A stretch of 64,000 bases of DNA. Source: a virus. Taxonomy: Duplodnaviria; Heunggongvirae; Uroviricota; Caudoviricetes. The notes under the pieces were generated by a model. The model ran no database searches and was not told the origin of the DNA. It was given only the letters and a program-made list of their open reading frames with translations. The DNA lies in IMG/VR virus record IMGVR_UViG_3300025009_000058, one strand, 5' to 3'. How positions within the stretch are numbered: the first letter of the stretch is position 1; every line of letters starts with the position of its first letter. The translations under genes and the position numbers were made by a program. Positions 1-64,000 of this stretch are shown here, piece after piece.

Positions 1-697
1 TTGCAAAAGCTTGTCTGTAAGAATAAATAGTTTCAATGTCTCCAGGATTAGGCTCAATAGCTTCAATTGTCTTTGGATGACCTTTTCTTAAATACACATC
101 CCCCTTTGCGTTATTAAAAAGTAATGAGAAATACTCTCCATCAAGAAAAGCATTTTTAACAATTTCTCTTTCTTTTATTTCCATAGAATTAATTCTACGA
201 AATTCTGAAATAACTTCATTAACTTCTTTCACCGGTGTAGAAACTGTGATACCAGTACCAATAACATAATCAATATAATTATCTACTATTCCATTTATCA
301 AAGGATCTAAAGCATATTTTGTCCAACAAGCATCTTGAATCAACCATAGTTCTGAGTTTGTTAAATCAATCTCAGGAACAGAATCCATAGAGCTTAACAT
401 AATATCATTTACATCATTAAAATTCTTTGAAAACTTCTCATCTTTTACTAATTGTTTCTTAACAAATGCTGTAAGCTCTTTTTTACTATTGTCTCTCCTT
501 TCAATCTCACTAAATAAATATTCTGAATTTGAAGAAAGTATTCTAGCTTCTGCAAGTTCATTTTCAATTCGTTCTTTATGTTTCTCATAGAACAAATTAA
601 CAGCTGCTGATGCAGCTTCTTCAGAAGCTTTACTAATCTGAGTATCAATAGTTTCTTGAGTAGTAATTCTAATTTTGAACTTAAATGGATTTTTCAT
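1..697 (-). CDS. Portal (head-tail connector) protein, 5' portion. The gene continues beyond the window start.
   Basis: ATG at 697 on the minus strand. The frame stays open to position 1 (232 codons, translated by eye: MKNPFKFKIRITTQETIDTQISK...). It sits immediately after the terminase genes in transcription order. The portal call is by position and composition only. Confidence 0.45.
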   Translation of the reverse strand, partial: MKNPFKFKIRITTQETIDTQISKASEEAASAAVNLFYEKHKERIENELAEARILSSNSEYLFSEIERRDNSKKELTAFVKKQLVKDEKFSKNFNDVNDIMLSSMDSVPEIDLTNSELWLIQDACWTKYALDPLINGIVDNYIDYVIGTGITVSTPVKEVNEVISEFRRINSMEIKEREIVKNAFLDGEYFSLLFNNAKGDVYLRKGHPKTIEAIEPNPGDIETIYSYRQAFA

Positions 698-704
698 TTA
701 TATC

Positions 705-1733
705 CTATAGATACGGATTATTCAATCTAGATGATGATCTTAAATCTTGTATATCTCTTGGGTCAGTTGAGATACCATTACCATCATTAGATAATAGATA
801 GTTGTCATATTGTGCTTGAGCGTTCTTATAGAACTGGTCTTGATTCTGTTCAAATTCTTGTTCTGCTTGAGTGGTATAATACATCCTTTCATTCATTACA
901 CAATGGAATGTTGCTCCACATATAGCTTGTTCAACATCAAGTGTACCTCCAGGTGGATGATCTATTTTACCAGTAGCACCCACTTCTTGAGCATAGCTTA
1001 ATTCATCTTCAAAGTAGTCTCTATCATAGCCTACATTTTCTGAATTTGGTATATGTAATCTATCATCATAAATCAATTCTCTTAAGGTATATTGAGCTGC
1101 ATTATAGTTTCCTTCAGTTGACTTCTTTGAATAACCTAATTCATTATCATCAAGTTGTAACCAGTGTGCTGTCCTATCAATAGATAAATGACCAGCTCTA
1201 AAACCATAAGTTCTTAAAATCTGAATACTATCTAATGATTGAAATCTATCAAAAGAAATAAGACCAAAATAAAAGTGACGACGAGCTAATTCATAAATTA
1301 GCTCCCTTATTTCACCTAATATAATATCTTCACCTTTCCTTACAGTAATCCTACCCCAGAAGTCACATTTCACAACGGGTAATTTAACTTTTTCTATCTT
1401 TAATTTATCTTTATCATTAGGATTCTCAAGCCAAACTTCTCTATCAACAAAGGAAGGGACATGGCACATGGCTATACCAACAGCATCTCTATTTTGACCT
1501 AAATCTATATGCATAAAACGTCTAAATGTATCTTTGCAGATAAAATCTGGGTCAAAAGTCTTTGTAAATGGATTAAATAAATTAGGATATGGTTTCTTGC
1601 AGTCTTTTATTTTTCTTTTACGTCTGATAAAAGGATGTATACCTCTCTGGGTAATGTTTGCAATATCTCTAATGAAGTTCTCAATATTCCTTTGAGCACT
1701 AGATTGTAGTGACTTTGGTACACGAATAATCAT
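705..1733 (-). CDS. Large terminase, C-terminal nuclease-domain ORF (separate polypeptide)
   Basis: 342 aa. The RNase-H-like terminase nuclease motif I (FMHIDLGQNRDAVGIAMCHV, D...D) and a later acidic region (KIDHPPGG..DVEQA) are present. It follows the TerL ATPase ORF in the same orientation, with two genes in between. Confidence 0.55.
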   Translation of the reverse strand: MIIRVPKSLQSSAQRNIENFIRDIANITQRGIHPFIRRKRKIKDCKKPYPNLFNPFTKTFDPDFICKDTFRRFMHIDLGQNRDAVGIAMCHVPSFVDREVWLENPNDKDKLKIEKVKLPVVKCDFWGRITVRKGEDIILGEIRELIYELARRHFYFGLISFDRFQSLDSIQILRTYGFRAGHLSIDRTAHWLQLDDNELGYSKKSTEGNYNAAQYTLRELIYDDRLHIPNSENVGYDRDYFEDELSYAQEVGATGKIDHPPGGTLDVEQAICGATFHCVMNERMYYTTQAEQEFEQNQDQFYKNAQAQYDNYLLSNDGNGISTDPRDIQDLRSSSRLNNPYL

Positions 1734-1980
1734 GTTTAACTAATTCCTTTTTATTAATGGCTTTAGCTCCACGAAAAATGCAAGTATTTCTATCTGCTTC
1801 AGAAATATTAAAGTGAAACTCAACTATTTTTGTTGTTCTTTCCGGATTCACCCAGTGTGCTTTATCAGGTTCTAACCCTAAAATCTCTGCAGCAAATATT
1901 ACTAATTCTTCTGCAGACTTATCAGAGAATAGATGGGCATGAGGTTTAACAAGACCATGAATATCAGTTACATATATCAT
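1699..1980 (-). CDS. DUF4031-family protein
   Basis: 93 aa. The N-terminus MIYVTDIHGLVKPHAHLFSD...ELVIFAAEILGL resembles the DUF4031 family often found in phages. The start overlaps the upstream gene's stop. Confidence 0.5.
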   Translation of the reverse strand: MIYVTDIHGLVKPHAHLFSDKSAEELVIFAAEILGLEPDKAHWVNPERTTKIVEFHFNISEADRNTCIFRGAKAINKKELVKHDYSCTKVTTI

Positions 1981-2588
1981 TTTTTATTCCCTACTATATC
2001 TAGTAGATTAATTTGCCAACCCATGAGTAAAATTAAATTGGTTAGTGCAATTGCATCTGATAAAGCTCCATGAGGCCGATGAGTTATCTTCATAGTAGAA
2101 GTCCAAGTTGATAATTGATTGTTTACTAGTTTATTCCTTGATTCTCTACATAATTTTAATGTGTCAATATAAACATGATTAGGAGCAGTAGCACCATAAA
2201 ATTCTAGAAAAGCATGTTCAAAAGCGGCACTGTGTGCATATATTGGATGTTCTCCAAGTACTTCTTTCACTTCTTTTATGACTTCTTTGGTATTAAATGA
2301 TGGAAATCCTTTCAATAAATCAACTGATAAGCCATTTCTTTCAGCAGCTTTATCTGAGATGCTTTTAATAGAATAAAACTTATGATATACATCTTTTACT
2401 TGATTACCTATAACTTTTATAATTGCTATTTCAGCTACTTCACCTCCTACATTAGGACTCAAATTAGTAGTTTCTAAATCAACAACATTAAATGTGGGTA
2501 TGTTATGCATATCTTCCTCTTCTATGGGTTCTTCTATTAGTTTTATTAAGTCTTTCTGTAAAATCAATAATCGACTTACTTCACTCAT
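1977..2588 (-). CDS. DnaQ-like DEDDh 3'-5' exonuclease
   Basis: 203 aa. Exo I VVDLETTNL (D-x-E), Exo II YAHSAAFEHAFL and Exo III HGALSDAIALTNL (H-x4-D) are present. An ATGA start/stop overlap couples it to the upstream TerL-ATPase ORF. Confidence 0.7.
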   Translation of the reverse strand: MSEVSRLLILQKDLIKLIEEPIEEEDMHNIPTFNVVDLETTNLSPNVGGEVAEIAIIKVIGNQVKDVYHKFYSIKSISDKAAERNGLSVDLLKGFPSFNTKEVIKEVKEVLGEHPIYAHSAAFEHAFLEFYGATAPNHVYIDTLKLCRESRNKLVNNQLSTWTSTMKITHRPHGALSDAIALTNLILLMGWQINLLDIVGNKK

Positions 2589-3694
2589 TAACCTACCTTT
2601 AAGTACTTAGCAACTTTTGAAAGGTATTCAGCTTCCATTGACACAATTGGAAAGTTTGCAGCATCAGCAGCATCAAGTAATTCTATGACTTTTGGATCAG
2701 ATATAATCTCTGCATTATCAGTATCAATATAAAAATTATCTTTTTTATGGAGTTTTCCATCTTCATCATAACCTCCATTAAATTCAGGGTAAAATTTATG
2801 CCCTTTTGCTTCCCACATGGGTCTTCTTCTGTAAAAGATTCCAGAATCTGGAATAGTACCCTTTTCTTTTGCTTCCTTTACAATTTTATCATGCAATTCC
2901 ATCTGTTTATGCATAAAATCATCGGGAAAGTTTGGAGAACTAATCATACAGATCATACCTGGTAATTTACCATGTTTCATAAATCTTGAAGTCATTCTGT
3001 TGTAAATAGCATTATACATCTCTTCACAAGCATCAAAACTCCCATCAACAGTCTTATTAGAATCCTCAGTAACTTCCAAAAAAGCAGCTTCATCGATAAT
3101 ACTCCCATATAAGTTATAGCCCAATGCTGAAAGAGCAGAGCTTGTACCAGGGAAAATTGTAGTATTGTTTCTTGAGATCCGGATCTCAGTTGTAAATCTT
3201 GAATCAATAGGAAAATAGTCTTTATTAAATCCACACTGGAAGCGATTAAAGACTTCAGTGAATGTTACCTTTTTAGCTTGTTTCTCTGTGCGGTTCATAT
3301 TAATCAATGCTATAACTGAGCTTGGAGCTAAATCAAAGTAATCTTGTGGGTTATCAATCAAGGACAATTCAAACCATTGAAGCCAAGTAATAATAGAAGA
3401 CTTAGTTGTCTTACCAGAGCCGATTCCTTCCATGAAAATAACTAAGTTTACCTGTCTTTTCTTTCTCTCTTCAAACAAATCTACTATATCTTGTAAAACA
3501 CCATCATAAACTTTATCTCCAAAACCTAAAAAGTATGGATCTTTTATCAAAGTTTCAATAGGGATCTGTGCAAACTCATTAGCAATACGTTGATTCCACT
3601 CAAAAACAGCTCCAGTGGTCTTTTTATTATAATCATCTATATAGTCTTGTGCGAACTTATATAAATAATCTTGTGATTCATCTTTTTTTGCCAT
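2588..3694 (-). CDS. terL: Large terminase, ATPase-domain ORF
   Basis: 368 aa. Walker A GIGSGKTT, Walker B LYGSIIDEAAF and the coupling motif MICMISSP are typical of TerL ATPases. The ORF terminates before any nuclease domain. Confidence 0.8.
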   Translation of the reverse strand: MAKKDESQDYLYKFAQDYIDDYNKKTTGAVFEWNQRIANEFAQIPIETLIKDPYFLGFGDKVYDGVLQDIVDLFEERKKRQVNLVIFMEGIGSGKTTKSSIITWLQWFELSLIDNPQDYFDLAPSSVIALINMNRTEKQAKKVTFTEVFNRFQCGFNKDYFPIDSRFTTEIRISRNNTTIFPGTSSALSALGYNLYGSIIDEAAFLEVTEDSNKTVDGSFDACEEMYNAIYNRMTSRFMKHGKLPGMICMISSPNFPDDFMHKQMELHDKIVKEAKEKGTIPDSGIFYRRRPMWEAKGHKFYPEFNGGYDEDGKLHKKDNFYIDTDNAEIISDPKVIELLDAADAANFPIVSMEAEYLSKVAKYLKVG

Positions 3695-3945
3695 TACTTT
3701 AGCTTCTTTATTTTTATAATTGCTTGTTTTGGTATAGATGTTAATCCACTATAAGGCCTATGGTCTATTGTAGTACAACGACTTTCTGCTAAACAAATAC
3801 CTTCTTTAGTATATTCAATTAGAAAACCTACCGATTGACACTGTGATATATCAATATGACAATCTTGTTTACTCAACCAACCCGGTTGACCACTTGAATC
3901 TACCCAATCAACTAATATTAAATCATCTTTCTTAAGTTTCATCAT
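3694..3945 (-). CDS. Hypothetical protein
   Basis: 83-aa ORF translationally coupled to terL (its stop overlaps the terL start). Confidence 0.4.
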   Translation of the reverse strand: MMKLKKDDLILVDWVDSSGQPGWLSKQDCHIDISQCQSVGFLIEYTKEGICLAESRCTTIDHRPYSGLTSIPKQAIIKIKKLK

Positions 3946-3996
3946 AATCTAATTTTATCCTCCAGTGATCTGGTTTCTGATTTGTCCATTCTAGTT

Positions 3997-4215
3997 TCAT
4001 TCAAAAATCTCATTTATCCTATTTCTGATATAACTATTTTCAGGATTTGTAGGAAGATAAGTATTCCATTTTATTGGGTCATTTTCGAAAGGATTGCATC
4101 CATGTTTTTGTGCATTACTTGCCATTAACAAATTATTTGACATCCATTTACTAGCTTCATATCCTTCCAAAGTTATAACAGTTTTGTCATCTTGTTCAAT
4201 AATAATTCTTGCCAT
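3997..4215 (-). CDS. Hypothetical protein
   Basis: 72-aa ORF in the packaging module. Confidence 0.35.
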   Translation of the reverse strand: MARIIIEQDDKTVITLEGYEASKWMSNNLLMASNAQKHGCNPFENDPIKWNTYLPTNPENSYIRNRINEIFE

Positions 4216-4403
4216 TTATAGTCTCCAAGAGTTTTAAGAGCTTTTCTCAGTTATGATATATGTTTTTGGTATCCAGCCTGGTAGAGTAAAACCTTTTATT
4301 CTGGCATAGACTCTGTCACTATATTTGTGCATAATCCAACATTGAATATACACTGGTTTATAACCAGGACCGGCTAACCAAGCCGCAACATCAACATAGG
4401 TCT

Positions 4404-4610
4404 TCATACTTTCTCAGCATCTTCTTCTTTCAGAGTATACAATTTCTTGTCATACTCAAAGTCTGAGAAAGTTTTTAATCTATTTAATATGGCTTCTTTA
4501 TCAGAGCATAATCTCAGGTCAATGAAATACCATTTCCCCAGAAAACCTTTCGGCCTTTTAGCTTTGATTGCACCAAGATAATATGTTTCAGAATTCACAA
4601 CTCCAGCCAT
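4404..4610 (-). CDS. Hypothetical protein
   Basis: 68-aa ORF whose stop abuts the upstream gene's start. Confidence 0.35.
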   Translation of the reverse strand: MAGVVNSETYYLGAIKAKRPKGFLGKWYFIDLRLCSDKEAILNRLKTFSDFEYDKKLYTLKEEDAEKV

Positions 4611-4612
4611 GA

Positions 4613-5389
4613 TTACTCCACAGGAATAGCAGCTTCAACTTTTTTCAAAAATGAATTTTTCATTTGGTCTGGATCTATTTCTCCAGAATGTATTCTATCT
4701 TTATTTCTAAACGGAATGATGACTTGATTCAGAATATCGTTCATGAGGTTCTTAGCCTCTGGGCCGCGAATTCTTCCAGCAATGATCTCAAATATCTGTT
4801 GGACAAATTCTCTGACGGAGGTTGCATCGAGACGCAATTCTCGCTGTATTTTGTTTTTCAGACCCTTGGCTTTCACCAAATCAAGTGTGATACCTCTGAC
4901 AGTCTCAATTTGGTCGAGAGTCATTTCTTCACCCATTGTCATAATATAGTTTTGCAAAGCATATAGCATTTTGATCTCTGTGTCAACAGACATGAGATCT
5001 TTCTCCTCCAGCTCCTCTGCATGTTCCAATAATTCTGACATCCGTGCTGGGAGCCTGTGTGCCGTTGAAAGCTGAATATTATACAATGACCGTCGACCGT
5101 GATTCGAACATTTTCCGAATCCTTTGTGATCTGATCCCCATCCTGCAGTCAAAAGGCATGGACCATATGTTGTTCTATGGCCACAGATTTTTCTTAGTTT
5201 AACTCCTTCTGGCGATATCAACCAATGAGTGCTCTCAGCTGTATCTTCTTCAACCCGATATCCTTGGAGTTTTTTAAGTTTCCGTATGCCACTAATCTGC
5301 CTGCTAACAGTCTTTATAAATTGTCCAGGGTCATCTTTGGTCTTTGATTGTTCTGAGAGAGATCCGAGTCTTATCTGTTGTTTTGCCAT
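4613..5389 (-). CDS. Zinc-ribbon protein, possibly the small terminase subunit by position
   Basis: 258 aa with a CGHRTTYGPC...CSNHG motif and a C-terminal coiled-coil-like region. The gene is markedly GC-richer (about 45%) than its flanks (about 27%). It lies upstream of terL in the same orientation. Confidence 0.5.
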   Translation of the reverse strand: MAKQQIRLGSLSEQSKTKDDPGQFIKTVSRQISGIRKLKKLQGYRVEEDTAESTHWLISPEGVKLRKICGHRTTYGPCLLTAGWGSDHKGFGKCSNHGRRSLYNIQLSTAHRLPARMSELLEHAEELEEKDLMSVDTEIKMLYALQNYIMTMGEEMTLDQIETVRGITLDLVKAKGLKNKIQRELRLDATSVREFVQQIFEIIAGRIRGPEAKNLMNDILNQVIIPFRNKDRIHSGEIDPDQMKNSFLKKVEAAIPVE

Positions 5390-5766
5390 CTAGGATAGAT
5401 CACTTATGTTTTTACGGAAAATTAAAATGGCTTTATTTAGCCTATCCCATCTATATATGCTAAGAACTCAATCAAAGCACAGCGATACAATTTTATTATA
5501 ATTTGGGAATATGGAGATATTTGTTAGCGTATATTTTATCAATTATATAGTCCTGCTTACACTGGATTAGTTTTATGAAAATCCAAAATTAAAGGATATT
5601 CAATATCTCAGTATAATTTCAAATTGGAAGCCGCTTGCAAGTTGAGTGAAGATTTTTTAGGCATGTGAAAGACGGATGAGTCGGGTAAGTTCAAAAATTT
5701 TTTAAGAAATTTTTTGGAAGATGACTAGACTTTGAAATCGTTGCGAGTTGTTAATAGGTGGAATAA

Positions 5767-5858
5767 TTGGATGATTGGATGATTGGATATTGGCTAATCA
5801 GCTTTAGTGGCTAATCAGCTTTAGTGGCTAATCAGCTTTAGTGGCTAACCGGCTATTC
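5767..5858. repeat. Tandem repeats: (TGGATGAT)x2+TGGATAT, then a 17-mer TGGCTAATCAGCTTTAG x3 plus a degenerate fourth copy
   Basis: Read directly: ggatgattggatgattggatattggctaatcagctttagtggctaatcagctttagtggctaatcagctttagtggctaaccggctattc. It lies in a 750-bp noncoding region next to the putative terS. Confidence 0.85.
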
Positions 5859-5898
5859 CGGATACGGGCTTCTCATTGATAAAAAAAGTTGTCAATTG

Positions 5899-5917
5899 AG
5901 TTGTATTATAGTTGTCA
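5899..5917 (+). promoter_or_regulatory. Short-spacer variant of the conserved promoter-like motif, plus orientation
   Basis: gtattatagttgtcaagtg resembles GTATTATATTTGTTTTGTCAA with a shorter middle. It overlaps the palindrome TTGTCAagTGACAA and lies upstream of the plus-strand island. Confidence 0.25.
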
Positions 5918-6137
5918 AGTGACAAAGACGGAAACATGTCCACAGTAGAAATGCTTATTTTCAAGGTTATGGTGTATAGACAAGGCGACGCCCGTCATAT
6001 ATCTTTGAAACTTTTTTTGAGTTGTAATAGTTTGAGTCTTGATAGTTCACAAAATATATATTATTTATTTTTACAAAGTATTGATTTTTGTTTATACATT
6101 CATTAAGTTTCATTTAGTAATTAATTGAGATATAAAC

Positions 6138-6392
6138 ATGGAAACAATAAAAAAAGAATTTAGAATAGTTACTGCAATTGGAAACAAAATAAGATACTTT
6201 GAATCTAAAGTAACCTATGGGAGATACAAGGGTTGGACTATAGTTTTAAATCTTAATAAAACAGAAGCAACTTTAATTCATCAAAATCAAGTTTTTAGGG
6301 TTCTAATTGATGAGGTTGCAACAGCAAAATTAACATCAGGAAATAAAAGAAATAATAATCAAGACTTAAACAATCACATATTAAGAGGTTAA
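6138..6392 (+). CDS. Hypothetical protein (plus-strand island)
   Basis: 84-aa ORF, the first gene of a short plus-strand island inside the minus-strand arm. Confidence 0.45.
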   Translation: METIKKEFRIVTAIGNKIRYFESKVTYGRYKGWTIVLNLNKTEATLIHQNQVFRVLIDEVATAKLTSGNKRNNNQDLNNHILRG

Positions 6393-6518
6393 AATGAAAA
6401 TAGTTGAAGATAAGCAAGAAAATGGAGTAGGTTTATTTTTAGCAATATTAAGCGGTATTTTTTGGTTATTGGGGTGGGCATGGTATTTAAATAATGAATC
6501 ATTTAATTTTATATTTTA
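6393..6518 (+). CDS. Small membrane peptide (41 aa, single TM)
   Basis: Not in the ORF track (shorter than 60 aa). RBS AAGAGG precedes the ATG at 6393. Translation MKIVEDKQENGVGLFLAILSGIFWLLGWAWYLNNESFNFIF*. Confidence 0.35.
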
Positions 6519-6529
6519 AGGGTAATAGC

Positions 6530-6703
6530 ATGGCAAATCAAATTAATAAAAAGAAAAGTTATGTATCGGCTAATATGGTAAGGCATTCCATAGCTTTAAA
6601 TGAACAAAAAAAACCAAGTCCAATTTTTCAAACTGAGGTTAAATATAATGGTTTGAAACATGACTTAAAAAATGACATTAAACAACAAATTTATAAGTTT
6701 TAG
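6530..6703 (+). CDS. Hypothetical protein
   Basis: The track ORF 6494..6703 is trimmed to the internal Met (MANQINKK..). The RBS is weak. Confidence 0.3.
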   Translation: MANQINKKKSYVSANMVRHSIALNEQKKPSPIFQTEVKYNGLKHDLKNDIKQQIYKF

Positions 6704-6838
6704 ACTTAAGATATAACTTTATAAAAAGCAACTTTATAAAAAAATAACTTGACTTTAGTAAAAAAAGAAATTATTTTTAAACAGCTTAATTAAGGTAATT
6801 AAGCTAAAATAAAAACCAAATCAAATAGGAGTAATATT

Positions 6839-7357
6839 ATGTCAGAGCAAAAATTCAGTGATTCCGTAAACATTAACTCACGGACTTCCCAATCTTCAGA
6901 AGCTCAAAAAGCCCTTGAAGTCCCCTTTTCAACTGATGAGAGTAAGAATTTAAAAACTCACCTGCAAGCTGGAAACATTTACTTAGGCAGTTACTCAGGA
7001 ATTGGTTTAAAAAACCATTCATCAAAAATTGAGCCTTTTTCAAGTTTTAGGCACTATTGCCAAAAAAGTAAAAATTTGGGTATCTCTCAAAATCAAGTGG
7101 TAAAAGATGGCGGTTTAAACTTTGAAGCTATTCAAGAAATTGCTAACTCAAAGAAGTTTGTTTCTATTGATGGTGATATTTGCGCAGTTTCATTCGTTGA
7201 AAAAGGAAACGTTTTACTTTTCAGCTTAACCGGATTGAAAAAACGATTTTCAAAAGTTGAAACTGTTCAAAGTAAAATTGAAACCAAAGCCGAAACCAAA
7301 GCCAAAACCGAAGCTAAAACCGAAGTTAAAACCGAAGTTAAAACCGAAGCTAAGTAA
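6839..7357 (+). CDS. Hypothetical protein with a C-terminal (K/E)T(E/K)(A/V) tandem repeat
   Basis: 172 aa. A strong RBS AGGAG lies 7 nt upstream. The C-terminus is ETKAETKAKTEAKTEVKTEVKTEAK. An intrinsic terminator follows. Confidence 0.6.
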   Translation: MSEQKFSDSVNINSRTSQSSEAQKALEVPFSTDESKNLKTHLQAGNIYLGSYSGIGLKNHSSKIEPFSSFRHYCQKSKNLGISQNQVVKDGGLNFEAIQEIANSKKFVSIDGDICAVSFVEKGNVLLFSLTGLKKRFSKVETVQSKIETKAETKAKTEAKTEVKTEVKTEAK

Positions 7358-7364
7358 TAAAAAG

Positions 7365-7390
7365 AAAAGCGGACTAACAATCCGCTTTTC
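7365..7390 (+). terminator. Rho-independent terminator
   Basis: aaaagcgga-ctaacaa-tccgctttt: a 9-bp stem followed by a T tract, directly after the stop of 6839..7357. Confidence 0.7.
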
Positions 7391-7404
7391 GATGTACCTA
7401 AAAA

Positions 7405-7430
7405 AGATATTAAGGTCTTAATGTAGTTTG
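7405..7430. repeat. 26-bp direct repeat, copy 1, with an internal palindrome ATTAAGgtCTTAAT
   Basis: agatattaaggtcttaatgtagtttg. A second copy lies at 7529-7554 (one mismatch). Confidence 0.8.
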
Positions 7431-7528
7431 CGACTCCCGTGAAATTGCTTTAGATTTAAATACTTTATACTTATAGCGAATCCCGTGGAAATCGGACATT
7501 AGTATCTTATTATCCTATATGGCTAATC

Positions 7529-7554
7529 CGATATTAAGGTCTTAATATAGTTTG
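7529..7554. repeat. 26-bp direct repeat, copy 2
   Basis: cgatattaaggtcttaatatagtttg. The region between the copies also holds the imperfect repeats gactcccgtgaaattg and gaatcccgtggaaatcg. Confidence 0.8.
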
Positions 7555-7805
7555 TTGTTCATGTTGTTTCAATTGCTTTGTATATTATATACATTACAAT
7601 GTAGGGAATTGTGTATTGACAAGTGTAAAGTGGGTGGTGAATAGATAAGTATTATATTTGGTTATATAAGGTGAAATGTAAAAATTTTGTGAGAAGTATT
7701 GGGTGAGTTGTGTAATAGGTAAAATCGTAAAAGCCATATCTTATCCTTATATTATAACTACCCACTTCCATGGTGTTCGCAGGCTTATCTCTGTCCATTT
7801 GCGCG

Positions 7806-7841
7806 CATAAAAAATCCCGGATGGTTAATATGATCCGGGAT
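7806..7841 (-). terminator. Rho-independent terminator for the minus-strand gene 7876..8220
   Basis: Hairpin atcccggat-ggttaatat-gatccggga. It is followed on the minus strand by TTTTTT (plus aaaaaa at 7809-7813), 35 nt after the stop. Confidence 0.65.
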
Positions 7842-7875
7842 CAAGTCAATCATAAATAGTTAAGGAGGCTACTAA

Positions 7876-8220
7876 TTAATATCCGAGAACATATCCGGCT
7901 TTTCCATTATGACGAATAACTCTATTAGCCAATGTAGATAAAGCCATGTTCAGTTTCGATCTTTTTAATTGCAACGATTTGTTTTCTTTTGCTTCTTGAA
8001 TTGATATACCGGTGATAGCTTTAAAGTCTGCAATACTCATACCAGCAGCTTTAGCCAACGCGTAGTTATTAAAACCAATCCGGTGAAGAGCTTGAACAAA
8101 ATTCATTTTATAAAGAGGTTTTGTTCTCTTAAAGCCCTTTTTGTTCGGCGATCCTGTTTCTGATATAACGATCATTTTTAATTTGTTAATGTTATTTTGA
8201 AGTGTAGTTCTAGTAGCCAT
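7876..8220 (-). CDS. Putative DNA-binding protein (HTH-like)
   Basis: The track ORF is trimmed to the internal Met (MATRTTLQNN...), so the conserved promoter motif at 8248-8269 lies upstream rather than inside the gene. The basic region KGFKRTKPLYKMNFVQALHRIGFNNYALAKAAGMS looks HTH-like. Confidence 0.5.
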   Translation of the reverse strand: MATRTTLQNNINKLKMIVISETGSPNKKGFKRTKPLYKMNFVQALHRIGFNNYALAKAAGMSIADFKAITGISIQEAKENKSLQLKRSKLNMALSTLANRVIRHNGKAGYVLGY

Positions 8221-8247
8221 TTTAATTTCCTTAAATATTATTTTTGA

Positions 8248-8269
8248 TTGACAAAACAAATATAATACA
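8248..8269 (-). promoter_or_regulatory. Conserved promoter-like motif, copy (ttgacaaaacaaatataataca)
   Basis: 28 nt upstream of the 8220 start. Confidence 0.6.
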
Positions 8270-8274
8270 TCCGT

Positions 8275-8496
8275 TTATTTATATACTCTTTTCAACTCAA
8301 GATTAACAAATTTAATAAATGAATCAAAAGAGTCAAATCCTCTAATCTTTACTTCTTCAAGTAACTTATTTTGAAAACCATTCAAATAGTCTTCTCTCTC
8401 TGAAGTTGAAGCATAATATGATTTCTCTCTTGATGATAAAAAAGATTCAATTATATAGCCTAGAACAAAATGAGACAATAAATTTAAATTAATCAT
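8275..8496 (-). CDS. Hypothetical protein
   Basis: 73-aa ORF. Confidence 0.4.
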   Translation of the reverse strand: MINLNLLSHFVLGYIIESFLSSREKSYYASTSEREDYLNGFQNKLLEEVKIRGFDSFDSFIKFVNLELKRVYK

Positions 8497-8595
8497 CTGA
8501 ACTTCTCCTCAATTAATATTATTTTATAAAATTGATATTTCAAAATTAATATCTAAATTTTCTTTTGTCAACATTTATTTAACTTTTTATAATTT

Positions 8596-8620
8596 AATTA
8601 CCAAACATAAAAACATCTCT
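8596..8620 (-). promoter_or_regulatory. Degenerate copy of the promoter-like motif (taattaccaaacataaaaacatctc)
   Basis: Upstream of 8275..8496. Confidence 0.3.
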
Positions 8621-8635
8621 AATTTTAGATAATAT

Positions 8636-8720
8636 CATCAGCGAACCCATCGGACTTCGTCCTACCATCTTATATTATCCTGCCGGCTTCCTACTTCAGA
8701 GCCCTCTTATCTTTGAAACA
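8636..8720. repeat. Structured noncoding element A, with a partial repeat at about 10780-10860
   Basis: Shared blocks are atcagcga, a GGAC..GTCC hairpin, atcttatatt and ggcttc. Both copies sit just upstream of promoter-motif copies. Confidence 0.5.
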
Positions 8721-8774
8721 TAGAGGCTTACTTCTTATTAATAAGCTTTCTTATATCTACAAGTTCTTAGCTAT

Positions 8775-9197
8775 CTAATATGATTCACAATAAAATAATA
8801 TTGTTCTATCAACACCCGCTTCCGCAAATACATCATTCCATTGCTCATCATTCAATAAAGCCTTTATGAAAGCATCCCAAATCTTCTGATCTTCTGCATA
8901 TTCTTCTTTAATCAAAAGCCCGTGAGAGACAAAAGCTTCTTTAAAATGGAATGTAGCCGAGATTGAATAAGCACCGTGTAGCTCAACCCAAGTAAATAAT
9001 ATGACCATAGAGCCAATATGTTTTGATATTGCATTAATAGCATCTATCCTACGTTGTTCTCCATCTTTGTATTCTTCCCACTCAGGTCTTATACCAAAGT
9101 CTGGATTAGTATAATGAGCTTTAATAAATGTAGTACCAAGATCAACTCCGTCAGCATTAACATATACTTTTGCAATTACATCTTGTTTCATTTTCAA
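8775..9197 (-). CDS. Hypothetical protein
   Basis: 140-aa ORF. Confidence 0.5.
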   Translation of the reverse strand: MKMKQDVIAKVYVNADGVDLGTTFIKAHYTNPDFGIRPEWEEYKDGEQRRIDAINAISKHIGSMVILFTWVELHGAYSISATFHFKEAFVSHGLLIKEEYAEDQKIWDAFIKALLNDEQWNDVFAEAGVDRTILFYCESY

Positions 9198-9589
9198 TCC
9201 TCCTCATTTATATGTGAATAAATCTTTTTAACATTACCAAACTTCTTTTTGTATTCCCGAATTAACCTCAACTCTTCGGGTTCAGGCTTCCCAAACAATC
9301 TTGTACTACAGATAATAAGATAATCTGCTAATTCCGGATCTTCTATCCCATCAATAAATGCATCAAACTGTGCCAGTCTTTTATTCCTGATTTTACCCCA
9401 ATCAGATCTTCTATATTCTTGTTCTTCTTTGAGTATCTTTTTTTCATCAATTGAAGTTCTAATGCCATTAATAACGTTTTCAGAATAATATTCATCTATC
9501 TTTATTTGTGCTTTTTGTATTACTTCCGCTTGAGTTGGAGGAACATTTTTAATTGTTTTAATCCGCAGTGTATCTTGGTAAACTTCCAT
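9194..9589 (-). CDS. Hypothetical protein
   Basis: 131-aa ORF overlapping its downstream neighbour by 4 nt. Confidence 0.5.
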   Translation of the reverse strand: MEVYQDTLRIKTIKNVPPTQAEVIQKAQIKIDEYYSENVINGIRTSIDEKKILKEEQEYRRSDWGKIRNKRLAQFDAFIDGIEDPELADYLIICSTRLFGKPEPEELRLIREYKKKFGNVKKIYSHINEED

Positions 9590-9618
9590 TTTTTGCCTCC
9601 TTATAGCTTATTAGTTAA

Positions 9619-10143
9619 TTAGTCTTCAATAATATAAAGGTTCATTTCATAATTTGGATTCAATTTTTTAATTTCTTCTTCAACCCTATTATGCCTTTCT
9701 TTATCCTTCTTTGATATTGTATATTTAAGCTTCAATGGGATGAATTTTGAAGAACGGATTGTTTGACTTGTATCATCAAGAGTTTTTAAATAATGATTTA
9801 TAACAATTTTTGAAATGAGGATTGGTTTTTGAGCAATTAGTGATTCAATTTTTTTATTAAAGAAGCCAAATTCCATACCATATTTGGTTATTAACTCAAC
9901 AAGGAGAGGATTGTTTTTGGCTGCAATAGCTTGATTCAATTCAAGAACAAAAGGCTTTACCCTATTTGATTCTTTATACATATTCAATAATTTTGTTCTT
10001 TGAGCATCTTTAATTTTTTGAGCTTCTTCCGCTTCAGTTAAGTATGTTTTTTGTTTAGGAAGGGTAGAACAAAAGCATTTTGTATTATGATGTACTTTTA
10101 TTCTTACCTGCTTCAAATTGATTGTATCAAAATATTGTTGCAT
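9619..10143 (-). CDS. Hypothetical protein
   Basis: Trimmed to the internal Met (MQQYFDT..). This Met has the strong RBS AAAGGAGG and leaves the promoter motif at 10179-10200 upstream of the gene. Confidence 0.5.
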   Translation of the reverse strand: MQQYFDTINLKQVRIKVHHNTKCFCSTLPKQKTYLTEAEEAQKIKDAQRTKLLNMYKESNRVKPFVLELNQAIAAKNNPLLVELITKYGMEFGFFNKKIESLIAQKPILISKIVINHYLKTLDDTSQTIRSSKFIPLKLKYTISKKDKERHNRVEEEIKKLNPNYEMNLYIIED

Positions 10144-10178
10144 TACGTTGCCTCCTTTTGAATTATTTTTTATTTTAA

Positions 10179-10200
10179 TTGACAATTCAAAAATAAATAC
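10179..10200 (-). promoter_or_regulatory. Promoter-like motif copy (ttgacaattcaaaaataaatac)
   Basis: 36 nt upstream of the 10143 start. Confidence 0.45.
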
Positions 10201-10416
10201 TTTTATCAATATTATCAACCATTTTTTAACTTTATTAACATATATAACAGAGCAATCTAAGAGCACACCTCTGCCCCAAAAAGATTATTATAATTATCAG
10301 TTATGCCTGCTTGTCCAGACGTCTGAAAGTTATATAACTTTCTGGGACATTAGTGTATCATCCATATGGGTGAGATAGCTGACATCTTTGCCCAGATGAT
10401 AGCGCGCAATAAAATG

Positions 10417-10728
10417 TTACTGTATGGAGCTTATAATAAAAATATCTTCATTATTTTGAGAGATCCAAACCATTGTTTCATCATCAAATGTGATGTTAAA
10501 ATACTCTTTCAATCCTTCAACTTCTTGTTTGGACATTAGATTATCATAACCAGCATTAATAGATACCATATGTAGAGTTGTATTACCTGGATCATCCGTT
10601 AGCTGTGATAAATCATAATGAGTAAATTTTGCTTTAATATTAGGTTTTATAGTATGATAATATTCTTCAATAGCATCGGAGTAAAGATGTTTTTCTGCAT
10701 TAATTGTAAATGGCATCTGGTACCTCAA
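10417..10728 (-). CDS. Hypothetical protein
   Basis: 103 aa. SD GAGGT lies 8 nt before the ATG. Confidence 0.5.
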   Translation of the reverse strand: MRYQMPFTINAEKHLYSDAIEEYYHTIKPNIKAKFTHYDLSQLTDDPGNTTLHMVSINAGYDNLMSKQEVEGLKEYFNITFDDETMVWISQNNEDIFIISSIQ

Positions 10729-10741
10729 TTTTATTATTTAA

Positions 10742-10763
10742 TTGACAAAACAAATATAATACA
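10742..10763 (-). promoter_or_regulatory. Promoter-like motif copy (ttgacaaaacaaatataataca)
   Basis: 14 nt upstream of the 10728 start. Confidence 0.6.
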
Positions 10764-10769
10764 GCTATC

Positions 10770-12060
10770 TAATCCTATATCATTAATCAGCGAGTCCAGT
10801 GGACGAAGTAAGTCGCAGCTATCATATCTTATATTCTGGGCTTCTTTCCTCAACTTATGTATTATATCCCATAGTTTGTGCCTATTAGCCGGTCAAAGAT
10901 GGAGATCTGGGCTAAGTATTGTATATTGGCAACAATGGTATCTTTTTACCAAGGTTTGCCAACGACTACAAAAGAAAGCCCGACGACTCCAAAGTATGCC
11001 AAGGATACAATTGGAATTTGCAATAGGGGCACATTTGCTATCTGGTGTGGTTATTGAGAGCTGTTCGTTGGATATCCTTGAATAATCTACGGGAGCCATT
11101 TTGGATAGATAAAGTTACTTATATTGAAAAGAAAAACAAACTAGGGGCTCATTGGCTAACCGGCTTGAAGCTGGAACATCGTTTCAAGTTACTGGAACAG
11201 TGGAACATTTTGTTCCATCTATCAATTACAAGATGTTTCAAGTTGCTGGAACATCTATTCCAGCCTAATGGCGGCTGCACGGAACTGACAGGTCGCTTTT
11301 ATTGAATATTAATACATAGTAACATAGCCGGTTAGCCATTTAAAACTGGTTAAGCTTATAGCCATTTTATCCGTCCCAGCCGGTTAAATTTACATTTTTC
11401 CTTTTCTTTTCCATTACATTCATTATCCTACTATTATTCCTATTGTATGTTAAAAGATAGAGTTTTCTTTGAAAAGATATTTTATTTTATCCATTCAATA
11501 CATTACTCTTAGCATATTTTCCTTATATATTTATGTTAATGTATGTATTTGGAATGCTATTGTTTTTAGTTTAAGTCTTATAATGAATAGTATTTATTAT
11601 ATAAAGAATACAACTTATAAGGGCACCAAACTTTTAACGTACACCCCCAAAGTAATGAGTACTATAATATAAATTTGATAGGTGGCGGGTGAGAGGACGG
11701 ACGGAGGCTGTGAAGTGTCCAGATGTGGAGATGATTGTATTTTGGATATTTTGGAAAATTTATTGAATTGGACTATCTGTGTGTGGAGAATGGGATATGG
11801 AGTCAATATTTTGAAAAGAGAGTCAAATGGTATCTGTGGGACCATCCCAAGACCAGATGATCAGAACCGACCAAGATGTCAGGTCTGTGGAATACTGCGT
11901 TGTGAAAGTCAGATTGTCATTTTGGTGATCTTTCTGAATATCGTTCAAATGTTTAGTGAGAAGATCTGTGACCAACGGGGCATTCTTGGAGGATATGATT
12001 CTGGATTGATGAGCTCTCAGTGAAGATGATTTTGATGTAGGCACTATCTGTTTTTTGGTT
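10770..12060. other. GC-elevated, ORF-poor noncoding island with iteron-like repeats
   Basis: No convincing ORF on either strand; track ORFs here carry the DNA repeats. CTGGAACA occurs four times at 11170-11262, with a palindrome tggaacattttgttcca at about 11205. There are repeats of c(c/t)ggtta(a/g)..agccatttt at 11300-11390 and an AT-rich tract at 11400-11680. Confidence 0.5.
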
Positions 12061-12280
12061 TTTATGCCAATTTTATAGATAATTACAGCGAAAATTGAAC
12101 AAAGTATTGACCAAGTCATAACAAACAAAATAATATCTATTAATGTCATCATTTATCCTTTTTATTAATTTCCATTACCTTTTTGAATCTCGAGCTTCTC
12201 ATTTTCATTAATTTATACTTCAAGTGCATTGATGTCACTTAACCTTTGTTTAAACTCTTCTATAGACATCACGTAATACT

Positions 12281-12589
12281 TCACAATTCATCTCCATTTT
12301 TAAAAGGTAATTCATCTTCAATAAATTTAATATAATTCTTTCTCAAATTTTTCAATTTGGAAATAATAGCAGATTCTAATTCAAGGTCAGGTAAAAGATC
12401 TTCAGAAATTGTTATTATGTATCTTGGTTCATGTGGTAACAAACTTTTTCTCAATGAAAGATTAGTAACTTCAATTGAATCAGAATCTTTCAACAACAAT
12501 GCATCAATTTCATCTATCTTGTTTTGAAGCTGTGATATAATCTTAATCTTTTTTTGAAATTCTTGCAAAGTCAATTTAATTTGTCCCAT
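12281..12589 (-). CDS. Hypothetical protein
   Basis: 102-aa ORF. Confidence 0.45.
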   Translation of the reverse strand: MGQIKLTLQEFQKKIKIISQLQNKIDEIDALLLKDSDSIEVTNLSLRKSLLPHEPRYIITISEDLLPDLELESAIISKLKNLRKNYIKFIEDELPFKNGDEL

Positions 12590-12824
12590 TTACGTCTTCC
12601 TTATATGAATAATGTATACAAATAGTTGTTGTGATTGGTGCACCACCATAAAGAGAATGTGATTGTGAGGTTGATAATAGAACTTTAATTGTTAAATCAT
12701 TCTTAGTCTTTCTCAAATGTTCCATAAACAAATTGGCTTCTGTTTCAATCCTTTTAGTATTATCAATACTCTCAAAAATAGCAATTTCATTATAAGTTTT
12801 CATCTTTAACCTCAAGCTTATCAA
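12576..12824 (-). CDS. Hypothetical protein
   Basis: 82-aa ORF. Confidence 0.4.
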   Translation of the reverse strand: MISLRLKMKTYNEIAIFESIDNTKRIETEANLFMEHLRKTKNDLTIKVLLSTSQSHSLYGGAPITTTICIHYSYKEDVNGTN

Positions 12825-13296
12825 TCAATTCTTGAATTCCTTGCAAAGCAGATGGTAGATATATTCGGTCAATAACTTTGTATTCTGACTCCAAGTTATT
12901 GTATTCAATTATATAAGACCGAATATTCAAAAGATTTTTCATCAAACTATTATCTAGTATTGGAAAAGTGAGCTCTCCAACAATAACCTCTTGATATTGT
13001 TTCTTCAATTTGAGAAGGCTATCTACAAGAACAGTTTTTGAAAGAATGTCTTCAATGAAAGCGTCTGATAATGTTATCGTAGTTTGATCATCAATATCCT
13101 GGTCGTTTGCCAATCTAATTTTGAAGCCATCAATTCGAATAGGGCCTTTATGAGCTAAGATCTCATCTATTTTATCAATATTTTCTCTGGTCTCTTTAAC
13201 ACAATCAGAGCGACTCATTAATTCATCTTCAGATATTTTTATTACTGCTTTCATTTTGTACCTCAATTTATTTATTTCTATATTTATCTGCGACAT
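12790..13296 (-). CDS. Hypothetical protein
   Basis: 168-aa ORF. Confidence 0.5.
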   Translation of the reverse strand: MSQINIEINKLRYKMKAVIKISEDELMSRSDCVKETRENIDKIDEILAHKGPIRIDGFKIRLANDQDIDDQTTITLSDAFIEDILSKTVLVDSLLKLKKQYQEVIVGELTFPILDNSLMKNLLNIRSYIIEYNNLESEYKVIDRIYLPSALQGIQELIDKLEVKDENL

Positions 13297-13462
13297 TCTT
13301 CAGTGTATTAAAATGTCTTGGTGAAAGATCTCCTTTTTGAGTATAATATTTATGCGTACTCTTTATGAAACCTAATTCCCAATCAGTTAATTCTTTCTCA
13401 TGTCTCAAAACAATATTAATATTTTCAGAAATGATTTTTGTTCTAATATTACTTAGTGTCAT
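13268..13462 (-). CDS. Hypothetical protein
   Basis: 64-aa ORF. Confidence 0.35.
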   Translation of the reverse strand: MTLSNIRTKIISENINIVLRHEKELTDWELGFIKSTHKYYTQKGDLSPRHFNTLKNVADKYRNK

Positions 13463-13640
13463 AAGTTACTGAGATTGTTATTTCAATAGTTTGAAGAGAC
13501 CTGTTATGAGAATAGTCTCCACTGCGTAATATATCCAATAATTCAGGAACTGCTTCTTGTAATTTTGAAGTTGTTGCTTTTGAAATAATCTGCTGTTTCT
13601 TCAAAGTCTTACTGGCTGTTTTAATCTTTCTTAAGCTCAT
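13449..13640 (-). CDS. Hypothetical protein
   Basis: 63-aa ORF. Confidence 0.35.
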   Translation of the reverse strand: MSLRKIKTASKTLKKQQIISKATTSKLQEAVPELLDILRSGDYSHNRSLQTIEITISVTYDTK

Positions 13641-14034
13641 CTAATAATTCCATTGAATATTTATTCAAAATAGACTGAAGATAATCAGCTCTATCATTTA
13701 ACAATTTTAATATAGCTTTAGGTGAGGGAGGTAAATCCTCATAATCATAAAGTATGTAACTAGGATGAGATTTACATCTCTTAAAATGATCATCTTGACC
13801 TAAAATACATTTATTACAATTATCTGACATACCAAAAAAATGATATGGAAAATAAACTTGCTCACATAATAAACAAGTACCAAATACGTTTAGAACATAT
13901 TTATTTTTTAATTTCTTGGGCACTTTTCCTGCAGAAAAGTCTTCTAATTCTTTATAAACTTGTTTCTCAGTAATACTTCTATATCGTCGAATAACCTCTT
14001 TTAAAGTATCAATATGTTCTTTAGAATATGTCAT
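13621..14034 (-). CDS. Cys-rich (putative zinc-binding) protein, paralog 3 of a tandem triplet
   Basis: MTYSKEHIDTLKEVIRRY.., then CLLC..x..C.KCIL...H..C. Confidence 0.55.
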   Translation of the reverse strand: MTYSKEHIDTLKEVIRRYRSITEKQVYKELEDFSAGKVPKKLKNKYVLNVFGTCLLCEQVYFPYHFFGMSDNCNKCILGQDDHFKRCKSHPSYILYDYEDLPPSPKAILKLLNDRADYLQSILNKYSMELLDELKKD

Positions 14035-14423
14035 AGCTCAACACCTGTTTTTTCACTTAATATTCTTTTCAAATATTTAATTCTTGCATTAATAAGTTTG
14101 ACAAGATGAATTATAGAAAGACAGTGTTCTCCCATTAATAAGTAGGTAGAGCTCTTAACACAAGGATGTTCATCAACAAATAAAATACATTTCATACATT
14201 CTTTATCAATAATAGTATTTTTATTAAGGGACTTACACAATAAACATTCTCCATCTTCAAATACTAATTCTTTTCTAATTAAATAAGGCATCTTTTCCCA
14301 AGTATAAGGATGATAAGTAGCTTTATGCTTAGAATGTATTCTTAATATATCAATATCCGTTATAGACTCATAACGTTTAATGACTTCTTTCAAAGCATCA
14401 ATATGCTCTTTAGAGTATATCAT
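14031..14423 (-). CDS. Cys-rich protein, paralog 2 of a tandem triplet
   Basis: MIYSKEHIDALKEVIKRYESITD.., then ECLLCKSL..C.KCILF. Confidence 0.55.
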   Translation of the reverse strand: MIYSKEHIDALKEVIKRYESITDIDILRIHSKHKATYHPYTWEKMPYLIRKELVFEDGECLLCKSLNKNTIIDKECMKCILFVDEHPCVKSSTYLLMGEHCLSIIHLVKLINARIKYLKRILSEKTGVEL

Positions 14424-14839
14424 AATTCAATTCCAGCCTTTTCTTTTAATACTTTTTTCAAATAATTAATCCTTGCTTTAATCATTTCATAAACCATTAA
14501 ATGATTTGTGCAATTTGAATCAAAAGATATATAAGTAATATGAAAAGTACAAAATTTATACTCTTGTCTATCATATAAAATACAAAACTTACAATTTTTA
14601 TCAGTAACAGACTCTTTATATAATGATTTACATAATAAACATTCATGTCCATCCAAAATATATTCTTTTTTAACAAGATATGGCATTCTTTCCCATATTT
14701 CTTTTTCAGTAATTAAGGATAATTGGTGACGTTCTTTATACTCAACATATACTTTTTTTATCATATCATCCGTTATAGACTCATAACGTTTAATAATTTC
14801 TTGAAGTGCATCAATGTTTTTTTGACCATATCCCATCAA
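14420..14839 (-). CDS. Cys-rich protein, paralog 1 of a tandem triplet
   Basis: ..NIDALQEIIKRYESITD.., then ECLLCKSL..CKFCILY.. Confidence 0.55.
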   Translation of the reverse strand: MMGYGQKNIDALQEIIKRYESITDDMIKKVYVEYKERHQLSLITEKEIWERMPYLVKKEYILDGHECLLCKSLYKESVTDKNCKFCILYDRQEYKFCTFHITYISFDSNCTNHLMVYEMIKARINYLKKVLKEKAGIEL

Positions 14840-15054
14840 TCTAAATCCTTAAAATATTCTTTAATATCATTAAAAGTATCAATTAGATTAATACACATTC
14901 TATAGAGCAAGAAAAACCATAAAATAAAAGGTATCATTAAAATGTGAAATTGTTTCTTAGTTTCAATATATGGATATCCATCTATTACAAGTATTATGAG
15001 AACAAACAATTGAACCACATATGAAACAATTAATAAGATAAGCTCATTTAACAT
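14836..15054 (-). CDS. Small membrane protein
   Basis: 72 aa, two hydrophobic helices. Confidence 0.4.
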   Translation of the reverse strand: MLNELILLIVSYVVQLFVLIILVIDGYPYIETKKQFHILMIPFILWFFLLYRMCINLIDTFNDIKEYFKDLD

Positions 15055-15073
15055 ATTTATCCTATATTTGAAA

Positions 15074-15556
15074 TTATGATGTACTCTTTGGAAACTGATG
15101 TATTGTAACAGATGATTTTACGGGTACTTCAATTGATTCTGGCTTTATATGATCAATTGCAAACAAAAGTATTCTATCAAGCATCTTGGATAAGAATTGC
15201 TCAGGAGACTTATTTCTCCTCTGAATGAAGACCTGAGCCTGTGTCTCAAGGTGTTCTGCAGCATCTTCAAGAAATCTTGCATTTGGTATTTTGGAACTAT
15301 CTATTGAAGTATATATCTTATCAGGAAGAAGTGCACAAACTTGGAATTCCAAAACACCAAATTCATTTCTTAAATCTTCATCAATATTATGTATAATTAA
15401 GTCTGAAGGTATTATAAAATGAAAATCTTGTGAGTCTTCATCATTCAGAAAAAAAGCATTAAACTTTCTACCAAATTTTGAATTGGTAATAAGTATTCTT
15501 AATTCTGGTGTTACTTTTTCGATTATAATTAACAAGTGTTTTTGCAAATGCTTCAT
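15074..15556 (-). CDS. Hypothetical protein
   Basis: 160-aa ORF. Confidence 0.5.
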   Translation of the reverse strand: MKHLQKHLLIIIEKVTPELRILITNSKFGRKFNAFFLNDEDSQDFHFIIPSDLIIHNIDEDLRNEFGVLEFQVCALLPDKIYTSIDSSKIPNARFLEDAAEHLETQAQVFIQRRNKSPEQFLSKMLDRILLFAIDHIKPESIEVPVKSSVTIHQFPKSTS

Positions 15557-15558
15557 TG

Positions 15559-15753
15559 TTATTTATTCCCTTTTGAATAATCTAGTACCTTTGGCATATT
15601 TCTATGTACAAACTGTAATTCATCTCTGTAAACAAAAGAGTTATTTGATTTTCTAATACCATTTCTCTTTCTAAACTCCAATACCAAAGAATCAACCCAC
15701 ATTGGAATCTCTTTTGAAAAAATATATTCTGGAATATATTGAAATGATTCCAT
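15559..15753 (-). CDS. Hypothetical protein
   Basis: 64-aa ORF. Confidence 0.35.
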   Translation of the reverse strand: MESFQYIPEYIFSKEIPMWVDSLVLEFRKRNGIRKSNNSFVYRDELQFVHRNMPKVLDYSKGNK

Positions 15754-16125
15754 TTATAATTTAATATCAAATTTACTTAACAGTGTTTCAAGATCTTTTG
15801 AATCGATCAAAGCCAATTGAATCTCTTCCATTATACTTTCATGATTAGTATTAATTTTCAAAGCTTCAATTCTTGCATCAATTAATTTATCTTTAACTGC
15901 AGATTCTTGAGTTGTTACAGAATAAGAAGATATATAGACATCTGCTTTAAAAGGTAGTTTATTCAATAAATCTTCTGCTCTCTTAATGATAGCTAAACAG
16001 TTACCCAAGGATAAATTGACTGATGCATCTTTTTCTAATCGTTTCTTTTCTTTTACAATCTGTAATATTCTAGCATTTTTAATCTTTGACGCAATTGCAG
16101 ATATTTGAGCTTTATTGAGTTTCAT
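15754..16125 (-). CDS. Hypothetical protein
   Basis: 123-aa ORF. Confidence 0.45.
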   Translation of the reverse strand: MKLNKAQISAIASKIKNARILQIVKEKKRLEKDASVNLSLGNCLAIIKRAEDLLNKLPFKADVYISSYSVTTQESAVKDKLIDARIEALKINTNHESIMEEIQLALIDSKDLETLLSKFDIKL

Positions 16126-16316
16126 ATGATTCCTCTTTTATCAATACAACAAAATTTATATTTCTTTCCACTACCACAAAAACAAAAGTCATTTCTACCA
16201 AGAGTCTTTTTAGCAGTAATAGTTTTTTGCTTAGATATTATATGATGATGGTTTTTTAGAACAAAGGTCTTTTCAAATGGATTAGATGCTTCAATAAAAT
16301 TTAACTTACTATCCAT
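16122..16316 (-). CDS. SEC-C metal-binding motif protein
   Basis: The C-terminal CFCGSGKKYKFCC matches the SecA/YecA-type SEC-C zinc motif. Confidence 0.5.
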   Translation of the reverse strand: MDSKLNFIEASNPFEKTFVLKNHHHIISKQKTITAKKTLGRNDFCFCGSGKKYKFCCIDKRGII

Positions 16317-16343
16317 ATCAAACCTTTTTCAATTTGTTTTTGA

Positions 16344-16365
16344 TTGACAAAACAAATATAATACA
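16344..16365 (-). promoter_or_regulatory. Promoter-like motif copy (ttgacaaaacaaatataataca)
   Basis: 28 nt upstream of the 16316 start. Confidence 0.6.
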
Positions 16366-16626
16366 TCATTCTGAATAAATAGCTTTTTGCATAGAATACT
16401 CTGTACCCCATTTCATATCGCGTCTTGAACCAGTCCATGCTCTTCGGCTTGATTTAATTTCCCACCCAGCAGTAGTTAACTCATTAAATCTTTTATTAGA
16501 TTCATAATTATTTTCTTGAACAAAAATTATTTTAGTTTCATACCCAGTAATAATTTTTTGTTTGGGAGCACAACCTATAAATGTTAGTAACAACCAAGTT
16601 ATTAAAAGCATTCTGTAAAATTTCAT
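16366..16626 (-). CDS. Predicted lipoprotein, o-spanin-like
   Basis: Signal peptide with lipobox MLLITWLLLTFIGC. It lies immediately downstream of a gene for an N-terminal-TM protein. Confidence 0.45.
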   Translation of the reverse strand: MKFYRMLLITWLLLTFIGCAPKQKIITGYETKIIFVQENNYESNKRFNELTTAGWEIKSSRRAWTGSRRDMKWGTEYSMQKAIYSE

Positions 16627-16661
16627 TTATATACCTTTTAGTTTATTAACAAGATTTAAAA

Positions 16662-17009
16662 TTAATTTATTATAGGTTCAATACTTATACCTTTTGAGTG
16701 AATATAAGTAAAAGAATTATTACCATAAGAAAAAGGGAAATACCACAAAGGAATTCTTACGTATACTTCATCATATTCAACTTTTACTATATTCCCTTTT
16801 GATACTATATCTGAGAATTCAGTTATCCATCCGACTGATTGAATATAATAATTTATTGAATATTTATTTAAGCTAGTTGACAGTACTTTCTCAACAATAA
16901 TCTTTCTTTTATACTGATGTTCTTTCTTAATCATAAACACCACCATCCATATAATAGTGATTATTAAGAAAACTATAATCATTGATGCTTTAAAATTAAA
17001 AGTATTCAA
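16662..17009 (-). CDS. N-terminal TM protein, i-spanin-like
   Basis: 115 aa with the TM segment MIIVFLIITIIWMVVFMI. Confidence 0.4.
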   Translation of the reverse strand: MNTFNFKASMIIVFLIITIIWMVVFMIKKEHQYKRKIIVEKVLSTSLNKYSINYYIQSVGWITEFSDIVSKGNIVKVEYDEVYVRIPLWYFPFSYGNNSFTYIHSKGISIEPIIN

Positions 17010-17023
17010 AAGTATGTCTCCTG

Positions 17024-18061
17024 TTATTTATCAAACTTATATGGTGTTTTTGAAGTCTTGTCTAACTCAAAACAAATAGCTAAAGTCTTATATGTTTCAT
17101 CAAAGCTAATATTAGTAGGTTTTGCTGTACCAACCAATTTATATATTGGCTCAAATACATTCTTAGCTATTGTAAATTCAGACGGGGCTCCTTGCAGTCT
17201 GTGCGCTCTTTCAAGATAAGCTCTATCACCAACACAAGATATCTTTTTACCTGTTAATGATTTTTCTATCATAATACAAAACTTTAATAAATTATCATCT
17301 TCAACCACATTCTCAATGATGTATGTAATTCTTGAATCAGTATCATCAACATCATTAATAGCAGACAATTTACAATTCAAAAGACTTCTAAAATAGGAAC
17401 TGAATCTGATTCTTGGGATATGATTCCTTGAGCTATATAAACCACAGTAACGGTCATGTTTACTTAACTTGTTAACATCAATTACTTTAATTTTTGATTC
17501 TAGTTTTTTAAGAGCTTCTGCATGTTTCTTTGATTGAAGCGCAAAAAGCTCTGGATTATAATTCTCTTGAGTTATTGATTGATCTGCCACATTTGCAGCC
17601 TCAACAGGTATATTTTCATTTTCATTTTTATTTTCTTTTTTCCCTTTAAATACTAATCTTCTTAAGAAAATTTTAACATCATTAAAAGAGCTATATCTTT
17701 GAAGAAACAATAATTTAAATATAAATCTAGAAGATATTGTTATTGAGTTAATATTTGGATTAGCATCTACTACATCAAAATACTCAATGCAAGAAAAATA
17801 TTTATTAAAGAATGGTAAATTTCTTGGAAGGATATATTTATGATCAGAAGCATTATGTAATAAATAATAGCCTTGATCTTTAGTATGCTCAAGAAAAAAT
17901 TCAATTTTCAAGATTAACCTTCCCCAAGAGACTTTAAAATAAACTTCTGAGCCTTTCATTAAGTATAATCTGTTACCAATTAATAGATTATTTGGTAATG
18001 AAATTGACATTTGATCAGACCCTGAAGTTGCAAAATAGTCTGCTACTTTAATCTTCATCAT
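17024..18061 (-). CDS. Hypothetical protein
   Basis: 345-aa ORF with a promoter motif 20 nt upstream. Confidence 0.55.
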   Translation of the reverse strand: MMKIKVADYFATSGSDQMSISLPNNLLIGNRLYLMKGSEVYFKVSWGRLILKIEFFLEHTKDQGYYLLHNASDHKYILPRNLPFFNKYFSCIEYFDVVDANPNINSITISSRFIFKLLFLQRYSSFNDVKIFLRRLVFKGKKENKNENENIPVEAANVADQSITQENYNPELFALQSKKHAEALKKLESKIKVIDVNKLSKHDRYCGLYSSRNHIPRIRFSSYFRSLLNCKLSAINDVDDTDSRITYIIENVVEDDNLLKFCIMIEKSLTGKKISCVGDRAYLERAHRLQGAPSEFTIAKNVFEPIYKLVGTAKPTNISFDETYKTLAICFELDKTSKTPYKFDK

Positions 18062-18080
18062 ATATATTACCTCTTTTTAA

Positions 18081-18102
18081 TTGACAATACAAGTATAATA
18101 TC
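18081..18102 (-). promoter_or_regulatory. Promoter-like motif copy (ttgacaatacaagtataatatc)
   Basis: Upstream of 17024..18061. Confidence 0.5.
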
Positions 18103-18106
18103 TCTG

Positions 18107-18343
18107 TCATTTTGGCATTTGAATCTTTAATGGAAAAACATTACCACAAGCTTTATGCTTATATTGATGCTCTTTGAAATCCAATAAAAATAAACCCTCT
18201 GAGAAACCCAACTTTTCATATTGATGACAACAAGGACAGATAAAAGTAATCTGTATAGATTTGACCTGCCCAAATACAATGGATTTATAATTGTTTATAA
18301 TTGCCTGATCCCTCTGTCTTTCTCTATCTTTACTAAAAGCCAT
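18107..18343 (-). CDS. Small Cys-containing protein
   Basis: 78 aa, CPCCH...C. Confidence 0.4.
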   Translation of the reverse strand: MAFSKDRERQRDQAIINNYKSIVFGQVKSIQITFICPCCHQYEKLGFSEGLFLLDFKEHQYKHKACGNVFPLKIQMPK

Positions 18344-18529
18344 CTATTCCTCAGCTTTGATAATTTCTGCTTTGATATTCCAATCTACTAAACAACCACA
18401 ACTTGGACAGATCTCTTCATCATATCCTAATAATACTCCATCACAATTTCCACAAAGAGCTTCTTCTAAAAGATTGCCATAATCTTTAGTTTCTCTTTCG
18501 ACAAGTTTTTTAAGTTTTATAGTTTTCAT
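18344..18529 (-). CDS. Small zinc-ribbon-like protein
   Basis: 61 aa, CGNCDG....CPSCGC. Confidence 0.4.
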   Translation of the reverse strand: MKTIKLKKLVERETKDYGNLLEEALCGNCDGVLLGYDEEICPSCGCLVDWNIKAEIIKAEE

Positions 18530-19050
18530 GTTCTTCTTATTATTTCTTTTGAAAATGCTTGAAAGTTTTGTATTAATATTGATGGGGGTTGATTCTTAAA
18601 AAAGCTATACATTTCTGCAAAAACCAATTCTTTTAATGACGTCCTCATTGTTTTGAGTTTTGATGTTTCAATTAGTTTTAGTTCTTCTTCTAATAGTAAA
18701 ACTTCTGCAAGGTTAAATTTCTTAAATTTTGAAAAAGAACTTTCTATAGGACCACAATAAGTAAATTCTGTATCAAGAACCTCCATTGTGGTTAAGAAAT
18801 CTTTATGAGAGCCTATCATAATAGCATTCACTATATCAAGAGCAGTTCTAAGGCTAATATATTCTTTGTAATTACCTCTGATAAACTTAACCATAGCAAT
18901 TTTTGACTTTTCTTTTACTGCCACTTTAATTAACGGATGGTCTTTGTACTTATCAATTTGTCTTTTACCCTGAAGATGAAGTTTTCCATTACTGTCAGAA
19001 TAAGTAATATAAATTCTATTACTAGTAATTTTATTATAACCTTTTCTCAT
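18526..19050 (-). CDS. Hypothetical protein
   Basis: 174-aa ORF. Confidence 0.5.
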   Translation of the reverse strand: MRKGYNKITSNRIYITYSDSNGKLHLQGKRQIDKYKDHPLIKVAVKEKSKIAMVKFIRGNYKEYISLRTALDIVNAIMIGSHKDFLTTMEVLDTEFTYCGPIESSFSKFKKFNLAEVLLLEEELKLIETSKLKTMRTSLKELVFAEMYSFFKNQPPSILIQNFQAFSKEIIRRT

Positions 19051-19223
19051 TTTAATTTTTTCATCCTTCTTTTAAGATCATCTAATCGAGTTTTCCATTT
19101 CCTTAACTCAAGTGGATTAGTAGTCCTACTTATTAAACCTTCGACTACCTCAATAGCCAATGTAAAATCTTTCTTTGAAAAATTATCCATATCAGTTTTA
19201 TGTTCAAAACTATATTTACTCAT
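19049..19223 (-). CDS. Small protein carrying the duplicated N-terminal module (about 57 aa)
   Basis: Not in the ORF track. MSKYSFEHKTDMDNFSKK.. matches the N-terminus of 19223..19714. It is TAATG-coupled to the upstream gene. Confidence 0.35.
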
Positions 19224-19714
19224 TAGAAATGTACTAAAGTTTCAATAGATTTATCATCAACACAAGCTTTCATAATATTAAGAACCCATCCAGGAAAACC
19301 TTGAACATCATAAAAATCGTCTTCACCATTATAGGAAAATCCATGAGATGCATAAAGAGATATAATATCATGTTCATCTTTATTAGCTATTTCAATGCAT
19401 TTTTCAAGTGAAGTTTCTGTAAAGAAGATACCTTTTTGAATAGTATCAATATGCATAATTAATGATTCAGCATGGTAAATTTTCAAATCAAAATCTCTAT
19501 TAATCTTTTCTTCGATTAAACCCCAATGTTCATGCCTTAAATCTAGAGTCTTCATCATTTCATGAAATTTTGCTTCAAGAGTATTGAACGCTAAAAAATG
19601 TAGGTCCTTTTTAAAGTAAGAAAAATGTTTTGGGATAATTAAAGACTTAAGCATATTTGTTTCCTTTGAAAAATTATCCATATCAGTATAATGCTCAAAA
19701 TTATATTTTGTCAT
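19223..19714 (-). CDS. Hypothetical protein, tandem paralog A
   Basis: 163 aa. Its body is homologous to 19711..20142 (..KGIFFTE(T/A)SLE(K/Q)C..). The N-terminal 18-aa module is repeated upstream. Confidence 0.55.
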   Translation of the reverse strand: MTKYNFEHYTDMDNFSKETNMLKSLIIPKHFSYFKKDLHFLAFNTLEAKFHEMMKTLDLRHEHWGLIEEKINRDFDLKIYHAESLIMHIDTIQKGIFFTETSLEKCIEIANKDEHDIISLYASHGFSYNGEDDFYDVQGFPGWVLNIMKACVDDKSIETLVHF

Positions 19715-20142
19715 TGAAGATACACCGCAGTTTCAGTTGTTTCATCTTTTACACAAGCATCCATAATATCAAAAAGCATCCCAGGAAAACTTTGACCATA
19801 ATCAAAATCATCTCCACCATCATGAGATATATCATGCTTTGAATATAATTCCATAATTTTATCTTCACCGAGATTTGCTATCTTTAAACATTGCTCAAGT
19901 GAAGCCTCAGTAAAGAAAATTCCTTTTTGTTCAAGATCAATATGCATAATCAAGTTTTCAGCATGATAAATTTGTAAATCAAAATCTCCATTAATCAATT
20001 CTTCAACAGTATTATACCCATTAAGCTTCAAATGATCTCTGTTTTCTTTTGGCGCTTGAGCATTCAATGTATCAAATGCTAAATAATGTAAACCATCTTT
20101 GAAATGTGAAAGTGATTTAGGAATTATTAATTCTTTGGACAT
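19711..20142 (-). CDS. Hypothetical protein, tandem paralog B
   Basis: 143 aa with a promoter motif 27 nt upstream. Confidence 0.55.
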   Translation of the reverse strand: MSKELIIPKSLSHFKDGLHYLAFDTLNAQAPKENRDHLKLNGYNTVEELINGDFDLQIYHAENLIMHIDLEQKGIFFTEASLEQCLKIANLGEDKIMELYSKHDISHDGGDDFDYGQSFPGMLFDIMDACVKDETTETAVYLQ

Positions 20143-20168
20143 ATTTGTTTCCTTTCAAATTATTTTGA

Positions 20169-20190
20169 TTGACAAAACAAATATAATACA
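20169..20190 (-). promoter_or_regulatory. Promoter-like motif copy (ttgacaaaacaaatataataca)
   Basis: Upstream of 19711..20142. Confidence 0.6.
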
Positions 20191-20195
20191 TCTGA

Positions 20196-20423
20196 CTATT
20201 CAAGTGCAGTTTTTAGCTTAGTGAAGATTTTTTGATGCATAATATAAAGAGACATAGGTTTCACATCAAGAATTCTACTAATTTCTTTTATTGATAAACC
20301 ATCTCTATATTTGAGGATTAGTAGCGTACGTTCTCTTTCTGGTAATTTCTTTAATAATTCAAGAAGTTTTTGATTAGTTTCTTCTTGTTCAAATTGTTCC
20401 TGTATATCTATACAATTATCCAT
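20196..20423 (-). CDS. Sigma-70 region-4-like HTH protein (region 4 only)
   Basis: 75 aa. LPERERTLLILKYRDGLSIKEISRILDVKPMSLYIMHQKIFTKLK fits the sigma-70 region 4 / LuxR-type HTH pattern. Confidence 0.5.
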   Translation of the reverse strand: MDNCIDIQEQFEQEETNQKLLELLKKLPERERTLLILKYRDGLSIKEISRILDVKPMSLYIMHQKIFTKLKTALE

Positions 20424-20819
20424 TTAAAACTCATCTGAATCAGAAATATCAATTGTTTTTAACTTTTTTGATATCTTTACTTTACTTTCAAGTATTTTAA
20501 ATTGTTCACCATTTAAGATTATATCAGTACTTGTATTAGTAGCTAAGCTAGAATCTATATATTCTTCAACTTTCATTTTAGACTTAGCTTTAATTTTAAT
20601 AACTTCAATTGATTTTTCAATATTATTAATATAATCAAATGAAAAAATATAATAAATGAACATAAGCCCTCTTAAGTATTGATTAATATTATTTCTACAA
20701 TAGATTATTATTTTCTCCAAAGTCTTAATATCAATATTACTATGCAGACCCAAATTAAAATACTTATTATAGCTTTCATCTTTTTTTACTCTGTAAAGAA
20801 TCTTCCAATGATCTATCAA
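20424..20819 (-). CDS. Hypothetical protein
   Basis: 131-aa ORF. Confidence 0.45.
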   Translation of the reverse strand: MIDHWKILYRVKKDESYNKYFNLGLHSNIDIKTLEKIIIYCRNNINQYLRGLMFIYYIFSFDYINNIEKSIEVIKIKAKSKMKVEEYIDSSLATNTSTDIILNGEQFKILESKVKISKKLKTIDISDSDEF

Positions 20820-21240
20820 CTATAAACATAATAACTGCCCAAATACAATGATTTAAATCAGGATATAATTTAGTAAGTTTCTTTTTAATTATTTGTTTCT
20901 TGTACTCAAATTTATCATACTTAAAAAACTCAACAATTGAATTCATTGCTCCATAGTCACTAAGACATAAAGTAATATCTCCACAATGATGAGGTGGAAC
21001 ATCTAATAACTTAAACTCTATAACCCTCAATTTACCCTTCTTTAGAAGCTTAGACCTTTTCAAAGTTTTCAATAAAGCCATTAAGTATTCATCATGATTG
21101 GGGATATAATATATCCTTCTATTTATTGAATAATAATCAATGAAGTTTTTAACAGATAGAGCATGAATAGATTTAATCTTTTTCAAACATTTATAAAGTT
21201 TATGATATTGCTCTATTAATATACTATTTGGAATTTGCAT
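20776..21240 (-). CDS. Hypothetical protein
   Basis: 154-aa ORF. Confidence 0.45.
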   Translation of the reverse strand: MQIPNSILIEQYHKLYKCLKKIKSIHALSVKNFIDYYSINRRIYYIPNHDEYLMALLKTLKRSKLLKKGKLRVIEFKLLDVPPHHCGDITLCLSDYGAMNSIVEFFKYDKFEYKKQIIKKKLTKLYPDLNHCIWAVIMFIVDRSLEDSLQSKKR

Positions 21241-21273
21241 AATAAAATGCCTTCAATTTATTGTATAGATACA

Positions 21274-21699
21274 TTAAAAATTATCCGAGCAATTGGTCTT
21301 AATTGCTTCAATTAGAGAATATCTTGACATCTTTAATCTTGCAGCAGCATTAACAATAATATAAGTAAGTTCTTCCATTAACAGTTGAGCTTCTTCATTA
21401 TTAATATGCATCTCTTCTGACAACTCAGAAGTTATCTCATTTGTAAAACAACGATCCACTTCCCATTTCATTCTAGCATCTAAAAATCCACGTGTATTTT
21501 TAAATTTTGAAATAATGAATGGGTCATTAATAGCTTGAAATTCATCATAAATAGATTTATTTTTAACTCTTCTTTCTTCAAGATCTGAAGTATTAAAATT
21601 ATCATTAATACCTTCAGATAAAACAGATAAAAGGGTTTGAGATGAATCTTTTTTATTGAGCACTATTGCTAATACAGTTTTTGCCATTTTAAACCTCAA
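21274..21699 (-). CDS. Hypothetical protein
   Basis: 141-aa ORF. Confidence 0.5.
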   Translation of the reverse strand: MRFKMAKTVLAIVLNKKDSSQTLLSVLSEGINDNFNTSDLEERRVKNKSIYDEFQAINDPFIISKFKNTRGFLDARMKWEVDRCFTNEITSELSEEMHINNEEAQLLMEELTYIIVNAAARLKMSRYSLIEAIKTNCSDNF

Positions 21700-21724
21700 T
21701 TTTAATTACAATACAAATTTAATA

Positions 21725-21916
21725 CTACTTAGTTCTTTTATATGACATACTTGTTAATTCAATTACAGTTGATACAACCCCTCGATATTTTTGTTTATCA
21801 AGACCATTAACTTCCATGAAAAAATCCACTGCTAGTTCATAAGAATCAGCATATACTCTCGTTATATACTTTTTGGGATCACAAGAATACCCTACAATAA
21901 ATAAATATTCTTTCAT
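21725..21916 (-). CDS. Hypothetical protein
   Basis: 63-aa ORF. Confidence 0.35.
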   Translation of the reverse strand: MKEYLFIVGYSCDPKKYITRVYADSYELAVDFFMEVNGLDKQKYRGVVSTVIELTSMSYKRTK

Positions 21917-22551
21917 AAACCTATTTTCCTTGAGAATAATCTTTTTATTTCATAACTGAATTGACCTTCAGCAAATTGTGAAGCCCAATCTTTTACTATT
22001 TCTTTATTATGATGACCATAAGCAATTACTTTATTAACTTTGTTAATAACAGCATAATACTGTTCTTTCTGAGTTGGTTTAAGTAAATCAATTAATATTA
22101 TTTCGTAATCTACATCTAATATCATATCACTCTCAATTGCCCACTCATCTGCCCAAGTTTTAACAGCTTGTTCGTCATGATTACCATAGGCAATTACTCT
22201 ATTATGTTTATTAACTACAATATAATATGGATTTTCAATAGGTAGCATATCATCTAGTTCAAACTCACCTAATTCTTGAAACTTAGGGTCTTGATTAAAA
22301 GCATTTTGACTCTGAATTAAAGCATTTTGACTTAATTGAGCATGATAATCTTCTTTCATCATTTCAAGTTGATTCTTTGATTTTTTTAATTCAAGTTCAA
22401 GATCTTGAATATATTGAAATAGTGAAAGAACTGCACCATCTCCAGTAAAATTTCTCCAATTACCACCATATCTTAAACAAATAAAAGAACCAATCTCATC
22501 ATCATGTTTAAAAGTATACTTTCCATCACAAAGTGATATAGTATTTATCAT
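21913..22551 (-). CDS. Hypothetical protein with an internal duplication
   Basis: The internal repeat is YYIVVNKHNRVIAYGNHDEQAVKTWADEWA / YYAVINKVNKVIAYGHHNKEIVKDWASQFA. Confidence 0.5.
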   Translation of the reverse strand: MINTISLCDGKYTFKHDDEIGSFICLRYGGNWRNFTGDGAVLSLFQYIQDLELELKKSKNQLEMMKEDYHAQLSQNALIQSQNAFNQDPKFQELGEFELDDMLPIENPYYIVVNKHNRVIAYGNHDEQAVKTWADEWAIESDMILDVDYEIILIDLLKPTQKEQYYAVINKVNKVIAYGHHNKEIVKDWASQFAEGQFSYEIKRLFSRKIGL

Positions 22552-22859
22552 TATATGTCAAACCTCCAATTAAGAGAATCAATAGCAGTAAAAAGTTGTT
22601 TTTGAGTAATATGAGAGAATTTAAGTTTATAATAACTAAGTGAGTTTCTGAACCTCAATGCTTTTTTTGATACAGAATAAATATCTGATCTTACATAAGT
22701 ACCTAAAGGTTTAGCATAAACATGGTAATAAAACTTCTTAGTCTTCTTTTGTTTATTTTCTCTCCAATAAACAACAATGACCTTTTTTGGTTTTGTACCT
22801 ATACAAGTATTCTTACCTATACACATTCCATAAATACCTAAAGGCTTTCTTTTTCTCAT
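22551..22859 (-). CDS. Hypothetical protein (weak GIY-YIG-like N-terminus)
   Basis: LGIYGMCIGKNTCIG loosely resembles GIY...YIG. This is not convincing. Confidence 0.4.
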   Translation of the reverse strand: MRKRKPLGIYGMCIGKNTCIGTKPKKVIVVYWRENKQKKTKKFYYHVYAKPLGTYVRSDIYSVSKKALRFRNSLSYYKLKFSHITQKQLFTAIDSLNWRFDI

Positions 22860-23320
22860 TTAATATCTTTCCTAAATTTTATAAATGAAGTCATCTCATT
22901 ATATAACCAAGTATATCCTTTGATTTGATGGTCCTGTATTAGAGGACGACCAGATAAAACAGCCTCATAATACCTAGAATTTTCCCTTTCCAATATATCT
23001 TCAATTAAATATGGGAGCTCATTAAGGGTTGGCATATTTTTATCTACTAGTGATAATGGACCTACTGGGATATCACCTTTTAAAACTCTTTCAAAGAAAA
23101 CAAGGTTTGCTTTCTCATAAGCCTCTTTAACTACTCTGTGATAGTAATAATCTCTCAATAACAAAAGCATTTGCATGAAAGCATGAGACTGAGTCAAATT
23201 ATAATTTTCTTCAATAAACTTTCTCAAAGACTTTATAAAAAGTCTCTGGGACATAAAATTTGAACTTTCATAAATCGAAGTATTTGCAGATTTCATATGA
23301 TTAATAGGGTTTTTTGCCAT
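22856..23320 (-). CDS. Hypothetical protein
   Basis: 154-aa ORF. Confidence 0.5.
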   Translation of the reverse strand: MAKNPINHMKSANTSIYESSNFMSQRLFIKSLRKFIEENYNLTQSHAFMQMLLLLRDYYYHRVVKEAYEKANLVFFERVLKGDIPVGPLSLVDKNMPTLNELPYLIEDILERENSRYYEAVLSGRPLIQDHQIKGYTWLYNEMTSFIKFRKDIK

Positions 23321-23321
23321 A

Positions 23322-23723
23322 TCATCCTTCCATTAATTCTTCATAACTATCTGTTTCAATAAGAAGCAGCCATTTACTGATATCAGTATCAAATAAATCT
23401 TTATTTGATACATAAAGTTTAAATTCTTCGAGCAATTGATCCTGAATAGGTTGATTATTAAGCCCTTCATCTAGAGAAATAAAAAGCGCTTTAAGTAATG
23501 TTATTTGAGTATGATGAACACCTGGATAAAGCTCTTTCAATTCCTTAATAGAACAGTTAAATTGTCCTTCTAATTGATACTCTTCTCCTGCACCAGTATA
23601 TAAACATCTGTAGAGGTAATCAATTTTATGAGGATTATGATTTCTATTCTCAATATAAATATCATATTGTTCTTTAGTCAATTCACCACCCCAATTCTTT
23701 TGAAATTTCTGAAGTAAATCCAC
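23322..23723 (-). CDS. Hypothetical protein
   Basis: 133-aa ORF. Confidence 0.5.
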   Translation of the reverse strand: MDLLQKFQKNWGGELTKEQYDIYIENRNHNPHKIDYLYRCLYTGAGEEYQLEGQFNCSIKELKELYPGVHHTQITLLKALFISLDEGLNNQPIQDQLLEEFKLYVSNKDLFDTDISKWLLLIETDSYEELMEG

Positions 23724-23907
23724 CTTTTTCTTTCAGAGTGTCTGAAAATAAATCTCCCAAACTTTTACCTTCACTAGTAATTAAATCTTTCCTAAACATT
23801 AAAGTACCAGAAGGAGCAAACCTCCAATTCCTACAAAGGGTATACTGATCCATAGCTTTTATAGTTTCAGCTATACTATCAATTTGTTGTTGAGTTAATT
23901 CTGCCAT
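23683..23907 (-). CDS. Hypothetical protein
   Basis: 74-aa ORF. Its 93-nt leader contains the hairpin ATAGGGG...CCCCTAT. Confidence 0.4.
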   Translation of the reverse strand: MAELTQQQIDSIAETIKAMDQYTLCRNWRFAPSGTLMFRKDLITSEGKSLGDLFSDTLKEKGGFTSEISKELGW

Positions 23908-23998
23908 ATTTTCCTCAAATTTAATGCCTTTATAGGGGGCGGAAATTCATCCTACCCCTATTGGTGAGTGAGTCATATTGCAAAGGCTAGGCAATACA

Positions 23999-24021
23999 AA
24001 AATCAAATTGTTTTAAATCAA
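23999..24021 (-). promoter_or_regulatory. Degenerate type-2 promoter-like motif (aataattcaaatataaagcttcg)
   Basis: Resembles the ..caaatataaagcttc variants at 36999 and 35954. Confidence 0.3.
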
Positions 24022-24025
24022 TAAT

Positions 24026-24253
24026 TCAAATATAAAGCTTCGTTCTCAATTTATGTAAAAATTTGCTGAAAATTGAGTATTTGATTTGATCATTCTTTAT
24101 ATCAACTAATATTGAAATTCTTTCTTCTAGAGAAAACATTTTATTATCCCTTGAAGTTCTTGGCATATTAATTTTGTCAAGCAGTGTATGACACTTATTA
24201 ATAGTCTCAACACTTTCTCTTAGCTTAAACTTTAATAACTCGTTCTGGTCCAT
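24026..24253 (-). CDS. Hypothetical protein
   Basis: 75-aa ORF. Confidence 0.4.
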   Translation of the reverse strand: MDQNELLKFKLRESVETINKCHTLLDKINMPRTSRDNKMFSLEERISILVDIKNDQIKYSIFSKFLHKLRTKLYI

Positions 24254-24259
24254 TTAACC

Positions 24260-24694
24260 TCAGTTAATATTACGGTTCCTTTTATCGATAGATACAATTT
24301 TTGGCTGAGAAGCTACAAAGGTTAGACCTTTTAAGATTTCATTATTAGGTTCAAAATCATTATTAAAAGAATCAATAAAGTCCGAATGCACATCCAATTT
24401 CTTATGCTTAAGTAAGAATTTTATTACTTCTTCAGTTAAAGGATGGAGCTCTGGATAATTCTTTTGAATAATAGCTTGAGAATTTTCAGGAGTCATGTTC
24501 CAAATTGCAGCAATTTCAGGAGCTACTGCCATTTCTATAAATACATTTTTAGTATTGTTTTCACTTGAAATGATATTAATAACTTTAATAACACCAAAAT
24601 TATTCCCATCTCTTTCAAGATTAAAAAAGAATTGTTTCTTGTTAATCTTTACTTCAACTTCCAGAACCGGCATGTTTTTAATTGTTACTTCCAT
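24260..24694 (-). CDS. Hypothetical protein
   Basis: 144-aa ORF. Confidence 0.5.
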   Translation of the reverse strand: MEVTIKNMPVLEVEVKINKKQFFFNLERDGNNFGVIKVINIISSENNTKNVFIEMAVAPEIAAIWNMTPENSQAIIQKNYPELHPLTEEVIKFLLKHKKLDVHSDFIDSFNNDFEPNNEILKGLTFVASQPKIVSIDKRNRNIN

Positions 24695-24712
24695 TATAGT
24701 ACTCTCGTGATT

Positions 24713-25030
24713 TTATTGAATAATATTTTTATTGATTGATAACTCTCGATAAGCTTTGGCAATATCTAAATTAAACCTAAAGTGTTTAATATTTTTAATT
24801 GCAATAAATAGTCTATTAGTTCTGCCTATTAAAAAAATTAAACCATTGATAAATTTTGAACTTCTTTCATGTTGAATGATTTCATCTAGACTTGGTACAT
24901 ATATATCCATCCATCTTTGTTCTTTTTTTCGCAGTTGAATTATTTCATGGTACCAATTTGATGAAATTGAAATATAAATAAAAAATGCAAACAACCCCAT
25001 TAATATCAATAATGCTTCTAAACCATTCAT
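24713..25030 (-). CDS. N-terminal TM protein (holin/lysis-region candidate)
   Basis: 105 aa with the TM segment LEALLILMGLFAFFIYISI. Confidence 0.4.
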   Translation of the reverse strand: MNGLEALLILMGLFAFFIYISISSNWYHEIIQLRKKEQRWMDIYVPSLDEIIQHERSSKFINGLIFLIGRTNRLFIAIKNIKHFRFNLDIAKAYRELSINKNIIQ

Positions 25031-25136
25031 TTTAAAAATCCTTTAAAAAATAAAGCCGGAGTGTTTATTGTGACCCTCACAATACACAAATTAACGCTTT
25101 ACCCGATTGTTTAGTGTTAAAATCTCCGGCTTAAAC

Positions 25137-25571
25137 TTATTCTTCATCTCCTGCTTTAATTGCTTTATCTTTTCTGCGTATGGCAAAAGGTAATAAGATT
25201 AGACCTATTATCAAGAACAATAGATATAATAGAGAATATAAAGCACAAAACTTTATAAAATAATCTCCAGTTAATATAATTATTGACCACTGATTTGTGA
25301 TTTCAATTGTTTCTATTCCAATTACTGCAAGACAACGTATAGCAGCCTCAAAGACCAAAAGGAAAATAAAAGAAGCTAGAGCAAAAGAGAAAAAGAATAT
25401 TGAGGGTCTCCAAATTGGTTCATCTAAATACTTTTGCCATTGAGTTCTTGTGTCTTCAACAGGTTTAGATGAAGGACCTCCTATTCCACCTCTTCTACCT
25501 CTTCTGAAAAAGATTGGAGCAAATAACATTGGTGAGATCATATCTATTATCCTTATTTTATTTCCATTCAT
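25137..25571 (-). CDS. Multi-pass membrane protein (holin candidate)
   Basis: 144 aa with three or four hydrophobic helices and a Gly/Arg-rich loop. Confidence 0.45.
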   Translation of the reverse strand: MNGNKIRIIDMISPMLFAPIFFRRGRRGGIGGPSSKPVEDTRTQWQKYLDEPIWRPSIFFFSFALASFIFLLVFEAAIRCLAVIGIETIEITNQWSIIILTGDYFIKFCALYSLLYLLFLIIGLILLPFAIRRKDKAIKAGDEE

Positions 25572-25857
25572 TTAAATTTTCAATTATGCATTCTTCAAGC
25601 TTATCAAAAACCTCTTTAGAAACATTTACTGTTGTGTGTTCATCCATTATAACTGAAAACCCATCATCTGCAATATATTGATAAGCGTTTATAACCTTTA
25701 ATCCTTTTTTTGAAGACTCGAGCCGTAAACAAGCATTTGTACCAATATTTTTCTTAAAAGCAAATATAATCTTTCTTTTTCTAAAAATGCCTTTATGCAC
25801 AACGCAATAATGAGTACAAGTCTTCAGAGTTGAATAAGCTTTTTCTTCAAAGTTCAT
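25558..25857 (-). CDS. Hypothetical protein
   Basis: 99-aa ORF. Confidence 0.4.
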   Translation of the reverse strand: MNFEEKAYSTLKTCTHYCVVHKGIFRKRKIIFAFKKNIGTNACLRLESSKKGLKVINAYQYIADDGFSVIMDEHTTVNVSKEVFDKLEECIIENLNEWK

Positions 25858-25863
25858 AATAAC

Positions 25864-26529
25864 CTACTTAATTTTCACAAAACCAATTAATTTAATATCT
25901 CTGATCATTTTTTTCATCCAAAGCTCACTGGTAATTTTAATTGTTTTATCTTTGTATAGTTCAGAATAAGCTCCATAATAACGCGTAATAATTCTGCCTA
26001 ATAAATCAGCCCCTGGTTTATGAATTTCTTCATTAATAATATATCTTAAAATATAAGCCGCAGCTTCAATATTAACTTCTGGTATATAAAGATCATTTCT
26101 GTTTTCAGCAATTTTTTTATTTATTAATTTATCACTCCAGTATTCCCAAACCACCCCACCTAGACCAATTGCATTTGTTTCTTTACCTTTTACAAATATC
26201 TTTGGGTGATTAATCATCCATCTATAATCTGACTCAACCCTAAATATTGAATGAAGCATTCCAACCGGAATTGAATATTCTTTTGAAGCCTTCTCGATTG
26301 AACCAATAAAATCTTTATTGACTCTTTTTGAAATATACCCATACATCTCAATGTCTTCTTTTACAAATTGAAGATCAGAACGAAATAGATCTTGTTTGAA
26401 TGAAATAAGTAATTGATCCCTCTCGTCCTTTAGACTTTTTATATAAAAACTTCCGGCAAATACTAAGAATACTATTAAGACGACTAAAGACCACTCAAAC
26501 CATGAAAGTTTTTTATTGAGCTCTAGCAT
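25864..26529 (-). CDS. Lytic transglycosylase (SLT-domain endolysin) with an N-terminal signal-anchor
   Basis: Trimmed to the internal Met (MLELNKK..) so that the promoter motif lies upstream. SLT motifs FRVESDYRW (catalytic E-S), AIGLGGV and AAAYIL..Y are present, along with the N-terminal TM segment LVVLIVFLVFAGSFY. Confidence 0.65.
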   Translation of the reverse strand: MLELNKKLSWFEWSLVVLIVFLVFAGSFYIKSLKDERDQLLISFKQDLFRSDLQFVKEDIEMYGYISKRVNKDFIGSIEKASKEYSIPVGMLHSIFRVESDYRWMINHPKIFVKGKETNAIGLGGVVWEYWSDKLINKKIAENRNDLYIPEVNIEAAAYILRYIINEEIHKPGADLLGRIITRYYGAYSELYKDKTIKITSELWMKKMIRDIKLIGFVKIK

Positions 26530-26547
26530 ATAATACCTTTTTTTTAA

Positions 26548-26569
26548 TTGATAAAACAAAATTAATACT
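26548..26569 (-). promoter_or_regulatory. Promoter-like motif copy (ttgataaaacaaaattaatact)
   Basis: 19 nt upstream of the 26529 start. Confidence 0.5.
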
Positions 26570-27062
26570 ACCTTGTCTTTAAATTCAAATCAATGGTATT
26601 AATAATTGAATTCTTTGGTATATAGAATCTAAATTCAGCATTACATAATGACTTAGCGTATGAGTCAGAAGAAAAATACTGTGATACAAAATTATTAATA
26701 TCAGTAATTTGAACATTGCCAGAAGATAAAGCCATATTCATTGATTTAGTGTTTAAGAAAACATACAAATGCAAATGCTCATTAGACTCTATTATGGTAA
26801 CAAATCTTGCAGGAATATTTAATGGATATATAATTCCATACCTTTCAACATAACAAGAATATATCATTTCTTGACCTGATTGAGATTGATATGAACCTAT
26901 ACCCAAAAAGAATTGACCTGATCCATTTCCATGTGTTTGAGATGATACTACTAACTGTTTTAAGTTAAAAGTGCCCATAGCTTGACTAATCCAAGGCTGG
27001 CTCTTAATTACAATTGAAGTAAAAAACAACATTAATGCAATTATTAGTGTCTTTTTGCACAT
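26568..27062 (-). CDS. Secreted protein (signal peptide)
   Basis: 164 aa, MCKKTLIIALMLFFTSIVIKSQPW. Confidence 0.5.
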   Translation of the reverse strand: MCKKTLIIALMLFFTSIVIKSQPWISQAMGTFNLKQLVVSSQTHGNGSGQFFLGIGSYQSQSGQEMIYSCYVERYGIIYPLNIPARFVTIIESNEHLHLYVFLNTKSMNMALSSGNVQITDINNFVSQYFSSDSYAKSLCNAEFRFYIPKNSIINTIDLNLKTR

Positions 27063-27082
27063 AATTTTATCTCTTTTAAAAA

Positions 27083-27104
27083 TTGATAAAACAAAATTAA
27101 TACT
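27083..27104 (-). promoter_or_regulatory. Promoter-like motif copy (ttgataaaacaaaattaatact)
   Basis: 21 nt upstream of the 27062 start. Confidence 0.5.
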
Positions 27105-27123
27105 ACAGCTGCTAAAACTTATC

Positions 27124-27324
27124 TTACTTTCTCAAAGGTCTGATAACAATAGTGTCTGAAAGGAAAAGATTATTTTTAAGACTTTGAATAGATTTTAAAA
27201 CATTTGATTCTTTTTTATAGCCTTCACTTTGAGCCATAATTTTTCCATTTCTTGAAACAATAGAAAAATACCATTGATTATTCTTTGAGGATTTTTTAAC
27301 AATTATCTTAAGAGCAGCTTTCAT
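27124..27324 (-). CDS. DUF1508 (YegP-like) domain protein
   Basis: KNNQWYFSIVSRNGKIMAQSEGYKKESNVLKSIQSLK fits the YegP/DUF1508 pattern. Confidence 0.5.
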   Translation of the reverse strand: MKAALKIIVKKSSKNNQWYFSIVSRNGKIMAQSEGYKKESNVLKSIQSLKNNLFLSDTIVIRPLRK

Positions 27325-27338
27325 GATTAGCCTTTTGT

Positions 27339-27638
27339 TTAGTTTTTATTATCTTCAGAATAAAATTCTTCTATATTATCTTCAAGGAGTCTACCTCTAT
27401 CAATTGGATAATAGATGATCTCTAAACCCATCTCATCTCTTTGAAGTTTCATTTTTGCAGCTTTTTTAATATCATCTGCGTAAATTTCTTTTCTTCTGTT
27501 TGTGCAGACTGCTGGACCTGTCCAAGAGAATCTTCCATGATAGTCTCTAACCGGAATATTAGCCTTAACCATTCTTTTAACAAATTGATTACATTTTTCA
27601 TTATCATAAACCAAAGGTAATTTTATTTTTGTACTCAC
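27339..27638 (-). CDS. Hypothetical protein
   Basis: 99-aa ORF. Confidence 0.45.
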   Translation of the reverse strand: MSTKIKLPLVYDNEKCNQFVKRMVKANIPVRDYHGRFSWTGPAVCTNRRKEIYADDIKKAAKMKLQRDEMGLEIIYYPIDRGRLLEDNIEEFYSEDNKN

Positions 27639-27988
27639 TTTAAATGCTCCTTTAAGAATTCTTCATAATTAATAACAATGTGATCAGTCAACGCAGCTAA
27701 AGATTCTGAATCGTCTCCCATTTCAATATATTCTCTAATCATATCTTCTAGTAAATCATAGATGGAAATTAAGACTAATGGTACTGAATTTATTGAAATC
27801 TGAGCTAACATATCATCATCAATTTCTTCAGCAATTTCAATATCATGAAAAGCTTTAAACTCACGAAAAGTTTCATCAAAATTAATGTTTTTAGATAAAT
27901 AGACGCATCTAAGAGAGTGTATACCTCTTAATCTCTCAAGAGTAAATATAATACATTCATTTAACTCAGAAAGCTTAGGATCCAACAT
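27635..27988 (-). CDS. Hypothetical protein
   Basis: Trimmed to the internal Met (MLDPKLSEL..), which leaves the motif at 28015-28037 27 nt upstream. Confidence 0.45.
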   Translation of the reverse strand: MLDPKLSELNECIIFTLERLRGIHSLRCVYLSKNINFDETFREFKAFHDIEIAEEIDDDMLAQISINSVPLVLISIYDLLEDMIREYIEMGDDSESLAALTDHIVINYEEFLKEHLK

Positions 27989-28014
27989 TATATCCTCTTC
28001 AAATTTTATTTTAA

Positions 28015-28037
28015 TTGGTAAAAACAAATATAAGGCT
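28015..28037 (-). promoter_or_regulatory. Promoter-like motif, type 2 (ttggtaaaaacaaatataaggct)
   Basis: Upstream of 27635..27988. Confidence 0.45.
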
Positions 28038-28130
28038 TTTAAAATAATAAACTTAACTTAATTCAATTTAACAGAACTGAATATACTGTAACTTAATTCA
28101 ATCGAATATAAAGTAAAAGACTTAAAAATC

Positions 28131-28168
28131 AAATTTGAGGCCTCTATTAGACTAGAGGCCTCAAACTT
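28131..28168. repeat. GC-clamped perfect palindromic hairpin, copy 1 (tttgaggcctcta-N6-tagaggcctcaaa)
   Basis: 13-bp perfect arms containing AGGCCT, embedded in an AT-rich region with many aattcaat / actgaa words. Confidence 0.85.
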
Positions 28169-28300
28169 AATATAATTGAATCTAATAAACTGAAACTGAA
28201 CTAACCTGAATAAAGTGAAATTCAATTCAATAGAAGTTAATGCAATTCAATCTAATACAATTTAACTGAATCAATCTAGATATATTCAAATTTAATAATC

Positions 28301-28338
28301 AAATTTGAGGCCTCTAATCTAGTAGAGGCCTCAAACTT
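28301..28338. repeat. GC-clamped palindromic hairpin, copy 2
   Basis: aaatttgaggcctctaatctagtagaggcctcaaactt, with the same flanks (aatc aaatttgagg ... cctcaaacttaa) as copy 1, 170 bp away. Confidence 0.85.
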
Positions 28339-28413
28339 AACTTAATGAAATACAATCAAATCCACAGCAACTAAATATAGTAAAATAAAATGAAACCGAG
28401 CTTAATTGAATAA

Positions 28414-28998
28414 TTAAGATGTTGCAATTTTATTAGAAAAAGTTTTCTTGTAAAAATCAATGTCAGGAGTAAATAAAAGTTTATTTGACTTCTCTGGTGA
28501 TTTAAGTGCGTTCAATGTTTTAACGCTTGAGAATTGTTTTAACATTCCAAATTGAGCAATCTTAGAAATATAAGTTTGACGTTGCTCAGCTGGGAGGGAA
28601 TCAACATTTACTGATGTTAACTTTCTTATTGACCTAGATGCAGTCTTAGATATCCTCCTGCGTTCTCCATCTGTTAAATCTGATATCTCTGAAGGATTTA
28701 AGCACTTAATACAATCTTGCTTATATAATCGTTTCCATACTAGTCCATTGTTTCTAAGTACATAAGAAATAGCAGACAATAAGAATTGATATCCACTTCT
28801 GCTAGGTCTAGTATCTTTGTTGATTAAGATCATCATCTCTGCATCTGAAATAATGTCTCCTACTTGTTTTGAAGACAATAATGTAATCAACTGAGCAGTA
28901 AATACTGATTTATGTGGAAAATGTCTAATTTCTTGTGTTTCCATATCATAACTCAACTTCTTTATATGATTTAACAAGAAAACGTCCATATTCTCCAC
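28414..28998 (-). CDS. Hypothetical protein
   Basis: 194-aa ORF. Its start may be an internal Met, since the first 53 nt overlap the upstream gene. Confidence 0.5.
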   Translation of the reverse strand: MENMDVFLLNHIKKLSYDMETQEIRHFPHKSVFTAQLITLLSSKQVGDIISDAEMMILINKDTRPSRSGYQFLLSAISYVLRNNGLVWKRLYKQDCIKCLNPSEISDLTDGERRRISKTASRSIRKLTSVNVDSLPAEQRQTYISKIAQFGMLKQFSSVKTLNALKSPEKSNKLLFTPDIDFYKKTFSNKIATS

Positions 28999-29533
28999 CT
29001 TTTCTTGGACGCATAGCCAACAATCCTACAAATTTACCGGCTTTATCAAGATATTCAATAACCTTTTCAGACCTATCAATCAAAATAGGATCAATAATTA
29101 TGATTCTTGCTTTTCCAGTCCATTCTGTAATAACTGGAAATTTCTTCCATACCCTTGAACTTCCGCCCTTTTTACCATCAGAAGGTACAAACATTGGTAG
29201 ATAACTTACTGCACTTTCATCAATACCCAATTGGATATTTTCAGGAATTGATATGCCAGCTTCAAAATGTTTTGTGTAAGTTGCTTTGCCTTTACCAGGA
29301 ACTGATTCTGATAAAAATCTTGCACATTCAACTAAAGTGTTACTAAGTGCTCTACCAGGAATGTAAACTTCTTTAGTTGTTGGATCAAAATGAAGTCTTT
29401 CTTTCCAAGTCTTGTCTTCAAATTTTTCATGAGCATCTCCAGCTTCTTTTTTGGAGATAATAGGCTTATTATACAAAATTGGACTTGCGCTTGTTAATTC
29501 AACTTCAAAGCATTTGATTGTTTCTTTTTTCAT
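28946..29533 (-). CDS. Hypothetical protein
   Basis: Trimmed to the internal Met (MKKETIKCFEV..), which leaves the motif at 29561-29582 28 nt upstream. Confidence 0.5.
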   Translation of the reverse strand: MKKETIKCFEVELTSASPILYNKPIISKKEAGDAHEKFEDKTWKERLHFDPTTKEVYIPGRALSNTLVECARFLSESVPGKGKATYTKHFEAGISIPENIQLGIDESAVSYLPMFVPSDGKKGGSSRVWKKFPVITEWTGKARIIIIDPILIDRSEKVIEYLDKAGKFVGLLAMRPRKGGEYGRFLVKSYKEVEL

Positions 29534-29560
29534 CTTTATACCCTTTTTAATTGTTTTTAA

Positions 29561-29582
29561 TTGATAAAAACAAATATAAGGC
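29561..29582 (-). promoter_or_regulatory. Promoter-like motif, type 2 (ttgataaaaacaaatataaggc)
   Basis: Upstream of 28946..29533. Confidence 0.5.
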
Positions 29583-29665
29583 TTCACTCATATTAAACCT
29601 CATAAATTTAATATGGCGAAGCCTTTGGATTAAGAAGGAAAAGAGTGCTTTCTCAAAAAACCTTC

Positions 29666-30316
29666 TTAAATAAGAGTAGTACTGTATTTTAATATGTAAA
29701 ACTCTTCAAGTCTTTTATCTTTAAGAACAGTCTCAAGTTCACTTGCATTTTCCCCTACTTCAACTTCATCGACCTCCCCATCAAGAATAATTTGAAATGT
29801 CTCATGAGTAGGAAAAGATAAAGAGCTTACTGCATAAACATCTGCAATAATTGTATTTAATAAAGCCAAAGAGATTTCAGTAATAGTTTCATTGATTGAA
29901 TATACTGAGTCACAGCCCCAAAAACTAAGGCCCGTCAATACATCTGAGTCTACTGAAAAATTCCATAAAATCTTTGCATGTTCTTTGTTTAGCATTTTTA
30001 ATCTTCTTAGAAGATCTGAAAGCATCAAATGATAAAAATAGATTAATTGTGTTTTAACCCAGTAACGTCCAAAACTGTTAAGAGGTGGTAAATACCAACT
30101 GATTTTAGACTTAATAAATTCTTTTAGAAACATTTTCTGAAAGACCTGAATATAATTTAAAGCTATTATTTCAGAGTAATTTCCTTTTGCTCTTTGAAGC
30201 TCAGCTTCAAATTCTTTACAGCGTTCAACAAAGAATGGGAAGTTTAATACAGCTTGTTCAATGTCGGTTCTTGTTATAGGTTGTTTCAACCTATCTGTCA
30301 AGTATAACCTTTCCAT
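29666..30316 (-). CDS. Hypothetical protein
   Basis: 216-aa ORF. Confidence 0.55.
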   Translation of the reverse strand: MERLYLTDRLKQPITRTDIEQAVLNFPFFVERCKEFEAELQRAKGNYSEIIALNYIQVFQKMFLKEFIKSKISWYLPPLNSFGRYWVKTQLIYFYHLMLSDLLRRLKMLNKEHAKILWNFSVDSDVLTGLSFWGCDSVYSINETITEISLALLNTIIADVYAVSSLSFPTHETFQIILDGEVDEVEVGENASELETVLKDKRLEEFYILKYSTTLI

Positions 30317-30363
30317 TTAGTACCTCTATTTTAGTTATTTATTTACCCTGTTTTTCAAGGAGT

Positions 30364-30627
30364 TTAAAATCTATTCCTTTCATGATAAAACTTTGATTTT
30401 ACCCAATGTTTTCTTTTCCTTTTCTCAATAAAAACTTCTTTTGGGATTTCAAATAGTGCATTACTAAGCTTGAAAATCTCAGGTACTAGTCTTTCAGGTG
30501 TCTTAATTATTATCTCGAACAATTCAATGTTTCTTAATTTACTATTAATTGACACCATATGAGATATTAATTGAGCTTCTATTTCACCAAAATCAACTCC
30601 GATTATAGCAATTTTATTATGACTCAT
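30364..30627 (-). CDS. Hypothetical protein
   Basis: Trimmed to the internal Met (MSHNKIAIIG..) to remove a 134-nt overlap with 30617..30850. Confidence 0.4.
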   Translation of the reverse strand: MSHNKIAIIGVDFGEIEAQLISHMVSINSKLRNIELFEIIIKTPERLVPEIFKLSNALFEIPKEVFIEKRKRKHWVKSKFYHERNRF

Positions 30628-30850
30628 CAGGTTTAACTCTAAAATTTTCAGGATATGAAATAATATCAAATAGTGACACTGAAATTCTATCTGCCCATCT
30701 CTCTTTGCTAAATTTACCTGCTTTTGATTGTAGATCTTTTCCCTCTTCAATAGCTTTTAAAAGTCTTGACACATTTAATAATGATATAGACTTTCCTCCT
30801 TTGAGAGTTATTCTCTCTATTTCACTACTGCTATATATAAGTTGTGTCAT
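30617..30850 (-). CDS. Hypothetical protein
   Basis: 77-aa ORF. Confidence 0.4.
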   Translation of the reverse strand: MTQLIYSSSEIERITLKGGKSISLLNVSRLLKAIEEGKDLQSKAGKFSKERWADRISVSLFDIISYPENFRVKPDES

Positions 30851-30858
30851 TTAAAACC

Positions 30859-31146
30859 TCAAATAAATGCTATATCTTTGCATTGAACTGTAATATCTAT
30901 TTTATGGGTAAAAGACCAAACAAGAACAGATTTATTACTAAATCTATCATCAATAATGACAGGATTACAAATTGTTATACTACCTTTAGGTAATATATTG
31001 CCCATTTTGGTTTTTATTCTTTTTTTCACTTGGATTAAAACATAATTATCAAAATGTCCTTTATATTGAGGATAAGTCATTACTTGCTCGTAAGCATTCT
31101 GTCTTAATTTTAAAACTATTAGAGCATCAGCCATTTTAGACCTCAA
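30859..31146 (-). CDS. Hypothetical protein
   Basis: 95-aa ORF. Confidence 0.45.
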   Translation of the reverse strand: MRSKMADALIVLKLRQNAYEQVMTYPQYKGHFDNYVLIQVKKRIKTKMGNILPKGSITICNPVIIDDRFSNKSVLVWSFTHKIDITVQCKDIAFI

Positions 31147-31148
31147 GA

Positions 31149-31364
31149 TTATTTTTCTTTTTTCATAATGAAAGAATCACAATATGTCTGTTTGTGTTTA
31201 TTAGTACTTTTTAAATTAAAGCATTCTCTATACACATAACATGAATTAATAGATTTCCTATAAACAATCTCTAAAGTTTTGTTATCACTACCAAAACCTA
31301 TTGAAATTAGAACCTTTGCATTGATTAATTTTTCATTAGTTACAATCTGTATTTTATTAGCCAT
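31149..31364 (-). CDS. Hypothetical protein
   Basis: 71-aa ORF. Confidence 0.4.
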   Translation of the reverse strand: MANKIQIVTNEKLINAKVLISIGFGSDNKTLEIVYRKSINSCYVYRECFNLKSTNKHKQTYCDSFIMKKEK

Positions 31365-31382
31365 GTAAATCCTTTTTATTTG

Positions 31383-31456
31383 CGGAGGCGTTAGGACTCG
31401 AACCTAAATCCCATATCATTTCTGATACGATAATTACCATTATTACAACATCTCCG
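31383..31456 (-). tRNA. tRNA-like element, possibly a tRNA pseudogene or a noncanonical tRNA
   Basis: The minus-strand sequence folds with a canonical T-arm (TTAGG-TTCGAGT-CCTAA). It has a 7-8 bp acceptor stem (GGAGATG / CGCCTCC with one A-C mismatch), a D-arm with GG in the loop and a total length of 73 nt. The anticodon arm is TATC-AGAAAT-GATA, a 6-nt loop that lacks U33. No tRNA search program could be run. Confidence 0.4.
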
Positions 31457-31498
31457 TAATCAAAGTACGTTTTTAATTCCTTTGATTGCTAGCCTATT

Positions 31499-32446
31499 TT
31501 ATTGATTAGGACCTAACAATGAGCCTGTTTGTACGGGTATTGGCCCATAATGATTTGCTGGGACATATCTTCCATCCCATCTTTTAATTTCTTCATATTT
31601 ATTTTGTAGCCGGATTTTTTCCAATTCATATTGCATAAATGAAGCAGTCAATATGTAGTACTTTTGTAGGCCTTCTCCTTCTTTGAACTTAGCCTTAGCA
31701 TTGATTTCTGCCGCAGCGAGATTTCCTTCCGCAATTAATACTTTCGCTGTCTTTTGAGCCTCTGCCTGTTTTACTTGCTTTTGAGCTTCTTGTTCTGCAA
31801 TCAATAATTCTTGTTGTTTTACTTTCACTTGTTGAGCTTCAGCCATAGTTCGTTCAATTTGCTTCTCAAATTGTTCTGACCAGTCGTAGTTAATGATTTT
31901 GAAATTATCTACCAAGACAGGATAGATTTTTAATTCCTGCTTTATAAGAGCTTCGACTTGACCAGCAATCATTTGCTGATTAGCTGCGACATCAAATATA
32001 GTATATTTACCAATAACTTGCTTAAATGCGGATTGAAGAGTTCGATAAACAATGCTCTTCATCTTGTCAACGCCCACTTTTTGCCACAGATAATGCAGTT
32101 TGTATTCATTGTTAGATATAAATAGTTTAGTACTCGCACCGACTGTTTGGTTATCTTTTGTAATAGCGCCTTCCGGACCTACAAGAACATCAACTTCTAT
32201 TTCTTCAGGCCGCACAGACAAAACTTCAACCGATTGAAAGAATGGCATAGTAAATTGAACGCCAGGATTAAGTGTACTTTGTTCAAGTTTACCCATGTTA
32301 AAACGCAAACCTCGAGAACCTTCTGGTATGATTGTAATAACCATCCAGAGAACGATTAAGATACCAAAGATACCTAAACCGATTTTCAATCCTTTGCTTG
32401 ATTTCAAAGTATTGAGTAATTGTTGCATTGGTGATTCGTAAGCCAT
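31499..32446 (-). CDS. SPFH / Band-7 (prohibitin/HflK-like) membrane protein
   Basis: 315 aa. It has an N-terminal TM segment (IGLGIFGILIVLWMVITII), an SPFH-like core (..VDVLVGPEGAITKDNQTV..) and a long Ala/Gln/Glu/Lys coiled-coil. Confidence 0.55.
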   Translation of the reverse strand: MAYESPMQQLLNTLKSSKGLKIGLGIFGILIVLWMVITIIPEGSRGLRFNMGKLEQSTLNPGVQFTMPFFQSVEVLSVRPEEIEVDVLVGPEGAITKDNQTVGASTKLFISNNEYKLHYLWQKVGVDKMKSIVYRTLQSAFKQVIGKYTIFDVAANQQMIAGQVEALIKQELKIYPVLVDNFKIINYDWSEQFEKQIERTMAEAQQVKVKQQELLIAEQEAQKQVKQAEAQKTAKVLIAEGNLAAAEINAKAKFKEGEGLQKYYILTASFMQYELEKIRLQNKYEEIKRWDGRYVPANHYGPIPVQTGSLLGPNQ

Positions 32447-32477
32447 TATAGCTCCTTTTATTGTTTGAATTAATTTA

Positions 32478-32499
32478 TTGACAAAACAAATATATCTCT
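32478..32499 (-). promoter_or_regulatory. Promoter-like motif copy (ttgacaaaacaaatatatctct)
   Basis: 32 nt upstream of the 32446 start. Confidence 0.5.
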
Positions 32500-32598
32500 T
32501 CTAATAAAAATGCCTCTTAAGTTTTAAATGCTTCCAATTGTGGGGGGTCAATTGGACATATTAAAGACAAAAGAGGCAAACTTTATTTAATCAAAAAA

Positions 32599-32620
32599 GT
32601 ACAAAACAAAAATAATACAT
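32599..32620 (-). promoter_or_regulatory. Degenerate promoter-like motif (gtacaaaacaaaaataatacat)
   Basis: Lacks the TTGACA end. It lies just downstream of the thyX stop. Confidence 0.3.
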
Positions 32621-32628
32621 CAGTGATT

Positions 32629-33534
32629 CTATTTTTTATTTAATTTACTGAAAGGTGAGGAAATGCCTAGTAATTTCAACTTAGATTCAAACTCATCTAA
32701 TTCTCTTGAAACCTTAATATAAGAATTATCAACATACGACAACCAACCAAATTCTGTGGCCAATTCAAAAATATCTTTTGGAGTATATTTCTCAGCAATG
32801 ATCATTTGTATTAAGTTATAGTCTTTCTGGAAAAGTTTTAAAGAATATAACTCATACTCTTCAAATGCAGACCATGATATTGGGAACTCTTCTTTAACAA
32901 ATTCTGCAATAGCCAAAGCATACTGATGGATCTCATATTGTGCATGCGAGTCCAATCGAAGTCTTAAAAAGTTAAATAAGTTATGCAAATCAATCTTCCA
33001 ATAAGCTTCTGTATAAGTTGATAATGGAAGATCTTTTCTTGCTTGTTCTTTTGCAACTCCAGCTTCAATTCGTTCATTATATATTCTTGTAGCGATAGCT
33101 TGAAAATTTTTCTCATCTTTTGAAAGATTATGGGCTAATATAGGGTTTATATCTTCAAGTTTTCCAGCAGAACCTTGTTTATTGTCTTGAGCTTGTACTC
33201 TCCACTGATTTTGTGCAGTTTCTTGTTTCTCATCAATTGCTAATGAATATCTGGTTGAATATTCATTTACATTTGCAGTTCTATGTCTAATCCATTGACG
33301 CCAACAATCCATAGGAACTTTAACATGAAATTTCATTTCAACCATTTCAAATGGTGATGTGTGCCCATGTCTATAAAGATATTTTATTAAACCTTTGTCT
33401 TCAGAGACTTTTTTAGTACCAGCACCATATGAAACTCTTGCTGCTTGAACAATTGAGTCATCAGAGCCCATTACATCAACAAGGCGTACAAATCCCTTAT
33501 CTAAAACATTAATTTTTCTACTCCACTGTTCCAT
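32629..33534 (-). CDS. thyX: Flavin-dependent thymidylate synthase ThyX
   Basis: The ThyX signature RHRTANVNEYSTRY (RHR-x7-S) is present, along with HGHTSPFEMV and an N-terminal VLDKGFVRLVDVMGSD. Confidence 0.85.
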   Translation of the reverse strand: MEQWSRKINVLDKGFVRLVDVMGSDDSIVQAARVSYGAGTKKVSEDKGLIKYLYRHGHTSPFEMVEMKFHVKVPMDCWRQWIRHRTANVNEYSTRYSLAIDEKQETAQNQWRVQAQDNKQGSAGKLEDINPILAHNLSKDEKNFQAIATRIYNERIEAGVAKEQARKDLPLSTYTEAYWKIDLHNLFNFLRLRLDSHAQYEIHQYALAIAEFVKEEFPISWSAFEEYELYSLKLFQKDYNLIQMIIAEKYTPKDIFELATEFGWLSYVDNSYIKVSRELDEFESKLKLLGISSPFSKLNKK

Positions 33535-33815
33535 TATTTTTTTCCTTTAAATATTAATATGGTATTATCGATGATTAACAATAAACCCCAGAGGATAAAC
33601 ATAGAACCAAAAGAATAAGCAATAATATCAGTAGGCCATTCACTGACAGGTTTTAAACTAAATAAGTTTATTACTATCTGTAAGCCAATTGAAAAAATAA
33701 ATACACCAAGAGAAATGAGAAATATACCTGACATAATTGATGATTTCACTATTACCTCTTTTAATAATAAAAAATAATGGCCGGTATTGCTACCAGCCAT
33801 AAATGAATAATGCAA
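33534..33815 (-). CDS. Small two-TM membrane protein
   Basis: 93 aa with two hydrophobic helices. Confidence 0.45.
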   Translation of the reverse strand: MHYSFMAGSNTGHYFLLLKEVIVKSSIMSGIFLISLGVFIFSIGLQIVINLFSLKPVSEWPTDIIAYSFGSMFILWGLLLIIDNTILIFKGKK

Positions 33816-33920
33816 AAAGAATCACGTGTTTGTCTTGGAGTCCGTTATGTAAGCGGTTTTAAAGACGTTTAGAGTGACACTACGTGTTCATCACTTTTGA
33901 CCAATTCGAATTGGTCAAAC

Positions 33921-34688
33921 TTAAAATATATTACGATCTATCATATATGATCTATAAGCATGTAAACTATTAATAAGAACAATAAGTTTACCGGGTTCAA
34001 TTGGCACTCCATCAACTAGTTGATCATTAATTCTTTTAGTTACCCAATCATTTAATTTTCCAGCAAGGTACATGTCATTGATAAAATGCGTGTAAAAATC
34101 ACAACTCCTCATGTGATAAAACATAATCAATTTATTATCACGAATCAACCAAGAATAATCTAAAGAACAAGAAACCCGTCCAGTTTGTTCATTCATGTCT
34201 TGGTCAAGATCACTTGAATAGATATTTAATACTTGACGTCTTGAATTCCTATCTAATACAAGTTGATTAATAATACGAAGCAGAAGATTATTACGGAAGA
34301 AGCGCTCATTGTAAGTATATTCAAAACGACCATTAACCATAATTGGTTCCCAAACATACCGACGTAATTTCCAAGCTTCACCAGGATTGGGACTAATAGC
34401 TGATTCATCTACTCTTTCAAGAAACTCAACATTGGCCCATGCAAGAACGTTATCTGGTTGTTCTATTGAATCTTTATAGATAAAAGCATAAGCCTTTTTA
34501 ACTTCAGCTAATGGGTCTAGTATTGAGAATGTTTCTCCTTGAATTTCTTTAGTAGTATACTTCTCAACAAGTTCAGGTGTGTCAAGTTTTTTGTTCTGAA
34601 ATGACTTAAGTCTAACCTCTTGACCCATTTCGAATAAGTTTCTTTGTGTTTCTTTCACTGTCTCGTAAAGATTTTTGTAAATCCTCAT
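33921..34688 (-). CDS. T4 gp42-like deoxycytidylate 5-hydroxymethylase (ThyA-family)
   Basis: 255 aa. The C-terminal half aligns to ThyA/dCMP-hydroxymethylase motifs: SRRQVLNIYS, the catalytic Cys in RVSCSLDYSWLIRD, MRSCDF, FINDMY (Asp at the ThyA Asn177 / T4 gp42 Asp179 position) and GKLIVLINSLHAY. The alignment to T4 gp42 is from memory. Confidence 0.6.
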   Translation of the reverse strand: MRIYKNLYETVKETQRNLFEMGQEVRLKSFQNKKLDTPELVEKYTTKEIQGETFSILDPLAEVKKAYAFIYKDSIEQPDNVLAWANVEFLERVDESAISPNPGEAWKLRRYVWEPIMVNGRFEYTYNERFFRNNLLLRIINQLVLDRNSRRQVLNIYSSDLDQDMNEQTGRVSCSLDYSWLIRDNKLIMFYHMRSCDFYTHFINDMYLAGKLNDWVTKRINDQLVDGVPIEPGKLIVLINSLHAYRSYMIDRNIF

Positions 34689-34911
34689 ATTCTTCTCCTT
34701 TAACTATGAAGTCTTTAGTATTTATATAACGATTAAATTCAACAATTTCACCTTCAGCTAAGTCTCTTATAGCAAAACCATTTATATCTTGTATGCCAAA
34801 ATTTCTAAATACATTAATAGATTTTGATTTTTCTTTAAAAGAGATGGGCTCACCTTTTTTAATTTTGACTAGACATTTACATTTAAAAATGTATTTATGT
34901 TTATCTCCCAT
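34612..34911 (-). CDS. Hypothetical protein
   Basis: 99-aa ORF whose 3' end overlaps the downstream gene's start. One of the two starts is probably an internal Met. Confidence 0.35.
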   Translation of the reverse strand: MGDKHKYIFKCKCLVKIKKGEPISFKEKSKSINVFRNFGIQDINGFAIRDLAEGEIVEFNRYINTKDFIVKGEEYEDLQKSLRDSERNTKKLIRNGSRG

Positions 34912-35173
34912 TTCTAAATTCCTGTATTAGTTCTTTACCTAATTCAAATACCTCCTCAACTTTAAAATCAACTGTATTTAATGATATCCAAACCCCTTTT
35001 TTTGTTGGCAGCCAAGTACCTGTTTCAGAAAGAGTATATAACCTAATATCAAGATAAAACTTATTACTTAATTCCATTATTGTAAGTTTTATCTTGGTAC
35101 TGTCACTCATTTCAATTTCTTTACTTTGATGAGCAACACCAGTAAATTCTTTTTTTACTTTGCTATTTGCCAT
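34901..35173 (-). CDS. Hypothetical protein
   Basis: 90-aa ORF. Confidence 0.45.
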   Translation of the reverse strand: MANSKVKKEFTGVAHQSKEIEMSDSTKIKLTIMELSNKFYLDIRLYTLSETGTWLPTKKGVWISLNTVDFKVEEVFELGKELIQEFRNGR

Positions 35174-35460
35174 TTATCATCCAAGAAGATAAAAACTTCA
35201 ATTGGTATAACTTGCTTACCAAAAGATTTCCTAGTTAATTTCTTAAAATTTTGAATTGCTCTTCTACGATTTACTGCTCTTGTTGAGAATTCATATCCTT
35301 TTACATCACATTTATAAAGATTTAAATTCTCTTGAAGAGATATAACCTTTTGTTTACCATCAATCTCAACTTGTACACTTCCTTCTAAATCTAAATTAAA
35401 TTCAGTTACAATACTCTTTACATCTAGCTTTGATAATGAATGCTTAAATTTATCTTTCAT
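35155..35460 (-). CDS. Hypothetical protein
   Basis: 101-aa ORF. Confidence 0.45.
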   Translation of the reverse strand: MKDKFKHSLSKLDVKSIVTEFNLDLEGSVQVEIDGKQKVISLQENLNLYKCDVKGYEFSTRAVNRRRAIQNFKKLTRKSFGKQVIPIEVFIFLDDKWQIAK

Positions 35461-35490
35461 AAACCAGGAAAGGGACCTGAGTCCCTTTCA

Positions 35491-35910
35491 TTAATTTGCT
35501 ACAACTTCTGTAGGGATAATAAGAGAAATTGCTTTTGCATTTTCAACAATCTCATCTTTAAATGAGCCACCAGATGTTTCAATTTTTCTCTTGCATTGAC
35601 GAAGTTTTTCTCTACCTGAACTTGTATGGGGAAGAGAAAAGGTATCAAGTAGATCTTTAATTTTGTGGGGCTTTCCATCAGAAACAATTTCAAAGAATTT
35701 TTCAAAGATTGAATCGCCTTTTGAAGCTTTCTGCGTCTTTAAATCAGCAGGAGCAGTTTCAACTTGTTTCAATGATTTAACAGCTGATTTTGTTTGTTCA
35801 ACTGGAACAACAGTCTCTGTTTTTTCAATTTGCGTAGATTCAACTGGAGCATCAGCCTTTTGTTTAACTGTTTCTCCATTGCTTAACCTTAAACCTGATA
35901 ATTTTGCCAT
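35491..35910 (-). CDS. Basic DNA-binding-like protein (MAKLSGL.. family)
   Basis: 139 aa. It shares the MAKL(A/S)GL start and a K-rich character with 36497..36943. RBS GGGAGG. Confidence 0.5.
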   Translation of the reverse strand: MAKLSGLRLSNGETVKQKADAPVESTQIEKTETVVPVEQTKSAVKSLKQVETAPADLKTQKASKGDSIFEKFFEIVSDGKPHKIKDLLDTFSLPHTSSGREKLRQCKRKIETSGGSFKDEIVENAKAISLIIPTEVVAN

Positions 35911-35953
35911 TTTTAATTAGGCCTCCCGACCTTGTTTTGTTAATAAAATAAAA

Positions 35954-35975
35954 TTGACAAAACAAATATAATGCT
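35954..35975 (-). promoter_or_regulatory. Promoter-like motif copy (ttgacaaaacaaatataatgct)
   Basis: 44 nt upstream of the 35910 start. Confidence 0.5.
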
Positions 35976-35980
35976 TCTTG

Positions 35981-36391
35981 TCAGCGATCTTTTAAAGCCC
36001 TTTCTAATTCTAGTATATGGCGTTTAATGTCATCAACAGATTTTAATTCAAATTCATCCAACTCAATTCCAGGTTCAAAAAAAGATTCCACTTCTAATTC
36101 ATATTTATAGAATAAAATTTCTTTTTTTGTAAGATCAGTTTCTTCTTCCCATTTCTTTTCAAGTTCTCTTAATGCTGCATCAAGCTTTTTTAAGTGAGGA
36201 TTATTTTGCTTCCATATGATATCAATTTGTTCTAGCTTTTGCGAACCCAATGAAGTCTGGAATACTTTATTATTTAATCTTTTCCCCTCAATTACTTTAT
36301 ATCTTGAACCATCAACATTTTTAGATTTATTAAACAATTCTTGTAAAAATTTTGGACGTCCAGCAATATCATTTGTTGTATCTATTCCCAT
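35981..36391 (-). CDS. Hypothetical protein
   Basis: 136-aa ORF. Confidence 0.5.
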   Translation of the reverse strand: MGIDTTNDIAGRPKFLQELFNKSKNVDGSRYKVIEGKRLNNKVFQTSLGSQKLEQIDIIWKQNNPHLKKLDAALRELEKKWEEETDLTKKEILFYKYELEVESFFEPGIELDEFELKSVDDIKRHILELERALKDR

Positions 36392-36496
36392 ATCTTCCTC
36401 AAATGATTAATTGTTCCCTAATACGACATAAGCCCATTCAATACTTTCTCTGTTATGAGTATTTCTTGAATGGGCTTAAATCATGACATGGGATAT

Positions 36497-36943
36497 TTAT
36501 GCAACCGGTAATTTGTAGACTTTTTTGTTTGAACCTTGAGTCTGAGTCTTTGTGCAATGAAGCTGATCTCTCAACATTCCGCGAACTTTTCGATCAAATT
36601 TTTCTGCTTTCAATTGTTCAATTGGCGTTGAGCTAATTGATTTCAAAATTTCTTCAGTTCCGAGACCGTCAGGATTTTTTGTAAGAACGTCCTTCAATGC
36701 ATTTAACAATGCTTCGTCTGCTGCTGCTTGTTCCGGAGATTTTGTACGAGGTTTAAGATTTGCAAGTCGCATTGCCTTGAGTTCTTCTTCAGTTTTCTTC
36801 GGCTTGTCTTCTTTAACCTTTTTTTCTTTCTTTGGTTTTGTTTCTACTGCGGCTGCTGCTGCATCTTGTGAGGCAACTTGACCAGCTGCTGCATCCGTTG
36901 CAACTGCAGCGTCTTTTGCTTTTAATCCTGCTAATTTTGCCAT
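36497..36943 (-). CDS. Histone-H1-like Ala/Lys/Pro-rich basic protein
   Basis: 148 aa with a low-complexity AAAA/KPKKEKK N-terminus. Its 5' UTR (catttgtttggctccttttagt) is near-identical to that of 41145..41402. Confidence 0.55.
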   Translation of the reverse strand: MAKLAGLKAKDAAVATDAAAGQVASQDAAAAAVETKPKKEKKVKEDKPKKTEEELKAMRLANLKPRTKSPEQAAADEALLNALKDVLTKNPDGLGTEEILKSISSTPIEQLKAEKFDRKVRGMLRDQLHCTKTQTQGSNKKVYKLPVA

Positions 36944-36998
36944 TTGTTTGGCTCCTTTTAGTTATTAATTGATTTTTTATTTCTCATTGAAATAAAAA

Positions 36999-37019
36999 TT
37001 TGATAAACAAATATAAAGC
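36999..37019 (-). promoter_or_regulatory. Promoter-like motif, type 2 (ttgataaacaaatataaagct)
   Basis: Upstream of 36497..36943. Confidence 0.45.
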
Positions 37020-37043
37020 TTCTTTCTATTCTGTTCTGCAAAA

Positions 37044-37421
37044 TTAATCTTTATCTCTTAACAAGCTGTGAGTATCAAGAAATTCATTTAATGAAAAAGT
37101 ACCTTTTTTATGTTCAACAAACATTGCCCAATATGTTAAAAAGTCTATATCGGGCCTTTGGTTTTTTGAGTCAAAGATTACATTACTAGTACTCCTAAAA
37201 CAAATTTGGAATTCTTTAAATTTTTTCAAGCATTCTGCAGTATTTATAACTAAGCCATTTTCAAGATTTATAAATTTAAAATAAGGAAAAGTTTCACCAA
37301 CAAGATAATTCTCAATTGAATCTTCTTTTCCCTCAGGTAAACCAATAAAATAAGATGGTGCTAAATCTTTAACTTTTGAAATCTCAATATTATCCTCAGT
37401 AAAAACAAGAAATTTAGTCAT
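37044..37421 (-). CDS. Hypothetical protein
   Basis: Trimmed to the internal Met (MTKFLVF..). This Met has RBS AGAGGA and an ATGA overlap with the upstream small ORF. Confidence 0.5.
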   Translation of the reverse strand: MTKFLVFTEDNIEISKVKDLAPSYFIGLPEGKEDSIENYLVGETFPYFKFINLENGLVINTAECLKKFKEFQICFRSTSNVIFDSKNQRPDIDFLTYWAMFVEHKKGTFSLNEFLDTHSLLRDKD

Positions 37422-37549
37422 ATTTTTCCTCTGGAAAGGGTATAAATTAAATAAACAAAACATCCTAAACAAAAAAATATAAATAGTGCAAATAAAGGTA
37501 GAATTACTTGAAGCATTAATAATGTAAACATTAGAGGTATTAATCTCAT
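37418..37549 (-). CDS. Small hydrophobic membrane peptide (43 aa)
   Basis: Not in the ORF track. Translation MRLIPLMFTLLMLQVILPLFALFIFFCLGCFVYLIYTLSRGKI*. Its stop is coupled to the next gene's start, and a promoter motif lies 26 nt upstream. Confidence 0.45.
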   Translation of the reverse strand: MRLIPLMFTLLMLQVILPLFALFIFFCLGCFVYLIYTLSRGKI

Positions 37550-37574
37550 TTAATCCCTTAATTGAATATTTTTA

Positions 37575-37596
37575 ATTGAATTACAAATATAATATC
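37575..37596 (-). promoter_or_regulatory. Promoter-like motif copy (ttgaattacaaatataatatct)
   Basis: Upstream of the small peptide gene at 37418..37549. Confidence 0.45.
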
Positions 37597-37678
37597 TCTT
37601 TGATACTTGAAAATATTATATTTTGCTCAATTAATATGTGAGATATAGTTATTTGGATTTTTAAACTATACGTGAAGG

Positions 37679-38131
37679 CTAGATTACTCCAATGATCCTT
37701 GCATTTTTCAGAGTTGCCTCCATAAACCTTTGTACATCTCCTGGATTGACTCCTTGCTTACCAGTACCAATTAAAGGCACAAAGACTTTTTTACCTCTTG
37801 CTTCTAGATCATCAAAGTTCTTATCTCCCCAAGCTCTTAACCATAAAATTGATTCTTGAATTACAGAGAAGTCAGATTTATTTCTTTGAGTAGACTTACA
37901 AGGTAACAGGATTATGTTGTGTTCTTTATAATATTGATGAAAATCACCTGATAAAATATCTACATTATATTGAGCTCTAAGTCCTGGATTCTGAGCAAAT
38001 ACTTCTTTCAAATAACTTGAAACCTTTAGTGCTTTGCCTTCTGCTTTTTTATTAGGGTCTACACCTAGCACAATAATGTGACCAATTTGATGATATATAT
38101 ATAGTTTTGAATCTCTCCATTCCATAATCAT
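37679..38131 (-). CDS. Possible macro-domain-like protein
   Basis: 150 aa. VFVPLIGTGKQGV resembles the macro-domain diphosphate-binding loop (..AFPAISTGVYG..). The assignment is weak. Confidence 0.3.
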   Translation of the reverse strand: MIMEWRDSKLYIYHQIGHIIVLGVDPNKKAEGKALKVSSYLKEVFAQNPGLRAQYNVDILSGDFHQYYKEHNIILLPCKSTQRNKSDFSVIQESILWLRAWGDKNFDDLEARGKKVFVPLIGTGKQGVNPGDVQRFMEATLKNARIIGVI

Positions 38132-38394
38132 CCTTGAAGTTTTTTAGCTTTCTTTTTTAAATATTTCCAATATAAATAAATACCAACATATACATATGAT
38201 TTATTTATAATATTAAGATTCATCTTTTTAATTTGAGACTTAATCCAGAGAATATTACCATGTATGAGTAGTATACCAGTATTAGCACAAACTAATCTAT
38301 ATTCACCGGCATCTCTATTAACTTTCTTAAGTCTAAATTTATATCTTTGAGCATCTGCAAAACTGTTTAATGTAATAATATCTTCAATCATCAT
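38128..38394 (-). CDS. Hypothetical protein
   Basis: 88-aa ORF. Confidence 0.4.
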   Translation of the reverse strand: MMIEDIITLNSFADAQRYKFRLKKVNRDAGEYRLVCANTGILLIHGNILWIKSQIKKMNLNIINKSYVYVGIYLYWKYLKKKAKKLQG

Positions 38395-38486
38395 TTCACC
38401 AATAGTTCTTTATATCTTGACCGAAGAAATGAAATTCTTTATCTGTATTTAATGACTTATCAAGACCTATATAAAGTATTTTCATT

Positions 38487-39896
38487 TTATCCTCTTCCAG
38501 TTTTTATACAATCTGGTCTAAATCTTTTAAAAATAGGAAATCTTAATGAATGCGTACCTTGTTTGTTAATAGTAATTTCTTGAGAAACTACTTCTATAAA
38601 TTGACCTATTAATTCATCTTTTCTTTTCCAAAAATCATTTCTTTCTTTATCTTCAAACCCTCCTCCACACTTACCAGATATTTTTACTGTTTTCTCTTCA
38701 ATAGCAATATCTTCATCGACTAGTGGTATTTCAGCTTCATAGGTAAACCCACCTAATCTATCTTCATTTTTAGTACCTTTTTCACCTAAATAAGCATCTA
38801 AAATCTTAACAATATATTCACTTTCATTTGTGTTGCCCATTACTTCATCATAGTCTTGAATTTTGAACTTCCACCAAGTTGCTTGTTTTCCTCCTCTCTT
38901 TGAACCCGCTGAATACATGTACATTGAGTTTGAGTCTTTACAAATGACTCCCTCCTCCCCAACTTCACCTTTCCAATATTCAAAAGACTTAATTACATCA
39001 TCCATGCTGTTAACTTCACCATATGGAAGTGTAACTAAGTGAGGTGCCATTAAAGGTTCTCCATCATCAAATAAGAATTCATTGAGTCTATTTTTTCTAT
39101 CTTTTAATTTATGGGTACATTTTTCTTCTAAAAACTCTTCTAAAGGAAGAATGTCCCATAATTTGAATACTGCCTCATCACATTGTACATCATGAATACG
39201 TCTTGCATTATTCATAATACCATTAAATGTTTTATCTTGAATCTCACCATCTAAAACAACTCCATTTTTATAAAACTCTTTTTCTCTGTCATAAAATGAT
39301 TCCCATAAAGTTCTAGTTTCTTGTTCAATTACTTTGAAATTTGTATATGGAATTCCGCTTCTAGCTTTGATTTCAATGTTTCCATCTGGATTAATGAATA
39401 TGAGAGCCCTTACCCCATCAATTTTTGGTTCAATCAAAAGAGGGAATTTAGGTTTTACTTTCTTGAACCTCTCACATAAACCTAATTTAAATTCAGGAAT
39501 CCAATCAGGCCAAATATCATTTATAAGACCAATTCCTACACCAATTTTAAGATCTTTCTTTAGGATTTTTTCAAGATATGGTCTAAACTCAAAAGGTAAT
39601 CCAGTATAAATATTTTCCACATGTTCTCTAGCTTGATTACCTGTTATGACTCTGTCATGTAGTGGTTGCAATTGATCCATTAAGTCATCTACAGTGTACA
39701 GTAACTTACAAGCATTAATTTCACTAATTAATACTACTTTTGCTACATAAAACTTAATATATGGATCATATGCAAAACGAAAAATCAATTTAAGATCTTC
39801 ATCATTTTTATAAAGATTTATTAAATCTTTCTTTGCATTTGTTGATGATATCTTTGAAAGATCATCAAAGACTAATCCAATTGTTTTTAAATCCAT
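38487..39896 (-). CDS. ATP-dependent DNA ligase
   Basis: 469 aa. It has the adenylation motif I KIDGVRALIF (KxDG) and a nucleotidyltransferase-plus-OB-fold layout. Confidence 0.8.
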   Translation of the reverse strand: MDLKTIGLVFDDLSKISSTNAKKDLINLYKNDEDLKLIFRFAYDPYIKFYVAKVVLISEINACKLLYTVDDLMDQLQPLHDRVITGNQAREHVENIYTGLPFEFRPYLEKILKKDLKIGVGIGLINDIWPDWIPEFKLGLCERFKKVKPKFPLLIEPKIDGVRALIFINPDGNIEIKARSGIPYTNFKVIEQETRTLWESFYDREKEFYKNGVVLDGEIQDKTFNGIMNNARRIHDVQCDEAVFKLWDILPLEEFLEEKCTHKLKDRKNRLNEFLFDDGEPLMAPHLVTLPYGEVNSMDDVIKSFEYWKGEVGEEGVICKDSNSMYMYSAGSKRGGKQATWWKFKIQDYDEVMGNTNESEYIVKILDAYLGEKGTKNEDRLGGFTYEAEIPLVDEDIAIEEKTVKISGKCGGGFEDKERNDFWKRKDELIGQFIEVVSQEITINKQGTHSLRFPIFKRFRPDCIKTGRG

Positions 39897-40451
39897 TTAG
39901 ACTCCTATTTTAGAAGATAAAACTTCTATTGATTTGTTGAATCTATTTAAATGTTGTTTAACTAATTCTTTTTGATTATAAGCTTCTTGAGCTTTTTCAA
40001 TCTTTAGTCTAAGATCTAATTTTTTTAATAAAAAGCTAATTATTTGTTCTACAAATAAAGCTGTCTTATTAATATCAACATTATAATATTTATTTGGGAT
40101 TTTTCTTTCACCCGAATCTTTATTAATGTACTCAAATAGTTCTCTGGAGCCTTCTAAATTGATATTAAATTCAAACTTAGGCACACATATACCCATACCA
40201 TCATCAGTTTTATTGTCAGTATAGATAGTCCACGAAAAAATTTCTACTCCTTTATAGAAAATATTATACTCACCAATATTCTCTGATATCCATTCTAATT
40301 TGATTATATAATTATCATTATGTGGACCATAAGATATATTCTTTTTATAATCATCAATCAATAAGCCTAAATTAAAATTAAGCTTACAAAAATCAGGGTA
40401 CCTTTGATTAAATAATCTAGAAATAGGATTATCCAGTTTAAAAGGGTTCAT
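39897..40451 (-). CDS. Hypothetical protein
   Basis: 184-aa ORF. Confidence 0.5.
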   Translation of the reverse strand: MNPFKLDNPISRLFNQRYPDFCKLNFNLGLLIDDYKKNISYGPHNDNYIIKLEWISENIGEYNIFYKGVEIFSWTIYTDNKTDDGMGICVPKFEFNINLEGSRELFEYINKDSGERKIPNKYYNVDINKTALFVEQIISFLLKKLDLRLKIEKAQEAYNQKELVKQHLNRFNKSIEVLSSKIGV

Positions 40452-40753
40452 TTTTGTCTCATATCTGTGACAGCTATTGATATTGATCCATTAGATGAAT
40501 TAGCAATTACATATATAATTTTTCCAGTTTGAAAATCCATTACACGATATAATTCATCATTAAACTTGCCCGTATTAATTATATGTGTATTTGTAATAGA
40601 TGCAGAAGTATTATGATACCATTCTCTATATTGAAATGTAGTACCAAAGAAAGAAAAGATAACAATAATTATAAATACAATTATTGCAATTTCCATAAAT
40701 ATTTGTTTTCTAGTTTTCATATATTTTCTCTTTAGGACATTTATAAAAATCAA
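40448..40753 (-). CDS. Small TM protein
   Basis: 101 aa with the TM segment EIAIIVFIIIVIFSFFGTTF. Confidence 0.45.
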   Translation of the reverse strand: MIFINVLKRKYMKTRKQIFMEIAIIVFIIIVIFSFFGTTFQYREWYHNTSASITNTHIINTGKFNDELYRVMDFQTGKIIYVIANSSNGSISIAVTDMRQK

Positions 40754-41042
40754 ATTTAGTTTTCAACTTTTCTACATTACGTAGAATGAAATTCTTAGCA
40801 TCAATACTACTATTAAAAGATATTTTAAGAGTTATATTCCTCTTAGTTATATTTTCATCCTTTACATAGAAATGTATCTTATGCATACCATCATCAGGAT
40901 GAGATCTAGCAAAAGTTCTTTGTACTTGTATATACCCTATCTTCAGTCCACCTAATTTAATATCATGAGTCTCAGGTTCAAATGATTTCCATCTACCTAT
41001 ATGTTTAATTTTTTTAAAAGAGAAATTTTCTTTTTTTGCCAT
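40710..41042 (-). CDS. Hypothetical protein
   Basis: 110-aa ORF. Confidence 0.45.
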   Translation of the reverse strand: MAKKENFSFKKIKHIGRWKSFEPETHDIKLGGLKIGYIQVQRTFARSHPDDGMHKIHFYVKDENITKRNITLKISFNSSIDAKNFILRNVEKLKTKFDFYKCPKEKIYEN

Positions 41043-41144
41043 ATCAATTATTTATTTTTATTCAACAAATATAATTCATCATTAATACAGAAATGCCAGA
41101 AAATAAATTCTGGCATTTCTAGACTAAGAATATTTAGAAGAATA

Positions 41145-41402
41145 TTAAGCTTGAGGTGCAGATGCAATTGTTTCGCGTTTCTCTCTTAAAGCAGCTCTAA
41201 GTTCCTTCATGAATTTGGTCATTGCAGAACTGCCAGTATTTACTCTTTTGCCTGGAGCTTTCATACCCTTATCAAAAAAGCGAATAATATCTGTTTTCAA
41301 CTGTTCAGTAATTTCATCTAATTTACCACAAAGCAATTCACCTTGTGTTGGATCTACTACTGCAGTTTCTGTTGCAACGGATTCTGTTTTTACTTCTGCC
41401 AT
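41145..41402 (-). CDS. Small basic protein (paralogous 5' UTR to 36497..36943)
   Basis: 85 aa with RBS AAGGAG. It is the first gene of the minus-strand arm. Confidence 0.5.
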   Translation of the reverse strand: MAEVKTESVATETAVVDPTQGELLCGKLDEITEQLKTDIIRFFDKGMKAPGKRVNTGSSAMTKFMKELRAALREKRETIASAPQA

Positions 41403-41440
41403 TTGTTTGGCTCCTTTTAGTGGTTGAAATTAATTTATTA

Positions 41441-41464
41441 TTTGAGACAACAAATATATTACAT
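41441..41464 (-). promoter_or_regulatory. Promoter-like motif copy (ttgagacaacaaatatattacatc)
   Basis: 39 nt upstream of the 41402 start. Confidence 0.45.
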
Positions 41465-41698
41465 CTTTTATTTTTTGATGTGAAAAATTTTTAGAACCAT
41501 ACTTTATTGATAAAATATAAAATGTATCTTATTAGTGAAATAATTGATAATCAAAATATTCTAATAAATAAACTTCTTTCCAATGCGCTCGCCCGTAGTT
41601 GCTTTTATATTTTATATCAGAATGTTAATAATATAAATGTTAAGATCTTGTTTACCATAATTTAATTCAAATTTAATTTAAAAACACCCGTTGAACCG

Positions 41699-41728
41699 TT
41701 GACTTCATTAGTGAATATGTCATATAAC
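41699..41728 (+). promoter_or_regulatory. Candidate host sigma-70-type promoter (TTGACT-N18-TATAAC)
   Basis: Lies in the divergent intergenic region. It is bracketed by the 8-bp inverted repeat ttgaaccg (41691) / cggttcaa (41766) and the palindrome gtcaaaag..cttgtgtgttttgac. Confidence 0.35.
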
Positions 41729-41950
41729 AAGTCAAAAGTAACTTGTGTGTTTTGACTTTTTCTGGCGGTTCAAAAATCAATCTGTAAAAAGTTTAAAACT
41801 CTCAATTTGAAGAACACCGAGTTCGAAAATCCTAATATATTATATATAAATAAGGTTAATAATTTAAAACTAAAATAAGTTAAATAGCTTTTTAGTTAAA
41901 TATATTGGAATTTTCCGCAACTCTGAGTATACTTTATTTTATTGAGATTA

Positions 41951-42175
41951 TTAGCCACCAATCTTAAGTAGCTTTCCATCAGATTCAAGATAATTTTCAT
42001 AGTAGATATCAATTATTTCACTGGGAGAATCCTTTACATATATCATCAATCCTACAACTCCGGAGTTTTTATTGATATAACCTCTACCCTCTAATTGGAG
42101 TTCGCCTAAAGCAATTTTTTCTATAAGTTGCTCAACAGGGGTATTGGACGTTATTTTAATCTCTTTCTCATCCAT
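41951..42175 (-). CDS. Hypothetical protein
   Basis: 74-aa ORF in the divergent region. Confidence 0.35.
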   Translation of the reverse strand: MDEKEIKITSNTPVEQLIEKIALGELQLEGRGYINKNSGVVGLMIYVKDSPSEIIDIYYENYLESDGKLLKIGG

Positions 42176-42411
42176 TAATTAACCTTATCTCTTTTATAGT
42201 TTTCAATCATATTTGATAGTGTTTCTATACAATCTGTAAAATTATCTTCATTCTCCTGAGATTTTAACCATAAGTTAAATTCTGGATCATTTAGTAGTGA
42301 AACTAATTCTTCAAACAATATCTTATATTCTTCTGGATTCAATTAATTTCGCACCAATGGAGTAACTGATTGTTTAATTTTGTCACATCAATTTTGGAGT
42401 AAATTTTCAAT

Positions 42412-43206
42412 ATGATTAATATAATTTCACCAGAACAATTTACTAGTCTGAGTAATTCAGAGGCTAAACTTTTATTCTACCTCTTTCTTTGTCGCAGCAA
42501 TATATCCTCACAATTTAATTTAAATGTTATTAAGAAATCATTTGATGGTAGCCATCAACAAGTATTTTTTCTATTAAATAAACTTGAAGCAGCAGAACAC
42601 TTTGAATATAATATTAATAAAAATGAATTAGGTGTTTTATTCCCTTCTGGATTTGTATCTTTTCATGTTGAAGATTGGACAAATGATCAAATTATTGATA
42701 TGCAATCTACTATATTTGAAAATGATTTAACTACTATTGAAGGATTGATAGAGCAAGTATATATACCTCAGAATATATATACTAAAAAACTAGAACAGTT
42801 AAGTATACCTGCTACTTCAAAAATCAAATGCACAACTAAAACAGAGCGTAGAAAACAAAGAAAGAAAGAGCAAGCAGAATTGATGAAAGATCCAAAGTTT
42901 ATCTTGGCAATTGATGTAGTTGAATATTTGTATTTAAAATTAAAGGAAAAAAATATAAGAGAAGTATATCTCACTACTAAAGATAGAAATAGTGAGATAA
43001 GAAAAATATTTACTCTTGTGAAAGCTAATCCTTCTGTATCATTGGAAGAATATCAAAAAGTAGTTGATTATTTTACAAGCCACACAAATTTCTGGCAGAA
43101 AGTTATTATTGATTGTACTACTCTCCAGAAAAATTTCTTTAAAGGCTTAGTACAGATTAAAGCAGCAAATAGAACTTCTAATTCTCATGGGATTAAATTT
43201 TTATGA
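42412..43206 (+). CDS. Putative replication initiator / replisome organizer
   Basis: 264 aa. The first gene of the plus-strand arm, directly upstream of a loader-like gene and DnaB. The call is by position only. Confidence 0.4.
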   Translation: MINIISPEQFTSLSNSEAKLLFYLFLCRSNISSQFNLNVIKKSFDGSHQQVFFLLNKLEAAEHFEYNINKNELGVLFPSGFVSFHVEDWTNDQIIDMQSTIFENDLTTIEGLIEQVYIPQNIYTKKLEQLSIPATSKIKCTTKTERRKQRKKEQAELMKDPKFILAIDVVEYLYLKLKEKNIREVYLTTKDRNSEIRKIFTLVKANPSVSLEEYQKVVDYFTSHTNFWQKVIIDCTTLQKNFFKGLVQIKAANRTSNSHGIKFL

Positions 43207-43724
43207 CAGATGGTCTTAAAAAATATGAAGAAGACTGGAATTTAAGGTACCTTAATTTAACTGATCCATCACTTATTGAATCTTCATTAAGTGAAGCCAG
43301 CTTGGAAGCATTAAATAAAGTAATTAATAGTTTTCCAGATGTAGACCCAAAAATCATATCTTTTACAGGTGATACATTTATTGGAAATTTAATCTATAAT
43401 TACTTGATTACTACCTTTATGGAAAGTAAATTCATACGTACTAAATGCGTAAGAATAACAAATAGTTGGCAGTATGACAGCATAAGAGAATTAAGTCGAT
43501 CTACATATGATATGAGGCTTCTTGACAATTTAGAATTTTCATTATATAATAATATACAAAAAGAAGCATTAAATAATTATATTGAGACTATTTATAATCA
43601 GACAAAATTAATCATACTAAATGTCCCATCAAGTGAAGATTGGGAATTTGCCCCTAAATCTTTACAGAAATTAATCTCAAACCACTCATTAAACATCCTG
43701 ATCAAGTCCAAGGGCACAATATGA
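43203..43724 (+). CDS. Hypothetical protein (helicase loader candidate by position)
   Basis: 173 aa, translationally coupled on both sides. Confidence 0.4.
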   Translation: MTDGLKKYEEDWNLRYLNLTDPSLIESSLSEASLEALNKVINSFPDVDPKIISFTGDTFIGNLIYNYLITTFMESKFIRTKCVRITNSWQYDSIRELSRSTYDMRLLDNLEFSLYNNIQKEALNNYIETIYNQTKLIILNVPSSEDWEFAPKSLQKLISNHSLNILIKSKGTI

Positions 43725-45070
43725 TTGAAGATTTTTTATCCGAGCAATTAGCAGTTGGTTTAATGCTTAATAGCCGAGAAGCTGCATTCAAAGGAATTGG
43801 TGAATTAGATGATGGAGATTTTGCAAATCCAAATTTTATCGTAGTATTTAGAGCAATTAGAAAAGTTATTGAGCAGCAAAAAGAAGTTGATATATTCTCA
43901 GTAAATTCAATGCTTGAGAATATGGGAAAACCTTTGAGTCTTGAAGAACTATTCAATATTGAAGACAAATTCTATGTTGAAGAGAAGTTTGATTCTATTA
44001 TTGAGATTTTACATGATAAGAAGAACAGAAGAATTACAGATCAAAAATTAAAAGAAGTATCAAAAAGGCTTAATAATGATAATACTTCTTTTGATACTAT
44101 TATAAGAGATATTGATTCAGTTTTTGATACAAAGACTTATTCATCAAATGTAGTCTCAGGTACAAACTATCTTGAGTTTAGAGCTCAACAGGATAAAGAA
44201 AAAAGAGAAAGAAAATGGATTCTTACAGGCTTTGAAGAAATTGATAATATTTTAACCTATAAAATATCAAGGGGGGAAATATCAGTAATTGCTGCAAGAC
44301 CCTCAAATGGTAAATCTGCCCTAAAAACTAATCTAATTAAAAATATGTGTGAGCAAGGAGTAGGTGTAGTAAACTATGCTCTTGAGCAAACAATGGAAGT
44401 TGAATCTGATAGACTAGAATCTTTAGTCAGTGGGATACCTGGTCAATTTATTGTAGATTGCCACATATGGGAAGATACAGATTTTAGAAAGATAAAATTA
44501 ATGGAAGCAAGAGAAAAGATTGCTACTTGGAATTACCATTTAATTGAAGGTATAAGTAAATCTCTCGCTGAGATAAAAAGTGAATTAAGAATGCTAAAGA
44601 GAAAAGGTATTGAAATTGCATTCTTTGATTTATTTGATAGAATAAAAGATGTTGTAAATAGTACATCAAATAAAGCTCAACAAGTAACAAAGTGTTTAAC
44701 TGAGATGCTTGCTATTGCAAAAGAATTAAATATACATATTTGTGTTATAGTACAATTAAATAGAGATCTTACTAAAAGAAAGAGTATGATTCCACAACTA
44801 TCTGATTTAAAAGATTCTGGAGCATATGAAGAAGTTGCAAGAACAGTATTCTTTTTACATTATCCAAAAGCTCATGATAGAAAATTAGTAGAATCAAACA
44901 TTACATGGATCATTGCAAAACAAAATAATGGGCCATTATTTGAGATGGATATTCCTTTCCAAGAAGACATAGGAAAATTTATTTCAAAAGATCCAAGTAA
45001 TCAAGGTATTAAGAAAAAAGGTCTAAGTCAACCATCTTCTAATATTGAGACTCAAAATGATAGAAAATGA
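43721..45070 (+). CDS. DnaB-like replicative DNA helicase
   Basis: 449 aa with a DnaB N-terminal domain. RecA-like core with Walker A IAARPSNGKSALKTNLI and QLNRDL. Confidence 0.8.
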   Translation: MIEDFLSEQLAVGLMLNSREAAFKGIGELDDGDFANPNFIVVFRAIRKVIEQQKEVDIFSVNSMLENMGKPLSLEELFNIEDKFYVEEKFDSIIEILHDKKNRRITDQKLKEVSKRLNNDNTSFDTIIRDIDSVFDTKTYSSNVVSGTNYLEFRAQQDKEKRERKWILTGFEEIDNILTYKISRGEISVIAARPSNGKSALKTNLIKNMCEQGVGVVNYALEQTMEVESDRLESLVSGIPGQFIVDCHIWEDTDFRKIKLMEAREKIATWNYHLIEGISKSLAEIKSELRMLKRKGIEIAFFDLFDRIKDVVNSTSNKAQQVTKCLTEMLAIAKELNIHICVIVQLNRDLTKRKSMIPQLSDLKDSGAYEEVARTVFFLHYPKAHDRKLVESNITWIIAKQNNGPLFEMDIPFQEDIGKFISKDPSNQGIKKKGLSQPSSNIETQNDRK

Positions 45071-45716
45071 GGAATTAGTTAAATTTTGTGCAAAATATCA
45101 AGAAGGTAAAGTAACTGATAAAGAATTATGTTACTACTTTTATAAACTAAAAAGATCTTGGTATTTAAAGTATTATGAGGATAAATCAGGAATATTATTA
45201 AAAGAAGATTTTGAATCTATTGCCTATTTTGGTTATATAAAAGCATTAAAAACATATAATCCATTAAAAAATAACTCTCCACACGCATGGATATATATGC
45301 TTGTAAAACAAGCAGTGGTTAAAGAAATTATTTCAATTTTTAAAAAATCAGGTATGGTTATAAATTCTCATATGGACCCAAATTTAGAAATTGAAAATTA
45401 TGATATTGAGATTGAAGTTCCAATGGATTTTGATATTAGGGTTTATGTATCAGATGGTACACTTATAAAATTTATAAAAGAAATACAAGGAGTTTTTAGA
45501 GGGAAGTCTGGTCAAAAAATTGGTAATATCTTTCAATTAAAACTTATGTTTCCAAACATGAAAAGAGAAACTATCGCAAAAATCATTGGTTATAGTAGAC
45601 GAAATGGTATTGCAAAACCTATGAAAAAGATAAGAGCAATGTTTCATAATGTTGATATTAATACTTCTTCTATAAATTCTAAATTTATAGATTATATCAC
45701 TAAGTCATTATCATGA
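45057..45716 (+). CDS. Sigma-70 family RNA polymerase sigma factor (phage-encoded)
   Basis: Region 2-like AYFGYIKALKTYNPLKNNSPHAWIYMLVKQAV (compare ..GLMKAVEKFDP..FSTYATWWIRQAI). The C-terminal HTH is region 4-like (RETIAKIIGYSRRNGIAKPMKKIRAMF). The start is placed at MIENEEL. Confidence 0.55.
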   Translation: MIENEELVKFCAKYQEGKVTDKELCYYFYKLKRSWYLKYYEDKSGILLKEDFESIAYFGYIKALKTYNPLKNNSPHAWIYMLVKQAVVKEIISIFKKSGMVINSHMDPNLEIENYDIEIEVPMDFDIRVYVSDGTLIKFIKEIQGVFRGKSGQKIGNIFQLKLMFPNMKRETIAKIIGYSRRNGIAKPMKKIRAMFHNVDINTSSINSKFIDYITKSLS

Positions 45717-47233
45717 ATCTAAGAATACAACATAATTATACTTATTTCTCTATTAATAAAGAAGAGAATCCATATGAGATGTATAACTATGTGCAACAAG
45801 CATGTAAATTTGAGTATTCTGCATTTCACAGAGGTAATGGAGAGATAATCCATCAAGATAAATCTTTATGTTTAGCAAATTTGAATTTAAGAAAATTTCC
45901 TACAGGCTTGTTTAACAAAGTTGTTGAAGAAGTACCAGAATCAATTGAATTAAATATAATTGATGAAAGAAATTATAAGGATATAATTGAGGAACAACAC
46001 GCTAAATTTGATTATGATTTTTATGATAAACAAAAACTAGCTATTGATATTGGGATTGAAAATAGAAGAGGTTATTATCATATTGCTACTGGAGGAGGAA
46101 AAACTACTATTATTGCTACGTTGCTAGGACATTTCAAAGGTAAAGCACTTGTTATAGTACCCAGTATTGATTTAGTTGAACAAATAGGATTTGATATATT
46201 TAATGCATTAAATGAAGATATTGATTTTATCATTGGTAAAGAATCTATTTATGCTTCTCAAAGCAGAATTAAAGTTGCTAGTGTTGATACACTCGATTCT
46301 TCATTTGATGAATTAGTTTCTAATGGCTGGTTAGAACAATTTAATACAATTATGTTAGATGAAGCACATCATGCTAATTTTACTAAAGCAAAAATTATAA
46401 AGAAAGGTGGAAGGATTATTAGAAGAATTCCTCAAGGATACACTGGTTACTATAAAATTGCAATGGCTTGTCCTGCTGAGAATAGATTTGGTTTTTCAGC
46501 AACTCCAGAAGAAAGTGAATTATTCATTCAAGCTGTCTGTGGTAAAAAGCTAATACAAATTGATGAAGATTATTTAATATCAATTGGTAGATTGGCAAAA
46601 CCTTATATATTAATCTATAAGCATAAAGTTCCTTTCTATGAAGATGAGAAAGAAGCCACAAAGAATAATATTTATTTAAATGAAAATAGAAATTATATGC
46701 TTTTAAAAGCTATTCAGACTATTAATCAACATGATGGAACAAGCTTGTTAATGATTGATAGTAAAAAATTCCAGTTAGATTTATTAAGGCAGATAAGCGA
46801 TGAGATTATTGAAGTAACGGGTGATACTAAATTAAAAGAAAGAAAAAGAATATATACTCAGCTAGAAAATAAGGAAATCAATAATATAGTATTAACTGTG
46901 GGAAAAGAAGGTCTCAATATCCCAAGTGTTGATGCTATTGTAAGAGGTTCTGCTAAAAAATCAGAGAGGTTAGTTGTACAAGAAAAAGGAAGAGGAGCAA
47001 GAGTTACTAAGACTAAAGGTAAAGTATTGCTTATTGACACTTATGATGATGATGGAGTTAATAAGATTCAAAAAGAAGAATATAAATGGATTACAAAAGT
47101 AGGACATTTAAGAAAACATTCTGAGGAAAGACTAGATATTTATAAAAAGACTAAAGCATCAATAATTAAAATTGTTGAAACTGAGGAAGACTTTATTGAT
47201 TATATAAATAAGTTTTTTAATGGAGAATTATAG
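45713..47233 (+). CDS. SF2 DEAD/DEAH-box DNA helicase
   Basis: 506 aa. Motif I IATGGGKTTI, motif II MLDEAHH, motif III FSATPEE and motif VI QEKGRGARV are present. Confidence 0.75.
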   Translation: MNLRIQHNYTYFSINKEENPYEMYNYVQQACKFEYSAFHRGNGEIIHQDKSLCLANLNLRKFPTGLFNKVVEEVPESIELNIIDERNYKDIIEEQHAKFDYDFYDKQKLAIDIGIENRRGYYHIATGGGKTTIIATLLGHFKGKALVIVPSIDLVEQIGFDIFNALNEDIDFIIGKESIYASQSRIKVASVDTLDSSFDELVSNGWLEQFNTIMLDEAHHANFTKAKIIKKGGRIIRRIPQGYTGYYKIAMACPAENRFGFSATPEESELFIQAVCGKKLIQIDEDYLISIGRLAKPYILIYKHKVPFYEDEKEATKNNIYLNENRNYMLLKAIQTINQHDGTSLLMIDSKKFQLDLLRQISDEIIEVTGDTKLKERKRIYTQLENKEINNIVLTVGKEGLNIPSVDAIVRGSAKKSERLVVQEKGRGARVTKTKGKVLLIDTYDDDGVNKIQKEEYKWITKVGHLRKHSEERLDIYKKTKASIIKIVETEEDFIDYINKFFNGEL

Positions 47234-47635
47234 ATGGAGAATAAAAGAAAAATTAATACTAAGAATGAATTTGAACAAGACATTGATAAATTTTTACTTG
47301 AAAAGAAAGGTATAGAATCATTTTTTATTAGTGGAATTGGCTTAAGAACCAACAGAAAGAAGAATGAAAGATATCATCAACTTAAAGTTAATATACCCAA
47401 AATGAATGTAGAAGCATTTCAAACTTTTGCTTTATATTTAATGCTCACATATAGAACAGAAAAAGTTGATAGAAAACCCCCAATAACCAAATGGTTAGTA
47501 GAACTTGTTAGTCAAAAGATTAAAGAATTAGTTGATAGTAAGGATCCAACTTGGATTGAGGCTAGAAATCTTTTAAGAGACTATAAGTTTCAATATCATA
47601 AAAAATTAATGGAACAAGGAAATAAAAATCAATGA
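47234..47635 (+). CDS. Hypothetical protein
   Basis: 133-aa ORF. Confidence 0.45.
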   Translation: MENKRKINTKNEFEQDIDKFLLEKKGIESFFISGIGLRTNRKKNERYHQLKVNIPKMNVEAFQTFALYLMLTYRTEKVDRKPPITKWLVELVSQKIKELVDSKDPTWIEARNLLRDYKFQYHKKLMEQGNKNQ

Positions 47636-47671
47636 TATATTATATTTGTAAATAAATAAAAAGGATTTATT

Positions 47672-48154
47672 ATGTCTACTGATAATAATTCAGTAAAAAT
47701 AATTGGGAAAGAGGATTTTAGAAGATGTGTTCTAAACTATGATTTACCTTTTTCTCAGAGACTTGCTTTAGTAAAAGAGGAATTTGATTTAGAAATGCCT
47801 GATCATATTGAAGATGGGGAACCTTTCTTAGATTTAGTATATTCAAAATACATGAATATGGTAAATGAATTTCAACTAATGAAGAATGTAAAATATTCAA
47901 TTCAAAGAAATAAAGAGAATCCAACAGAATCAAAAAAATCATTTATAGTAAAAACTATATTTGAAAGTAAGAATGGTATCTTTTATAAAGAGCTATATGA
48001 TACTGTAGATGTCAAGTTTGAATATAGTAAATATGGTCAATCTCCAAGAACAAGATTGAGAAAAGTTATTGAAGAATTAACCATGAAAAACCTAATTGAA
48101 GATACTATGCTTGATGGAAAACGCTACTTGAAAATTATAAAGGCGCAGCAATGA
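47672..48154 (+). CDS. Hypothetical protein
   Basis: 160-aa ORF. Confidence 0.5.
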   Translation: MSTDNNSVKIIGKEDFRRCVLNYDLPFSQRLALVKEEFDLEMPDHIEDGEPFLDLVYSKYMNMVNEFQLMKNVKYSIQRNKENPTESKKSFIVKTIFESKNGIFYKELYDTVDVKFEYSKYGQSPRTRLRKVIEELTMKNLIEDTMLDGKRYLKIIKAQQ

Positions 48155-49053
48155 TAACAGTTATTGACGGTTCTAATCTTGCTTATAGAGCATACCATAC
48201 TTTTATTCAATTTGAATCAAGTGGTGGCGCACCTACGGGTATGTTATATGGGTTTTTATCTATCCTTAATTCTTATGCTAATAGGTTTGGCTCTAGTATT
48301 GTAATTACTTGGGACAAAAAACCCTATTGGAGAAAGATATATTATCCTGCATATAAAGAATCCAGAAAGGAAAATGAAGAATTTGAAAAAATGCGTATTG
48401 AAGAGTCTTTTAGGATACTAAAGGAAGTACTAACGCATTGTGGAATAGTTCAAATTGATAAATTAACTTATGAAGCAGATGACATAATTGCCTTTATAGT
48501 AAAAAAGTTTAGTAGAGATATCACAGTTATATCTGGAGATAAAGATTTACTTTCATTAATGGATGAGAGTAAAAATATAAATATTGTTAGACCCGGTAAG
48601 AAAGGACTTATAAAATATAATGAACAAATGGTAATGGAAGAATTTGGAGTATCAAAAGCAGATATACCAAAATATCTTGCTATTGTTGGTGATAAATCTG
48701 ATAACATTATTGGATTATATGGATTTGGTCCGGTCAAGACAGCAAAATTGATTGATGAGCATCCAGATTTGATGAATAAACTTAATCAATTATTTCCTGC
48801 AGATTTTCAAAGAATTAAGCTTAATCTAGAATTGGTTGATTTAAAGAATCCAAAAGTGAAAATTAATTATCTTGAAAGAGAAGATATTAAAATGCCAAAT
48901 CCAGACAGATTGAAACTCTCCATGGTATTAAGAGATTCTGAAATTAAAGCTTTTAGTCCTTCTGATCTTATTGAGAATTTTAGCAATCTTAAAATAAAAA
49001 CAGACGTATTAAATTTGTTAACTGAAAAAATTGAAACCCGGTTTAATAATTAA
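48151..49053 (+). CDS. 5'-3' exonuclease / flap endonuclease (Pol I N-terminal-like)
   Basis: VIDGSNLAYRAYHT, TYEADDII, ISGDKDL and GDKSDNIIGLYGFGPVKTAKL are the classic 53EXO/FEN motifs. Confidence 0.8.
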   Translation: MITVIDGSNLAYRAYHTFIQFESSGGAPTGMLYGFLSILNSYANRFGSSIVITWDKKPYWRKIYYPAYKESRKENEEFEKMRIEESFRILKEVLTHCGIVQIDKLTYEADDIIAFIVKKFSRDITVISGDKDLLSLMDESKNINIVRPGKKGLIKYNEQMVMEEFGVSKADIPKYLAIVGDKSDNIIGLYGFGPVKTAKLIDEHPDLMNKLNQLFPADFQRIKLNLELVDLKNPKVKINYLEREDIKMPNPDRLKLSMVLRDSEIKAFSPSDLIENFSNLKIKTDVLNLLTEKIETRFNN

Positions 49054-49422
49054 ATGTTTGATGCAGTAAAAGAAAAATTGGTATTAAGCTATATGCTTAA
49101 AAATCCTGACAAGGAATTCTTATTATATTGGTCTGGTGGACAAGATGATGATAAATATATTGTTATGTCAGAGGTAATTAGGGAGAGTAAAGTATGTTGG
49201 TATGTAAAACCAATACATGGTTTTTTTGAAGTAAGGATTAGCAAGCACTTGAATAAAAAATTTCTTGGGTATATATACAAAGGCAAGATTACACAAGAGA
49301 TAGAATTATTTATTACTAGAAGTATAAATATTAAAATTGAAAAGCAACAATTGACAGAAGCCTTTCAAAAATTAAGAGATGAAATAAATATATTAACATT
49401 AAAAAGTATTAATCAGGTATAA
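49054..49422 (+). CDS. Hypothetical protein
   Basis: 122-aa ORF. Confidence 0.45.
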   Translation: MFDAVKEKLVLSYMLKNPDKEFLLYWSGGQDDDKYIVMSEVIRESKVCWYVKPIHGFFEVRISKHLNKKFLGYIYKGKITQEIELFITRSINIKIEKQQLTEAFQKLRDEINILTLKSINQV

Positions 49423-49423
49423 G

Positions 49424-49645
49424 ATGTTAAGAACTGTCAAAAGATTTATGTATGGTGGAAGTTCAGGAATTTGTGGAAAGGTATCTAATGAAGAATTTTG
49501 CAGTAGTATGAAAACAGATTATATGTATGAATTAAGTTGTGGACATACATATGTAGAATCATTTAAAGGTAAAGAAGGAAAAATTCTTGATAATGATTCA
49601 TTAGTCTTATGTGAAAAATGTGATAAATTACCAAACCAGGAGTAG
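49424..49645 (+). CDS. Small Cys-rich protein
   Basis: 73 aa, C..C...C.H.....C.KC. Confidence 0.4.
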   Translation: MLRTVKRFMYGGSSGICGKVSNEEFCSSMKTDYMYELSCGHTYVESFKGKEGKILDNDSLVLCEKCDKLPNQE

Positions 49646-49649
49646 TAAA

Positions 49650-50300
49650 ATGAACGTATATGATTTTCCAGATCAATTTAATGAAGAACACTTATCAAAG
49701 ATATATGAACTTATTTTTGATAGACAAGAGCAATTAGCTCAAAAATATACACCTCTTGAACACCAGAATGGCTTAAGATGGACTCAAGATATGCCAGTCA
49801 ATATTCATGATGGAAAAGGCCAAGCACAATTGAAAGATATGGCTTGGAGAACAATGGAGGAGATTGGAGAATCACTTGAAGCATGGTTTGATGATAGTGA
49901 GAATGTTGAAACTCAAAATGAGCAACTTTTACATGCAAAAGAAGAACTTGCAGATGGCTTACATTTCTTAACAGAATTGGGTATACTTTCAGGTATAAAA
50001 CATACTGATATTAATATTTCACTTGAAAAAGTAGTACATCAAGCTAAAGAGGTTGTAAGTATTGATGAAGCTGTTACTGATTTTGTTTTGAGACTTGGTA
50101 TTACAATGAATTGTTTGAAGAATAAACCTTGGAAATGCTCTCAATATCCAACAGATGAAGCAAAATTCAAGAAACACTATTTATTAGCATATGAGGCTTA
50201 TATTGTTCTTATGCTTGAAATAATGGAACCACTTGAAATTCTTAATCTTTACTTTAGAAAATCAAACGTAAACCAGTTTAGAATTGAATCTAAATATTAG
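49650..50300 (+). CDS. MazG-like / all-alpha NTP pyrophosphohydrolase (dCTPase/dUTPase candidate)
   Basis: Two EExxE-type motifs (MEEIGESLEAW and EELADGLHFL). The start is placed at MNVYDF after RBS AGGAG. Confidence 0.5.
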   Translation: MNVYDFPDQFNEEHLSKIYELIFDRQEQLAQKYTPLEHQNGLRWTQDMPVNIHDGKGQAQLKDMAWRTMEEIGESLEAWFDDSENVETQNEQLLHAKEELADGLHFLTELGILSGIKHTDINISLEKVVHQAKEVVSIDEAVTDFVLRLGITMNCLKNKPWKCSQYPTDEAKFKKHYLLAYEAYIVLMLEIMEPLEILNLYFRKSNVNQFRIESKY

Positions 50301-50309
50301 GAGGTTGTT

Positions 50310-50555
50310 TTGGAAAGAGATGCTATACTTTTGAAATTTAAGAGTATCTTAGAGAATAAGTTGGGTGTTCATTTTTCTGAAATTACAGAAAGCTCACACT
50401 TAATAAATGATTTAGGTGCTGATTCACTAGATGTTATAGAAATTCTAATGGAGTGTGAATCACTTTTTGATATTTCTATACCAGAGGGGGATGTTGAAAA
50501 TCTTTTCACTGTAAAAGAATTAGTTGATTATGGTTATGGGAGGTTAAGTGGCTGA
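50310..50555 (+). CDS. Acyl carrier protein
   Basis: 81 aa. The phosphopantetheine site LGADSLDVIEILMECE (DSL motif) lies in a four-helix ACP-like sequence. Confidence 0.6.
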   Translation: MERDAILLKFKSILENKLGVHFSEITESSHLINDLGADSLDVIEILMECESLFDISIPEGDVENLFTVKELVDYGYGRLSG

Positions 50556-50781
50556 TTTTTGTAAACAATGTCATGATAAATTATTTAAACCTCTTGAGGA
50601 TTCAACTAAGTATGATTTTTATGGTTTAAGCACTCCTGAAGATGATAAAAATGAATTATATCCAGTTGTATTATGCGAAGGTTGTAAAATACAAGGTGGA
50701 TACATACAAGTTAACTCAAAAGGTGAATGCATAAGTCCAGATTGTGGCTCTCATGGAGGAAAGATTTATCCAATAACATAA
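50548..50781 (+). CDS. Zinc-ribbon protein
   Basis: 77 aa, CKQCH...CEGCK...CISPDCGSHGG. Confidence 0.45.
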   Translation: MADFCKQCHDKLFKPLEDSTKYDFYGLSTPEDDKNELYPVVLCEGCKIQGGYIQVNSKGECISPDCGSHGGKIYPIT

Positions 50782-50852
50782 GGAGATCTTATGACTTAAA
50801 AACTATCTATAATCGAAATGTATAGATAGATTGGTAGAGTTATTTTTTGCAC

Positions 50853-50874
50853 AGGCCCTCTAAGTTGAGGGCCT
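50853..50874 (+). terminator. GC-clamped hairpin (aggccctc-taagtt-gagggcct), putative terminator or processing site
   Basis: 8-bp GC-rich stem after 50548..50781. It lacks a U-tract and is similar in style to the hairpins at 28.1-28.3 kb. Confidence 0.35.
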
Positions 50875-50894
50875 AAATTATAAAGGAGTTTAAA

Positions 50895-51155
50895 ATGGCA
50901 AGAACAGCAGTTGACCAATATGAAAGCATGATCACAGTTATTTTTCAACAAAAAGGTGTACAGAGACAAGAATTTTCTCAATCGATGGCTATTTCAATCC
51001 CATCAACTGTTTTTATTGATTTAAGCAAATTAAAAGCAAGACTAGAAGAAGTAACTATTAATCTTATTGATGAGTACAAAAATACCGGATCTTTTCCAGA
51101 ATTAGCAATTATAGATCCATCATTAGATGAACAACCAAAAGATATAACATCATGA
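50895..51155 (+). CDS. Hypothetical protein
   Basis: 86-aa ORF with RBS AAAGGAG. Confidence 0.45.
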   Translation: MARTAVDQYESMITVIFQQKGVQRQEFSQSMAISIPSTVFIDLSKLKARLEEVTINLIDEYKNTGSFPELAIIDPSLDEQPKDITS

Positions 51156-51409
51156 TAAATATGTCTGAAGGAATCTATAAACGATTTATAGACAAGCAAG
51201 TTATAGTCTCAAATAATGTTACTGCAGGTTTTTACTTCTTTGAAGATACAAATACTATTATTATGAATAATAAATCATTTGTATCAATGCTATTTAGAAG
51301 TTTAGAATTTAATAAAGCTTTAGAAACTTATTCAAGTTATTATATCAATAAATTGATGACAAAAGCAGATATACTTTTTTCACGGAAGTTTCCACATGAG
51401 GTTTTATAA
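51152..51409 (+). CDS. Hypothetical protein
   Basis: 85-aa ORF. Confidence 0.4.
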   Translation: MINMSEGIYKRFIDKQVIVSNNVTAGFYFFEDTNTIIMNNKSFVSMLFRSLEFNKALETYSSYYINKLMTKADILFSRKFPHEVL

Positions 51410-51462
51410 TTTATTAAATTGCATCAATTTATTTGATTAAGAATTAAAACTCAAGAGAAAAA

Positions 51463-52356
51463 ATGACATCAGATAATTTTCAAGAAATTTATATAAAGAT
51501 TCTTCAAAAAACTTTAGACGAAGGTATTTTGTGGGCAAAAGCTAAGACAATTACTCCAATTAGTTTTACAATTACAAATCCTGTTTTATCATTAATTAAC
51601 CATAAGAAAAACTGGTCATGGGCTTTTGTTGAACTAGCAAACAGGTTGGCTTTTGAGGAAAAGGAAATGCAAAATCCTGGATCAGCATGGACTTTTAGAC
51701 CTGCTTGGAAAAGAAAACTTGAAAAAGAAAATGGAGAATTTCATTATAGTTATGGTGAGGAATATACAATACAAATTCCACACATCTTAAAAAAATTAAA
51801 ACTTTCAGCAGATCGAGAAGCTATTTTAACAATGTGGAAACCTGAGTATCTTTACATAAAAGAAATGGATAGAAGGCCTTGTACATTAAATATTCACTTC
51901 TTCAAAATTCAGAATAAGTTACATTGTTCTGTATATATGCGTACTGTTGATATAATGAATCTATTACCATATGATGTTTTTCATCACACAATGCTACAAA
52001 GATATTTAGCCTCTGTATTAGGAATTGAATTAGGAAATTTTAACTTTAATGCTTCATTTGGGTACTATCAAAAGAAAAGAGATGTTACAGGTAGTGTGCA
52101 AAATACTCTAAATGCATTATCAAAAACCTCTTCCCTTGATTATTGTGATGATTGGAGATTTGGTGAGAAAGAAAGATTAGAAATAACTAATATAGCTTTT
52201 AGACTTGATAGAGGTGAAGGCTTTTTTTACTATCATAATCATGAACTCAGTTCCTTTGGTCAACAATATGCAAATGCTCTCATATATATTTATCAGAAAA
52301 ATGCTTTATTAAAAGGGTCTGAAATTATAAATGAATTTAAAATTCTTTTACTCTAA
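51463..52356 (+). CDS. ThyA-family pyrimidine C5 hydroxymethylase/methylase with Asp at the Asn177-equivalent (predicted dCMP-specific)
   Basis: 297 aa. The catalytic RPCTLNIHFF (PC) is present. MRTVDIMNLLPYDVFHH aligns to ThyA QRSCDVFLGLPFNIASY with D replacing N177, as in T4 dCMP hydroxymethylase Asp179. Confidence 0.6.
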   Translation: MTSDNFQEIYIKILQKTLDEGILWAKAKTITPISFTITNPVLSLINHKKNWSWAFVELANRLAFEEKEMQNPGSAWTFRPAWKRKLEKENGEFHYSYGEEYTIQIPHILKKLKLSADREAILTMWKPEYLYIKEMDRRPCTLNIHFFKIQNKLHCSVYMRTVDIMNLLPYDVFHHTMLQRYLASVLGIELGNFNFNASFGYYQKKRDVTGSVQNTLNALSKTSSLDYCDDWRFGEKERLEITNIAFRLDRGEGFFYYHNHELSSFGQQYANALIYIYQKNALLKGSEIINEFKILLL

Positions 52357-52360
52357 CAAA

Positions 52361-52381
52361 GCTGAATTATATTTGTTTTGT
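52361..52381 (+). promoter_or_regulatory. Plus-orientation copy of the conserved promoter-like motif (gaattatatttgttttgtaaa)
   Basis: Reverse complement of the minus-arm consensus. It lies 20 nt upstream of the dNMP kinase start. Confidence 0.5.
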
Positions 52382-52401
52382 AAAATTAAGGGATTAATTA
52401 C

Positions 52402-52908
52402 ATGATTTATATCTTTGAAGGCTCAGATTTATCAGGAAAAACAACGTTAGCTGAAGCCTTTTCAAAAAAGAATAACATTCCACTCATTAAAAAACGTTTT
52501 GATGTATTGGGGATGTCAAAAGAATTCTTACTTACAAATTTAATTGAAGAATTACAAAAATTCTTTTGGCTTACTATATGGCCAATAAGAGAACTTATTA
52601 ATGTGGCAGTTGATAGGTCATTACTTTCATCACTTGTTTATGGTACTTTCTTTGAAAGAGAATATGATAAAACATATATAATGGAAGCTTTAAAAGATCC
52701 ATTTGTAAAAGTTTTCTTTGTATATGCTGATTCAAACTCTATTGAGAGAAGAAAACTTGTCAGAACAGAAAAACTTTTCAGTTTAGATGAAATATTAAAA
52801 ATTCAAACCATGTATTTTGAAGTAGTTAAAGTACTTGAAAATGAGGGTATTAAGATTATTTCAATAAATAATTCAGATAATTCAAATATAGAAATACCGA
52901 GTATATAA
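52402..52908 (+). CDS. Thymidylate-kinase-family dNMP kinase
   Basis: The P-loop MIYIFEGSDLSGKTTLAEAF resembles Tmk IVIEGLEGAGKTT. The DRY-like DRSLLSSLVYG is also present. Confidence 0.6.
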   Translation: MIYIFEGSDLSGKTTLAEAFSKKNNIPLIKKRFDVLGMSKEFLLTNLIEELQKFFWLTIWPIRELINVAVDRSLLSSLVYGTFFEREYDKTYIMEALKDPFVKVFFVYADSNSIERRKLVRTEKLFSLDEILKIQTMYFEVVKVLENEGIKIISINNSDNSNIEIPSI

Positions 52909-53552
52909 TGCAAACTTTTTTATTGTCTGATAAAGAATTTGCTGAAACTATCTATTTCAAAGACTTATGTAAAGGCTTAGAATTTCTTGATAATAAGCGT
53001 TTAAATAAACAAATTCTTGAAGCATACCAAATCTTACAAATTTTAATAAAAGGAACTGGTAGATATTTGAGTCATCCTGTGGTTCAAATGTGGATGAGCT
53101 CAGAGAATCTTTTAGCAAGATATGGTTTTGAATGTTGTAAAGCTTTTCAATCAAAAAGTGCTATAAAGACTATACATAAGTATATGAGCTTCTTTGAAGA
53201 ATATTGTTATACAGCACGACATGCTTATTTTAAAGAACCCTTTTGGTTAGAAAATCAGAATTTTTTACATGAATTAGTAAAGTCTCATAAATCTAATCTT
53301 CAATATAAAGACTCAAGTTATTATCAATTTAATGATATTGACTCAAATCTTTTATATGTTTGGCCTTCATATTATGTATTTGATAAAAATAATGGATTTA
53401 GAATCTCTTATGAAGGTAAAGAAGCTTTACTAAAAACATGTAAAAGGAAAGCAATCAAAGAAGATATTTATCAATCTGAAATATTAAACTCATTCATGTA
53501 TTATGATGGAAATAAATGGGTAAGAGCACTTCATTTAATGGAGAAACAATGA
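52908..53552 (+). CDS. Hypothetical protein
   Basis: 214-aa ORF in the nucleotide-modification cluster. Confidence 0.5.
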   Translation: MQTFLLSDKEFAETIYFKDLCKGLEFLDNKRLNKQILEAYQILQILIKGTGRYLSHPVVQMWMSSENLLARYGFECCKAFQSKSAIKTIHKYMSFFEEYCYTARHAYFKEPFWLENQNFLHELVKSHKSNLQYKDSSYYQFNDIDSNLLYVWPSYYVFDKNNGFRISYEGKEALLKTCKRKAIKEDIYQSEILNSFMYYDGNKWVRALHLMEKQ

Positions 53553-54538
53553 AATTTTCTGTTGGTGGTTTTCAATGCGGCATAGGTAATTTATTAGGCT
53601 TCCAATTAGAAGGTTATAATGTGCTTTTTAATGTGGATAATAGAGAGTTTATACATAAAGGTAAGGTAGCTTTTTATGATAATTTCCCTAATATAAGTAT
53701 TAGTAATGATTTTGATGATGGATTAGTAAATTATCCTACTCCAACAGTTTTAATATCATCTCCATCCTGTAGTCAAATTTCTGCATTAGGAGTGAAAAGA
53801 AAGGATCGTTCAAGTTTAAAGACTCTTGGCATTAAAGATTTTGAATTTTATCATGCTCTAGTAAAATTACTTTATACAAATGCTCCATATATTGTTATGG
53901 AATATTTACCTTCTCTCCTTAGGTTTTTTGAAGTAAGGCATAATGAACTTTATTGTATATCAACAAAAGAATCATTCTCATATCCAGATCATTATCGTGT
54001 TCAAATTGTTAATGTTGATTCACAAATATATGGAACGCCACAGTCTAGAAAACGTTTATTTATTTTCTTTTCGCTAAAGAATTTAGATTTTATGTATCTT
54101 AAACCTTCTACAATGCTCGCTGGTAAAAAAGCTGGAGAAGTTTTAATTGTATTAGATCTTTTAAGAAAAGATAGAAAATTATATGATGATGAACATCCTA
54201 ATCATTCTGAAGAAAGAAAACAAGGTTTTAATAAGCTCTTACCAGGTGATAGTTTTTATGGAACTCAAAATAATAAAAGATTAGATCCTGAAAAGATTTG
54301 CCCAGTTATTGCATCATCAAAAACTCAATATGTACATCCTTGGCATGATAGAGTACTTACACCAAGAGAAGCGGCTACATTTCAAGGATTCCCATTAGAT
54401 TTTCAATTTGGGCATATAAGTTTTTCAACAAAGCTGGATTTAATTGGTAGAAGTATACCAGTACAAGTTGCTGCTCATATAGCAAGTGAGATTAAATACA
54501 ATTATGAAAGAAATATTGATTTAGGAGTTATAGGATGA
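53549..54538 (+). CDS. DNA C5-cytosine methyltransferase-fold protein, paralog 1
   Basis: Motif I FQCGIGNLLGF, motif IV SSPSCSQISALG (PC), motif VI MEYLPS (ENV-like), motif VIII QSRKRLF and the C-terminal LTPREAATFQGFPLDFQF are present. Confidence 0.6.
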   Translation: MKFSVGGFQCGIGNLLGFQLEGYNVLFNVDNREFIHKGKVAFYDNFPNISISNDFDDGLVNYPTPTVLISSPSCSQISALGVKRKDRSSLKTLGIKDFEFYHALVKLLYTNAPYIVMEYLPSLLRFFEVRHNELYCISTKESFSYPDHYRVQIVNVDSQIYGTPQSRKRLFIFFSLKNLDFMYLKPSTMLAGKKAGEVLIVLDLLRKDRKLYDDEHPNHSEERKQGFNKLLPGDSFYGTQNNKRLDPEKICPVIASSKTQYVHPWHDRVLTPREAATFQGFPLDFQFGHISFSTKLDLIGRSIPVQVAAHIASEIKYNYERNIDLGVIG

Positions 54539-54849
54539 GTAATTTTCAATCGATACTAATAACAATTAATGGTTCTAGAATTAAAGAGATGGCTTCTAGA
54601 AAAATGGTATTATTACAAACTGTTGCAGCTAAATTAGCTGAACAAATGGAAGATTTAAGAAGAGGCCATCTTAATGCAGACGATCGTCAACTTATTAAAG
54701 AAAAGAAAGATTTTGAGTTATTGAAAATAGATGACTCTGTTAACTTCTGTCAAGTTTTAATAGATTTTATTCCAAATGAAAAGGAATATGAATTAAGTGC
54801 GAGAGAATTAAATTTCTTACGTAATGATAAGATAATTTCTTATGAATGA
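54535..54849 (+). CDS. Hypothetical protein
   Basis: 104-aa ORF. Confidence 0.4.
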   Translation: MSNFQSILITINGSRIKEMASRKMVLLQTVAAKLAEQMEDLRRGHLNADDRQLIKEKKDFELLKIDDSVNFCQVLIDFIPNEKEYELSARELNFLRNDKIISYE

Positions 54850-55606
54850 AATCCTAGTAAATCAAGTTTATCAATGTGATAATCTATACTTACTCAAAGA
54901 ATTACCAAGTAAGTGTATAGATTTGATATATGGGGATGTGTTATTTGGTACTGGAAAAGATTTTAAGGAGTTTAAAGATTTAAAACCTGTGAGATTAGAC
55001 ATATTGGAATTCTATACTCCAAGATTAATAGAAATGCATAGGGTTCTTAAACCAACTGGTTTATTATACTTTCATTGTGATTCAATCATTTCCCATTGGA
55101 TAAGAATACTTATTGATGGTATTTTTGGTGATCATAATTTCAGAAATGAAATAATATGGTACTATAATTCTGCACCTCGTAAGAAAAAAGATTTTGGAAA
55201 AAGACATGATACTATATTAAGATATACAAAAACTGAGAACTATTATTTCAACCCAGATTCTAAATATGTAAGACAACCATATTCAGAAACTGCACCAAGA
55301 GGTTATGATAAAGAAAAATATTATGATCAAAGAGGTAAAATATTAGACGATGTATGGACCATTTCAATTCTAGGTCAAAATGATAAAACAGAGAGAACTG
55401 GTTACCCTACTCAAAAGCCAAAATCTTTATTATATCCAATTATAGACTCAAGTTGTCCAAGTGATGGAGTATTCTTTGATCCTTTTGTTGGTTCAGGAAC
55501 TTCTGTTGTTGTTGCAAAAGAATTAAATATAGATTTCATTGGGTGTGACATAAATCATAATGCTATTTCTTATACTATAGAGAGGTTAAAGAATGTTAAT
55601 TGCTGA
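54842..55606 (+). CDS. Beta-class N6A/N4C DNA methyltransferase-like protein with a degenerate DPPY motif
   Basis: The C-terminal YPTQKPKSLL...FFDPFVGSGTSVVVA is present. The N-terminal IDLIYGDVLFG aligns to VDLIFADPPYN, so the catalytic Pro-Pro-Tyr is replaced by Val-Leu-Phe. Confidence 0.6.
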   Translation: MNEILVNQVYQCDNLYLLKELPSKCIDLIYGDVLFGTGKDFKEFKDLKPVRLDILEFYTPRLIEMHRVLKPTGLLYFHCDSIISHWIRILIDGIFGDHNFRNEIIWYYNSAPRKKKDFGKRHDTILRYTKTENYYFNPDSKYVRQPYSETAPRGYDKEKYYDQRGKILDDVWTISILGQNDKTERTGYPTQKPKSLLYPIIDSSCPSDGVFFDPFVGSGTSVVVAKELNIDFIGCDINHNAISYTIERLKNVNC

Positions 55607-55895
55607 CATAATTAAATTAGCGGAATCAGATTTTTCAGAGTGTTTGGAAACATTAAGAAAAAAGGGGAATGACTATGCTGCAGAGATTGATGGTCTTTCT
55701 AATTTTAAATATTCCGGTGATTTTGCTGGAGTTACACAAGAGCAATCTTGTAAAGTACTAATTGGTACTAAGCTTGCAAGATTAAGAGAATTAACTAATA
55801 ATCCAAACAAAGTTGTTGCAAATGAATCAGTAAATGATACTATCAAAGATTTAATAAATTATTTAATCTTATGGAAAAGTATTAGAAATGAGTAA
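55593..55895 (+). CDS. Hypothetical protein
   Basis: 100-aa ORF. Confidence 0.4.
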   Translation: MLIADIIKLAESDFSECLETLRKKGNDYAAEIDGLSNFKYSGDFAGVTQEQSCKVLIGTKLARLRELTNNPNKVVANESVNDTIKDLINYLILWKSIRNE

Positions 55896-56910
55896 AATTC
55901 TAAGCACTAAAGATGAATTAATACCACATCCAATATCGAAAGTTTCTTTTGGTAGTATCTATTGTGGAGCAGGTTTTCCTATTTTAGGAGCACTTTGGGC
56001 AGGTATGAATGCTAGATGGGGTCTAGAACCACGACCTTATTTTAATATAAAAACTTTCCGTAGCAATTTTCAATCTATTATGTATTCAAGTGAACTGGAA
56101 GCTTTTCATCAATACCCAGTTGATGTTATTTGGGGAAGTCCAAGTTGTGGAGAGATATCATCAAGTTCTAGAAATTCCAAGAATGCAAAAACTATGGCTA
56201 TGAAAGAATTTCAAGATTTTGAATATGTAAGATTTATATTAGAAATTATTGCTAGAAAACCAAAAGTATTCATTCTTGAAAATATACCTTCTGTGAAAAA
56301 CTTTGTTCAATTTAATTCTACTCCTGCTGGATTTATATTAAAGCATCAAATCTCAAAAGAAGAAGTTCCTCTGTATGATTATTATATTGAAGAGCATAGG
56401 ATTACCCCAACTGAAGTTGGTATACCTCAAGTGAGAGATAGGCTATTTACAATTGGTAGTAGATTTCCTTTTAGGTTTATGTTAGAACCACCAGAAAAAG
56501 ATTATAGAGCTGAACTATCTATTGGGCCTATCTTTGAAGAACTTGATGACCTTAGAAGACAAGGTGTTACTTTACATAATGATCATTTTCCAAAACATTC
56601 AGAAGAAAAAATTGAAAAAATGTCTCGTATTCGTCCTGGAGAAGGTCTCTACGGAGGAATCAACAACAAAAGACTGGACTCAACAAAATGTGGTCCAGTT
56701 ATCATGTCTTCAGCAACTAGGTACATACATCCTTGGGAACATAGACTCCTTACAGGAAGAGAATCAGCATGCCTTATGGGACTACCTTTAGACTTCTTGT
56801 TTATTGGAAGCGAAAATAAAGTATTAGATCAGATAGGGAAAGGTATTGTACCACAAGTTGGTGAATATATTCTAAAACAAGTAAAAAAGTATTTGGAAAA
56901 AGAGTCATGA
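55888..56910 (+). CDS. DNA C5-cytosine methyltransferase-fold protein, paralog 2
   Basis: IYCGAGFPILGA, GSPSCGEISSSS (PC), ILENIPSV (ENV), QVRDRLF (QxRxR) and LLTGRESACLMGLPLDFLF are present. Confidence 0.65.
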   Translation: MSKILSTKDELIPHPISKVSFGSIYCGAGFPILGALWAGMNARWGLEPRPYFNIKTFRSNFQSIMYSSELEAFHQYPVDVIWGSPSCGEISSSSRNSKNAKTMAMKEFQDFEYVRFILEIIARKPKVFILENIPSVKNFVQFNSTPAGFILKHQISKEEVPLYDYYIEEHRITPTEVGIPQVRDRLFTIGSRFPFRFMLEPPEKDYRAELSIGPIFEELDDLRRQGVTLHNDHFPKHSEEKIEKMSRIRPGEGLYGGINNKRLDSTKCGPVIMSSATRYIHPWEHRLLTGRESACLMGLPLDFLFIGSENKVLDQIGKGIVPQVGEYILKQVKKYLEKES

Positions 56911-57203
56911 GAAATAATGTCCAGATTATATCAGAATATAAGCTAAAGAGTAATTCAATACGGAAAGGTTTTTATTTAAGTCAAGTATTGATAACATGGT
57001 TAATATTAGATAAGTTTAACCCATCTACAGTAATAAGTACAATTTATTATGTATTAGTAGCACTTTTTCTAGTAATAAGATTAGTTTACATTACACAAAT
57101 TGAAAAAGAGATGTCATTAGAAAGCTTGGTATATGGTATTTTAAAAAATGTTAGTGATAATAAATCAATTAAATCAATTAATGATATTATAAATAAAAAT
57201 TAA
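56907..57203 (+). CDS. Small membrane protein
   Basis: 98 aa with two TM helices. Confidence 0.4.
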   Translation: MRNNVQIISEYKLKSNSIRKGFYLSQVLITWLILDKFNPSTVISTIYYVLVALFLVIRLVYITQIEKEMSLESLVYGILKNVSDNKSIKSINDIINKN

Positions 57204-57214
57204 AGGAAATAGTA

Positions 57215-59083
57215 ATGAATAAAATAAGTACTGAACAATTCAAGAAAGCTACTTCAGAGATAATGAAAGGTATAAATACCCCTCATAATAGAGAGATTGT
57301 TAAAGAATATTATAGAGGTAATGAGAATGTATGGCTTGATTCAGCAAATAATCCTTTAATAAGACCTAGACTTGATTTTGTAAAAAATGCAGTATCAACT
57401 CTTAGTGCTGTAAAAGGTAAAGATATCAAAATTCTTGATATTGGAGCTTGGTCTGGTTTGTTTTCAAATGAGCTTAAAATGTTGGGTTATAATAAAGTTC
57501 AATGTCTTGAATTAAATGTAAAGGCATGTCACTTAGGAGAATTTAGATATGCTTTACCCTACATCAATGCAGATGTTGAAACATATAAAACATTTGAAAA
57601 GTTTGATGTTATCATAATGGGAGAGATTATTGAACATTTAATCAATCCAGCTGAGACAATTAATAAAGTTAAATCTTGGTTATCTGATAATGGACTTTTA
57701 TTAATAACTATACCAAGAGAAGAACATATGTGGCCAGGAGTTACTGGAAATCCAGCAGATGAAGGATCTGAGCATATTAACCAGATATCAATTGAGGATC
57801 TTGAAAAACTAGGTATGGTTATTACAGATACTATAACCGCTGCTAACAATGAAATGTCATGGCATGTTGGGTATATAGTGAATTCAGTTATTGAAACAAA
57901 ATTGAAAGAACCAGAAAAACCAACGTTTCACCTATTAGGCTTAGCAGATTATAAACTTGGATGGGAAGAAGCACCTAATAATCCATTCAATACTAAAATT
58001 ATTTATATGTGCAGGATGCTTAAAGAATTAGACTATAAAGTAATTGTTTATGGTGTTGAAGGAAGCAAAATTGATGAGAAGATTGATGAATTTGTTTCTG
58101 TTGTTTCTGAGAGCATGCATAATAAAATACATGGCAAAAGAGATAAAAATGCTCTTGACCATCTAACTAATCAAGAAGGTCTTGATTTTGAAGCTTTTAT
58201 TAAGAATACAATTGAAAGTCTTGAGTCAAGAGTTAAAAAGCATGATTTTATTCTAAATTTCTTTGGGGATGCTTTTAGACCTATCACAGATGTCTATGCA
58301 TCTCATTGTATTTGTATTGAACCTGGAATAGGACATGGTGGATCATATTTACCGGATAGAATTTTTGAATCATACACATGGGCAACAGCTTGTTACTATA
58401 GGTGGAATAAAAACTCTCCCTCATATTTTCCAAACAACTATGATTATGTTATCCCAGCATATTTTAATGTAGATGATTACCCATTTGAAGCAGAGAAAGA
58501 TGATTATTATGTATTCTTGGGAAGGAAAACTTGGGGTAAAGGCTTATCAGTTGCTATTGATGTCACTCACCAATTAGGCAAAAAACTTGTAGTTATAGGC
58601 GGTGGTAGTATATTTGATCCTGACATTCAAGCGGGTTCAGTATATAAAGTATTTGATCATGTAGTTGAAGTAGGAGTATTACCACTTAAGCAAAAAGTTA
58701 AATACTTATCAAAAGCTAAAGCTCTAATCTATTTTAGTCTATATGTTGAGCCATTTGGTCATGCTCCAATTGAAGCCATGTTATGTGGTACTCCAATTAT
58801 TACCAGTGACTATGGAGCTTTTGTTGAAACAAACCTCCATGGAATAACTGGTTATAGATGTAAAACTATGAATGATATTTACTGGGCTTGTAAATCATCT
58901 GAGAAGCTTAATCCAGAAAAGATAAGAAAATATGCTGTTGAAAATTATGGGTTAGAGAACATAAAAGAAATGTTTAAAAGATATTTTAAAGATACTCATG
59001 ATTTAAGAACAGGAAAAGCAGACTGGTATACAATTGACAAACAAAATCCTGCAAACCTTGAATATCTAAGGAAAAAAATATGA
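57215..59083 (+). CDS. Bifunctional class-I SAM methyltransferase / GT-B glycosyltransferase fusion
   Basis: The N-terminal MTase has motif I ILDIGAWSGLF and motif II FDVIIMGEIIEHL. The C-terminal GT1/GT4 has the motif EPFGHAPIEAMLCGTPIITSDYGAFVE. Confidence 0.65.
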   Translation: MNKISTEQFKKATSEIMKGINTPHNREIVKEYYRGNENVWLDSANNPLIRPRLDFVKNAVSTLSAVKGKDIKILDIGAWSGLFSNELKMLGYNKVQCLELNVKACHLGEFRYALPYINADVETYKTFEKFDVIIMGEIIEHLINPAETINKVKSWLSDNGLLLITIPREEHMWPGVTGNPADEGSEHINQISIEDLEKLGMVITDTITAANNEMSWHVGYIVNSVIETKLKEPEKPTFHLLGLADYKLGWEEAPNNPFNTKIIYMCRMLKELDYKVIVYGVEGSKIDEKIDEFVSVVSESMHNKIHGKRDKNALDHLTNQEGLDFEAFIKNTIESLESRVKKHDFILNFFGDAFRPITDVYASHCICIEPGIGHGGSYLPDRIFESYTWATACYYRWNKNSPSYFPNNYDYVIPAYFNVDDYPFEAEKDDYYVFLGRKTWGKGLSVAIDVTHQLGKKLVVIGGGSIFDPDIQAGSVYKVFDHVVEVGVLPLKQKVKYLSKAKALIYFSLYVEPFGHAPIEAMLCGTPIITSDYGAFVETNLHGITGYRCKTMNDIYWACKSSEKLNPEKIRKYAVENYGLENIKEMFKRYFKDTHDLRTGKADWYTIDKQNPANLEYLRKKI

Positions 59084-61203
59084 AAAATAAGATTGCAATT
59101 TTAGTAATTAATTATGAAACCCCAGAATTAACAAAAAACTTAATGAATCAAATTAAGACATTTGATGAATCAAAGTTTGATTTAACTATTTGGGATAATA
59201 GTTCTTCAAATAAGATGACAGAAGCTACTGAACTTAGCACCCGTAATCTTGGATTCGATCAAACTGTATTAAAATGGTTAAGCTGTAAAGAAGATTATGC
59301 TGGATATTGGCTTTTAAATAGTGATTGTGTTTTGGATTTACAATATAATTACTTAGATAAATTCTTAAATTTGATTAATCATGCTGATAATATTGGTATA
59401 GTCACAACAAAGGTTAATGACACTCTTAATGGATTTATATCTCCCCAGAGAATTACACAAAAGGGTATATTTCTCACTAGATATTCTGATTTGCAATCTG
59501 CAGTTTTGTCAAATTCATTTGTAAAAGCTTTCTTAAAAGGTTTAAAAGGGAAAAAATTAAATTACTTTCATGGCGGATTAGATTTAGATTTTGCATTATT
59601 TGCTGAACGAGAAAATTTCTTAATATTAGTAGATTCTACTATGGAAATCAATCATTTGGTTGGAAAATCAACGGATAAAGCGATACCCATTAATGATTTT
59701 ACCAATTTCTTGATTGAAAGGTTTGGTAATTTATCAATACTTGACAAATATACCAATTCTACTGATACTATTAGATTTAATGAAGGTAATGCAGAACTAT
59801 TAAGTGCTACTTTGATTGAAAGATATTCAATGCCTGTACCAGAAAATAAAACACCTTTAAAAGCAGTCATTGAATTAAAATCAAAAAAACTACAAGGACA
59901 AATGGTAGATTGGGGAATTATTAATTTTAATAACGGAATTAAGCTTTTTAATGAAATTAAATATGCAGAAGCTATTCCATATCTTAAAATAGCTGCTTAT
60001 GCAGGAATACATCAAGCATATGCATATTTAAGTAGTTGTTATGATCAGACTGGTCGATTCTCAGAAGGATCTGAGTTTTTTAAACCATTAGTTAATCTAG
60101 AAGTTTATGATGATGTTAGGTCAAGGTATGAATATTTAACTGCTCAAAGAGACACTTATGAAGTTGTAAAAAGAAAACAACAGTTAATAGTTTTCTATGT
60201 AAAACCTGATGCTGGGCATACTTGGGACGCAGATAACACTGAGAAAGGAATTGGCGGATCTGAAATTGCAGTAATACAACTTTCAAAAGAACTTGCTAAA
60301 TTAGGTCACTTAGTTTATGTTTTTAATAATTGTGGTAATCCAAAAATCATTGATGGTGTAGCTTGGGAACCTATAGAGAAATTTGATGCTTTTGAAAAGA
60401 TAAATGAAATACATACTTTAATAGTGTCAAGATTACCAGAATTTAGATTTGTGAATCCAAAGACTAAAGTTTATTTTTGGGCTCATGATTTAAACTATTA
60501 TAACAGGATTAATCCTATTAATATAAACTATTTTGATAAATTTTTAGTGTTATCAAGATATCATTATAGATTCTTTACGGCTGCATATCCATTTATACCT
60601 ACTAGTAAAATGGAGATTTTTGCTAATGGTTTAGATTTATCAAGATTTAACCAAAAAGTAGAAAGAATACCTACAAAATTAATATATTCAAGTAATCCAG
60701 ATAGAGGCATGACTGAGTTGATACCCATTTTTGAAGAACTAAAAAAATGGGATAATAGATTAGAATTACATGTTTTTGGATACTATCCAGATAATATTAG
60801 AAAACATCCAAATTATTGGAAAGAAACACCTGGATTAATTTATAGAGGATATCATAATCAGAAAGATCTTGCAAAAGAATATATGTCTAGTAAATTATGG
60901 TTATATCCTTGCACATGGTTAGAAACATTTTGTATTACAGCCATTGAAGCTCAAGCAGCAGGAACTCCAGCAGTTGCTTCAGATTGGGGTTGTTTGAGAG
61001 AAAGAGTTGGAAATGCCGGTATTATTGTTGATGGTTGGATAAAAAATAAAGACCATAGAGAAAATTTTATAAATGCTGTTAAACATTTATTAACCAATGA
61101 TATTGACTGGTATGATTATCATCAAAAAGGATTAGAACAGTCTAAGAACTTATCTTGGATTAATGTTGCAAAAAGATTCTTAGAATTGGGAGATAAATTA
61201 TGA
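59080..61203 (+). CDS. Multi-domain glycosyltransferase (GT2-like N-terminus, TPR-like middle, GT-B C-terminus)
   Basis: N-terminus IAILVINYET...DLTIWDNSSSN. C-terminus TFCITAIEAQAAGTPAVASDWGCLRERV (GT1/GT4 E..G..lEA.a.G.P motif). Confidence 0.6.
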   Translation: MKNKIAILVINYETPELTKNLMNQIKTFDESKFDLTIWDNSSSNKMTEATELSTRNLGFDQTVLKWLSCKEDYAGYWLLNSDCVLDLQYNYLDKFLNLINHADNIGIVTTKVNDTLNGFISPQRITQKGIFLTRYSDLQSAVLSNSFVKAFLKGLKGKKLNYFHGGLDLDFALFAERENFLILVDSTMEINHLVGKSTDKAIPINDFTNFLIERFGNLSILDKYTNSTDTIRFNEGNAELLSATLIERYSMPVPENKTPLKAVIELKSKKLQGQMVDWGIINFNNGIKLFNEIKYAEAIPYLKIAAYAGIHQAYAYLSSCYDQTGRFSEGSEFFKPLVNLEVYDDVRSRYEYLTAQRDTYEVVKRKQQLIVFYVKPDAGHTWDADNTEKGIGGSEIAVIQLSKELAKLGHLVYVFNNCGNPKIIDGVAWEPIEKFDAFEKINEIHTLIVSRLPEFRFVNPKTKVYFWAHDLNYYNRINPININYFDKFLVLSRYHYRFFTAAYPFIPTSKMEIFANGLDLSRFNQKVERIPTKLIYSSNPDRGMTELIPIFEELKKWDNRLELHVFGYYPDNIRKHPNYWKETPGLIYRGYHNQKDLAKEYMSSKLWLYPCTWLETFCITAIEAQAAGTPAVASDWGCLRERVGNAGIIVDGWIKNKDHRENFINAVKHLLTNDIDWYDYHQKGLEQSKNLSWINVAKRFLELGDKL

Positions 61204-61394
61204 CACAAGAACAAAAAGAGCAAGTTTCTGAATTTTTATTATATGAGATAGCATCTTCTCCATTTGCATCATTTATAGGGTTACATTATTTTCAAAACAT
61301 AACAGCAATATATTTTGCTTGGAAGGTTAAAAGAAAATTTAATAAATATTTATTATTTAAGGCTAAGAAAAATGGAATCAAACAGAGTAGTTAA
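61200..61394 (+). CDS. Hypothetical small protein
   Basis: 64-aa ORF coupled to the upstream GT. Confidence is low. Confidence 0.3.
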   Translation: MTQEQKEQVSEFLLYEIASSPFASFIGLHYFQNITAIYFAWKVKRKFNKYLLFKAKKNGIKQSS

Positions 61395-61627
61395 TACATA
61401 TTTAGGTATGATTGAAGATGAGAAAACTTGTTTAAAAGTAAACAAAGTCAAACTAAAATTAGCACTTCTAGGCTATGGTCAACATCAATTAGAGGGAATA
61501 GGATACGTAGGTATATTAGAAATGCTTATGAAAGAAGAGAAAAATAAACGTAGAATTATATTTATTCAATTAAAAATACTCTATTATAATTTTATTAAAT
61601 GGTTTCCTATTAAAATTAGTATAAGAA

Positions 61628-63019
61628 TTGAACACGAAAGAATTAAAAGATAAAGTAAAGATTGAAGATATCATATCTCAATATATAAAGATTGAGCGTG
61701 ACTCAAACTATTCTGACATGAGGGCACAATGCCCATTCCATGAGGGAGATCAAAATCCCTCTTTTAGTGTAAATGGTGTTAAACAACTTTTTTATTGCTT
61801 TGGGTGTAAAAAAGGTGGCGATGTATTTAAGTTTGTAGAATACATTGATAAAATTAATTTTCAAGAAAGTATAAAAAGAGTAGCAAAACTTGCAGGTATT
61901 GAAGTTGAACTTGGAGATCTAGATTTACTTAATCAAATCACTGAATATTACCACGAGCAGATCAATCTACCAAGAGGTATTAAGTTTTTAGATGATAGAG
62001 AAATTCCCGATGAGATGGCTATTGAATTTAAACTCGGCTATGCAAATGAAAATCTTTATGCTCTTTATAATGCTTTTCCAGATTTTAAACAACAGTTGAT
62101 AGATTTAAACTTCATTGATTCAAAATATGCAGGAACAGTAAACGAGATAAATCCTTCTAGATTTTCAAACAGGATTATGATTCCTATTACGTCGAACATT
62201 GGTACCATTGGATTTTCTGGCAGAACTTTAATTGACAGTGAAGATAAATATAAAAATATTAAAAATAATCGTTTCTTCAATAGGAGAGAAATGGTATTTG
62301 GTTTACCTCAAGCAAGAAAATCTATTATTGAGATGGGAAACTGCTATTTAGTAGAGGGCTTTCTTGGGAAAATAAGAATGCATCAAAGACATTATTTTAA
62401 TACGGTTTCTATCTTTGGTTCTGCATTAACTATTGAACAAGCAAGACTTATAAGGAGATATACTAATAAAGTAACATTTTTATTTGATGGAGATGAGGGA
62501 GGTTTTACAGCTTGTATGTTTTCTGCTAAGTCATGTATTATGGCAGGTTTAGATTTTGATATATTAATACTTCCAGATGGATTAGATCCTGATGATTATC
62601 TAAAAAAGTCAAAAAATAAAATAGAAACATTAGATAGTATTGATAAAGTAATCTTCTTGAAAGAAGTATTTATTAAATCAGATATACTAGATTGTGTTGA
62701 GAAAGCAGATAATATTGAAAAAATTCCAGTTGATATTATTGATGGCTTTAAGATTAATTTGGATATGGTAAGGAAAAACAGGACTACGTCAATTGTCAAA
62801 AACTACAATATGAAAAATCTGACAAAATTCTCCCACATGTTAATGCTTATTGAATCACACCCAAAACTTGAAGTTTTATTAACTGATGAAGAAAGAGTAG
62901 AAATTGATAAAGAAAAAAATAATATGGATTTATTAGAAAATATAATAGATGGTAATAATTTTTATACTAAAGTCAAAGATCCAGAAAAACTATTTAACAC
63001 AATGAGGAACTCAAAATGA
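61628..63019 (+). CDS. DnaG-type DNA primase
   Basis: Has the CHC2 zinc finger CPFHEGDQNPSFSV...CFGCKKGGDVFKF and a TOPRIM region (..YLVEGF.., FLFDGDEGG). Confidence 0.8.
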   Translation: MNTKELKDKVKIEDIISQYIKIERDSNYSDMRAQCPFHEGDQNPSFSVNGVKQLFYCFGCKKGGDVFKFVEYIDKINFQESIKRVAKLAGIEVELGDLDLLNQITEYYHEQINLPRGIKFLDDREIPDEMAIEFKLGYANENLYALYNAFPDFKQQLIDLNFIDSKYAGTVNEINPSRFSNRIMIPITSNIGTIGFSGRTLIDSEDKYKNIKNNRFFNRREMVFGLPQARKSIIEMGNCYLVEGFLGKIRMHQRHYFNTVSIFGSALTIEQARLIRRYTNKVTFLFDGDEGGFTACMFSAKSCIMAGLDFDILILPDGLDPDDYLKKSKNKIETLDSIDKVIFLKEVFIKSDILDCVEKADNIEKIPVDIIDGFKINLDMVRKNRTTSIVKNYNMKNLTKFSHMLMLIESHPKLEVLLTDEERVEIDKEKNNMDLLENIIDGNNFYTKVKDPEKLFNTMRNSK

Positions 63020-63474
63020 GTAGAATCACAAGACAGGATTATTTTATGGCTATTGCACAATTAACAGCATTAAGAGGAACTTGTAATAGATTACAAGTTG
63101 GTTGTGTTTTAGTAAATGATAATAGAATTGCTTCTGTGGGATATAATTCATCAGTAAAAGGCACAGCTCATTGTATAGATGTAGGCTGTTTAATGGTTGA
63201 TGGGCATTGTAAAAGATGTCCTCATGCTGAAGTAGCAGCAGTTGCTAACCTAACAAGAAGATATCCTCAACTAAAAGCATATATAACACATCAACCTTGT
63301 TTAGATTGTCTAAAATTACTTGTAACTGCAAATGTAACAGAAATATATTATATTAAGGAATATCAATCTGCTGAAAGAAACAGAGTACTTGATGAAATCT
63401 CTCAAGCTCATCCTAATTTTATTATGCAACAAATTATCCCAATAACTAATCTTTTATTAGGTAGTTCTAGGTGA
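63016..63474 (+). CDS. dCMP deaminase (CDA-fold)
   Basis: Zinc ligands CPHAEVAAV and HQPCLDCLKLL (HAE / PCxxC) are present. Confidence 0.75.
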   Translation: MSRITRQDYFMAIAQLTALRGTCNRLQVGCVLVNDNRIASVGYNSSVKGTAHCIDVGCLMVDGHCKRCPHAEVAAVANLTRRYPQLKAYITHQPCLDCLKLLVTANVTEIYYIKEYQSAERNRVLDEISQAHPNFIMQQIIPITNLLLGSSR

Positions 63475-63710
63475 AAAGGTATCTTGTAGTAGTTATAAAG
63501 AATAAAAAACCTATCACAGTAATAAATTCTTTTCTTGAAAAAGAAACTAAAATTGATGAGTTAGGAGAGATAAGTTATATTTATTATATTAATTTTGAAA
63601 ATCAAAAACATGTAGTTAAGTCTGCTACTATTGATTTGTCGAAAATTCCTTGTTGTAAGTTTAAAAATCTATACATTGAAATAATAGAAGAGTTTAAAAA
63701 TGACAGTTAA
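63471..63710 (+). CDS. Hypothetical protein
   Basis: 79-aa ORF. Confidence 0.4.
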   Translation: MKRYLVVVIKNKKPITVINSFLEKETKIDELGEISYIYYINFENQKHVVKSATIDLSKIPCCKFKNLYIEIIEEFKNDS

Positions 63711-63742
63711 TGAATGGTTAAATCAGCCTAAGGTAAATAAAG

Positions 63743-64000
63743 ATGTCTGAAGATCAAATACCAAAAAAGATTTACGATGTATTAAAAAAATTAATGAATC
63801 TAAAAGAAGGTGCAGAAAAAATAGGCTCAATTCATGAAGCAGAGAATGCTGCAGCCAGAATTAATGAAATTCTTCTTAAATATAACTTAGAGCTTTCTGA
63901 AATTAAATTTTCAGAGAAATCAAAGATTGAATATGATGAAACAGCTTTACCAGGTATTGTATTTGAAGATGGAATATTTAAAAATAAACGTAAAAATGAA
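63743..64000 (+). CDS. Hypothetical protein (5' portion; continues past the window end)
   Basis: ATG at 63743. The open frame MSEDQIPKKIYDVLKK... runs to the end of the window. Confidence 0.4.
   Translation, partial: MSEDQIPKKIYDVLKKLMNLKEGAEKIGSIHEAENAAARINEILLKYNLELSEIKFSEKSKIEYDETALPGIVFEDGIFKNKRKNE

Follow-up and report, generated by a model that had tools for sequence, protein, structure and literature searches.

Separate genes for the ATPase and nuclease halves of the large terminase in an uncultured tailed virus and its relatives

Can the large terminase (TerL), a hallmark enzyme of tailed phages and herpesviruses that the textbook view holds to be universally a two-domain single chain, be made as two separate proteins? 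The question is raised by the packaging genes of an uncultured virus, from whose ~121-kb genome we analysed a stretch of 64 kb (hereafter, the window). Here, a packed minus-strand foursome comprising an ATPase half (TerL-A), an exonuclease, a DUF4031 gene and a nuclease half (TerL-N) lies directly upstream of the portal gene (Table 1). A sequence-only reading had called the outer two ORFs the motor and nuclease halves of one TerL, and all four minus-strand ORFs were indeed present where it had placed them. It had also described the genes as translationally coupled through ATGA/TAATG overlaps. Read directly, this was borne out at the ATPase/exonuclease junction (TAATG, overlap 1 nt) and the exonuclease/DUF4031 junction (ATGA, overlap 4 nt), but not at the DUF4031/TerL-N junction, where the last 35 nt of DUF4031 overlap the start of TerL-N out of frame. 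The interval of 854 nt that separates TerL-A from TerL-N is fully coding.

Table 1. Features of the packaging region, with positions in the window
Feature	Positions	Strand	Evidence or conservation
Portal gene, 5' part (232 first codons), leaves window	1..697	-	phrog_64, E 6.5e-5
TerL-N, stand-alone RNase H-fold nuclease half, 342 aa, own conserved start	705..1733	-	
Nuclease motif III, KIDHPPGGTLDVEQ (D258, H259, D266)	927..968	-	K256, D258, H259, D266 invariant, 28 homologues
Nuclease motif II, SFDRFQS (D162)	1236..1256	-	D162, F164, Q165, S166 invariant, 28 homologues
Nuclease motif I, HIDLG (D77)	1497..1511	-	D77 invariant, 28 homologues
DUF4031 protein, 93 aa	1699..1980	-	PF13223, phrog_4887
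DnaQ/RNase T-like DEDDh 3'-5' exonuclease, 203 aa	1977..2588	-	PF00929, phrog_192, NCBIfam
TerL-A, stand-alone ATPase (motor) half, 368 aa, own stop	2588..3694	-	ORF list, homologues, AF2 fold
C (coupling) motif ISSP, residues 251-254 of TerL-A	2933..2944	-	S252, S253 >=90% conserved
Walker B SIIDEA, residues 198-203 of TerL-A	3086..3103	-	D201, E202 invariant
Walker A GIGSGKT, residues 90-96 of TerL-A	3407..3427	-	G92, G94, K95 invariant, 46 homologues
Four small genome-specific ORFs (68, 57, 72, 83 aa), between 258-aa gene and TerL-A	3694..4610	-	
258-aa conserved gene, candidate small terminase by position only	4613..5389	-	

The surroundings are those of a head and packaging module adjoining the portal. 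The portal gene starts 7 nt past the TerL-N stop and is complete in locus L087 (590 aa), where the order is identical; portal PHROG matches also fall at the orthologous position in L003, L005 and L086, and the portal directly follows TerL-N in 4/4 loci checked (the window and these three). Homologues of the 258-aa gene stand upstream of TerL-A in 46 related loci, and immediately upstream in L012 and L017, whose coordinates were compared; Pfam and PHROG searches with it gave no match, and its GC content is 0.43 against ~0.31 in its neighbours. The four small ORFs have homologues only in contigs from the same genome. Together these genes would form one operon running from the candidate small terminase (TerS) through the small ORFs, TerL-A, exonuclease, DUF4031 and TerL-N to the portal. 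A promoter and terminator scan was uninformative, with promoter signals no better than in shuffled sequence, and blastn of window positions 500-5500 against 50,697 phage genomes returned no match.

Neither half was recognised by routine searches: our local Pfam copy and NCBIfam gave nothing, and comparison with PDB sequences (phmmer, and hmmsearch with profiles) gave chance matches only, so that the motif-based call needed evidence from homologues and from fold, both of which support it. TerL-A is an ASCE P-loop ATPase with Walker A, Walker B and C motifs, and its R233 and R237 are likewise invariant across 46 homologues. Its homologues, 115 in all, are mostly stand-alone proteins of 310-370 aa. 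A precomputed PF27249 (MJ0330_N) assignment exists for 111 of the 115 and for the identical L087 gene, a model that the local Pfam copy lacks; a literature search for MJ0330 found no papers. In PHROGs there was a weak match only (phrog_9, E 1e-3). Residues 73-357 of TerL-A align with residues 1-270 of the single-chain TerL P0077 (47% identity, E 1e-76), and the AF2 model (pLDDT 88.8) lies nearer in fold to solved TerL ATPase domains than to other ATPases: the leading Foldseek matches in the PDB are the ATPase domain of T4 gp17 and the HK97, D6E, P74-26 and Sf6 TerLs, all at probability 1.00, and ranks 1-6 and 8-15 are taken by these and T7 TerL (E 1e-7 to 1e-4).

TerL-N continues where TerL-A leaves off. 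Its residues 2-308 align with residues 259-562 of P0077 (E 2e-54), its profile matches the fused relative P0096 with an hhalign probability of 99.7%, and its model matches the structures of the herpesvirus terminases pUL15 and UL89, bearing out the proposed kinship of the 342-aa ORF with TerL nucleases. It has the RNase H fold with the conserved acidic residues. All 28 of its homologues (28/28) start at the same aligned M-x-I-(I/L)-(R/K)-(V/I)-P, which identifies the ATG at 1733 as its true start. The two halves are therefore collinear with a single TerL and carry its catalytic residues invariantly, each with its own start and stop; both domains in one polypeptide, the usual state of a TerL, is not what this locus encodes.

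A break of this kind in a metagenomic assembly, in genes listed at NCBI merely as hypothetical proteins (HLD98120.1, HLD98117.1), might be put down to a sequencing or assembly error, or to a pseudogene in decay. We give such an origin next to no credence. The same string of genes (368-203-93-342-590 aa) was read identically on 23 contigs from different sources, drawn from 43 index blocks and of up to 121-123.5 kb; L087 aligned with the window with 0 mismatches and a sole gap, upstream of TerL-A, and L007 aligned without gaps. The same break point recurs in 50 non-redundant related loci, and the catalytic residues of both halves are invariant.

Interrupted terL genes restored to one product are documented elsewhere. 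In Jug phages terL is interrupted by a group I intron and restored by splicing (PMC12880540), in cyanophage Mic1 by an intein (PMC7156551), and in Streptomyces phage phiHau3 by a short block that is skipped through a 10-nt translational bypass (PMC10732093). Inteins, moreover, are common among relatives of both halves. The present locus resembles these cases in having terL in pieces, but differs in lacking a ribozyme, Hint domain or bypass signal, in breaking at the inter-domain linker and in providing each piece with its own translation signals. Rfam intron models gave no match at E <= 1 in window positions 1-6000, and in 12 related loci none reached its gathering threshold; Pfam matches to Hint or intein domains were absent from both halves. 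The TerL-A tail of ~28 aa is too short for an N-intein, TerL-N is TerL sequence from residue 2 onwards, and the 854 nt between them are taken up by a pair of conserved protein-coding genes whose stops and starts overlap. Frameshifting at -1 was considered for relatives with adjacent halves and dropped: L005 and L080 have a plain TAATG, with stops in the TerL-N frame just upstream and no slippery heptamer. Rejoining of the halves by RNA splicing, a split intein, or ribosomal frameshifting or bypassing is thus highly improbable, in agreement with the sequence-only reading, which had dismissed intron, intein and frameshift alike. The ATPase and nuclease parts of herpesvirus pUL15/UL89 also lie apart in the genome, as two exons, but are spliced into one mRNA and yield one protein, unlike those described here. 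In our literature search for a TerL divided into separately translated parts, only the intron, intein and bypass cases came up, and no published description.

The split state is clade-wide and old, and not peculiar to the window. It occurs in 50/59 non-redundant related loci, the remaining 9/59 being fused; in split loci the order is always TerL-A then TerL-N, on a single strand and 0-2.8 kb apart, and no locus with sufficient flank to judge has one half alone. Cultured relatives matched by both halves proved to be fused in 5/5 cases inspected: Gordonia Montyvirus gp10, Vibrio phage SIO-2 VPEG_00070, Rhizobium phage RHph_TM16 EVB27_128, Acinetobacter phage Ab1-TPeters CDS0160 and Ralstonia phage RP13 ORF78. 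The Gordonia and Rhizobium records annotate the fused gene as terminase large subunit. These single-chain TerLs share with our locus the ATPase and RNase H-fold domains, their order and their motifs, and the Gordonia phage, the isolate checked, also shares the adjacency to the portal; they differ in being one polypeptide of ~600-673 aa, where the window has two with independent starts and stops, set apart by 854 nt that hold other genes, at an identity of at most 34%. In neighbour-joining trees several fused lineages fall among split ones, and thus the state of the gene looks labile and the two arrangements functionally interchangeable. The linker at the break point ranges from 0 to 89 aa in fused relatives; the break point therefore tolerates disruption.

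How the gene came to be divided is a separate matter. The sequence-only reading had suggested fission by insertion of a mobile two-gene cassette, which our comparisons do not support, and had looked to related phages for an intact TerL where the cassette is absent. Intact TerLs do exist, in the five cultured phages and in the nine fused loci, but the split also occurs with no cassette: the halves are adjacent with nothing between them in L005, L049 and L080 (TAATG overlap) and in L073 (gap ~33 nt), and the split therefore needs no insert. We also considered whether the TerL-A tail NFPIVSMEAEY is a duplicate of the TerL-N N-terminus (IIRVPKSLQ), and hence a footprint of fission, and left this as unproven. 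The two segments align to the same stretch of P0077; the tail motif is kept in the window's own subclade only, being absent or different elsewhere, and in short fused relatives the TerL-A and TerL-N profiles simply overlap on one beta-strand. Throughout the clade TerL-A has a short C-terminal tail that shows little conservation, and no docking element is therefore evident.

The two intervening genes have the identities first proposed for them and differ in history, which speaks further against a single cassette. The exonuclease matches PF00929 (RNase_T; E 4.5e-14, 53.8 bits against a cut-off of 24), phrog_192 (4e-23) and the NCBIfam PolC/DnaQ exonuclease models; its motifs VVDLETT, HSAAFEHAFL and HGALSDA correspond to Exo I (DxE), Exo II (NxxF(D/E)) and Exo III (Hx4D), and 20 orthologues conserve the DEDDh acidic and His positions. 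It lies between the halves in 32/50 non-redundant split loci and just upstream of TerL-A in four further ones (L036, L041, L043 and L053). DUF4031 passes the Pfam gathering threshold (PF13223, residues 14-82, E 2.7e-8, 34.4 bits against a cut-off of 25.6), also matches phrog_4887, and among related terminase loci is found in this genome only; in the nearest relative, L001, the exonuclease directly abuts the nuclease half, without DUF4031. An exonuclease near the terminase is thus a feature of 36/50 split and 0/9 fused loci (Fisher p = 6.5e-5, ignoring kinship among loci), a link that is confounded by phylogeny, and none was found within the flanks fetched for 14/50 split loci.

Our preferred reading, to which we give a probability of roughly three in four, is that this virus has a large terminase of two subunits, derived from a single-chain TerL cut at its inter-domain linker, whose halves reassemble non-covalently. 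An ancestral single-chain TerL would have been severed at the flexible linker between ATPase and nuclease, leaving TerL-A as a complete ASCE ATPase motor and TerL-N as the linker helices with a complete RNase H-fold nuclease, each now translated separately. The halves most likely come together again, without a covalent bond, on the portal and the DNA. There they would cleave concatemers, drive the DNA into the prohead and cleave a second time, the packaging function being presumably retained. When the domains of T4 gp17 are expressed separately, ATPase and nuclease activity are reportedly kept and packaging in trans is reportedly not seen, and non-covalent function is therefore not a given.

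It could be instead that the halves have become uncoupled, with TerL-A alone packaging and TerL-N, possibly together with the exonuclease, serving as an independent DNA-processing module in end maturation, host DNA degradation or recombination. As much as 2.8 kb of unrelated cargo can lie between the genes for the two, and the frequency of the exonuclease beside split but not fused terminases would suit a module of this kind. Packaging ATPases of the phi29 type are able to work without a cutting domain: phi29 gp16 has a vestigial nuclease domain, no longer shows any nuclease activity and packages a protein-primed genome of unit length. As there, the motor ATPase here lacks an active nuclease coupled to it in cis; in contrast to phi29, a complete nuclease with its catalytic residues intact is retained, encoded by a gene of its own within the operon. 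TerL-N retains the full linker and nuclease sequence of TerL, all of its acidic residues and its place immediately before the portal; the order and orientation of the halves are invariant, with neither found alone where flanks suffice; and the nesting of fused among split lineages speaks for interchangeability. With a genome of ~121 kb and no sign in the window of genes for protein-primed replication, this virus still needs a terminase that cuts concatemers. We therefore regard uncoupled halves as unlikely.

Under the two-subunit reading, the space between the halves would have become a permissive slot gathering extra genes, with the DEDDh exonuclease as a long-time resident and DUF4031 as a recent, genome-specific arrival. 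The odds are about even that both are passengers with no role in packaging. The slot in relatives holds GH108 and Amidase_2 lysins, a GT11 glycosyltransferase, a metallophosphoesterase, a radical-SAM gene and a DnaG primase, a diversity which argues that it is simply permissive, and DUF4031, being confined to this genome, fits the same picture. The best matches of the exonuclease are PolC/DnaQ proofreading domains and a PHROG named DNA polymerase exonuclease subunit, and its absence from the fetched flanks of over a quarter of split loci again suits a passenger. Against this, it is by far the most persistent occupant of the slot, still adjoins the terminase in the four loci where it lies outside the gap, and is absent near all nine fused relatives. 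It may trim or otherwise process DNA ends for packaging, or may belong to replication or repair and simply have settled at this site. An extra nuclease persistently linked to the terminase has a parallel in HK97 gp74, an HNH endonuclease encoded next to the terminase genes that stimulates cos cleavage; here the enzyme is instead a 3'-5' exonuclease, and we know of no packaging role for a DEDDh exonuclease of the DnaQ/RNase T family. A bolder proposal, which we consider rather unlikely, is that the clade packages with a machine of three components: a TerL-A ATPase ring, a detachable TerL-N that joins solely to make the initiation and termination cuts, and a DEDDh exonuclease dedicated to processing the resulting ends. 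Work shared out in this way between motor, detachable nuclease and exonuclease is, to our knowledge, without precedent in any characterised tailed virus. Were it true, the repeated changes between split and fused forms would mean that packaging can do without a covalent bond between the TerL domains.

A clade with separate motor and nuclease would offer a ready-made natural experiment on three long-standing questions about TerL: whether the nuclease has to accompany the motor as it translocates, which of the two domains touches the portal and how the nuclease is switched off during translocation. The gap between the halves, acting as a cargo hot spot within an essential operon, also bears on the plasticity of phage genomes. 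There is a practical consequence: as the halves go unrecognised by the local Pfam copy, by NCBIfam and by almost all PHROGs, phage detection and phylogenies based on TerL will miss or truncate this clade.

Some observations touch on the hosts and replication of these viruses. NCBI bins the present genome and some relatives in archaeal metagenome-assembled genomes (Nanoarchaeia, Thorarchaeota); marine relatives carry peptidoglycan lysins; and DnaB/DnaG-type replication genes are present in the window.

Four ORFs lie consecutively on the minus strand in the ORF listing, namely the ATPase (motor) half of the large terminase TerL (TerL-A), a DEDDh exonuclease, a DUF4031 protein and the RNase H-fold nuclease half (TerL-N), and a further ORF matching portal PHROGs starts 7 nt past the TerL-N stop. 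Direct reading of the junctions showed that the exonuclease gene starts within a TAATG that also ends TerL-A, and the DUF4031 gene within an ATGA that also contains the stop of the exonuclease. Overlaps of the kind noted in the sequence-only reading are thus present at these two junctions, but not at the third, where TerL-N begins, in a different frame, at an ATG inside DUF4031 and overlaps its last 35 nt. TerL-A ends in KYLKVG, and TerL-N begins MIIRVPK. The window also carries a replication module (DnaB-like helicase, second helicase, DnaG-like primase and ATP-dependent ligase) with methyltransferase and glycosyltransferase genes beside it, and so represents part of the large genome of a tailed virus.

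Features of the window and of related loci (L) and proteins (P), with coordinates or model positions
Feature	Position	Strand	Remark
Portal ORF	start at 697	-	runs past the window's left end
TerL-N	1733..705	-	342 aa
DUF4031 protein	1980..1699	-	93 aa
DEDDh exonuclease (RNase_T/DnaQ)	2588..1977	-	203 aa
TerL-A	3694..2588	-	368 aa
Four small ORFs	3694-4610	-	68, 57, 72, 83 aa; between 258-aa gene and TerL-A
Conserved 258-aa gene	4613-5389	-	candidate small terminase, by position only
tRNA (ARAGORN)	31382-31455	-	four-base anticodon gaaa; type undetermined
DNA methyltransferase	53516-54538	+	340 aa
DNA methyltransferase	55888-56910	+	340 aa
Two glycosyltransferases	57215-61203	+	622 and 707 aa
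Insertion in TerL-A	model ~92/93		L009, L031-L033, L039, L040, L058, L065, L073
Insertion in TerL-A	model ~197-204		L003, L005, L065, L073
Insertion in TerL-N	~162/163		L065, P0139, P0149, P0150
Broken ATPase half, L045	3114-4876		two ORFs
Broken ATPase half, L046	3145-4907		two ORFs
Broken ATPase half, L080	2-2813		two ORFs

The same proteins are on record in NCBI, JGI, ENA and Logan, and an identical 368-203-93-342-590 gene string was present on the 23 contigs read (43 index blocks), which reach up to 121-123.5 kb; ERZ27254811 is among the samples in which the 121-kb genome occurs. ENA contig L087 aligned to positions 1-5997 with 0 mismatches and a single 17-nt gap upstream of TerL-A, while related locus L007 matched at 99.93% with no gap; the 17 nt, present in the window and missing in the otherwise identical L087, fall somewhere in 3695-5997. 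No Rfam intron family was matched in positions 1-6000 or in 12 related loci, and no Pfam intein domain was found in TerL-A or TerL-N. Together with the recurrence of the gene string, these results uphold the earlier view that the split is not an intron, intein or frameshift. In Jug phages, cyanophage Mic1 and phiHau3, terL interrupted by group I introns (PMC12880540), an intein (PMC7156551) or bypassed 10-nt blocks (PMC10732093), respectively, is restored to one protein; in contrast, none of these documented mechanisms fits the terL described here.

Neither TerL-A nor TerL-N was matched in the local Pfam copy, NCBIfam, or PDB sequence or profile searches, and TerL-A matched phrog_9 (annotated terminase large subunit) weakly (E 1e-3). 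Both halves are nevertheless collinear on a single-chain relative, P0077 (594 aa): TerL-A residues 73-357 align with its residues 1-270 (47% identity, E 1e-76) and TerL-N residues 2-308 with its residues 259-562 (37% identity, E 2e-54). A TerL-N profile was likewise placed by hhalign on residues 279-514 of the 544-aa P0096 (probability 99.7%). In tblastn searches both halves matched common groups of cultured phages at ≤34% identity, including Gordonia Montyvirus, Streptomyces phages, Vibrio SIO-2-like phages and Rhizobium RHph_TM16; in all five records inspected the matches fell in one gene of ~600-673 aa. The Gordonia and Rhizobium records name this gene terminase large subunit, and the remaining three call its product a hypothetical protein. 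Walker A, Walker B and two arginines were invariant in 46 TerL-A homologues, in which the C-motif serines were at least 90% conserved, and D77, D162, D258 and D266 were invariant in 28 TerL-N homologues. The identity of the outer ORFs as TerL ATPase and nuclease halves, as first read, is settled by three independent lines of evidence, among them collinear alignment and the cultured-phage matches.

Most of the 115 TerL-A homologues are stand-alone proteins of 310-370 aa, and among 31 TerL-N homologues the complete, intein-free ones are stand-alone (316-339 aa) and share contigs with TerL-A homologues. We searched the stop-to-stop frames of 75 IMG/VR loci and other contigs with HMMs of both halves. 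In this comparison with relatives, proposed earlier to see whether TerL is intact there, it is fused in 9 of the 59 non-redundant loci carrying both halves, as it is in the five cultured phages, but split in the other 50. All 50 split loci have the ATPase half followed by the nuclease half on one strand, with spacings between the two stop-to-stop frames from -15 nt to ~2.75 kb. In L005, L049 and L080 the halves abut via a TAATG overlap, with TerL-N beginning MSILKVP or MAILKIP; an insert is therefore not required for the split.

Among 1.84 billion cluster representatives, 2,987 TerL nuclease-half homologues were recovered by profile search at E ≤ 1e-3, and 157 sequences from all searches pooled could be classified (94 stand-alone, 63 fused). 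In neighbour-joining (NJ) trees a distant clade was essentially all fused and a near clade mostly split, with several fused lineages nested within the latter (e.g. P0077, P0168, P0151, P0166 and P0171, and P0190, P0195 and P0217). The Fitch minimum was 13 changes of state, a soft count from NJ trees without support values, and more than one transition between split and fused states seems likely. Such a transition would be mutationally easy, because a small indel at the TAATG junction can join both frames. The break point is structurally tolerant as well: the linker from the last ATPase hairpin to the conserved (I/V)P..(L/Y)....NPE..RD helix spans 0-89 aa in fused relatives. Fused relatives P0226 and P0271 carry linker inserts of 44-60 aa with a zinc ribbon-like CxxC...C..C pattern.

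Between the halves, the 203-aa ORF matched PF00929 (RNase_T/DnaQ; E 4.5e-14), phrog_192 and NCBIfam PolC/DnaQ models, with conserved DxE, NxxF(D/E) and Hx4D motifs, and the 93-aa ORF matched DUF4031 (PF13223) above the gathering cut-off. Of the 50 split loci, 32 have an exonuclease orthologue between the two halves and four more have it just upstream of TerL-A, but none of the nine fused loci has one nearby (Fisher p = 6.5e-5, ignoring phylogeny). The gap in relatives also holds a GH108 and PG_binding_3 lysin (20 loci), Amidase_2, a GT11 glycosyltransferase, a metallophosphoesterase, a radical-SAM protein or a full DnaG primase. DUF4031, among related terminase loci, is confined to this genome, and L001, whose TerL-A is ~63% identical, has nothing between its exonuclease and TerL-N. 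The two genes therefore do not form a single cassette, nor did their insertion give rise to the split. With the exonuclease widespread, DUF4031 unique and the halves separate even without an insert, gene fission by a mobile two-gene cassette, as had been suggested, is not supported. For the exonuclease we give roughly even odds to an accessory role in packaging and to passenger status.

A two-subunit TerL is the best-supported reading. Homology, collinearity, separate ORFs, conserved catalytic residues, synteny and wide distribution are observed, and assembly and function are inferred. TerL-A would be a complete motor and TerL-N would comprise linker helices and a complete nuclease; translated separately from one operon with the portal, the two would be expected to reassemble non-covalently, cutting and packaging concatemeric DNA. 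The main rival, in which TerL-N now acts as a nuclease in its own right, perhaps partnering the exonuclease, is disfavoured, since synteny with the portal gene is invariant and fused lineages interleave with split ones.

We found no description of separately translated ATPase and nuclease TerL halves in the open-access literature searched, though subscription-only work may contain one. The split TerL is a known enzyme whose architecture is new: it is widespread, consists of two polypeptides and leaves a slot for cargo genes within the operon. NCBI lists both halves (HLD98120.1 and HLD98117.1) as hypothetical proteins; the genome, to which record HLD98119.1 also belongs, is deposited in a MAG that bears the label Candidatus Nanoarchaeia, and relatives are placed in Thorarchaeota and 'archaeon' MAGs. 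Peptidoglycan lysins occur in marine relatives and DnaB/DnaG-type replication genes in the window, and mis-binning of a viral contig into an archaeal MAG is plausible.

The 258-aa gene is found upstream of TerL-A in 46 related loci, adjoining TerL-A directly in those whose coordinates were compared; it had no Pfam or PHROG match, and its GC content is 0.43 vs ~0.31 around it. Homologues of the four small ORFs occur only in contigs of the same genome, and, like DUF4031, these ORFs are recent insertions into the packaging operon.

In relatives, the P-loop and Walker B of the ATPase half and the catalytic FDRFQS of the nuclease half are often interrupted by large insertions, several of which carry an Intein_splicing annotation; the window copy has none. 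The ATPase half of L045, L046 and L080 is broken inside the Walker-B intein site, which could reflect a naturally split or a frameshifted intein. Elsewhere in the window, the tRNA with a four-base anticodon may be miscalled or may be an unusual one, and the two methyltransferase genes form a close paralogous pair followed by the two large glycosyltransferase genes.

Follow-up and report, generated by a model that had tools for sequence, protein, structure and literature searches.

The stretch of DNA analysed here (the window, 64,000 nt) comes from an uncultured phage, about 120 kb in size and probably with a host among the Bacteroidota. Between two divergent operons and at the head of the packaging genes it carries a set of direct repeats. 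The question raised by this locus is what these repeats are for, since an earlier note had proposed a packaging-initiation site of the pac or cos kind or, equally well, an origin of replication. The most likely answer, we infer, is an array recognised by a protein involved in packaging or in the formation of the genome ends. At the nucleotide level the window had no match in 50,697 phage records, and an IMG/VR search for the same phage found neither the repeat pattern nor the protein.

The repeat array and its spacer

The pair of 8-mers followed by TGGATAT and three copies of a 17-mer, as described in the earlier note, are all in place. The 8-mers and 17-mers together form a single continuous tract (5760-5866) of about 12 units of 8-9 bp, in which each TGGCTAATCAGCTTTAG 17-mer consists of an 8-nt and a 9-nt sub-unit. 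Its parts are the following.

5760-5790, plus strand: short-unit part, GGAATAAT, TGGATGAT, TGGATGAT and TGGATAT, units of 7-8 bp (TRF, unit split)
5791-5841, plus strand: three exact 17-mers TGGCTAATCAGCTTTAG, starting at 5791, 5808 and 5825 (TRF, mismatch scan)
5842-5858, plus strand: terminal (fourth, variant) unit TGGCTAACCGGCTATTC (motif scan)

The array is real and non-random, far beyond chance. In the short-unit part, where the two TGGATGAT copies occupy 5768-5775 and 5776-5783 and TGGATAT 5784-5790, the period is 8 (3.6 copies by TRF) and the lag-8 autocorrelation 0.47; the 17-mers give a period of 17 with 3.4 copies, 100% matches and a score of 116, the top of the 64-kb window. Allowing up to 3 mismatches, TGGCTAATCAGCTTTAG is found at three sites only in the window against 0.22 expected, and three or more are reached in none of 100 shuffles; no further copies occur in the window, in the extra 7.4 kb of late genes of L030 or in the 10.9-kb late-gene fragment L031. 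The 17-bp units are contiguous and not in helical phase, and the GC content of the array is above that of the spacer around it. Their number varies from sample to sample: three exact copies are present in the window, L002, L003 and L005 and two in L030. Two exact 17-mers instead of three are the sole difference over 13.7 kb in another assembly of the same phage. The last unit, previously called a degenerate fourth copy, is indeed there but carries a distinct 13-mer, TGGCTAACCGGCT, which recurs elsewhere in the window, a recurrence that had been missed.

The spacer, given before as some 540 bp without ORFs, is gene-free as claimed, but its true extent is 748 bp (5390-6137) and it possibly contains a small ORF. 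Besides the array, it includes the following features.

5691-5735, minus strand: Block B, a conserved box that reads, in the direction of the zinc-ribbon gene, GTCTAGTCA-N6-CCAAAAAATTT-CTTAAAAAATTTTTGAA, with A/T tracts
5887-5925, plus strand: phage-wide promoter motif in degenerate form, with TGTATTATAGTTGT at 5902-5915 (motif comparison)
5936-6106, plus strand: possible ORF of 56 aa at the start of the rightward unit, called by the JGI gene callers and without a family hit
5976-6137, no strand: AT-rich stretch next to the array, GC 0.24 (0.18 in 6050-6199)

The promoter-motif copy, for which the –7 box consensus was taken from PMC9723704, is directed rightward and lies 11 nt before the ATG at 5936; the end of the array lies about 45-50 bp upstream of it. 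It includes the TTGTCAATTG repeat and the palindrome TTGTCAAGTGACAA (5912-5925), to which attention had been drawn before; this palindrome exists, but it is not significant alone (its two hits are one site on both strands, with 0.91 expected) and is a part of the promoter motif rather than a separate site. Block B is single in the window, conserved in the relative L006 and present in two copies in the relative L001, and no other copy was found in the window, in the additional 7.4 kb of L030 or in L031. A non-coding RNA was also considered for the array and rejected because the folding of the spacer is not better than that of shuffled sequences (z –0.25 on the minus and –1.89 on the plus strand); the spacer had no Rfam match at E up to 1, and the three Rfam matches within 4000-8000 all fall at 7355-7878, far under the gathering scores. 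A second divergent junction, at 41.4-42.4 kb, used as comparator, is AT-rich and has no iterons.

The packaging operon and its relatives

The array is situated 371-477 bp upstream of the zinc-ribbon gene, at the head of the packaging operon, which includes the following three genes.

4613-5389, minus strand: 258-aa zinc-ribbon protein with a helical bundle at its C-terminus; its gene opens the packaging operon
2588-3694, minus strand: 368-aa TerL-like ATPase, Walker A GIGSGKT (phrog_9, tblastn)
705-1733, minus strand: 342-aa protein, conserved alongside the ATPase in all loci

The ATPase matches annotated TerL with tblastn E values of 1e-24 to 1e-33, and its P-loop carries an intein in relatives (L001); the portal gene of the same operon belongs to phrog_10963 (E 3.7e-17). 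Judging from its motifs HIDLG..DA.G and KVDH...D, the 342-aa protein, which had no PDB sequence hit, probably supplies the nuclease part of a TerL split in two.

The 258-aa protein is a member of an unannotated family, with 113 representatives at 50% clustering, in which C69, C78 and C94 are invariant and H97 nearly so. The gene is found directly upstream of those for the TerL-like ATPase and the portal in 18 IMG/VR loci, where it often overlaps the ATPase gene, as well as in L001 and L030, and the family profile matches gp65 of Bacillus phage vB_BboS-125 (hhalign probability 97%, E 1.3e-10), encoded just upstream of TerL and portal. The earlier proposal of a zinc-ribbon terS candidate stands as far as the zinc ribbon and the terS position are concerned, and by this position the protein may be a small terminase; homology to described TerS families or folds, instead, was not detected. 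A terS PHROG is touched by 1 of 70 family members (E 9.5e-4), and the structure model obtained with 70 sequences (pLDDT 84; the one from 2 sequences, pLDDT 42, was useless) has no specific structural neighbour. The PDB match of the family profile to 9hnh (E 5e-7) was discarded as spurious because 9hnh is a de novo designed solenoid, and a Vibrio phage protein in the terS position turned out to be unrelated to the zinc-ribbon family. The gene had also been thought GC-rich and probably acquired horizontally; the L006 orthologue shares the raised GC, which thus belongs to the gene as such and is no sign of a recent horizontal transfer.

The architecture of the locus is conserved in two relatives. 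At the same relative position, L001 (63% identity) has the tandem repeat CCGTTACGTTGT twice with a period of 16, and L006 (49% identity) has four units of the GGGAGAC type, their period being about 26; in both genomes the repeats adjoin Block B, the flanking genes differ in orientation and the repeat sequences are unrelated to the array of the window. The occurrence of unrelated tandem repeats at the same place in two closer relatives ties the array to the packaging operon. In specific terS/pac or Nu1/cosB pairs, too, the repeats differ as the protein diverges. In distant family members (33-37% identity) the gap upstream of the gene is short and contains no tandem repeats, and a metagenome scan for more close relatives yielded 4 loci, none with usable upstream DNA.

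The terminal-unit motif elsewhere in the window

The 13-mer TGGCTAACCGGCT of the terminal unit recurs exactly at 11153-11165 (plus strand) and 11326-11338 (minus strand), and at up to 2 mismatches it has 6 hits against 0.22 expected, a number reached by none of 100 shuffles. The match extends to 15 nt, TGGCTAACCGGCTAT, at 5842-5856 (plus strand) and 11324-11338 (minus strand), so that short exact inverted repeats stand 5.5 kb apart at both edges of a multi-kb block. Two further features carry the motif.

11153-11338, no strand: 186-nt element whose two ends are formed by the perfect inverted 13-mer TGGCTAACCGGCT / AGCCGGTTAGCCA (motif scan, folding)
7520-7532, plus strand: motif variant TGGCTAATCCGAT, in a third gene-free region (7391-7876)

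The 186-nt element, 5.3 kb from the array in a second stretch without genes, about 1.56 kb long (10717-12280), folds strongly (z –5.4 on the plus and –4.95 on the minus strand) and has no Rfam match; Rfam gave nothing meaningful in 4-8 kb, 10.5-12.5 kb, L006 and L030. The idea that it is a MITE was abandoned, with no matches among 185,579 GTDB genomes. Nine of the 11 TGGCTAA sites of the 64 kb fall between 5.8 and 11.4 kb, in both orientations. The segment between the inverted 15-mers holds only small unknown ORFs, promoter motifs (full copies at 8254, 10185 and 10748, n=3, plus the degenerate copy at 5902) and a terminator, and none of the ORFs in 5.9-12.2 kb has a family hit. A search for a remote inverted repeat in L006 returned just a chance-level 10-mer and a weak fold (z –2.6), hence no clear bracket and no support for a remote inverted copy there.

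Contig ends were also considered. Four of the five ends of independent contigs of this phage in 1-13711 lie within 40 nt of TGGCTAA (3.9% of positions), a post hoc count of five ends which is only suggestive of termini. Two independent contigs stop 3 and 35 nt before TGGCTAATCCGAT at 7520, and the end of the L004 contig can be put down to the k=31 assembly breaking in the tandem repeat. The contig of the relative L001 begins 38 nt past its own repeats. In two contigs of about 120 kb the zinc-ribbon gene is placed some 21 kb short of the right end, but the idea of reading the termini from such ends was dropped because the IMG/VR contig has a 137-nt terminal overlap inside coding sequence, which denotes a circular assembly; the one complete relative that assembles as a circle in this way is compatible with any packaging mode.

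Possible functions of the array and known systems

If the array serves in packaging, its units would be clustered binding sites of a phage DNA-binding protein, most likely the adjoining zinc-ribbon protein in the small-terminase position, which would be the TerS and bind the units; the array would mark the site of terminase assembly on concatemeric DNA, and cutting or packaging would start there. Going toward the packaging genes, the boundary motif TGGCTAACCGGCTAT (5856-5842) would come first, then the array of related units (5841-5760) and the A/T-tract box (5735-5691), probably a bend or an auxiliary site, and finally the terS-like gene, the TerL ATPase, the putative TerL nuclease half and the portal. 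The inverted 15-mer at 11324-11338 may correspond to the opposite boundary of a collapsed long terminal repeat, a putative segment of small early genes under a host-type promoter motif. In this specific form, a terminase-recognition array, cosB- or pac-like and possibly at a terminal-repeat boundary, the proposal is tentative. Several observations point to it: the array is non-random and unique to the locus, has A/T tracts beside it and adjoins the first gene of the operon of the TerL-like ATPase, the 342-aa protein and the portal, and to these can be added the terS position of the family, the arrays in L001 and L006, the inverted 15-mer and the contig ends. Others count against it, namely the missing TerS match of the zinc-ribbon protein, the missing clear bracket in L006, the further motif copies within the putative terminal repeat (7520, 7925, 8051), the distant family members devoid of tandem repeats, the unit periods that differ among relatives (17, 16 and about 26 bp) and are out of helical phase, and the two-versus-three copy polymorphism, which implies relaxed constraint. 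A bolder and rather unlikely version is that TGGCTAA(C/T)C(G/A)GCT marks several defined DNA discontinuities, perhaps boundaries of terminal repeats, perhaps sites of specific nicking or recombination, and is read by an undescribed zinc-ribbon TerS family, with the array and the 186-nt hairpin as the ends of the system.

An origin of replication, with the direct repeats as initiator iterons and the AT-rich DNA at 5976-6137 as unwinding element, would explain contiguous iteron-like repeats beside DNA of GC 0.18-0.24 (5976-6199) and between divergent transcription units; the AT-flanked motif region at 11.1-11.7 kb could then be a second origin or enhancer, as in the ori + crr arrangement of satellite phage P4, in keeping with the same motif 5.3 kb off beside another AT-rich block (GC 0.19-0.26) and with a hairpin-forming element that folds at z about –5. 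Nevertheless, we consider an origin unlikely, and the former view that it fits equally well is not supported: no initiator or replication gene is adjacent (the ORFs of 5.9-12.2 kb being without family hits), the DnaB, helicase and primase genes are located at 43.7-63 kb, 36-58 kb away, the cumulative GC-skew minimum is at about 42 kb, the units abut at 17 bp without helical phasing, and the repeats keep to the packaging gene in relatives that have a different flank on the other side. Likewise unlikely is transcriptional control, in which the units would be operator or activator sites of a phage regulator acting on the rightward promoter (5902-5925), a late packaging promoter (Block B), or both. 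The position of the spacer between divergent operons, the closeness of the promoter motif to the array end and the conservation of Block B in three genomes, in L001 as TAGTCA-N17-TAATAT/TATTAT toward the gene, are in its favour, and the motif copies at 7520, 7925, 8051, 11153 and 11332 would suit a regulon; these remote copies, however, are not beside promoter motifs, Block B and the 17-mer array are single in the window and absent from the late genes of L030 (7.4 kb) and L031, the promoter-like motif of L006 seems directed at the array (its orientation being uncertain), and no identifiable regulator gene is nearby.

We find it improbable that TGGCTAA(C/T)C(G/A)GCT is a crossover site for site-specific recombination, inversion or shufflon-like, with several arrangements in the population. 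The perfect 15-nt inverted pair bracketing 5.5 kb, the clustering of TGGCTAA sites in both orientations and the ends of independent contigs at such sites, as expected from branching assembly graphs, would agree with it, but the segment and its surroundings yielded no recombinase gene, the genes inside it are not cassettes of the tail-fibre type, every assembly crossing the sites has the same arrangement with 0 mismatches, and the contig ends fall close to the motifs without coinciding with their edges. Little credence can be given, too, to a near-neutral minisatellite that arose by replication slippage, the spacer being of importance solely for its promoters: copy number varies between otherwise identical genomes, unit sequence and period are unrelated in relatives, the units are out of helical phase and distant relatives have no arrays, but arrays sit at the same relative position in three diverged genomes, the 13-15-mer of the terminal unit is reused exactly at two other sites, and the array is richer in GC than its surroundings. 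A variable-copy repeat in a promoter spacer would be an ordinary finding. If the array is instead the site of the zinc-ribbon protein, it would provide the first function and DNA target for a widespread unannotated family, which in a large clade of uncultured phages would take the place of the classical HTH small terminase, and would reveal how such phages define their genome ends, with the 258-aa protein and the 17-bp unit as a testable pair.

Among known systems, the locus resembles iteron origins (lambda ori, plasmid iterons) in its tandem direct repeats beside an AT-rich stretch, and P4 ori + crr in the second motif cluster a few kb away; it differs from iteron origins in having no initiator gene beside it and no spacers between its units, and in adjoining packaging rather than replication genes. 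In Twort-like (Kayvirus) and SPO1-like phages, 12-bp inverted repeats bracket the long terminal repeats (PMC7596081), and similarly an exact inverted repeat of 13-15 bp brackets here a multi-kb block of small early genes beside the packaging genes, in each case in a large lytic phage; the phages are unrelated, however, a tandem array stands at one end of the bracket and the 186-nt hairpin element at the other, and the terminal redundancy is putative. Repeated boxes and A-tracts at or before the small-terminase gene are shared with the SPP1/SF6-type pac (pacL-pacC-pacR, G1P ring) and with the P1 pac (hexamer repeats), as are the proposed recruitment of an oligomeric TerS and sites that differ between related phages, whereas, unlike SPP1/SF6, no homology of the TerS candidate to HTH-ring TerS was detected and the repeat period is not about 10.5 bp. 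With respect to lambda, the contiguous direct units of 8-9 and 17 bp contrast with three spaced 16-bp R sites of mixed orientation, the array begins 370-470 bp away from the start codon, a zinc-ribbon protein is encoded next to it and not the winged-helix Nu1, the boundary motif recurs at other sites, and cohesive ends are here at most hypothetical. Yet in lambda, too, several short repeats separate a motif for cutting (here a candidate cut or boundary motif) from the beginning of the small-terminase gene (here the gene in that position), a bend-like element (here of A/T tracts) accompanies the repeats, and the operon continues with the genes for the large terminase and the portal. The order cosN - cosB (R3, I1, R2, R1) - Nu1 - A is the same as that of boundary motif, array, terS-like gene and TerL.

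Repeat array and a promoter motif in the spacer

An earlier note on this DNA had described two adjoining repeat arrays and a palindrome beside a putative small terminase gene, and had proposed a packaging-initiation site or a replication origin. These elements lie in a 748-bp spacer without genes (5390-6137), with an operon on the – strand to its left (705-5389 and beyond) and a small operon on the + strand to its right (5936/6138-7357). All of the repeats described were located:

5768 and 5776: TGGATGAT, array unit in two copies
5784: TGGATAT, after the second TGGATGAT
5791, 5808 and 5825: TGGCTAATCAGCTTTAG, 17-mer in three exact copies
5842: TGGCTAACCGGCTATTC, fourth unit

The 17-mer array has the highest TRF score in the window (116, top of 56 rows) and, at up to three mismatches, the 17-mer occurs there only at its three array sites (expected, 0.22; none of 100 shuffles reaches three). 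The tract at 5760-5866 splits into about 12 successive units of 8-9 bp, each beginning Y-R-G-M-T, of which the 17-mer is a dimer (8 nt + 9 nt), and the autocorrelation is 0.47, 0.66 and 0.56 at lags of 8, 17 and 34, respectively. Therefore, the two arrays are real but not separate, forming a single continuous tract. A structured RNA spanning the array was considered and discarded, being supported by neither Rfam nor folding searches.

Copy number varies between assemblies of this phage. Throughout the region, L002, L003 and L005 are identical to the window, and a fourth (L004, a Logan k=31 contig) ends within the array, as expected since an exact 51-bp tandem repeat breaks an assembly at k=31. 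L030, a 121,551-bp MEGAHIT contig of this phage from a different sample, shows no mismatches and one 17-nt gap against window 1-13711, with two exact 17-mers versus three; copy number thus outpaces any point mutation in these 13.7 kb.

The palindrome, TTGTCAAGTGACAA at 5912-5925, is present but not significant alone, and belongs to a different class of element. A 21-nt motif occurs 10 times in the window, versus 0.02 expected:

8247, 10741, 16343, 18080, 20168, 26547, 27082, 32477 and 35953 (– strand); 52365 (+ strand): TATTATATTTGTTTTGTCAAT

All copies point the same way as the gene downstream; those examined lie 20-45 nt ahead of a ribosome-binding site and ATG. The motif contains TATATTTG, which agrees with TAnnTTTG, the –7 box of flavobacterial sigma-A promoters (PMC9723704). 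These copies point to a large early regulon, and the type of –7 box suggests a host in the Bacteroidota, with which the best matches of the primase, in Porphyromonas, Flavobacterium and Cellulophaga phages, are consistent. TGTATTATAGTTGT at 5902-5915 is a member of this class; TCAAGTGACAA comes next and then the ATG at 5936. The palindrome, together with the TTGTCAATTG repeat, is therefore read as a degenerate rightward promoter and not as a separate site. In the rightward operon, a 172-aa ORF (6839-7357), for which a family search gave no match, closes with a Lys-Pro repeat, in DNA AAACCAAAGCCA x5.8 at 7281-7353 (TRF score 70; 97 at period 36).

The packaging operon and its relatives

The phage contigs are 117-121 kb long and AT-rich (window GC 0.295). 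DnaB, helicase, primase, ligase and ThyX are encoded at 32-63 kb, and the operon on this replication side includes two large glycosyltransferase genes (57215-61203), one with a fused methyltransferase domain, whose products may modify either DNA or a surface. The sole tRNA call in the window, made by ARAGORN, is a tRNA-like gene at 31382-31455 (– strand); its anticodon loop is unusual, and the program gives it as 'tRNA-??? anticodon (gaaa)'. The left operon, on the – strand, reads in order:

4613-5389: 258-aa Zn-ribbon protein
next: four small ORFs
2588-3694: 368-aa protein, putative TerL ATPase half
next: DnaQ-like exonuclease and DUF4031 protein, between the two putative TerL halves
705-1733: 342-aa protein, putative TerL nuclease half
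past the window edge: 590-aa portal (phrog_10963, E 3.7e-17), then tail-fibre and collagen-like proteins

The large terminase is apparently split. The 368-aa protein looks like its ATPase half: it carries the Walker A sequence GIGSGKT, matches phrog_9 (TerL) weakly and aligns with the N-terminal ATPase part of annotated TerL of Vibrio and Rhizobium phages (E 1e-24 to 1e-33). Its homologue in the relative L001 (1677-2924) has a LAGLIDADG intein inserted exactly in the P-loop, a typical location for terminase inteins. An intein is likewise suggested for the ATPases of L021 and L022, whose genes are enlarged and whose matches split at that residue; L006, a second relative, possibly belongs with them. 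The 342-aa protein found no match in a PDB sequence search; its RNase-H-like acidic motifs and its co-conservation with the ATPase in all related loci make it the presumed nuclease half.

The 258-aa protein has no match in Pfam, PHROG, NCBIfam or PDB. A word-indexed search of 5.8 billion proteins returned a single homologue (P0001, 63% identity), and when 1.84 billion cluster representatives were scanned in full with HMMER, 113 relatives emerged, 47 with E <=1e-10. The gene keeps the same neighbours in 18 IMG/VR loci: the ATPase gene comes directly after it, frequently with an overlap, then the 342-aa homologue and, where the locus is long enough, a portal-position gene of ~565 aa. In the cultured Bacillus phage vB_BboS-125, gp65 matches the family profile (hhalign probability 97%, E 1.3e-10) across the motif CG...C...AG.GTDHPG.G.C, and the gp65 gene is likewise the immediate upstream neighbour of the terminase and portal genes. 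The protein is thus well supported as a terS candidate by its position, as had been proposed, but not as a member of a known TerS family. Its supposed horizontal acquisition is not supported: the gene is GC-rich (0.41 vs 0.295 for the window), but so is the L006 orthologue (0.34-0.38 vs 0.21-0.29 in its flanks), and the raised GC is therefore no sign of recent transfer. In the L030 contig, from ENA, the gene caller shortened the gene to 126 aa (8702-9082, equal to window 4613-4993) on DNA identical to the window, and P0002 in the protein library is the same product; such calls may conceal family members in databases.

Upstream DNA was usable from two relatives only, L001 (63% identity) and L006 (49% identity, a 117-kb contig). 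The three spacers are mostly unalignable, yet they have a common architecture.

Shared elements, from the Zn-ribbon gene outward
1: ~300 bp spacer
2: conserved box G(T/A)CTAGT(C/G)(A/T)-N-C(C)AAAA(A/T)TTT; window 5735-5691; one in L006, two in L001
3: tandem direct repeats, unrelated in sequence between window (the 17-mers), L006 (four GGGAGAC-type units, spacing ~26 bp) and L001 (CCGTTACGTTGT x2, period 16)
4: outermost, TTGTCAATT-type motif

In the window and L006 the box is followed by AATTTTTGAA...TCACAT. The genes upstream are co-directional in L006 and divergent in the window, so it is the packaging operon, and not the opposite flank, that the shared elements accompany. In more distant family members (33-37% identity) the upstream gaps are short and without repeats.

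Recurrence of the putative boundary motif and contig ends

The 13-mer TGGCTAACCGGCT of the fourth unit recurs exactly at 11153-11165 (+) and 11326-11338 (–), the latter match extending to 15 nt; at up to two mismatches it has six matches versus 0.22 expected, a number reached in none of 100 shuffles. This perfect inverted 13-bp pair closes a 186-nt element (11153-11338), which folds well beyond shuffles (z –5.4 on the + strand, –4.95 on the – strand), contains GGAACA and GTTTCAAGTT repeats, and is matched by nothing in Rfam and absent from GTDB genomes. It lies in a second stretch without called genes (10717-12280, ~1.56 kb), where GC-rich blocks (0.39-0.45) flank an AT-rich core (0.19-0.26). 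A third gene-free region (7391-7876), between convergent genes and immediately preceded by a strong bidirectional terminator (7364-7390), holds a 25-nt direct repeat, GATATTAAGGTCTTAAT(G/A)TAGTTTG, at 7408 and 7531, and a variant of the motif, TGGCTAATCCGAT, at 7520.

The heptamer TGGCTAA has 11 sites in the 64 kb, 9 of them within 5.8-11.4 kb. Independent contigs of this phage have five ends in window 1-13711, and four of these fall no more than 40 nt from such a site (L004 at 5820; L005 at 7485 and L003 at 7517, both in the third gene-free region; L002 at 11356), a closeness shared by 3.9% of positions, in a post hoc statistic on few contigs with a trivial cause for the L004 end. This suggests that the sites are discontinuities of some kind, whether physical ends, nicks, points of recombination or heterogeneity in the population.

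Interpretation of the array

In the best-supported reading, the array would be a set of recognition sites where terminase assembles, and we infer a protein-DNA contact there; a pac/cos function is plausible. An origin, the other proposal, is less likely: repeats, AT-rich DNA and a second motif cluster all fit it, but no initiator or other replication gene is nearby and the linkage with a packaging gene is left unexplained. An array ~45-50 bp ahead of the rightward promoter, like the conservation of the A/T-tract box, would fit operator or activator sites, but no further copy of this box or of the 17-mer precedes another gene in the 64-kb window, in the 7.4 kb by which L030 extends the late genes past the window's left end, or in a separate late-gene fragment (L031, 10.9 kb).

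Mixed motif orientations and contig breaks fit recombination sites as well, but neither a recombinase nor an alternative arrangement was found. Polymorphic copy number and lineage-specific units are what a neutral minisatellite would show, but the position of the array recurs in relatives and its motif is reused exactly elsewhere.

As terminase recognition sites, the elements would run toward the packaging genes from boundary motif (5856-5842) through related repeat units (5841-5760) and A/T-tract box (5735-5691) to the terS-position gene, the TerL halves and the portal, in parallel with the order cosN - cosB - Nu1 - A in lambda. Together with its inverted copy at a distance of 5.5 kb, the boundary motif brackets a block of small genes, function not assigned, driven by the host-type promoter motif and with a terminator in the middle. 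A collapsed terminal repeat would also give a circular assembly, as found for the complete relative. In SPO1- and Twort-like phages, terminal repeats carry early genes and have 12-bp inverted repeats at their boundaries (PMC7596081), which the bracketed block, a candidate terminal repeat, resembles. Read this way, the region would be a variation on known terminase-recognition regions, tied to a Zn-ribbon family not described before.

Follow-up and report, generated by a model that had tools for sequence, protein, structure and literature searches.

A rightward cassette of four small genes at the junction of two leftward transcription blocks in an uncultured phage

Hypervariable regions of accessory genes occur at the module junctions of virulent phages. 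Morons are described as DNA that is extra relative to kindred phages, where the genes on either side adjoin; it carries its own promoter and its own terminator, differs in GC content from the surrounding genes and is expressed from the repressed prophage (PMC3594210).

The locus analysed here is a region of a 64-kb stretch of DNA (the window) from an uncultured phage of ~121 kb, and no cultured member of this phage group was found among the phage genomes searched. An island of small plus-strand genes lies there within a minus-strand arm, and a preliminary description took it for an inserted, independently transcribed moron. The reality and orientation of the genes, the terminators, the mosaicism, the native composition and the lineage restriction of the island are all documented below, together with a recurrent promoter-like motif of the phage, new here, of which a rearranged copy stands 5' of the island. 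We consider that positions 5390-7875 are probably the junction of two leftward blocks, occupied by a resident rightward accessory operon of four lineage-restricted genes.

Gene content and orientation of the island

Two leftward units bracket the island, each with its own signals. The left boundary of the junction is a terS-like gene (4613-5389, minus strand; 258 aa with a Cys/His zinc-ribbon motif), the gene that opens the leftward packaging/structural operon and whose full-length frame is kept in relatives at 35-49% identity, directly upstream of TerL; TerL itself (2588-3694) matches phage terminase large subunits. The right boundary is r114 (7876-8220, minus strand; 114 aa), a single-gene leftward unit preceded by a consensus copy of the phage motif (8241-8274, minus strand), the one with the top motif-matrix score (41.2), and followed by a terminator (7805-7842, minus strand) made of the hairpin GAUCCCGGAU/AUCCGGGAUU and then UUUUUA. 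The r114 product may be an HTH protein: in NCBIfam it showed weak XRE-type HTH similarity (PRK10072, E 0.068), its AF2 model contains five short helices and has a pLDDT of 70-87 for residues 40-100, and its best Foldseek match has an E of 0.97, many of the weak matches being XRE proteins. In the arrangement that we favour, the right block would be the small-gene arm, ending in r114, which has a promoter motif and a terminator to itself, and the left block would be the packaging/structural operon beginning at terS.

Between these two minus-strand blocks, the coding island (6138-7357) consists of four plus-strand ORFs of 84, 41, 57 and 172 aa, where three or four had first been noticed. Strand composition flips across it, the plus strand there having more A than T and more G than C, and dN/dS values of 0.08-0.16 across its genes against the sister strain L009 indicate purifying selection, both in agreement with the gene calls. 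Judged from this one strain comparison, the four small genes are real, including that for the 41-aa peptide, and the island is a separate coding unit oriented opposite to its neighbours. The earlier placement of its start at 5912 did not survive: the 64-aa ORF located there (5912-6106) is broken by a stop and a frameshift in L009, is called in no contig and was rejected as a gene, coding beginning at 6138.

The first three genes are closely packed. The first, i84 (6138-6392, plus strand; 84 aa), is called in public contigs and differs from L009 by 17 synonymous and 9 non-synonymous changes (dN/dS 0.11). It is followed, 1 nt past its stop codon, by i41 (6394-6519, plus strand; GVGLFLAILSGIFWLLGWAWYL), which encodes a predicted single-pass membrane peptide of 41 aa with one hydrophobic helix, as previously proposed, and has a dN/dS of 0.16 with the membrane half unchanged. 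The third, i57 (6530-6703, plus strand), is called in contigs at 57 aa, a longer alternative reading of 69 aa starting from 6494, and its protein is identical in L009, all six substitutions being synonymous.

The fourth gene, i172, comes after a spacer of 135 nt, which contains within 6713-6838 (plus strand) a 15-16-nt tandem repeat at 6713-6773, a sigma-70-like TTGACT-17-TATTTT at 6749-6777, a palindrome with 10-bp arms, AGCTTAATTA-AGG-TAATTAAGCT, at 6783-6805 (hairpin z -3.4), and an AGGAG at 6827-6831, 7 nt before the ATG. In L009 this spacer has one additional 15-nt unit and retains the palindrome and the SD. The gene itself (6839-7357, plus strand; 172 aa) ends, in accordance with the original observation of a strong SD and a repetitive end, in an E/K-T-K/E-A/V tail (7281-7353) in which a 12-nt unit coding ETKA/KTEA/KTEV is repeated 5.8 times, and the tail is polymorphic in length, giving proteins of 172 or 164 aa. 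Its dN/dS against L009 is 0.08, and a patch of 34 codons (7048-7150) contains 17 substitutions, all synonymous, among them the recodings Ser AGT>TCA, Arg AGG>CGC and Leu TTG>CTC; this stretch, with 17 synonymous and no amino-acid changes, makes i172 worth expressing. The protein was found in this species alone, with no homologue outside it among 1.84 billion representatives and no match in tblastn, and its AF2 model was unusable (pLDDT 36). A PsaE match to an island protein (E 0.012) was dismissed, as it falls in the low-complexity tail.

Sequence searches of the island proteins in Pfam, PHROGs, NCBIfam, PADLOC and PDB gave no meaningful match, and none at all for i84; no DNA-binding domain was detected in any of them. 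A DNA similarity search of positions 5400-8100 against 50,697 phage records found no match, and scanning viral contigs for patterns from terS and i172 alone turned up nothing. In Rfam no match in the window passed the threshold, and those in 5000-8500 and 10500-12500 were all at chance level. We infer that the island proteins provide dispensable accessory functions that would act on the host, for example through the membrane peptide and the tightly constrained soluble protein.

Candidate signals at the two ends of the island

The recurrent promoter-like motif is the 22-nt GTATTATATTTGTTTTGTCAAT, present at ~18 sites across the phage, which are strand-matched to the two arms and lie 8-50 nt before start codons; it offers a way into mapping transcription in this group of phages. 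Its rearranged copy 5' of the island, the candidate island promoter (5887-5920, plus strand), consists of GTATTATAGTTG between two TTGTCAA boxes and has one mismatch to the 12-mer GTATTATATTTG, of which only two plus-strand copies with at most one mismatch, this one included, occur in the minus arm. The block around it (5861-5975) shows no substitutions and a single 1-nt deletion against L009, while the adjoining stretches are 9-15% different. This copy gives no score with the full 34-nt motif matrix, and for that reason its function is one that we infer. Exact scans of viral contigs for the promoter motif returned one unrelated single match.

The -7 element of the Bacteroidota sigma-AB promoter is TAHHTTTG (PMC6847099). 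For comparison, the recurrent phage motif includes TATATTTG and the island copy reads TATAGTTG; the latter, if taken as a Bacteroidota -7 box, would have a G at a near-invariant T. The placement of the start site is tentative, because the island copy both departs from the consensus and fails the full-length matrix. The bare 8-mer has no strand bias in the window (42 against 38 and 18 against 19). AGGAG precedes 36 of 86 start codons, a frequency that would be unusual for Bacteroidota. Another start candidate is a bare TATCTTTG at 6000-6007. Consensus sigma-70 sites are not enriched in the island region; a weak sigma-70-like site at 6081-6109 was spotted by eye and was not reported by the scan. 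Rightward transcription would most likely begin 5' of i84, at the rearranged motif copy.

At the other end, the island closes on a hairpin usable on both strands (7364-7390), with a G+C-rich stem of 10-12 bp followed by a T-run on each side, as in an intrinsic terminator, and with folding energies of -14.2 kcal/mol on the plus strand and -16.2 on the minus strand (z -6.3 and -4.3). The hairpin is the same in L009. The preliminary description was right about its presence (given there as 7365-7390), but the terminator is bidirectional rather than a clean rightward one: the T-run is TTTTC on the plus strand and the better TTTTCTTTTT on the minus strand, in the leftward direction, and the terminator scan scored the minus strand only. 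The r114 terminator converges on it across a spacer of 485 bp. Rightward transcription would most likely halt at this hairpin, which may also protect the operon against leftward transcription running towards it.

The part of this spacer next to the island is conserved. Within it lie two 25-nt direct repeats (7406-7430 and 7530-7554; 24/25 identical, 124 bp apart), which have no further copy in the 64 kb at up to three mismatches and each carry the palindrome ATATTAAG-GT-CTTAAT(A/G)T. The repeats exist much as first reported (26 bp at 7405 and 7529), but the 18-nt palindrome is perfect in the second only (7531-7548), the first copy (7407-7424) having 7/8 matches per arm. Exact scans of viral contigs for the palindrome gave five unrelated single matches. 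Across the 218 positions of the non-coding block 7358-7575 there are 4 differences from L009 (1.8%), whereas the non-coding stretch just to its right (7576-7800) evolves fast, with differences at 29 of 225 (12.9%). The 25-nt pair are thus palindromic and conserved, and they resemble protein-binding sites. In the fast-evolving stretch there are an exact plus-strand copy of GTATTATATTTG at 7649-7660, two key positions of which are mutated in L009, and a short hairpin at ~7716-7745 with two double compensatory changes (7741/7722 and 7738/7725) between the two sequences compared.

These features raise the question of whether the region is a regulatory module, in which one or more of the small proteins (i172, or the adjacent r114) would bind the palindromes (6783-6805, 7407-7424 and 7531-7548) and/or the 17-bp array of the left flank, and so time the passage from the small-gene arm to the late operon at terS, possibly with a leftward small RNA (7537-7362). 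The palindromic repeats and the 218-bp block conserved beside a far more divergent stretch fit such a module, as do its position directly upstream of terS, the weak XRE-HTH-like signals in r114 and the three short helices followed by strands that are predicted for the segment of i172 under extreme constraint. A leftward sigma-70-like TTGAAA-17-TATATT (7572-7544) overlaps the second repeat, the terminator T-run is better on that strand, and the minus-strand RNA 7540-7358 folds at z -3.9, with three of the four L009 substitutions pair-preserving on that strand. However, the island proteins lack a detected DNA-binding domain, the i172 model is too poor to show a fold, fold matches of r114 have E ~1, the case for the RNA comes down to four substitutions, the occurrence of two perfect palindromes within 800 bp is no more than mildly unusual, and sigma-70 sites are not enriched. 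We regard this reading as rather improbable and retain that of an accessory operon.

Flanking arrays, strain comparison and origin

The left non-coding region contains two adjoining tandem arrays detected by TRF (5766-5854): an 8-bp array, ATTGGATG, of 3.6 copies at 5766-5793, and a 17-bp array, TGGCTAATCAGCTTTAG, of 3.4 copies at 5791-5848, ending in TGGCTAACCGGCT. Both copy number and sequence differ between strains; the 17-bp array is one unit shorter in an otherwise identical contig (L001), and in L009 the array is rearranged and contains no GGCTAATC. Assemblies break inside the tandem array, and the idea that contig ends there mark a physical genome end was rejected, since the break falls exactly at a 31-mer repeat and k-mer assembly explains it.

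The preliminary description saw GGCTAATC on both sides of the island as a flanking signature. The octamer does precede the second 25-nt repeat, at 7521-7528, but the signature as such is at chance level. What left and right share is one 9-mer, TGGCTAATC, and in resampling the array and the 485-bp right spacer shared at least a 9-mer with P ~0.09 and an 8-mer with P ~0.28; the window contains five copies of GGCTAATC, a number reached in 4 of 100 shuffles, and three of the five belong to one tandem array. In L009 the left flank reads GGCTAACC and the right flank AGCTAATC, the shared motif being missing from both, and the motif family also occurs ~5 kb away, where the array 13-mer recurs at 11153 (plus strand) and 11326 (minus strand). 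Matching end repeats conserved among carriers, as in site-specific insertion, were not found. The flanking repeats are not insertion scars, and the left arrays are variable-number repeats.

The left non-coding region might instead be a packaging recognition site, the 17-bp array being a set of TerS-binding sites to which the island is merely adjacent; the R sites of lambda cosB provide the comparison for repeated TerS-binding sites. We think this very unlikely: three to four direct 17-bp repeats do lie ~400 bp upstream of terS in non-coding DNA, but they vary in number and sequence between near-identical strains, their 13-mer is also present as the inverted pair at 11153 and 11326, no comparable tandem array is found upstream of terS in relatives, and k-mer assembly accounts for the contig breaks. 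That inverted pair belongs to a strongly structured element of 186 nt (11153-11338). There is equally little prospect that the cassette, the promoter-motif variant, the 25-nt palindromic repeats, the possible leftward RNA of ~175 nt and the shared 13-mer form a new kind of switch that sets the timing where the packaging operon begins, i172 being in that case a novel repeat-tailed protein that binds DNA or RNA.

Compared with L009, the cassette is a patchy mosaic of 0-16% divergence (patches at 10-16%), while its flanks differ by 0-1.6%, which argues that the cassette is older than that strain split. All of the ~24 contigs with an exact r114 or terS also have the island. In contrast, eight independent relatives (TerL 55-66% identical) have co-oriented genes only upstream of terS, and none of these genes is homologous to the island or the right flank; the relatives share terS/TerL and beyond, and lack every gene right of the island in the window as well as the island itself. 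They likewise end a transcription unit just before terS, the terminator of L087 lying ~100 bp upstream. On this comparison the island appears to be lineage-specific.

Its composition is native. The difference in GC given for morons (PMC3594210) was not seen, GC being 0.302 in the island and 0.297 in 82 other genes (sd per gene 0.034) and GC3 0.226 and 0.193, respectively, and the test for foreign composition was negative; codon usage is mildly atypical, its distance ranking among the top 4% for gene sets of equal size, which leaves room for an old acquisition. A search of 185,579 species genomes of bacteria and archaea found no TerL relative, and so gave no sign of a prophage state.

The proposal of an inserted, independently transcribed moron therefore stands as to a separate unit of opposite orientation, with its own terminator and lineage-specific, and is not supported as to recent insertion, given the mosaic, as to foreign GC and as to a repeat signature. 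As a true moron, the cassette would have been acquired horizontally as a self-contained unit of promoter, genes and terminator that entered between the small-gene arm and terS, and the orientation, the terminator, the position at a module boundary, the eight relatives with co-oriented genes and no island homologues, a divergence above that of the flanks, which fits modular exchange, and the slightly atypical codon usage are all compatible with it. We nevertheless find it unlikely, if the most plausible of the alternatives: GC equals that of the genome where moron descriptions usually report a difference (PMC3594210), no relative has the conserved flanks minus the cassette, the right-flank genes being equally lineage-specific, the flanking repeat is at chance level and lost in L009, the candidate promoter is of the phage's own motif type, and a prophage state is unsupported. 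On sequence evidence the island does not appear to be a recent foreign insertion.

It is also conceivable that an ancestral co-oriented segment was inverted, in which case the 183-aa protein of L002 and the 148-aa protein of L005, encoded upstream of terS, would be diverged counterparts of i172. The L002 protein can be aligned to residues 92-145 of i172 (E 0.013 in BLASTP, P 0.0024 in hhalign) and likewise ends in a charged low-complexity tail, and non-coding gaps from several hundred bp to ~1.1 kb surround these genes in both relatives. Yet the hhalign probability is only 12%, phmmer found nothing, the L005 protein gives no alignment, and the only inverted repeats flanking the island are a 23-nt, 83% AT-rich pair, so that we give this reading scant credence. 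Under the favoured reading of a resident operon, the cassette would be an established resident of the phage species, its alleles swapped between co-circulating strains.

Comparison with described systems

Lying immediately upstream of the genes for DNA packaging, the island is probably an accessory cassette of an ordinary kind and, taken alone, is of little weight, being another lineage-specific cassette at a phage module boundary. Like lambdoid morons such as the gene 15 element of HK97 (PMC3594210), it is a short, independently oriented unit with its own terminator between conserved modules, missing from relatives and encoding small proteins that have no part in the virion or in replication. 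Of the two signals that define morons, the terminator is present, and the candidate promoter amounts to half of the phage motif in variant form, along with weak matches to consensus sites. Unlike these morons, the island has the GC content of its neighbours, four genes instead of one or two and a candidate promoter of the phage's own motif type, and neither a relative genome with the flanks adjacent nor a sign of lysogeny was seen.

Its terminator resembles the bidirectional intrinsic terminators found between convergent genes, with an A-run, a G+C stem and a T-run in a hairpin usable on both strands, but differs in that the T-run in the island direction has four T only and that a 485-bp spacer to the r114 terminator, and no convergent gene, lies directly opposite. 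With hypervariable accessory regions the island shares lineage-specific small genes, mosaicism between strains and a location at a transcription-unit boundary, and it differs from them in being antiparallel to both neighbours and bracketed by a conserved non-coding promoter-motif variant on one side and palindromic repeats on the other.

Genomic setting of the island

The phage genome measures about 121-123 kb, has a GC content of 0.295 and comes from metagenomes only. No cultured phage was found with DNA resembling the window and no relative was found among reference genomes. The closest terminases are about 33% identical. An ENA contig (121,179 bp) matches window positions 1-17357 with no substitutions and one 17-bp gap. 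Between about 40.4 kb and 7.9 kb the genes read leftward, and from 42.4 kb onward they read rightward. Both terS (4613-5389, minus strand) and the terminase ATPase gene (2588-3694) are situated left of the island. Within 1977-3694, the terminase large-subunit gene encodes only 368 aa, the ATPase part (Pfam MJ0330_N), and an RNase T-type exonuclease gene directly follows the ATPase gene, an order kept in most relatives examined (loci L002-L008); some relatives (P0014, P0052, P0055) carry an intein inside the ATPase gene.

Elsewhere in the window, three neighbouring genes at 13621-14839 (minus strand; 137, 130 and 139 aa) are mutual paralogues with 30-42% identity and form a tandem triplication within the small-gene arm. 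At 31382-31455 (minus strand), ARAGORN reported a tRNA-like gene whose anticodon has four bases (gaaa) and to which it assigned no amino acid. The island proteins and the product of r114, a 114-aa leftward gene to the right of the island, are deposited at NCBI as HLD98126.1-HLD98130.1 under a 'Candidatus Nanoarchaeia archaeon' MAG (contig of 123,545 bp), which is probably a mis-binned viral contig. One TerL relative carries a Thorarchaeota label, and the replication genes of the phage are DnaB- and DnaG-like.

Coding capacity and constraint of the island genes

The small plus-strand genes of the preliminary description were all found in the sequence, at 6138-6392, 6394-6519, 6530-6703 and 6839-7357 (84, 41, 57 and 172 aa, respectively), as were the 41-aa membrane peptide with one helix, the AGGAG preceding the 172-aa gene and the K/E-T-E/K-A/V repeat, encoded by 5.8 copies of a 12-nt unit at its 3' end. 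The ORF at 5912, taken there as the start of the island, was ruled out as a gene, as a stop codon and a frameshift break its frame in a sister strain.

Coding was evaluated against L009, a sufficiently diverged 3.2-kb sister-strain contig from another sample (JGI 3300029959) that spans 5229-8471. The dN/dS values were 0.11, 0.16 and 0.08 for the 84-, 41- and 172-aa genes, respectively; reading the 172-aa gene in its five alternative frames gave three estimable values of 0.8-2.1, a frame lacking synonymous changes and a value of 0.16 for one frame on the minus strand. The 57-aa protein is identical despite six substitutions, and 17 substitutions at 7048-7150 in the 172-aa gene, including swaps between both codon families of serine, arginine and leucine, cause no amino-acid change. 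Composition skews also switch to the plus-strand coding pattern over the island. Taken together, these data show that all four ORFs are real genes and that the 172-aa protein is under tight constraint. The length of its repeat tail varies (172 versus 164 aa).

None of the four proteins matched Pfam, PHROGs, NCBIfam, PADLOC or PDB sequences. For the 172-aa protein, no homologue beyond its own species emerged from 5.8 billion clusters searched by word index or from 1.84 billion representatives scanned exhaustively with HMMER, and a single-sequence structure model was unusable. A 183-aa protein encoded upstream of terS in the relative L002, also with a charged tail, aligns to residues 92-145 (BLASTP E 0.013; hhalign P 0.0024, probability 12%), a weak lead to a possible ancestral counterpart.

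Repeats, hairpins and transcription signals

The island had been described as flanked by repeats bearing a common motif, GGCTAATC. This signature was not upheld, given that the left and right sides share one 9-mer (P ~0.09) and that GGCTAATC is absent from both sides in L009. The left tandem arrays (17 bp and 8 bp, 5766-5854) are variable: the 17-bp array is one unit shorter in an otherwise identical contig, is rearranged in L009, and assemblies end within it. The 13-mer at its end, TGGCTAACCGGCT, is found again at 11153 and 11326, the two copies being inverted relative to each other; when up to 2 mismatches are allowed, it has 10 matches versus 2.2 expected. The motif is thus scattered over non-coding regions and does not delimit the island. 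The inverted pair lies in a second gene-free stretch of higher GC content (10729-12280, ~1.55 kb; GC 0.346, up to ~0.40 in 400-nt windows) with no gene called in the public contig, where it forms the 13-bp closing stem (TGGCTAACCGGCT/AGCCGGTTAGCCA) of a strongly structured 186-nt element (11153-11338) enclosing CTGGAACA repeats, with fold z-scores of -5.65 (plus) and -5.0 (minus) and no Rfam match.

On the right, the hairpin terminator is present (7364-7390) and is bidirectional, its T-run being better suited to leftward transcription. The two direct repeats were likewise recovered, as 25-nt copies unique in the window (7406-7430 and 7530-7554), with a perfect palindrome in the second copy only. 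Both are invariant in L009, within a conserved 218-bp block adjoining a fast-evolving stretch. A leftward sigma-70-like promoter overlaps them, and the minus-strand RNA from repeats to terminator is more stably folded than shuffled sequences (z -3.9) and has substitutions that keep pairs. On the basis of these few changes, the block offers leads for a candidate protein-binding site or small RNA. The 172-aa protein and this palindromic block are the most useful targets ahead.

In the fast-evolving right spacer, a short hairpin at 7716-7745 shows two double compensatory changes (7741/7722 and 7738/7725) relative to L009, in a comparison of just two sequences, and further G-U/A-U transitions fit the minus strand. 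Many short tandem duplications are strain-variable, among them those at 5791-5848 (17-bp array unit), 6068 and 6721 (17 and 15 nt, island spacers), 7281-7353 (two 12-nt units, 172-aa gene tail) and 8406 (15-nt insertion in r73), suggesting frequent replication slippage in the phage genome.

When non-coding regions were compared, a promoter-like motif was seen to recur across the window, GTATTATATTTGTTTTGTCAAT(Y)AAAA or GATGTATTATATTTGTTTTGTCAAT(Y)AAAA. Of its approximately 18 high-scoring sites, almost all match the local genes in strand and precede a start codon by 8-50 nt (e.g., 8241-8274, 10735-10768, 16337-16370, 20162-20195 and 35947-35980, minus; 52358-52391, plus). Its first half is common to the relatives L003, L011 and L087, the TTTTGTCAAT half being particular to this phage. 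Two possible readings of the motif are a Bacteroidota -7 box and an archaeal TATA-like box; its core, TATATTTG, agrees with the -7 element of the Bacteroidota (PMC6847099). Members of the Bacteroidota normally lack Shine-Dalgarno sequences (PMC6847099), whereas AGGAG-type sites precede 36 of the 86 ORFs of at least 80 codons in the window. Because r114 (7876-8220) lies between the motif at 8241-8274 and a terminator at 7805-7842, it appears to be a one-gene transcription unit. At up to one mismatch, only two plus-strand copies occur in the minus arm, flanking the island: an exact 12-mer at 7649-7660, mutated in L009, and a rearranged copy at 5887-5920, inside a block without substitutions relative to L009. 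The latter is the best candidate for the island start site, although it fails the full-length motif matrix.

Lineage specificity and origin of the island

Placed at the boundary that precedes the packaging genes, the island forms an accessory operon of four real genes that has an orientation of its own and is specific to the lineage. In all eight independent relatives (TerL 55-66% identical), the genes upstream of terS run in the terS orientation, and none shows homology to the island or the right-flank genes of the window. An opposite-strand cassette was found in none of them, the sole opposite-strand call being a 50-aa ORF in L002, so that this arrangement is specific to the present lineage.

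The patchwork relative to L009 argues against recent insertion, since segments of 0% (5229-5787, 5861-5975 and 7151-7280), 1-2% (7358-7575 and r114) and 10-16% divergence (84- and 41-aa genes, middle of the 172-aa gene and 7576-7800) alternate. The diverged patches must derive from a lineage already holding a diverged cassette copy, so that the cassette seems to be an established, recombining module and no recent arrival; the closest strains all carry it. According to the definition of morons (PMC3594210), the island is similar in layout, but it lacks the deviating composition of a moron: its GC content (0.302) equals that of the other genes (0.297), and its codon usage is only mildly unusual.
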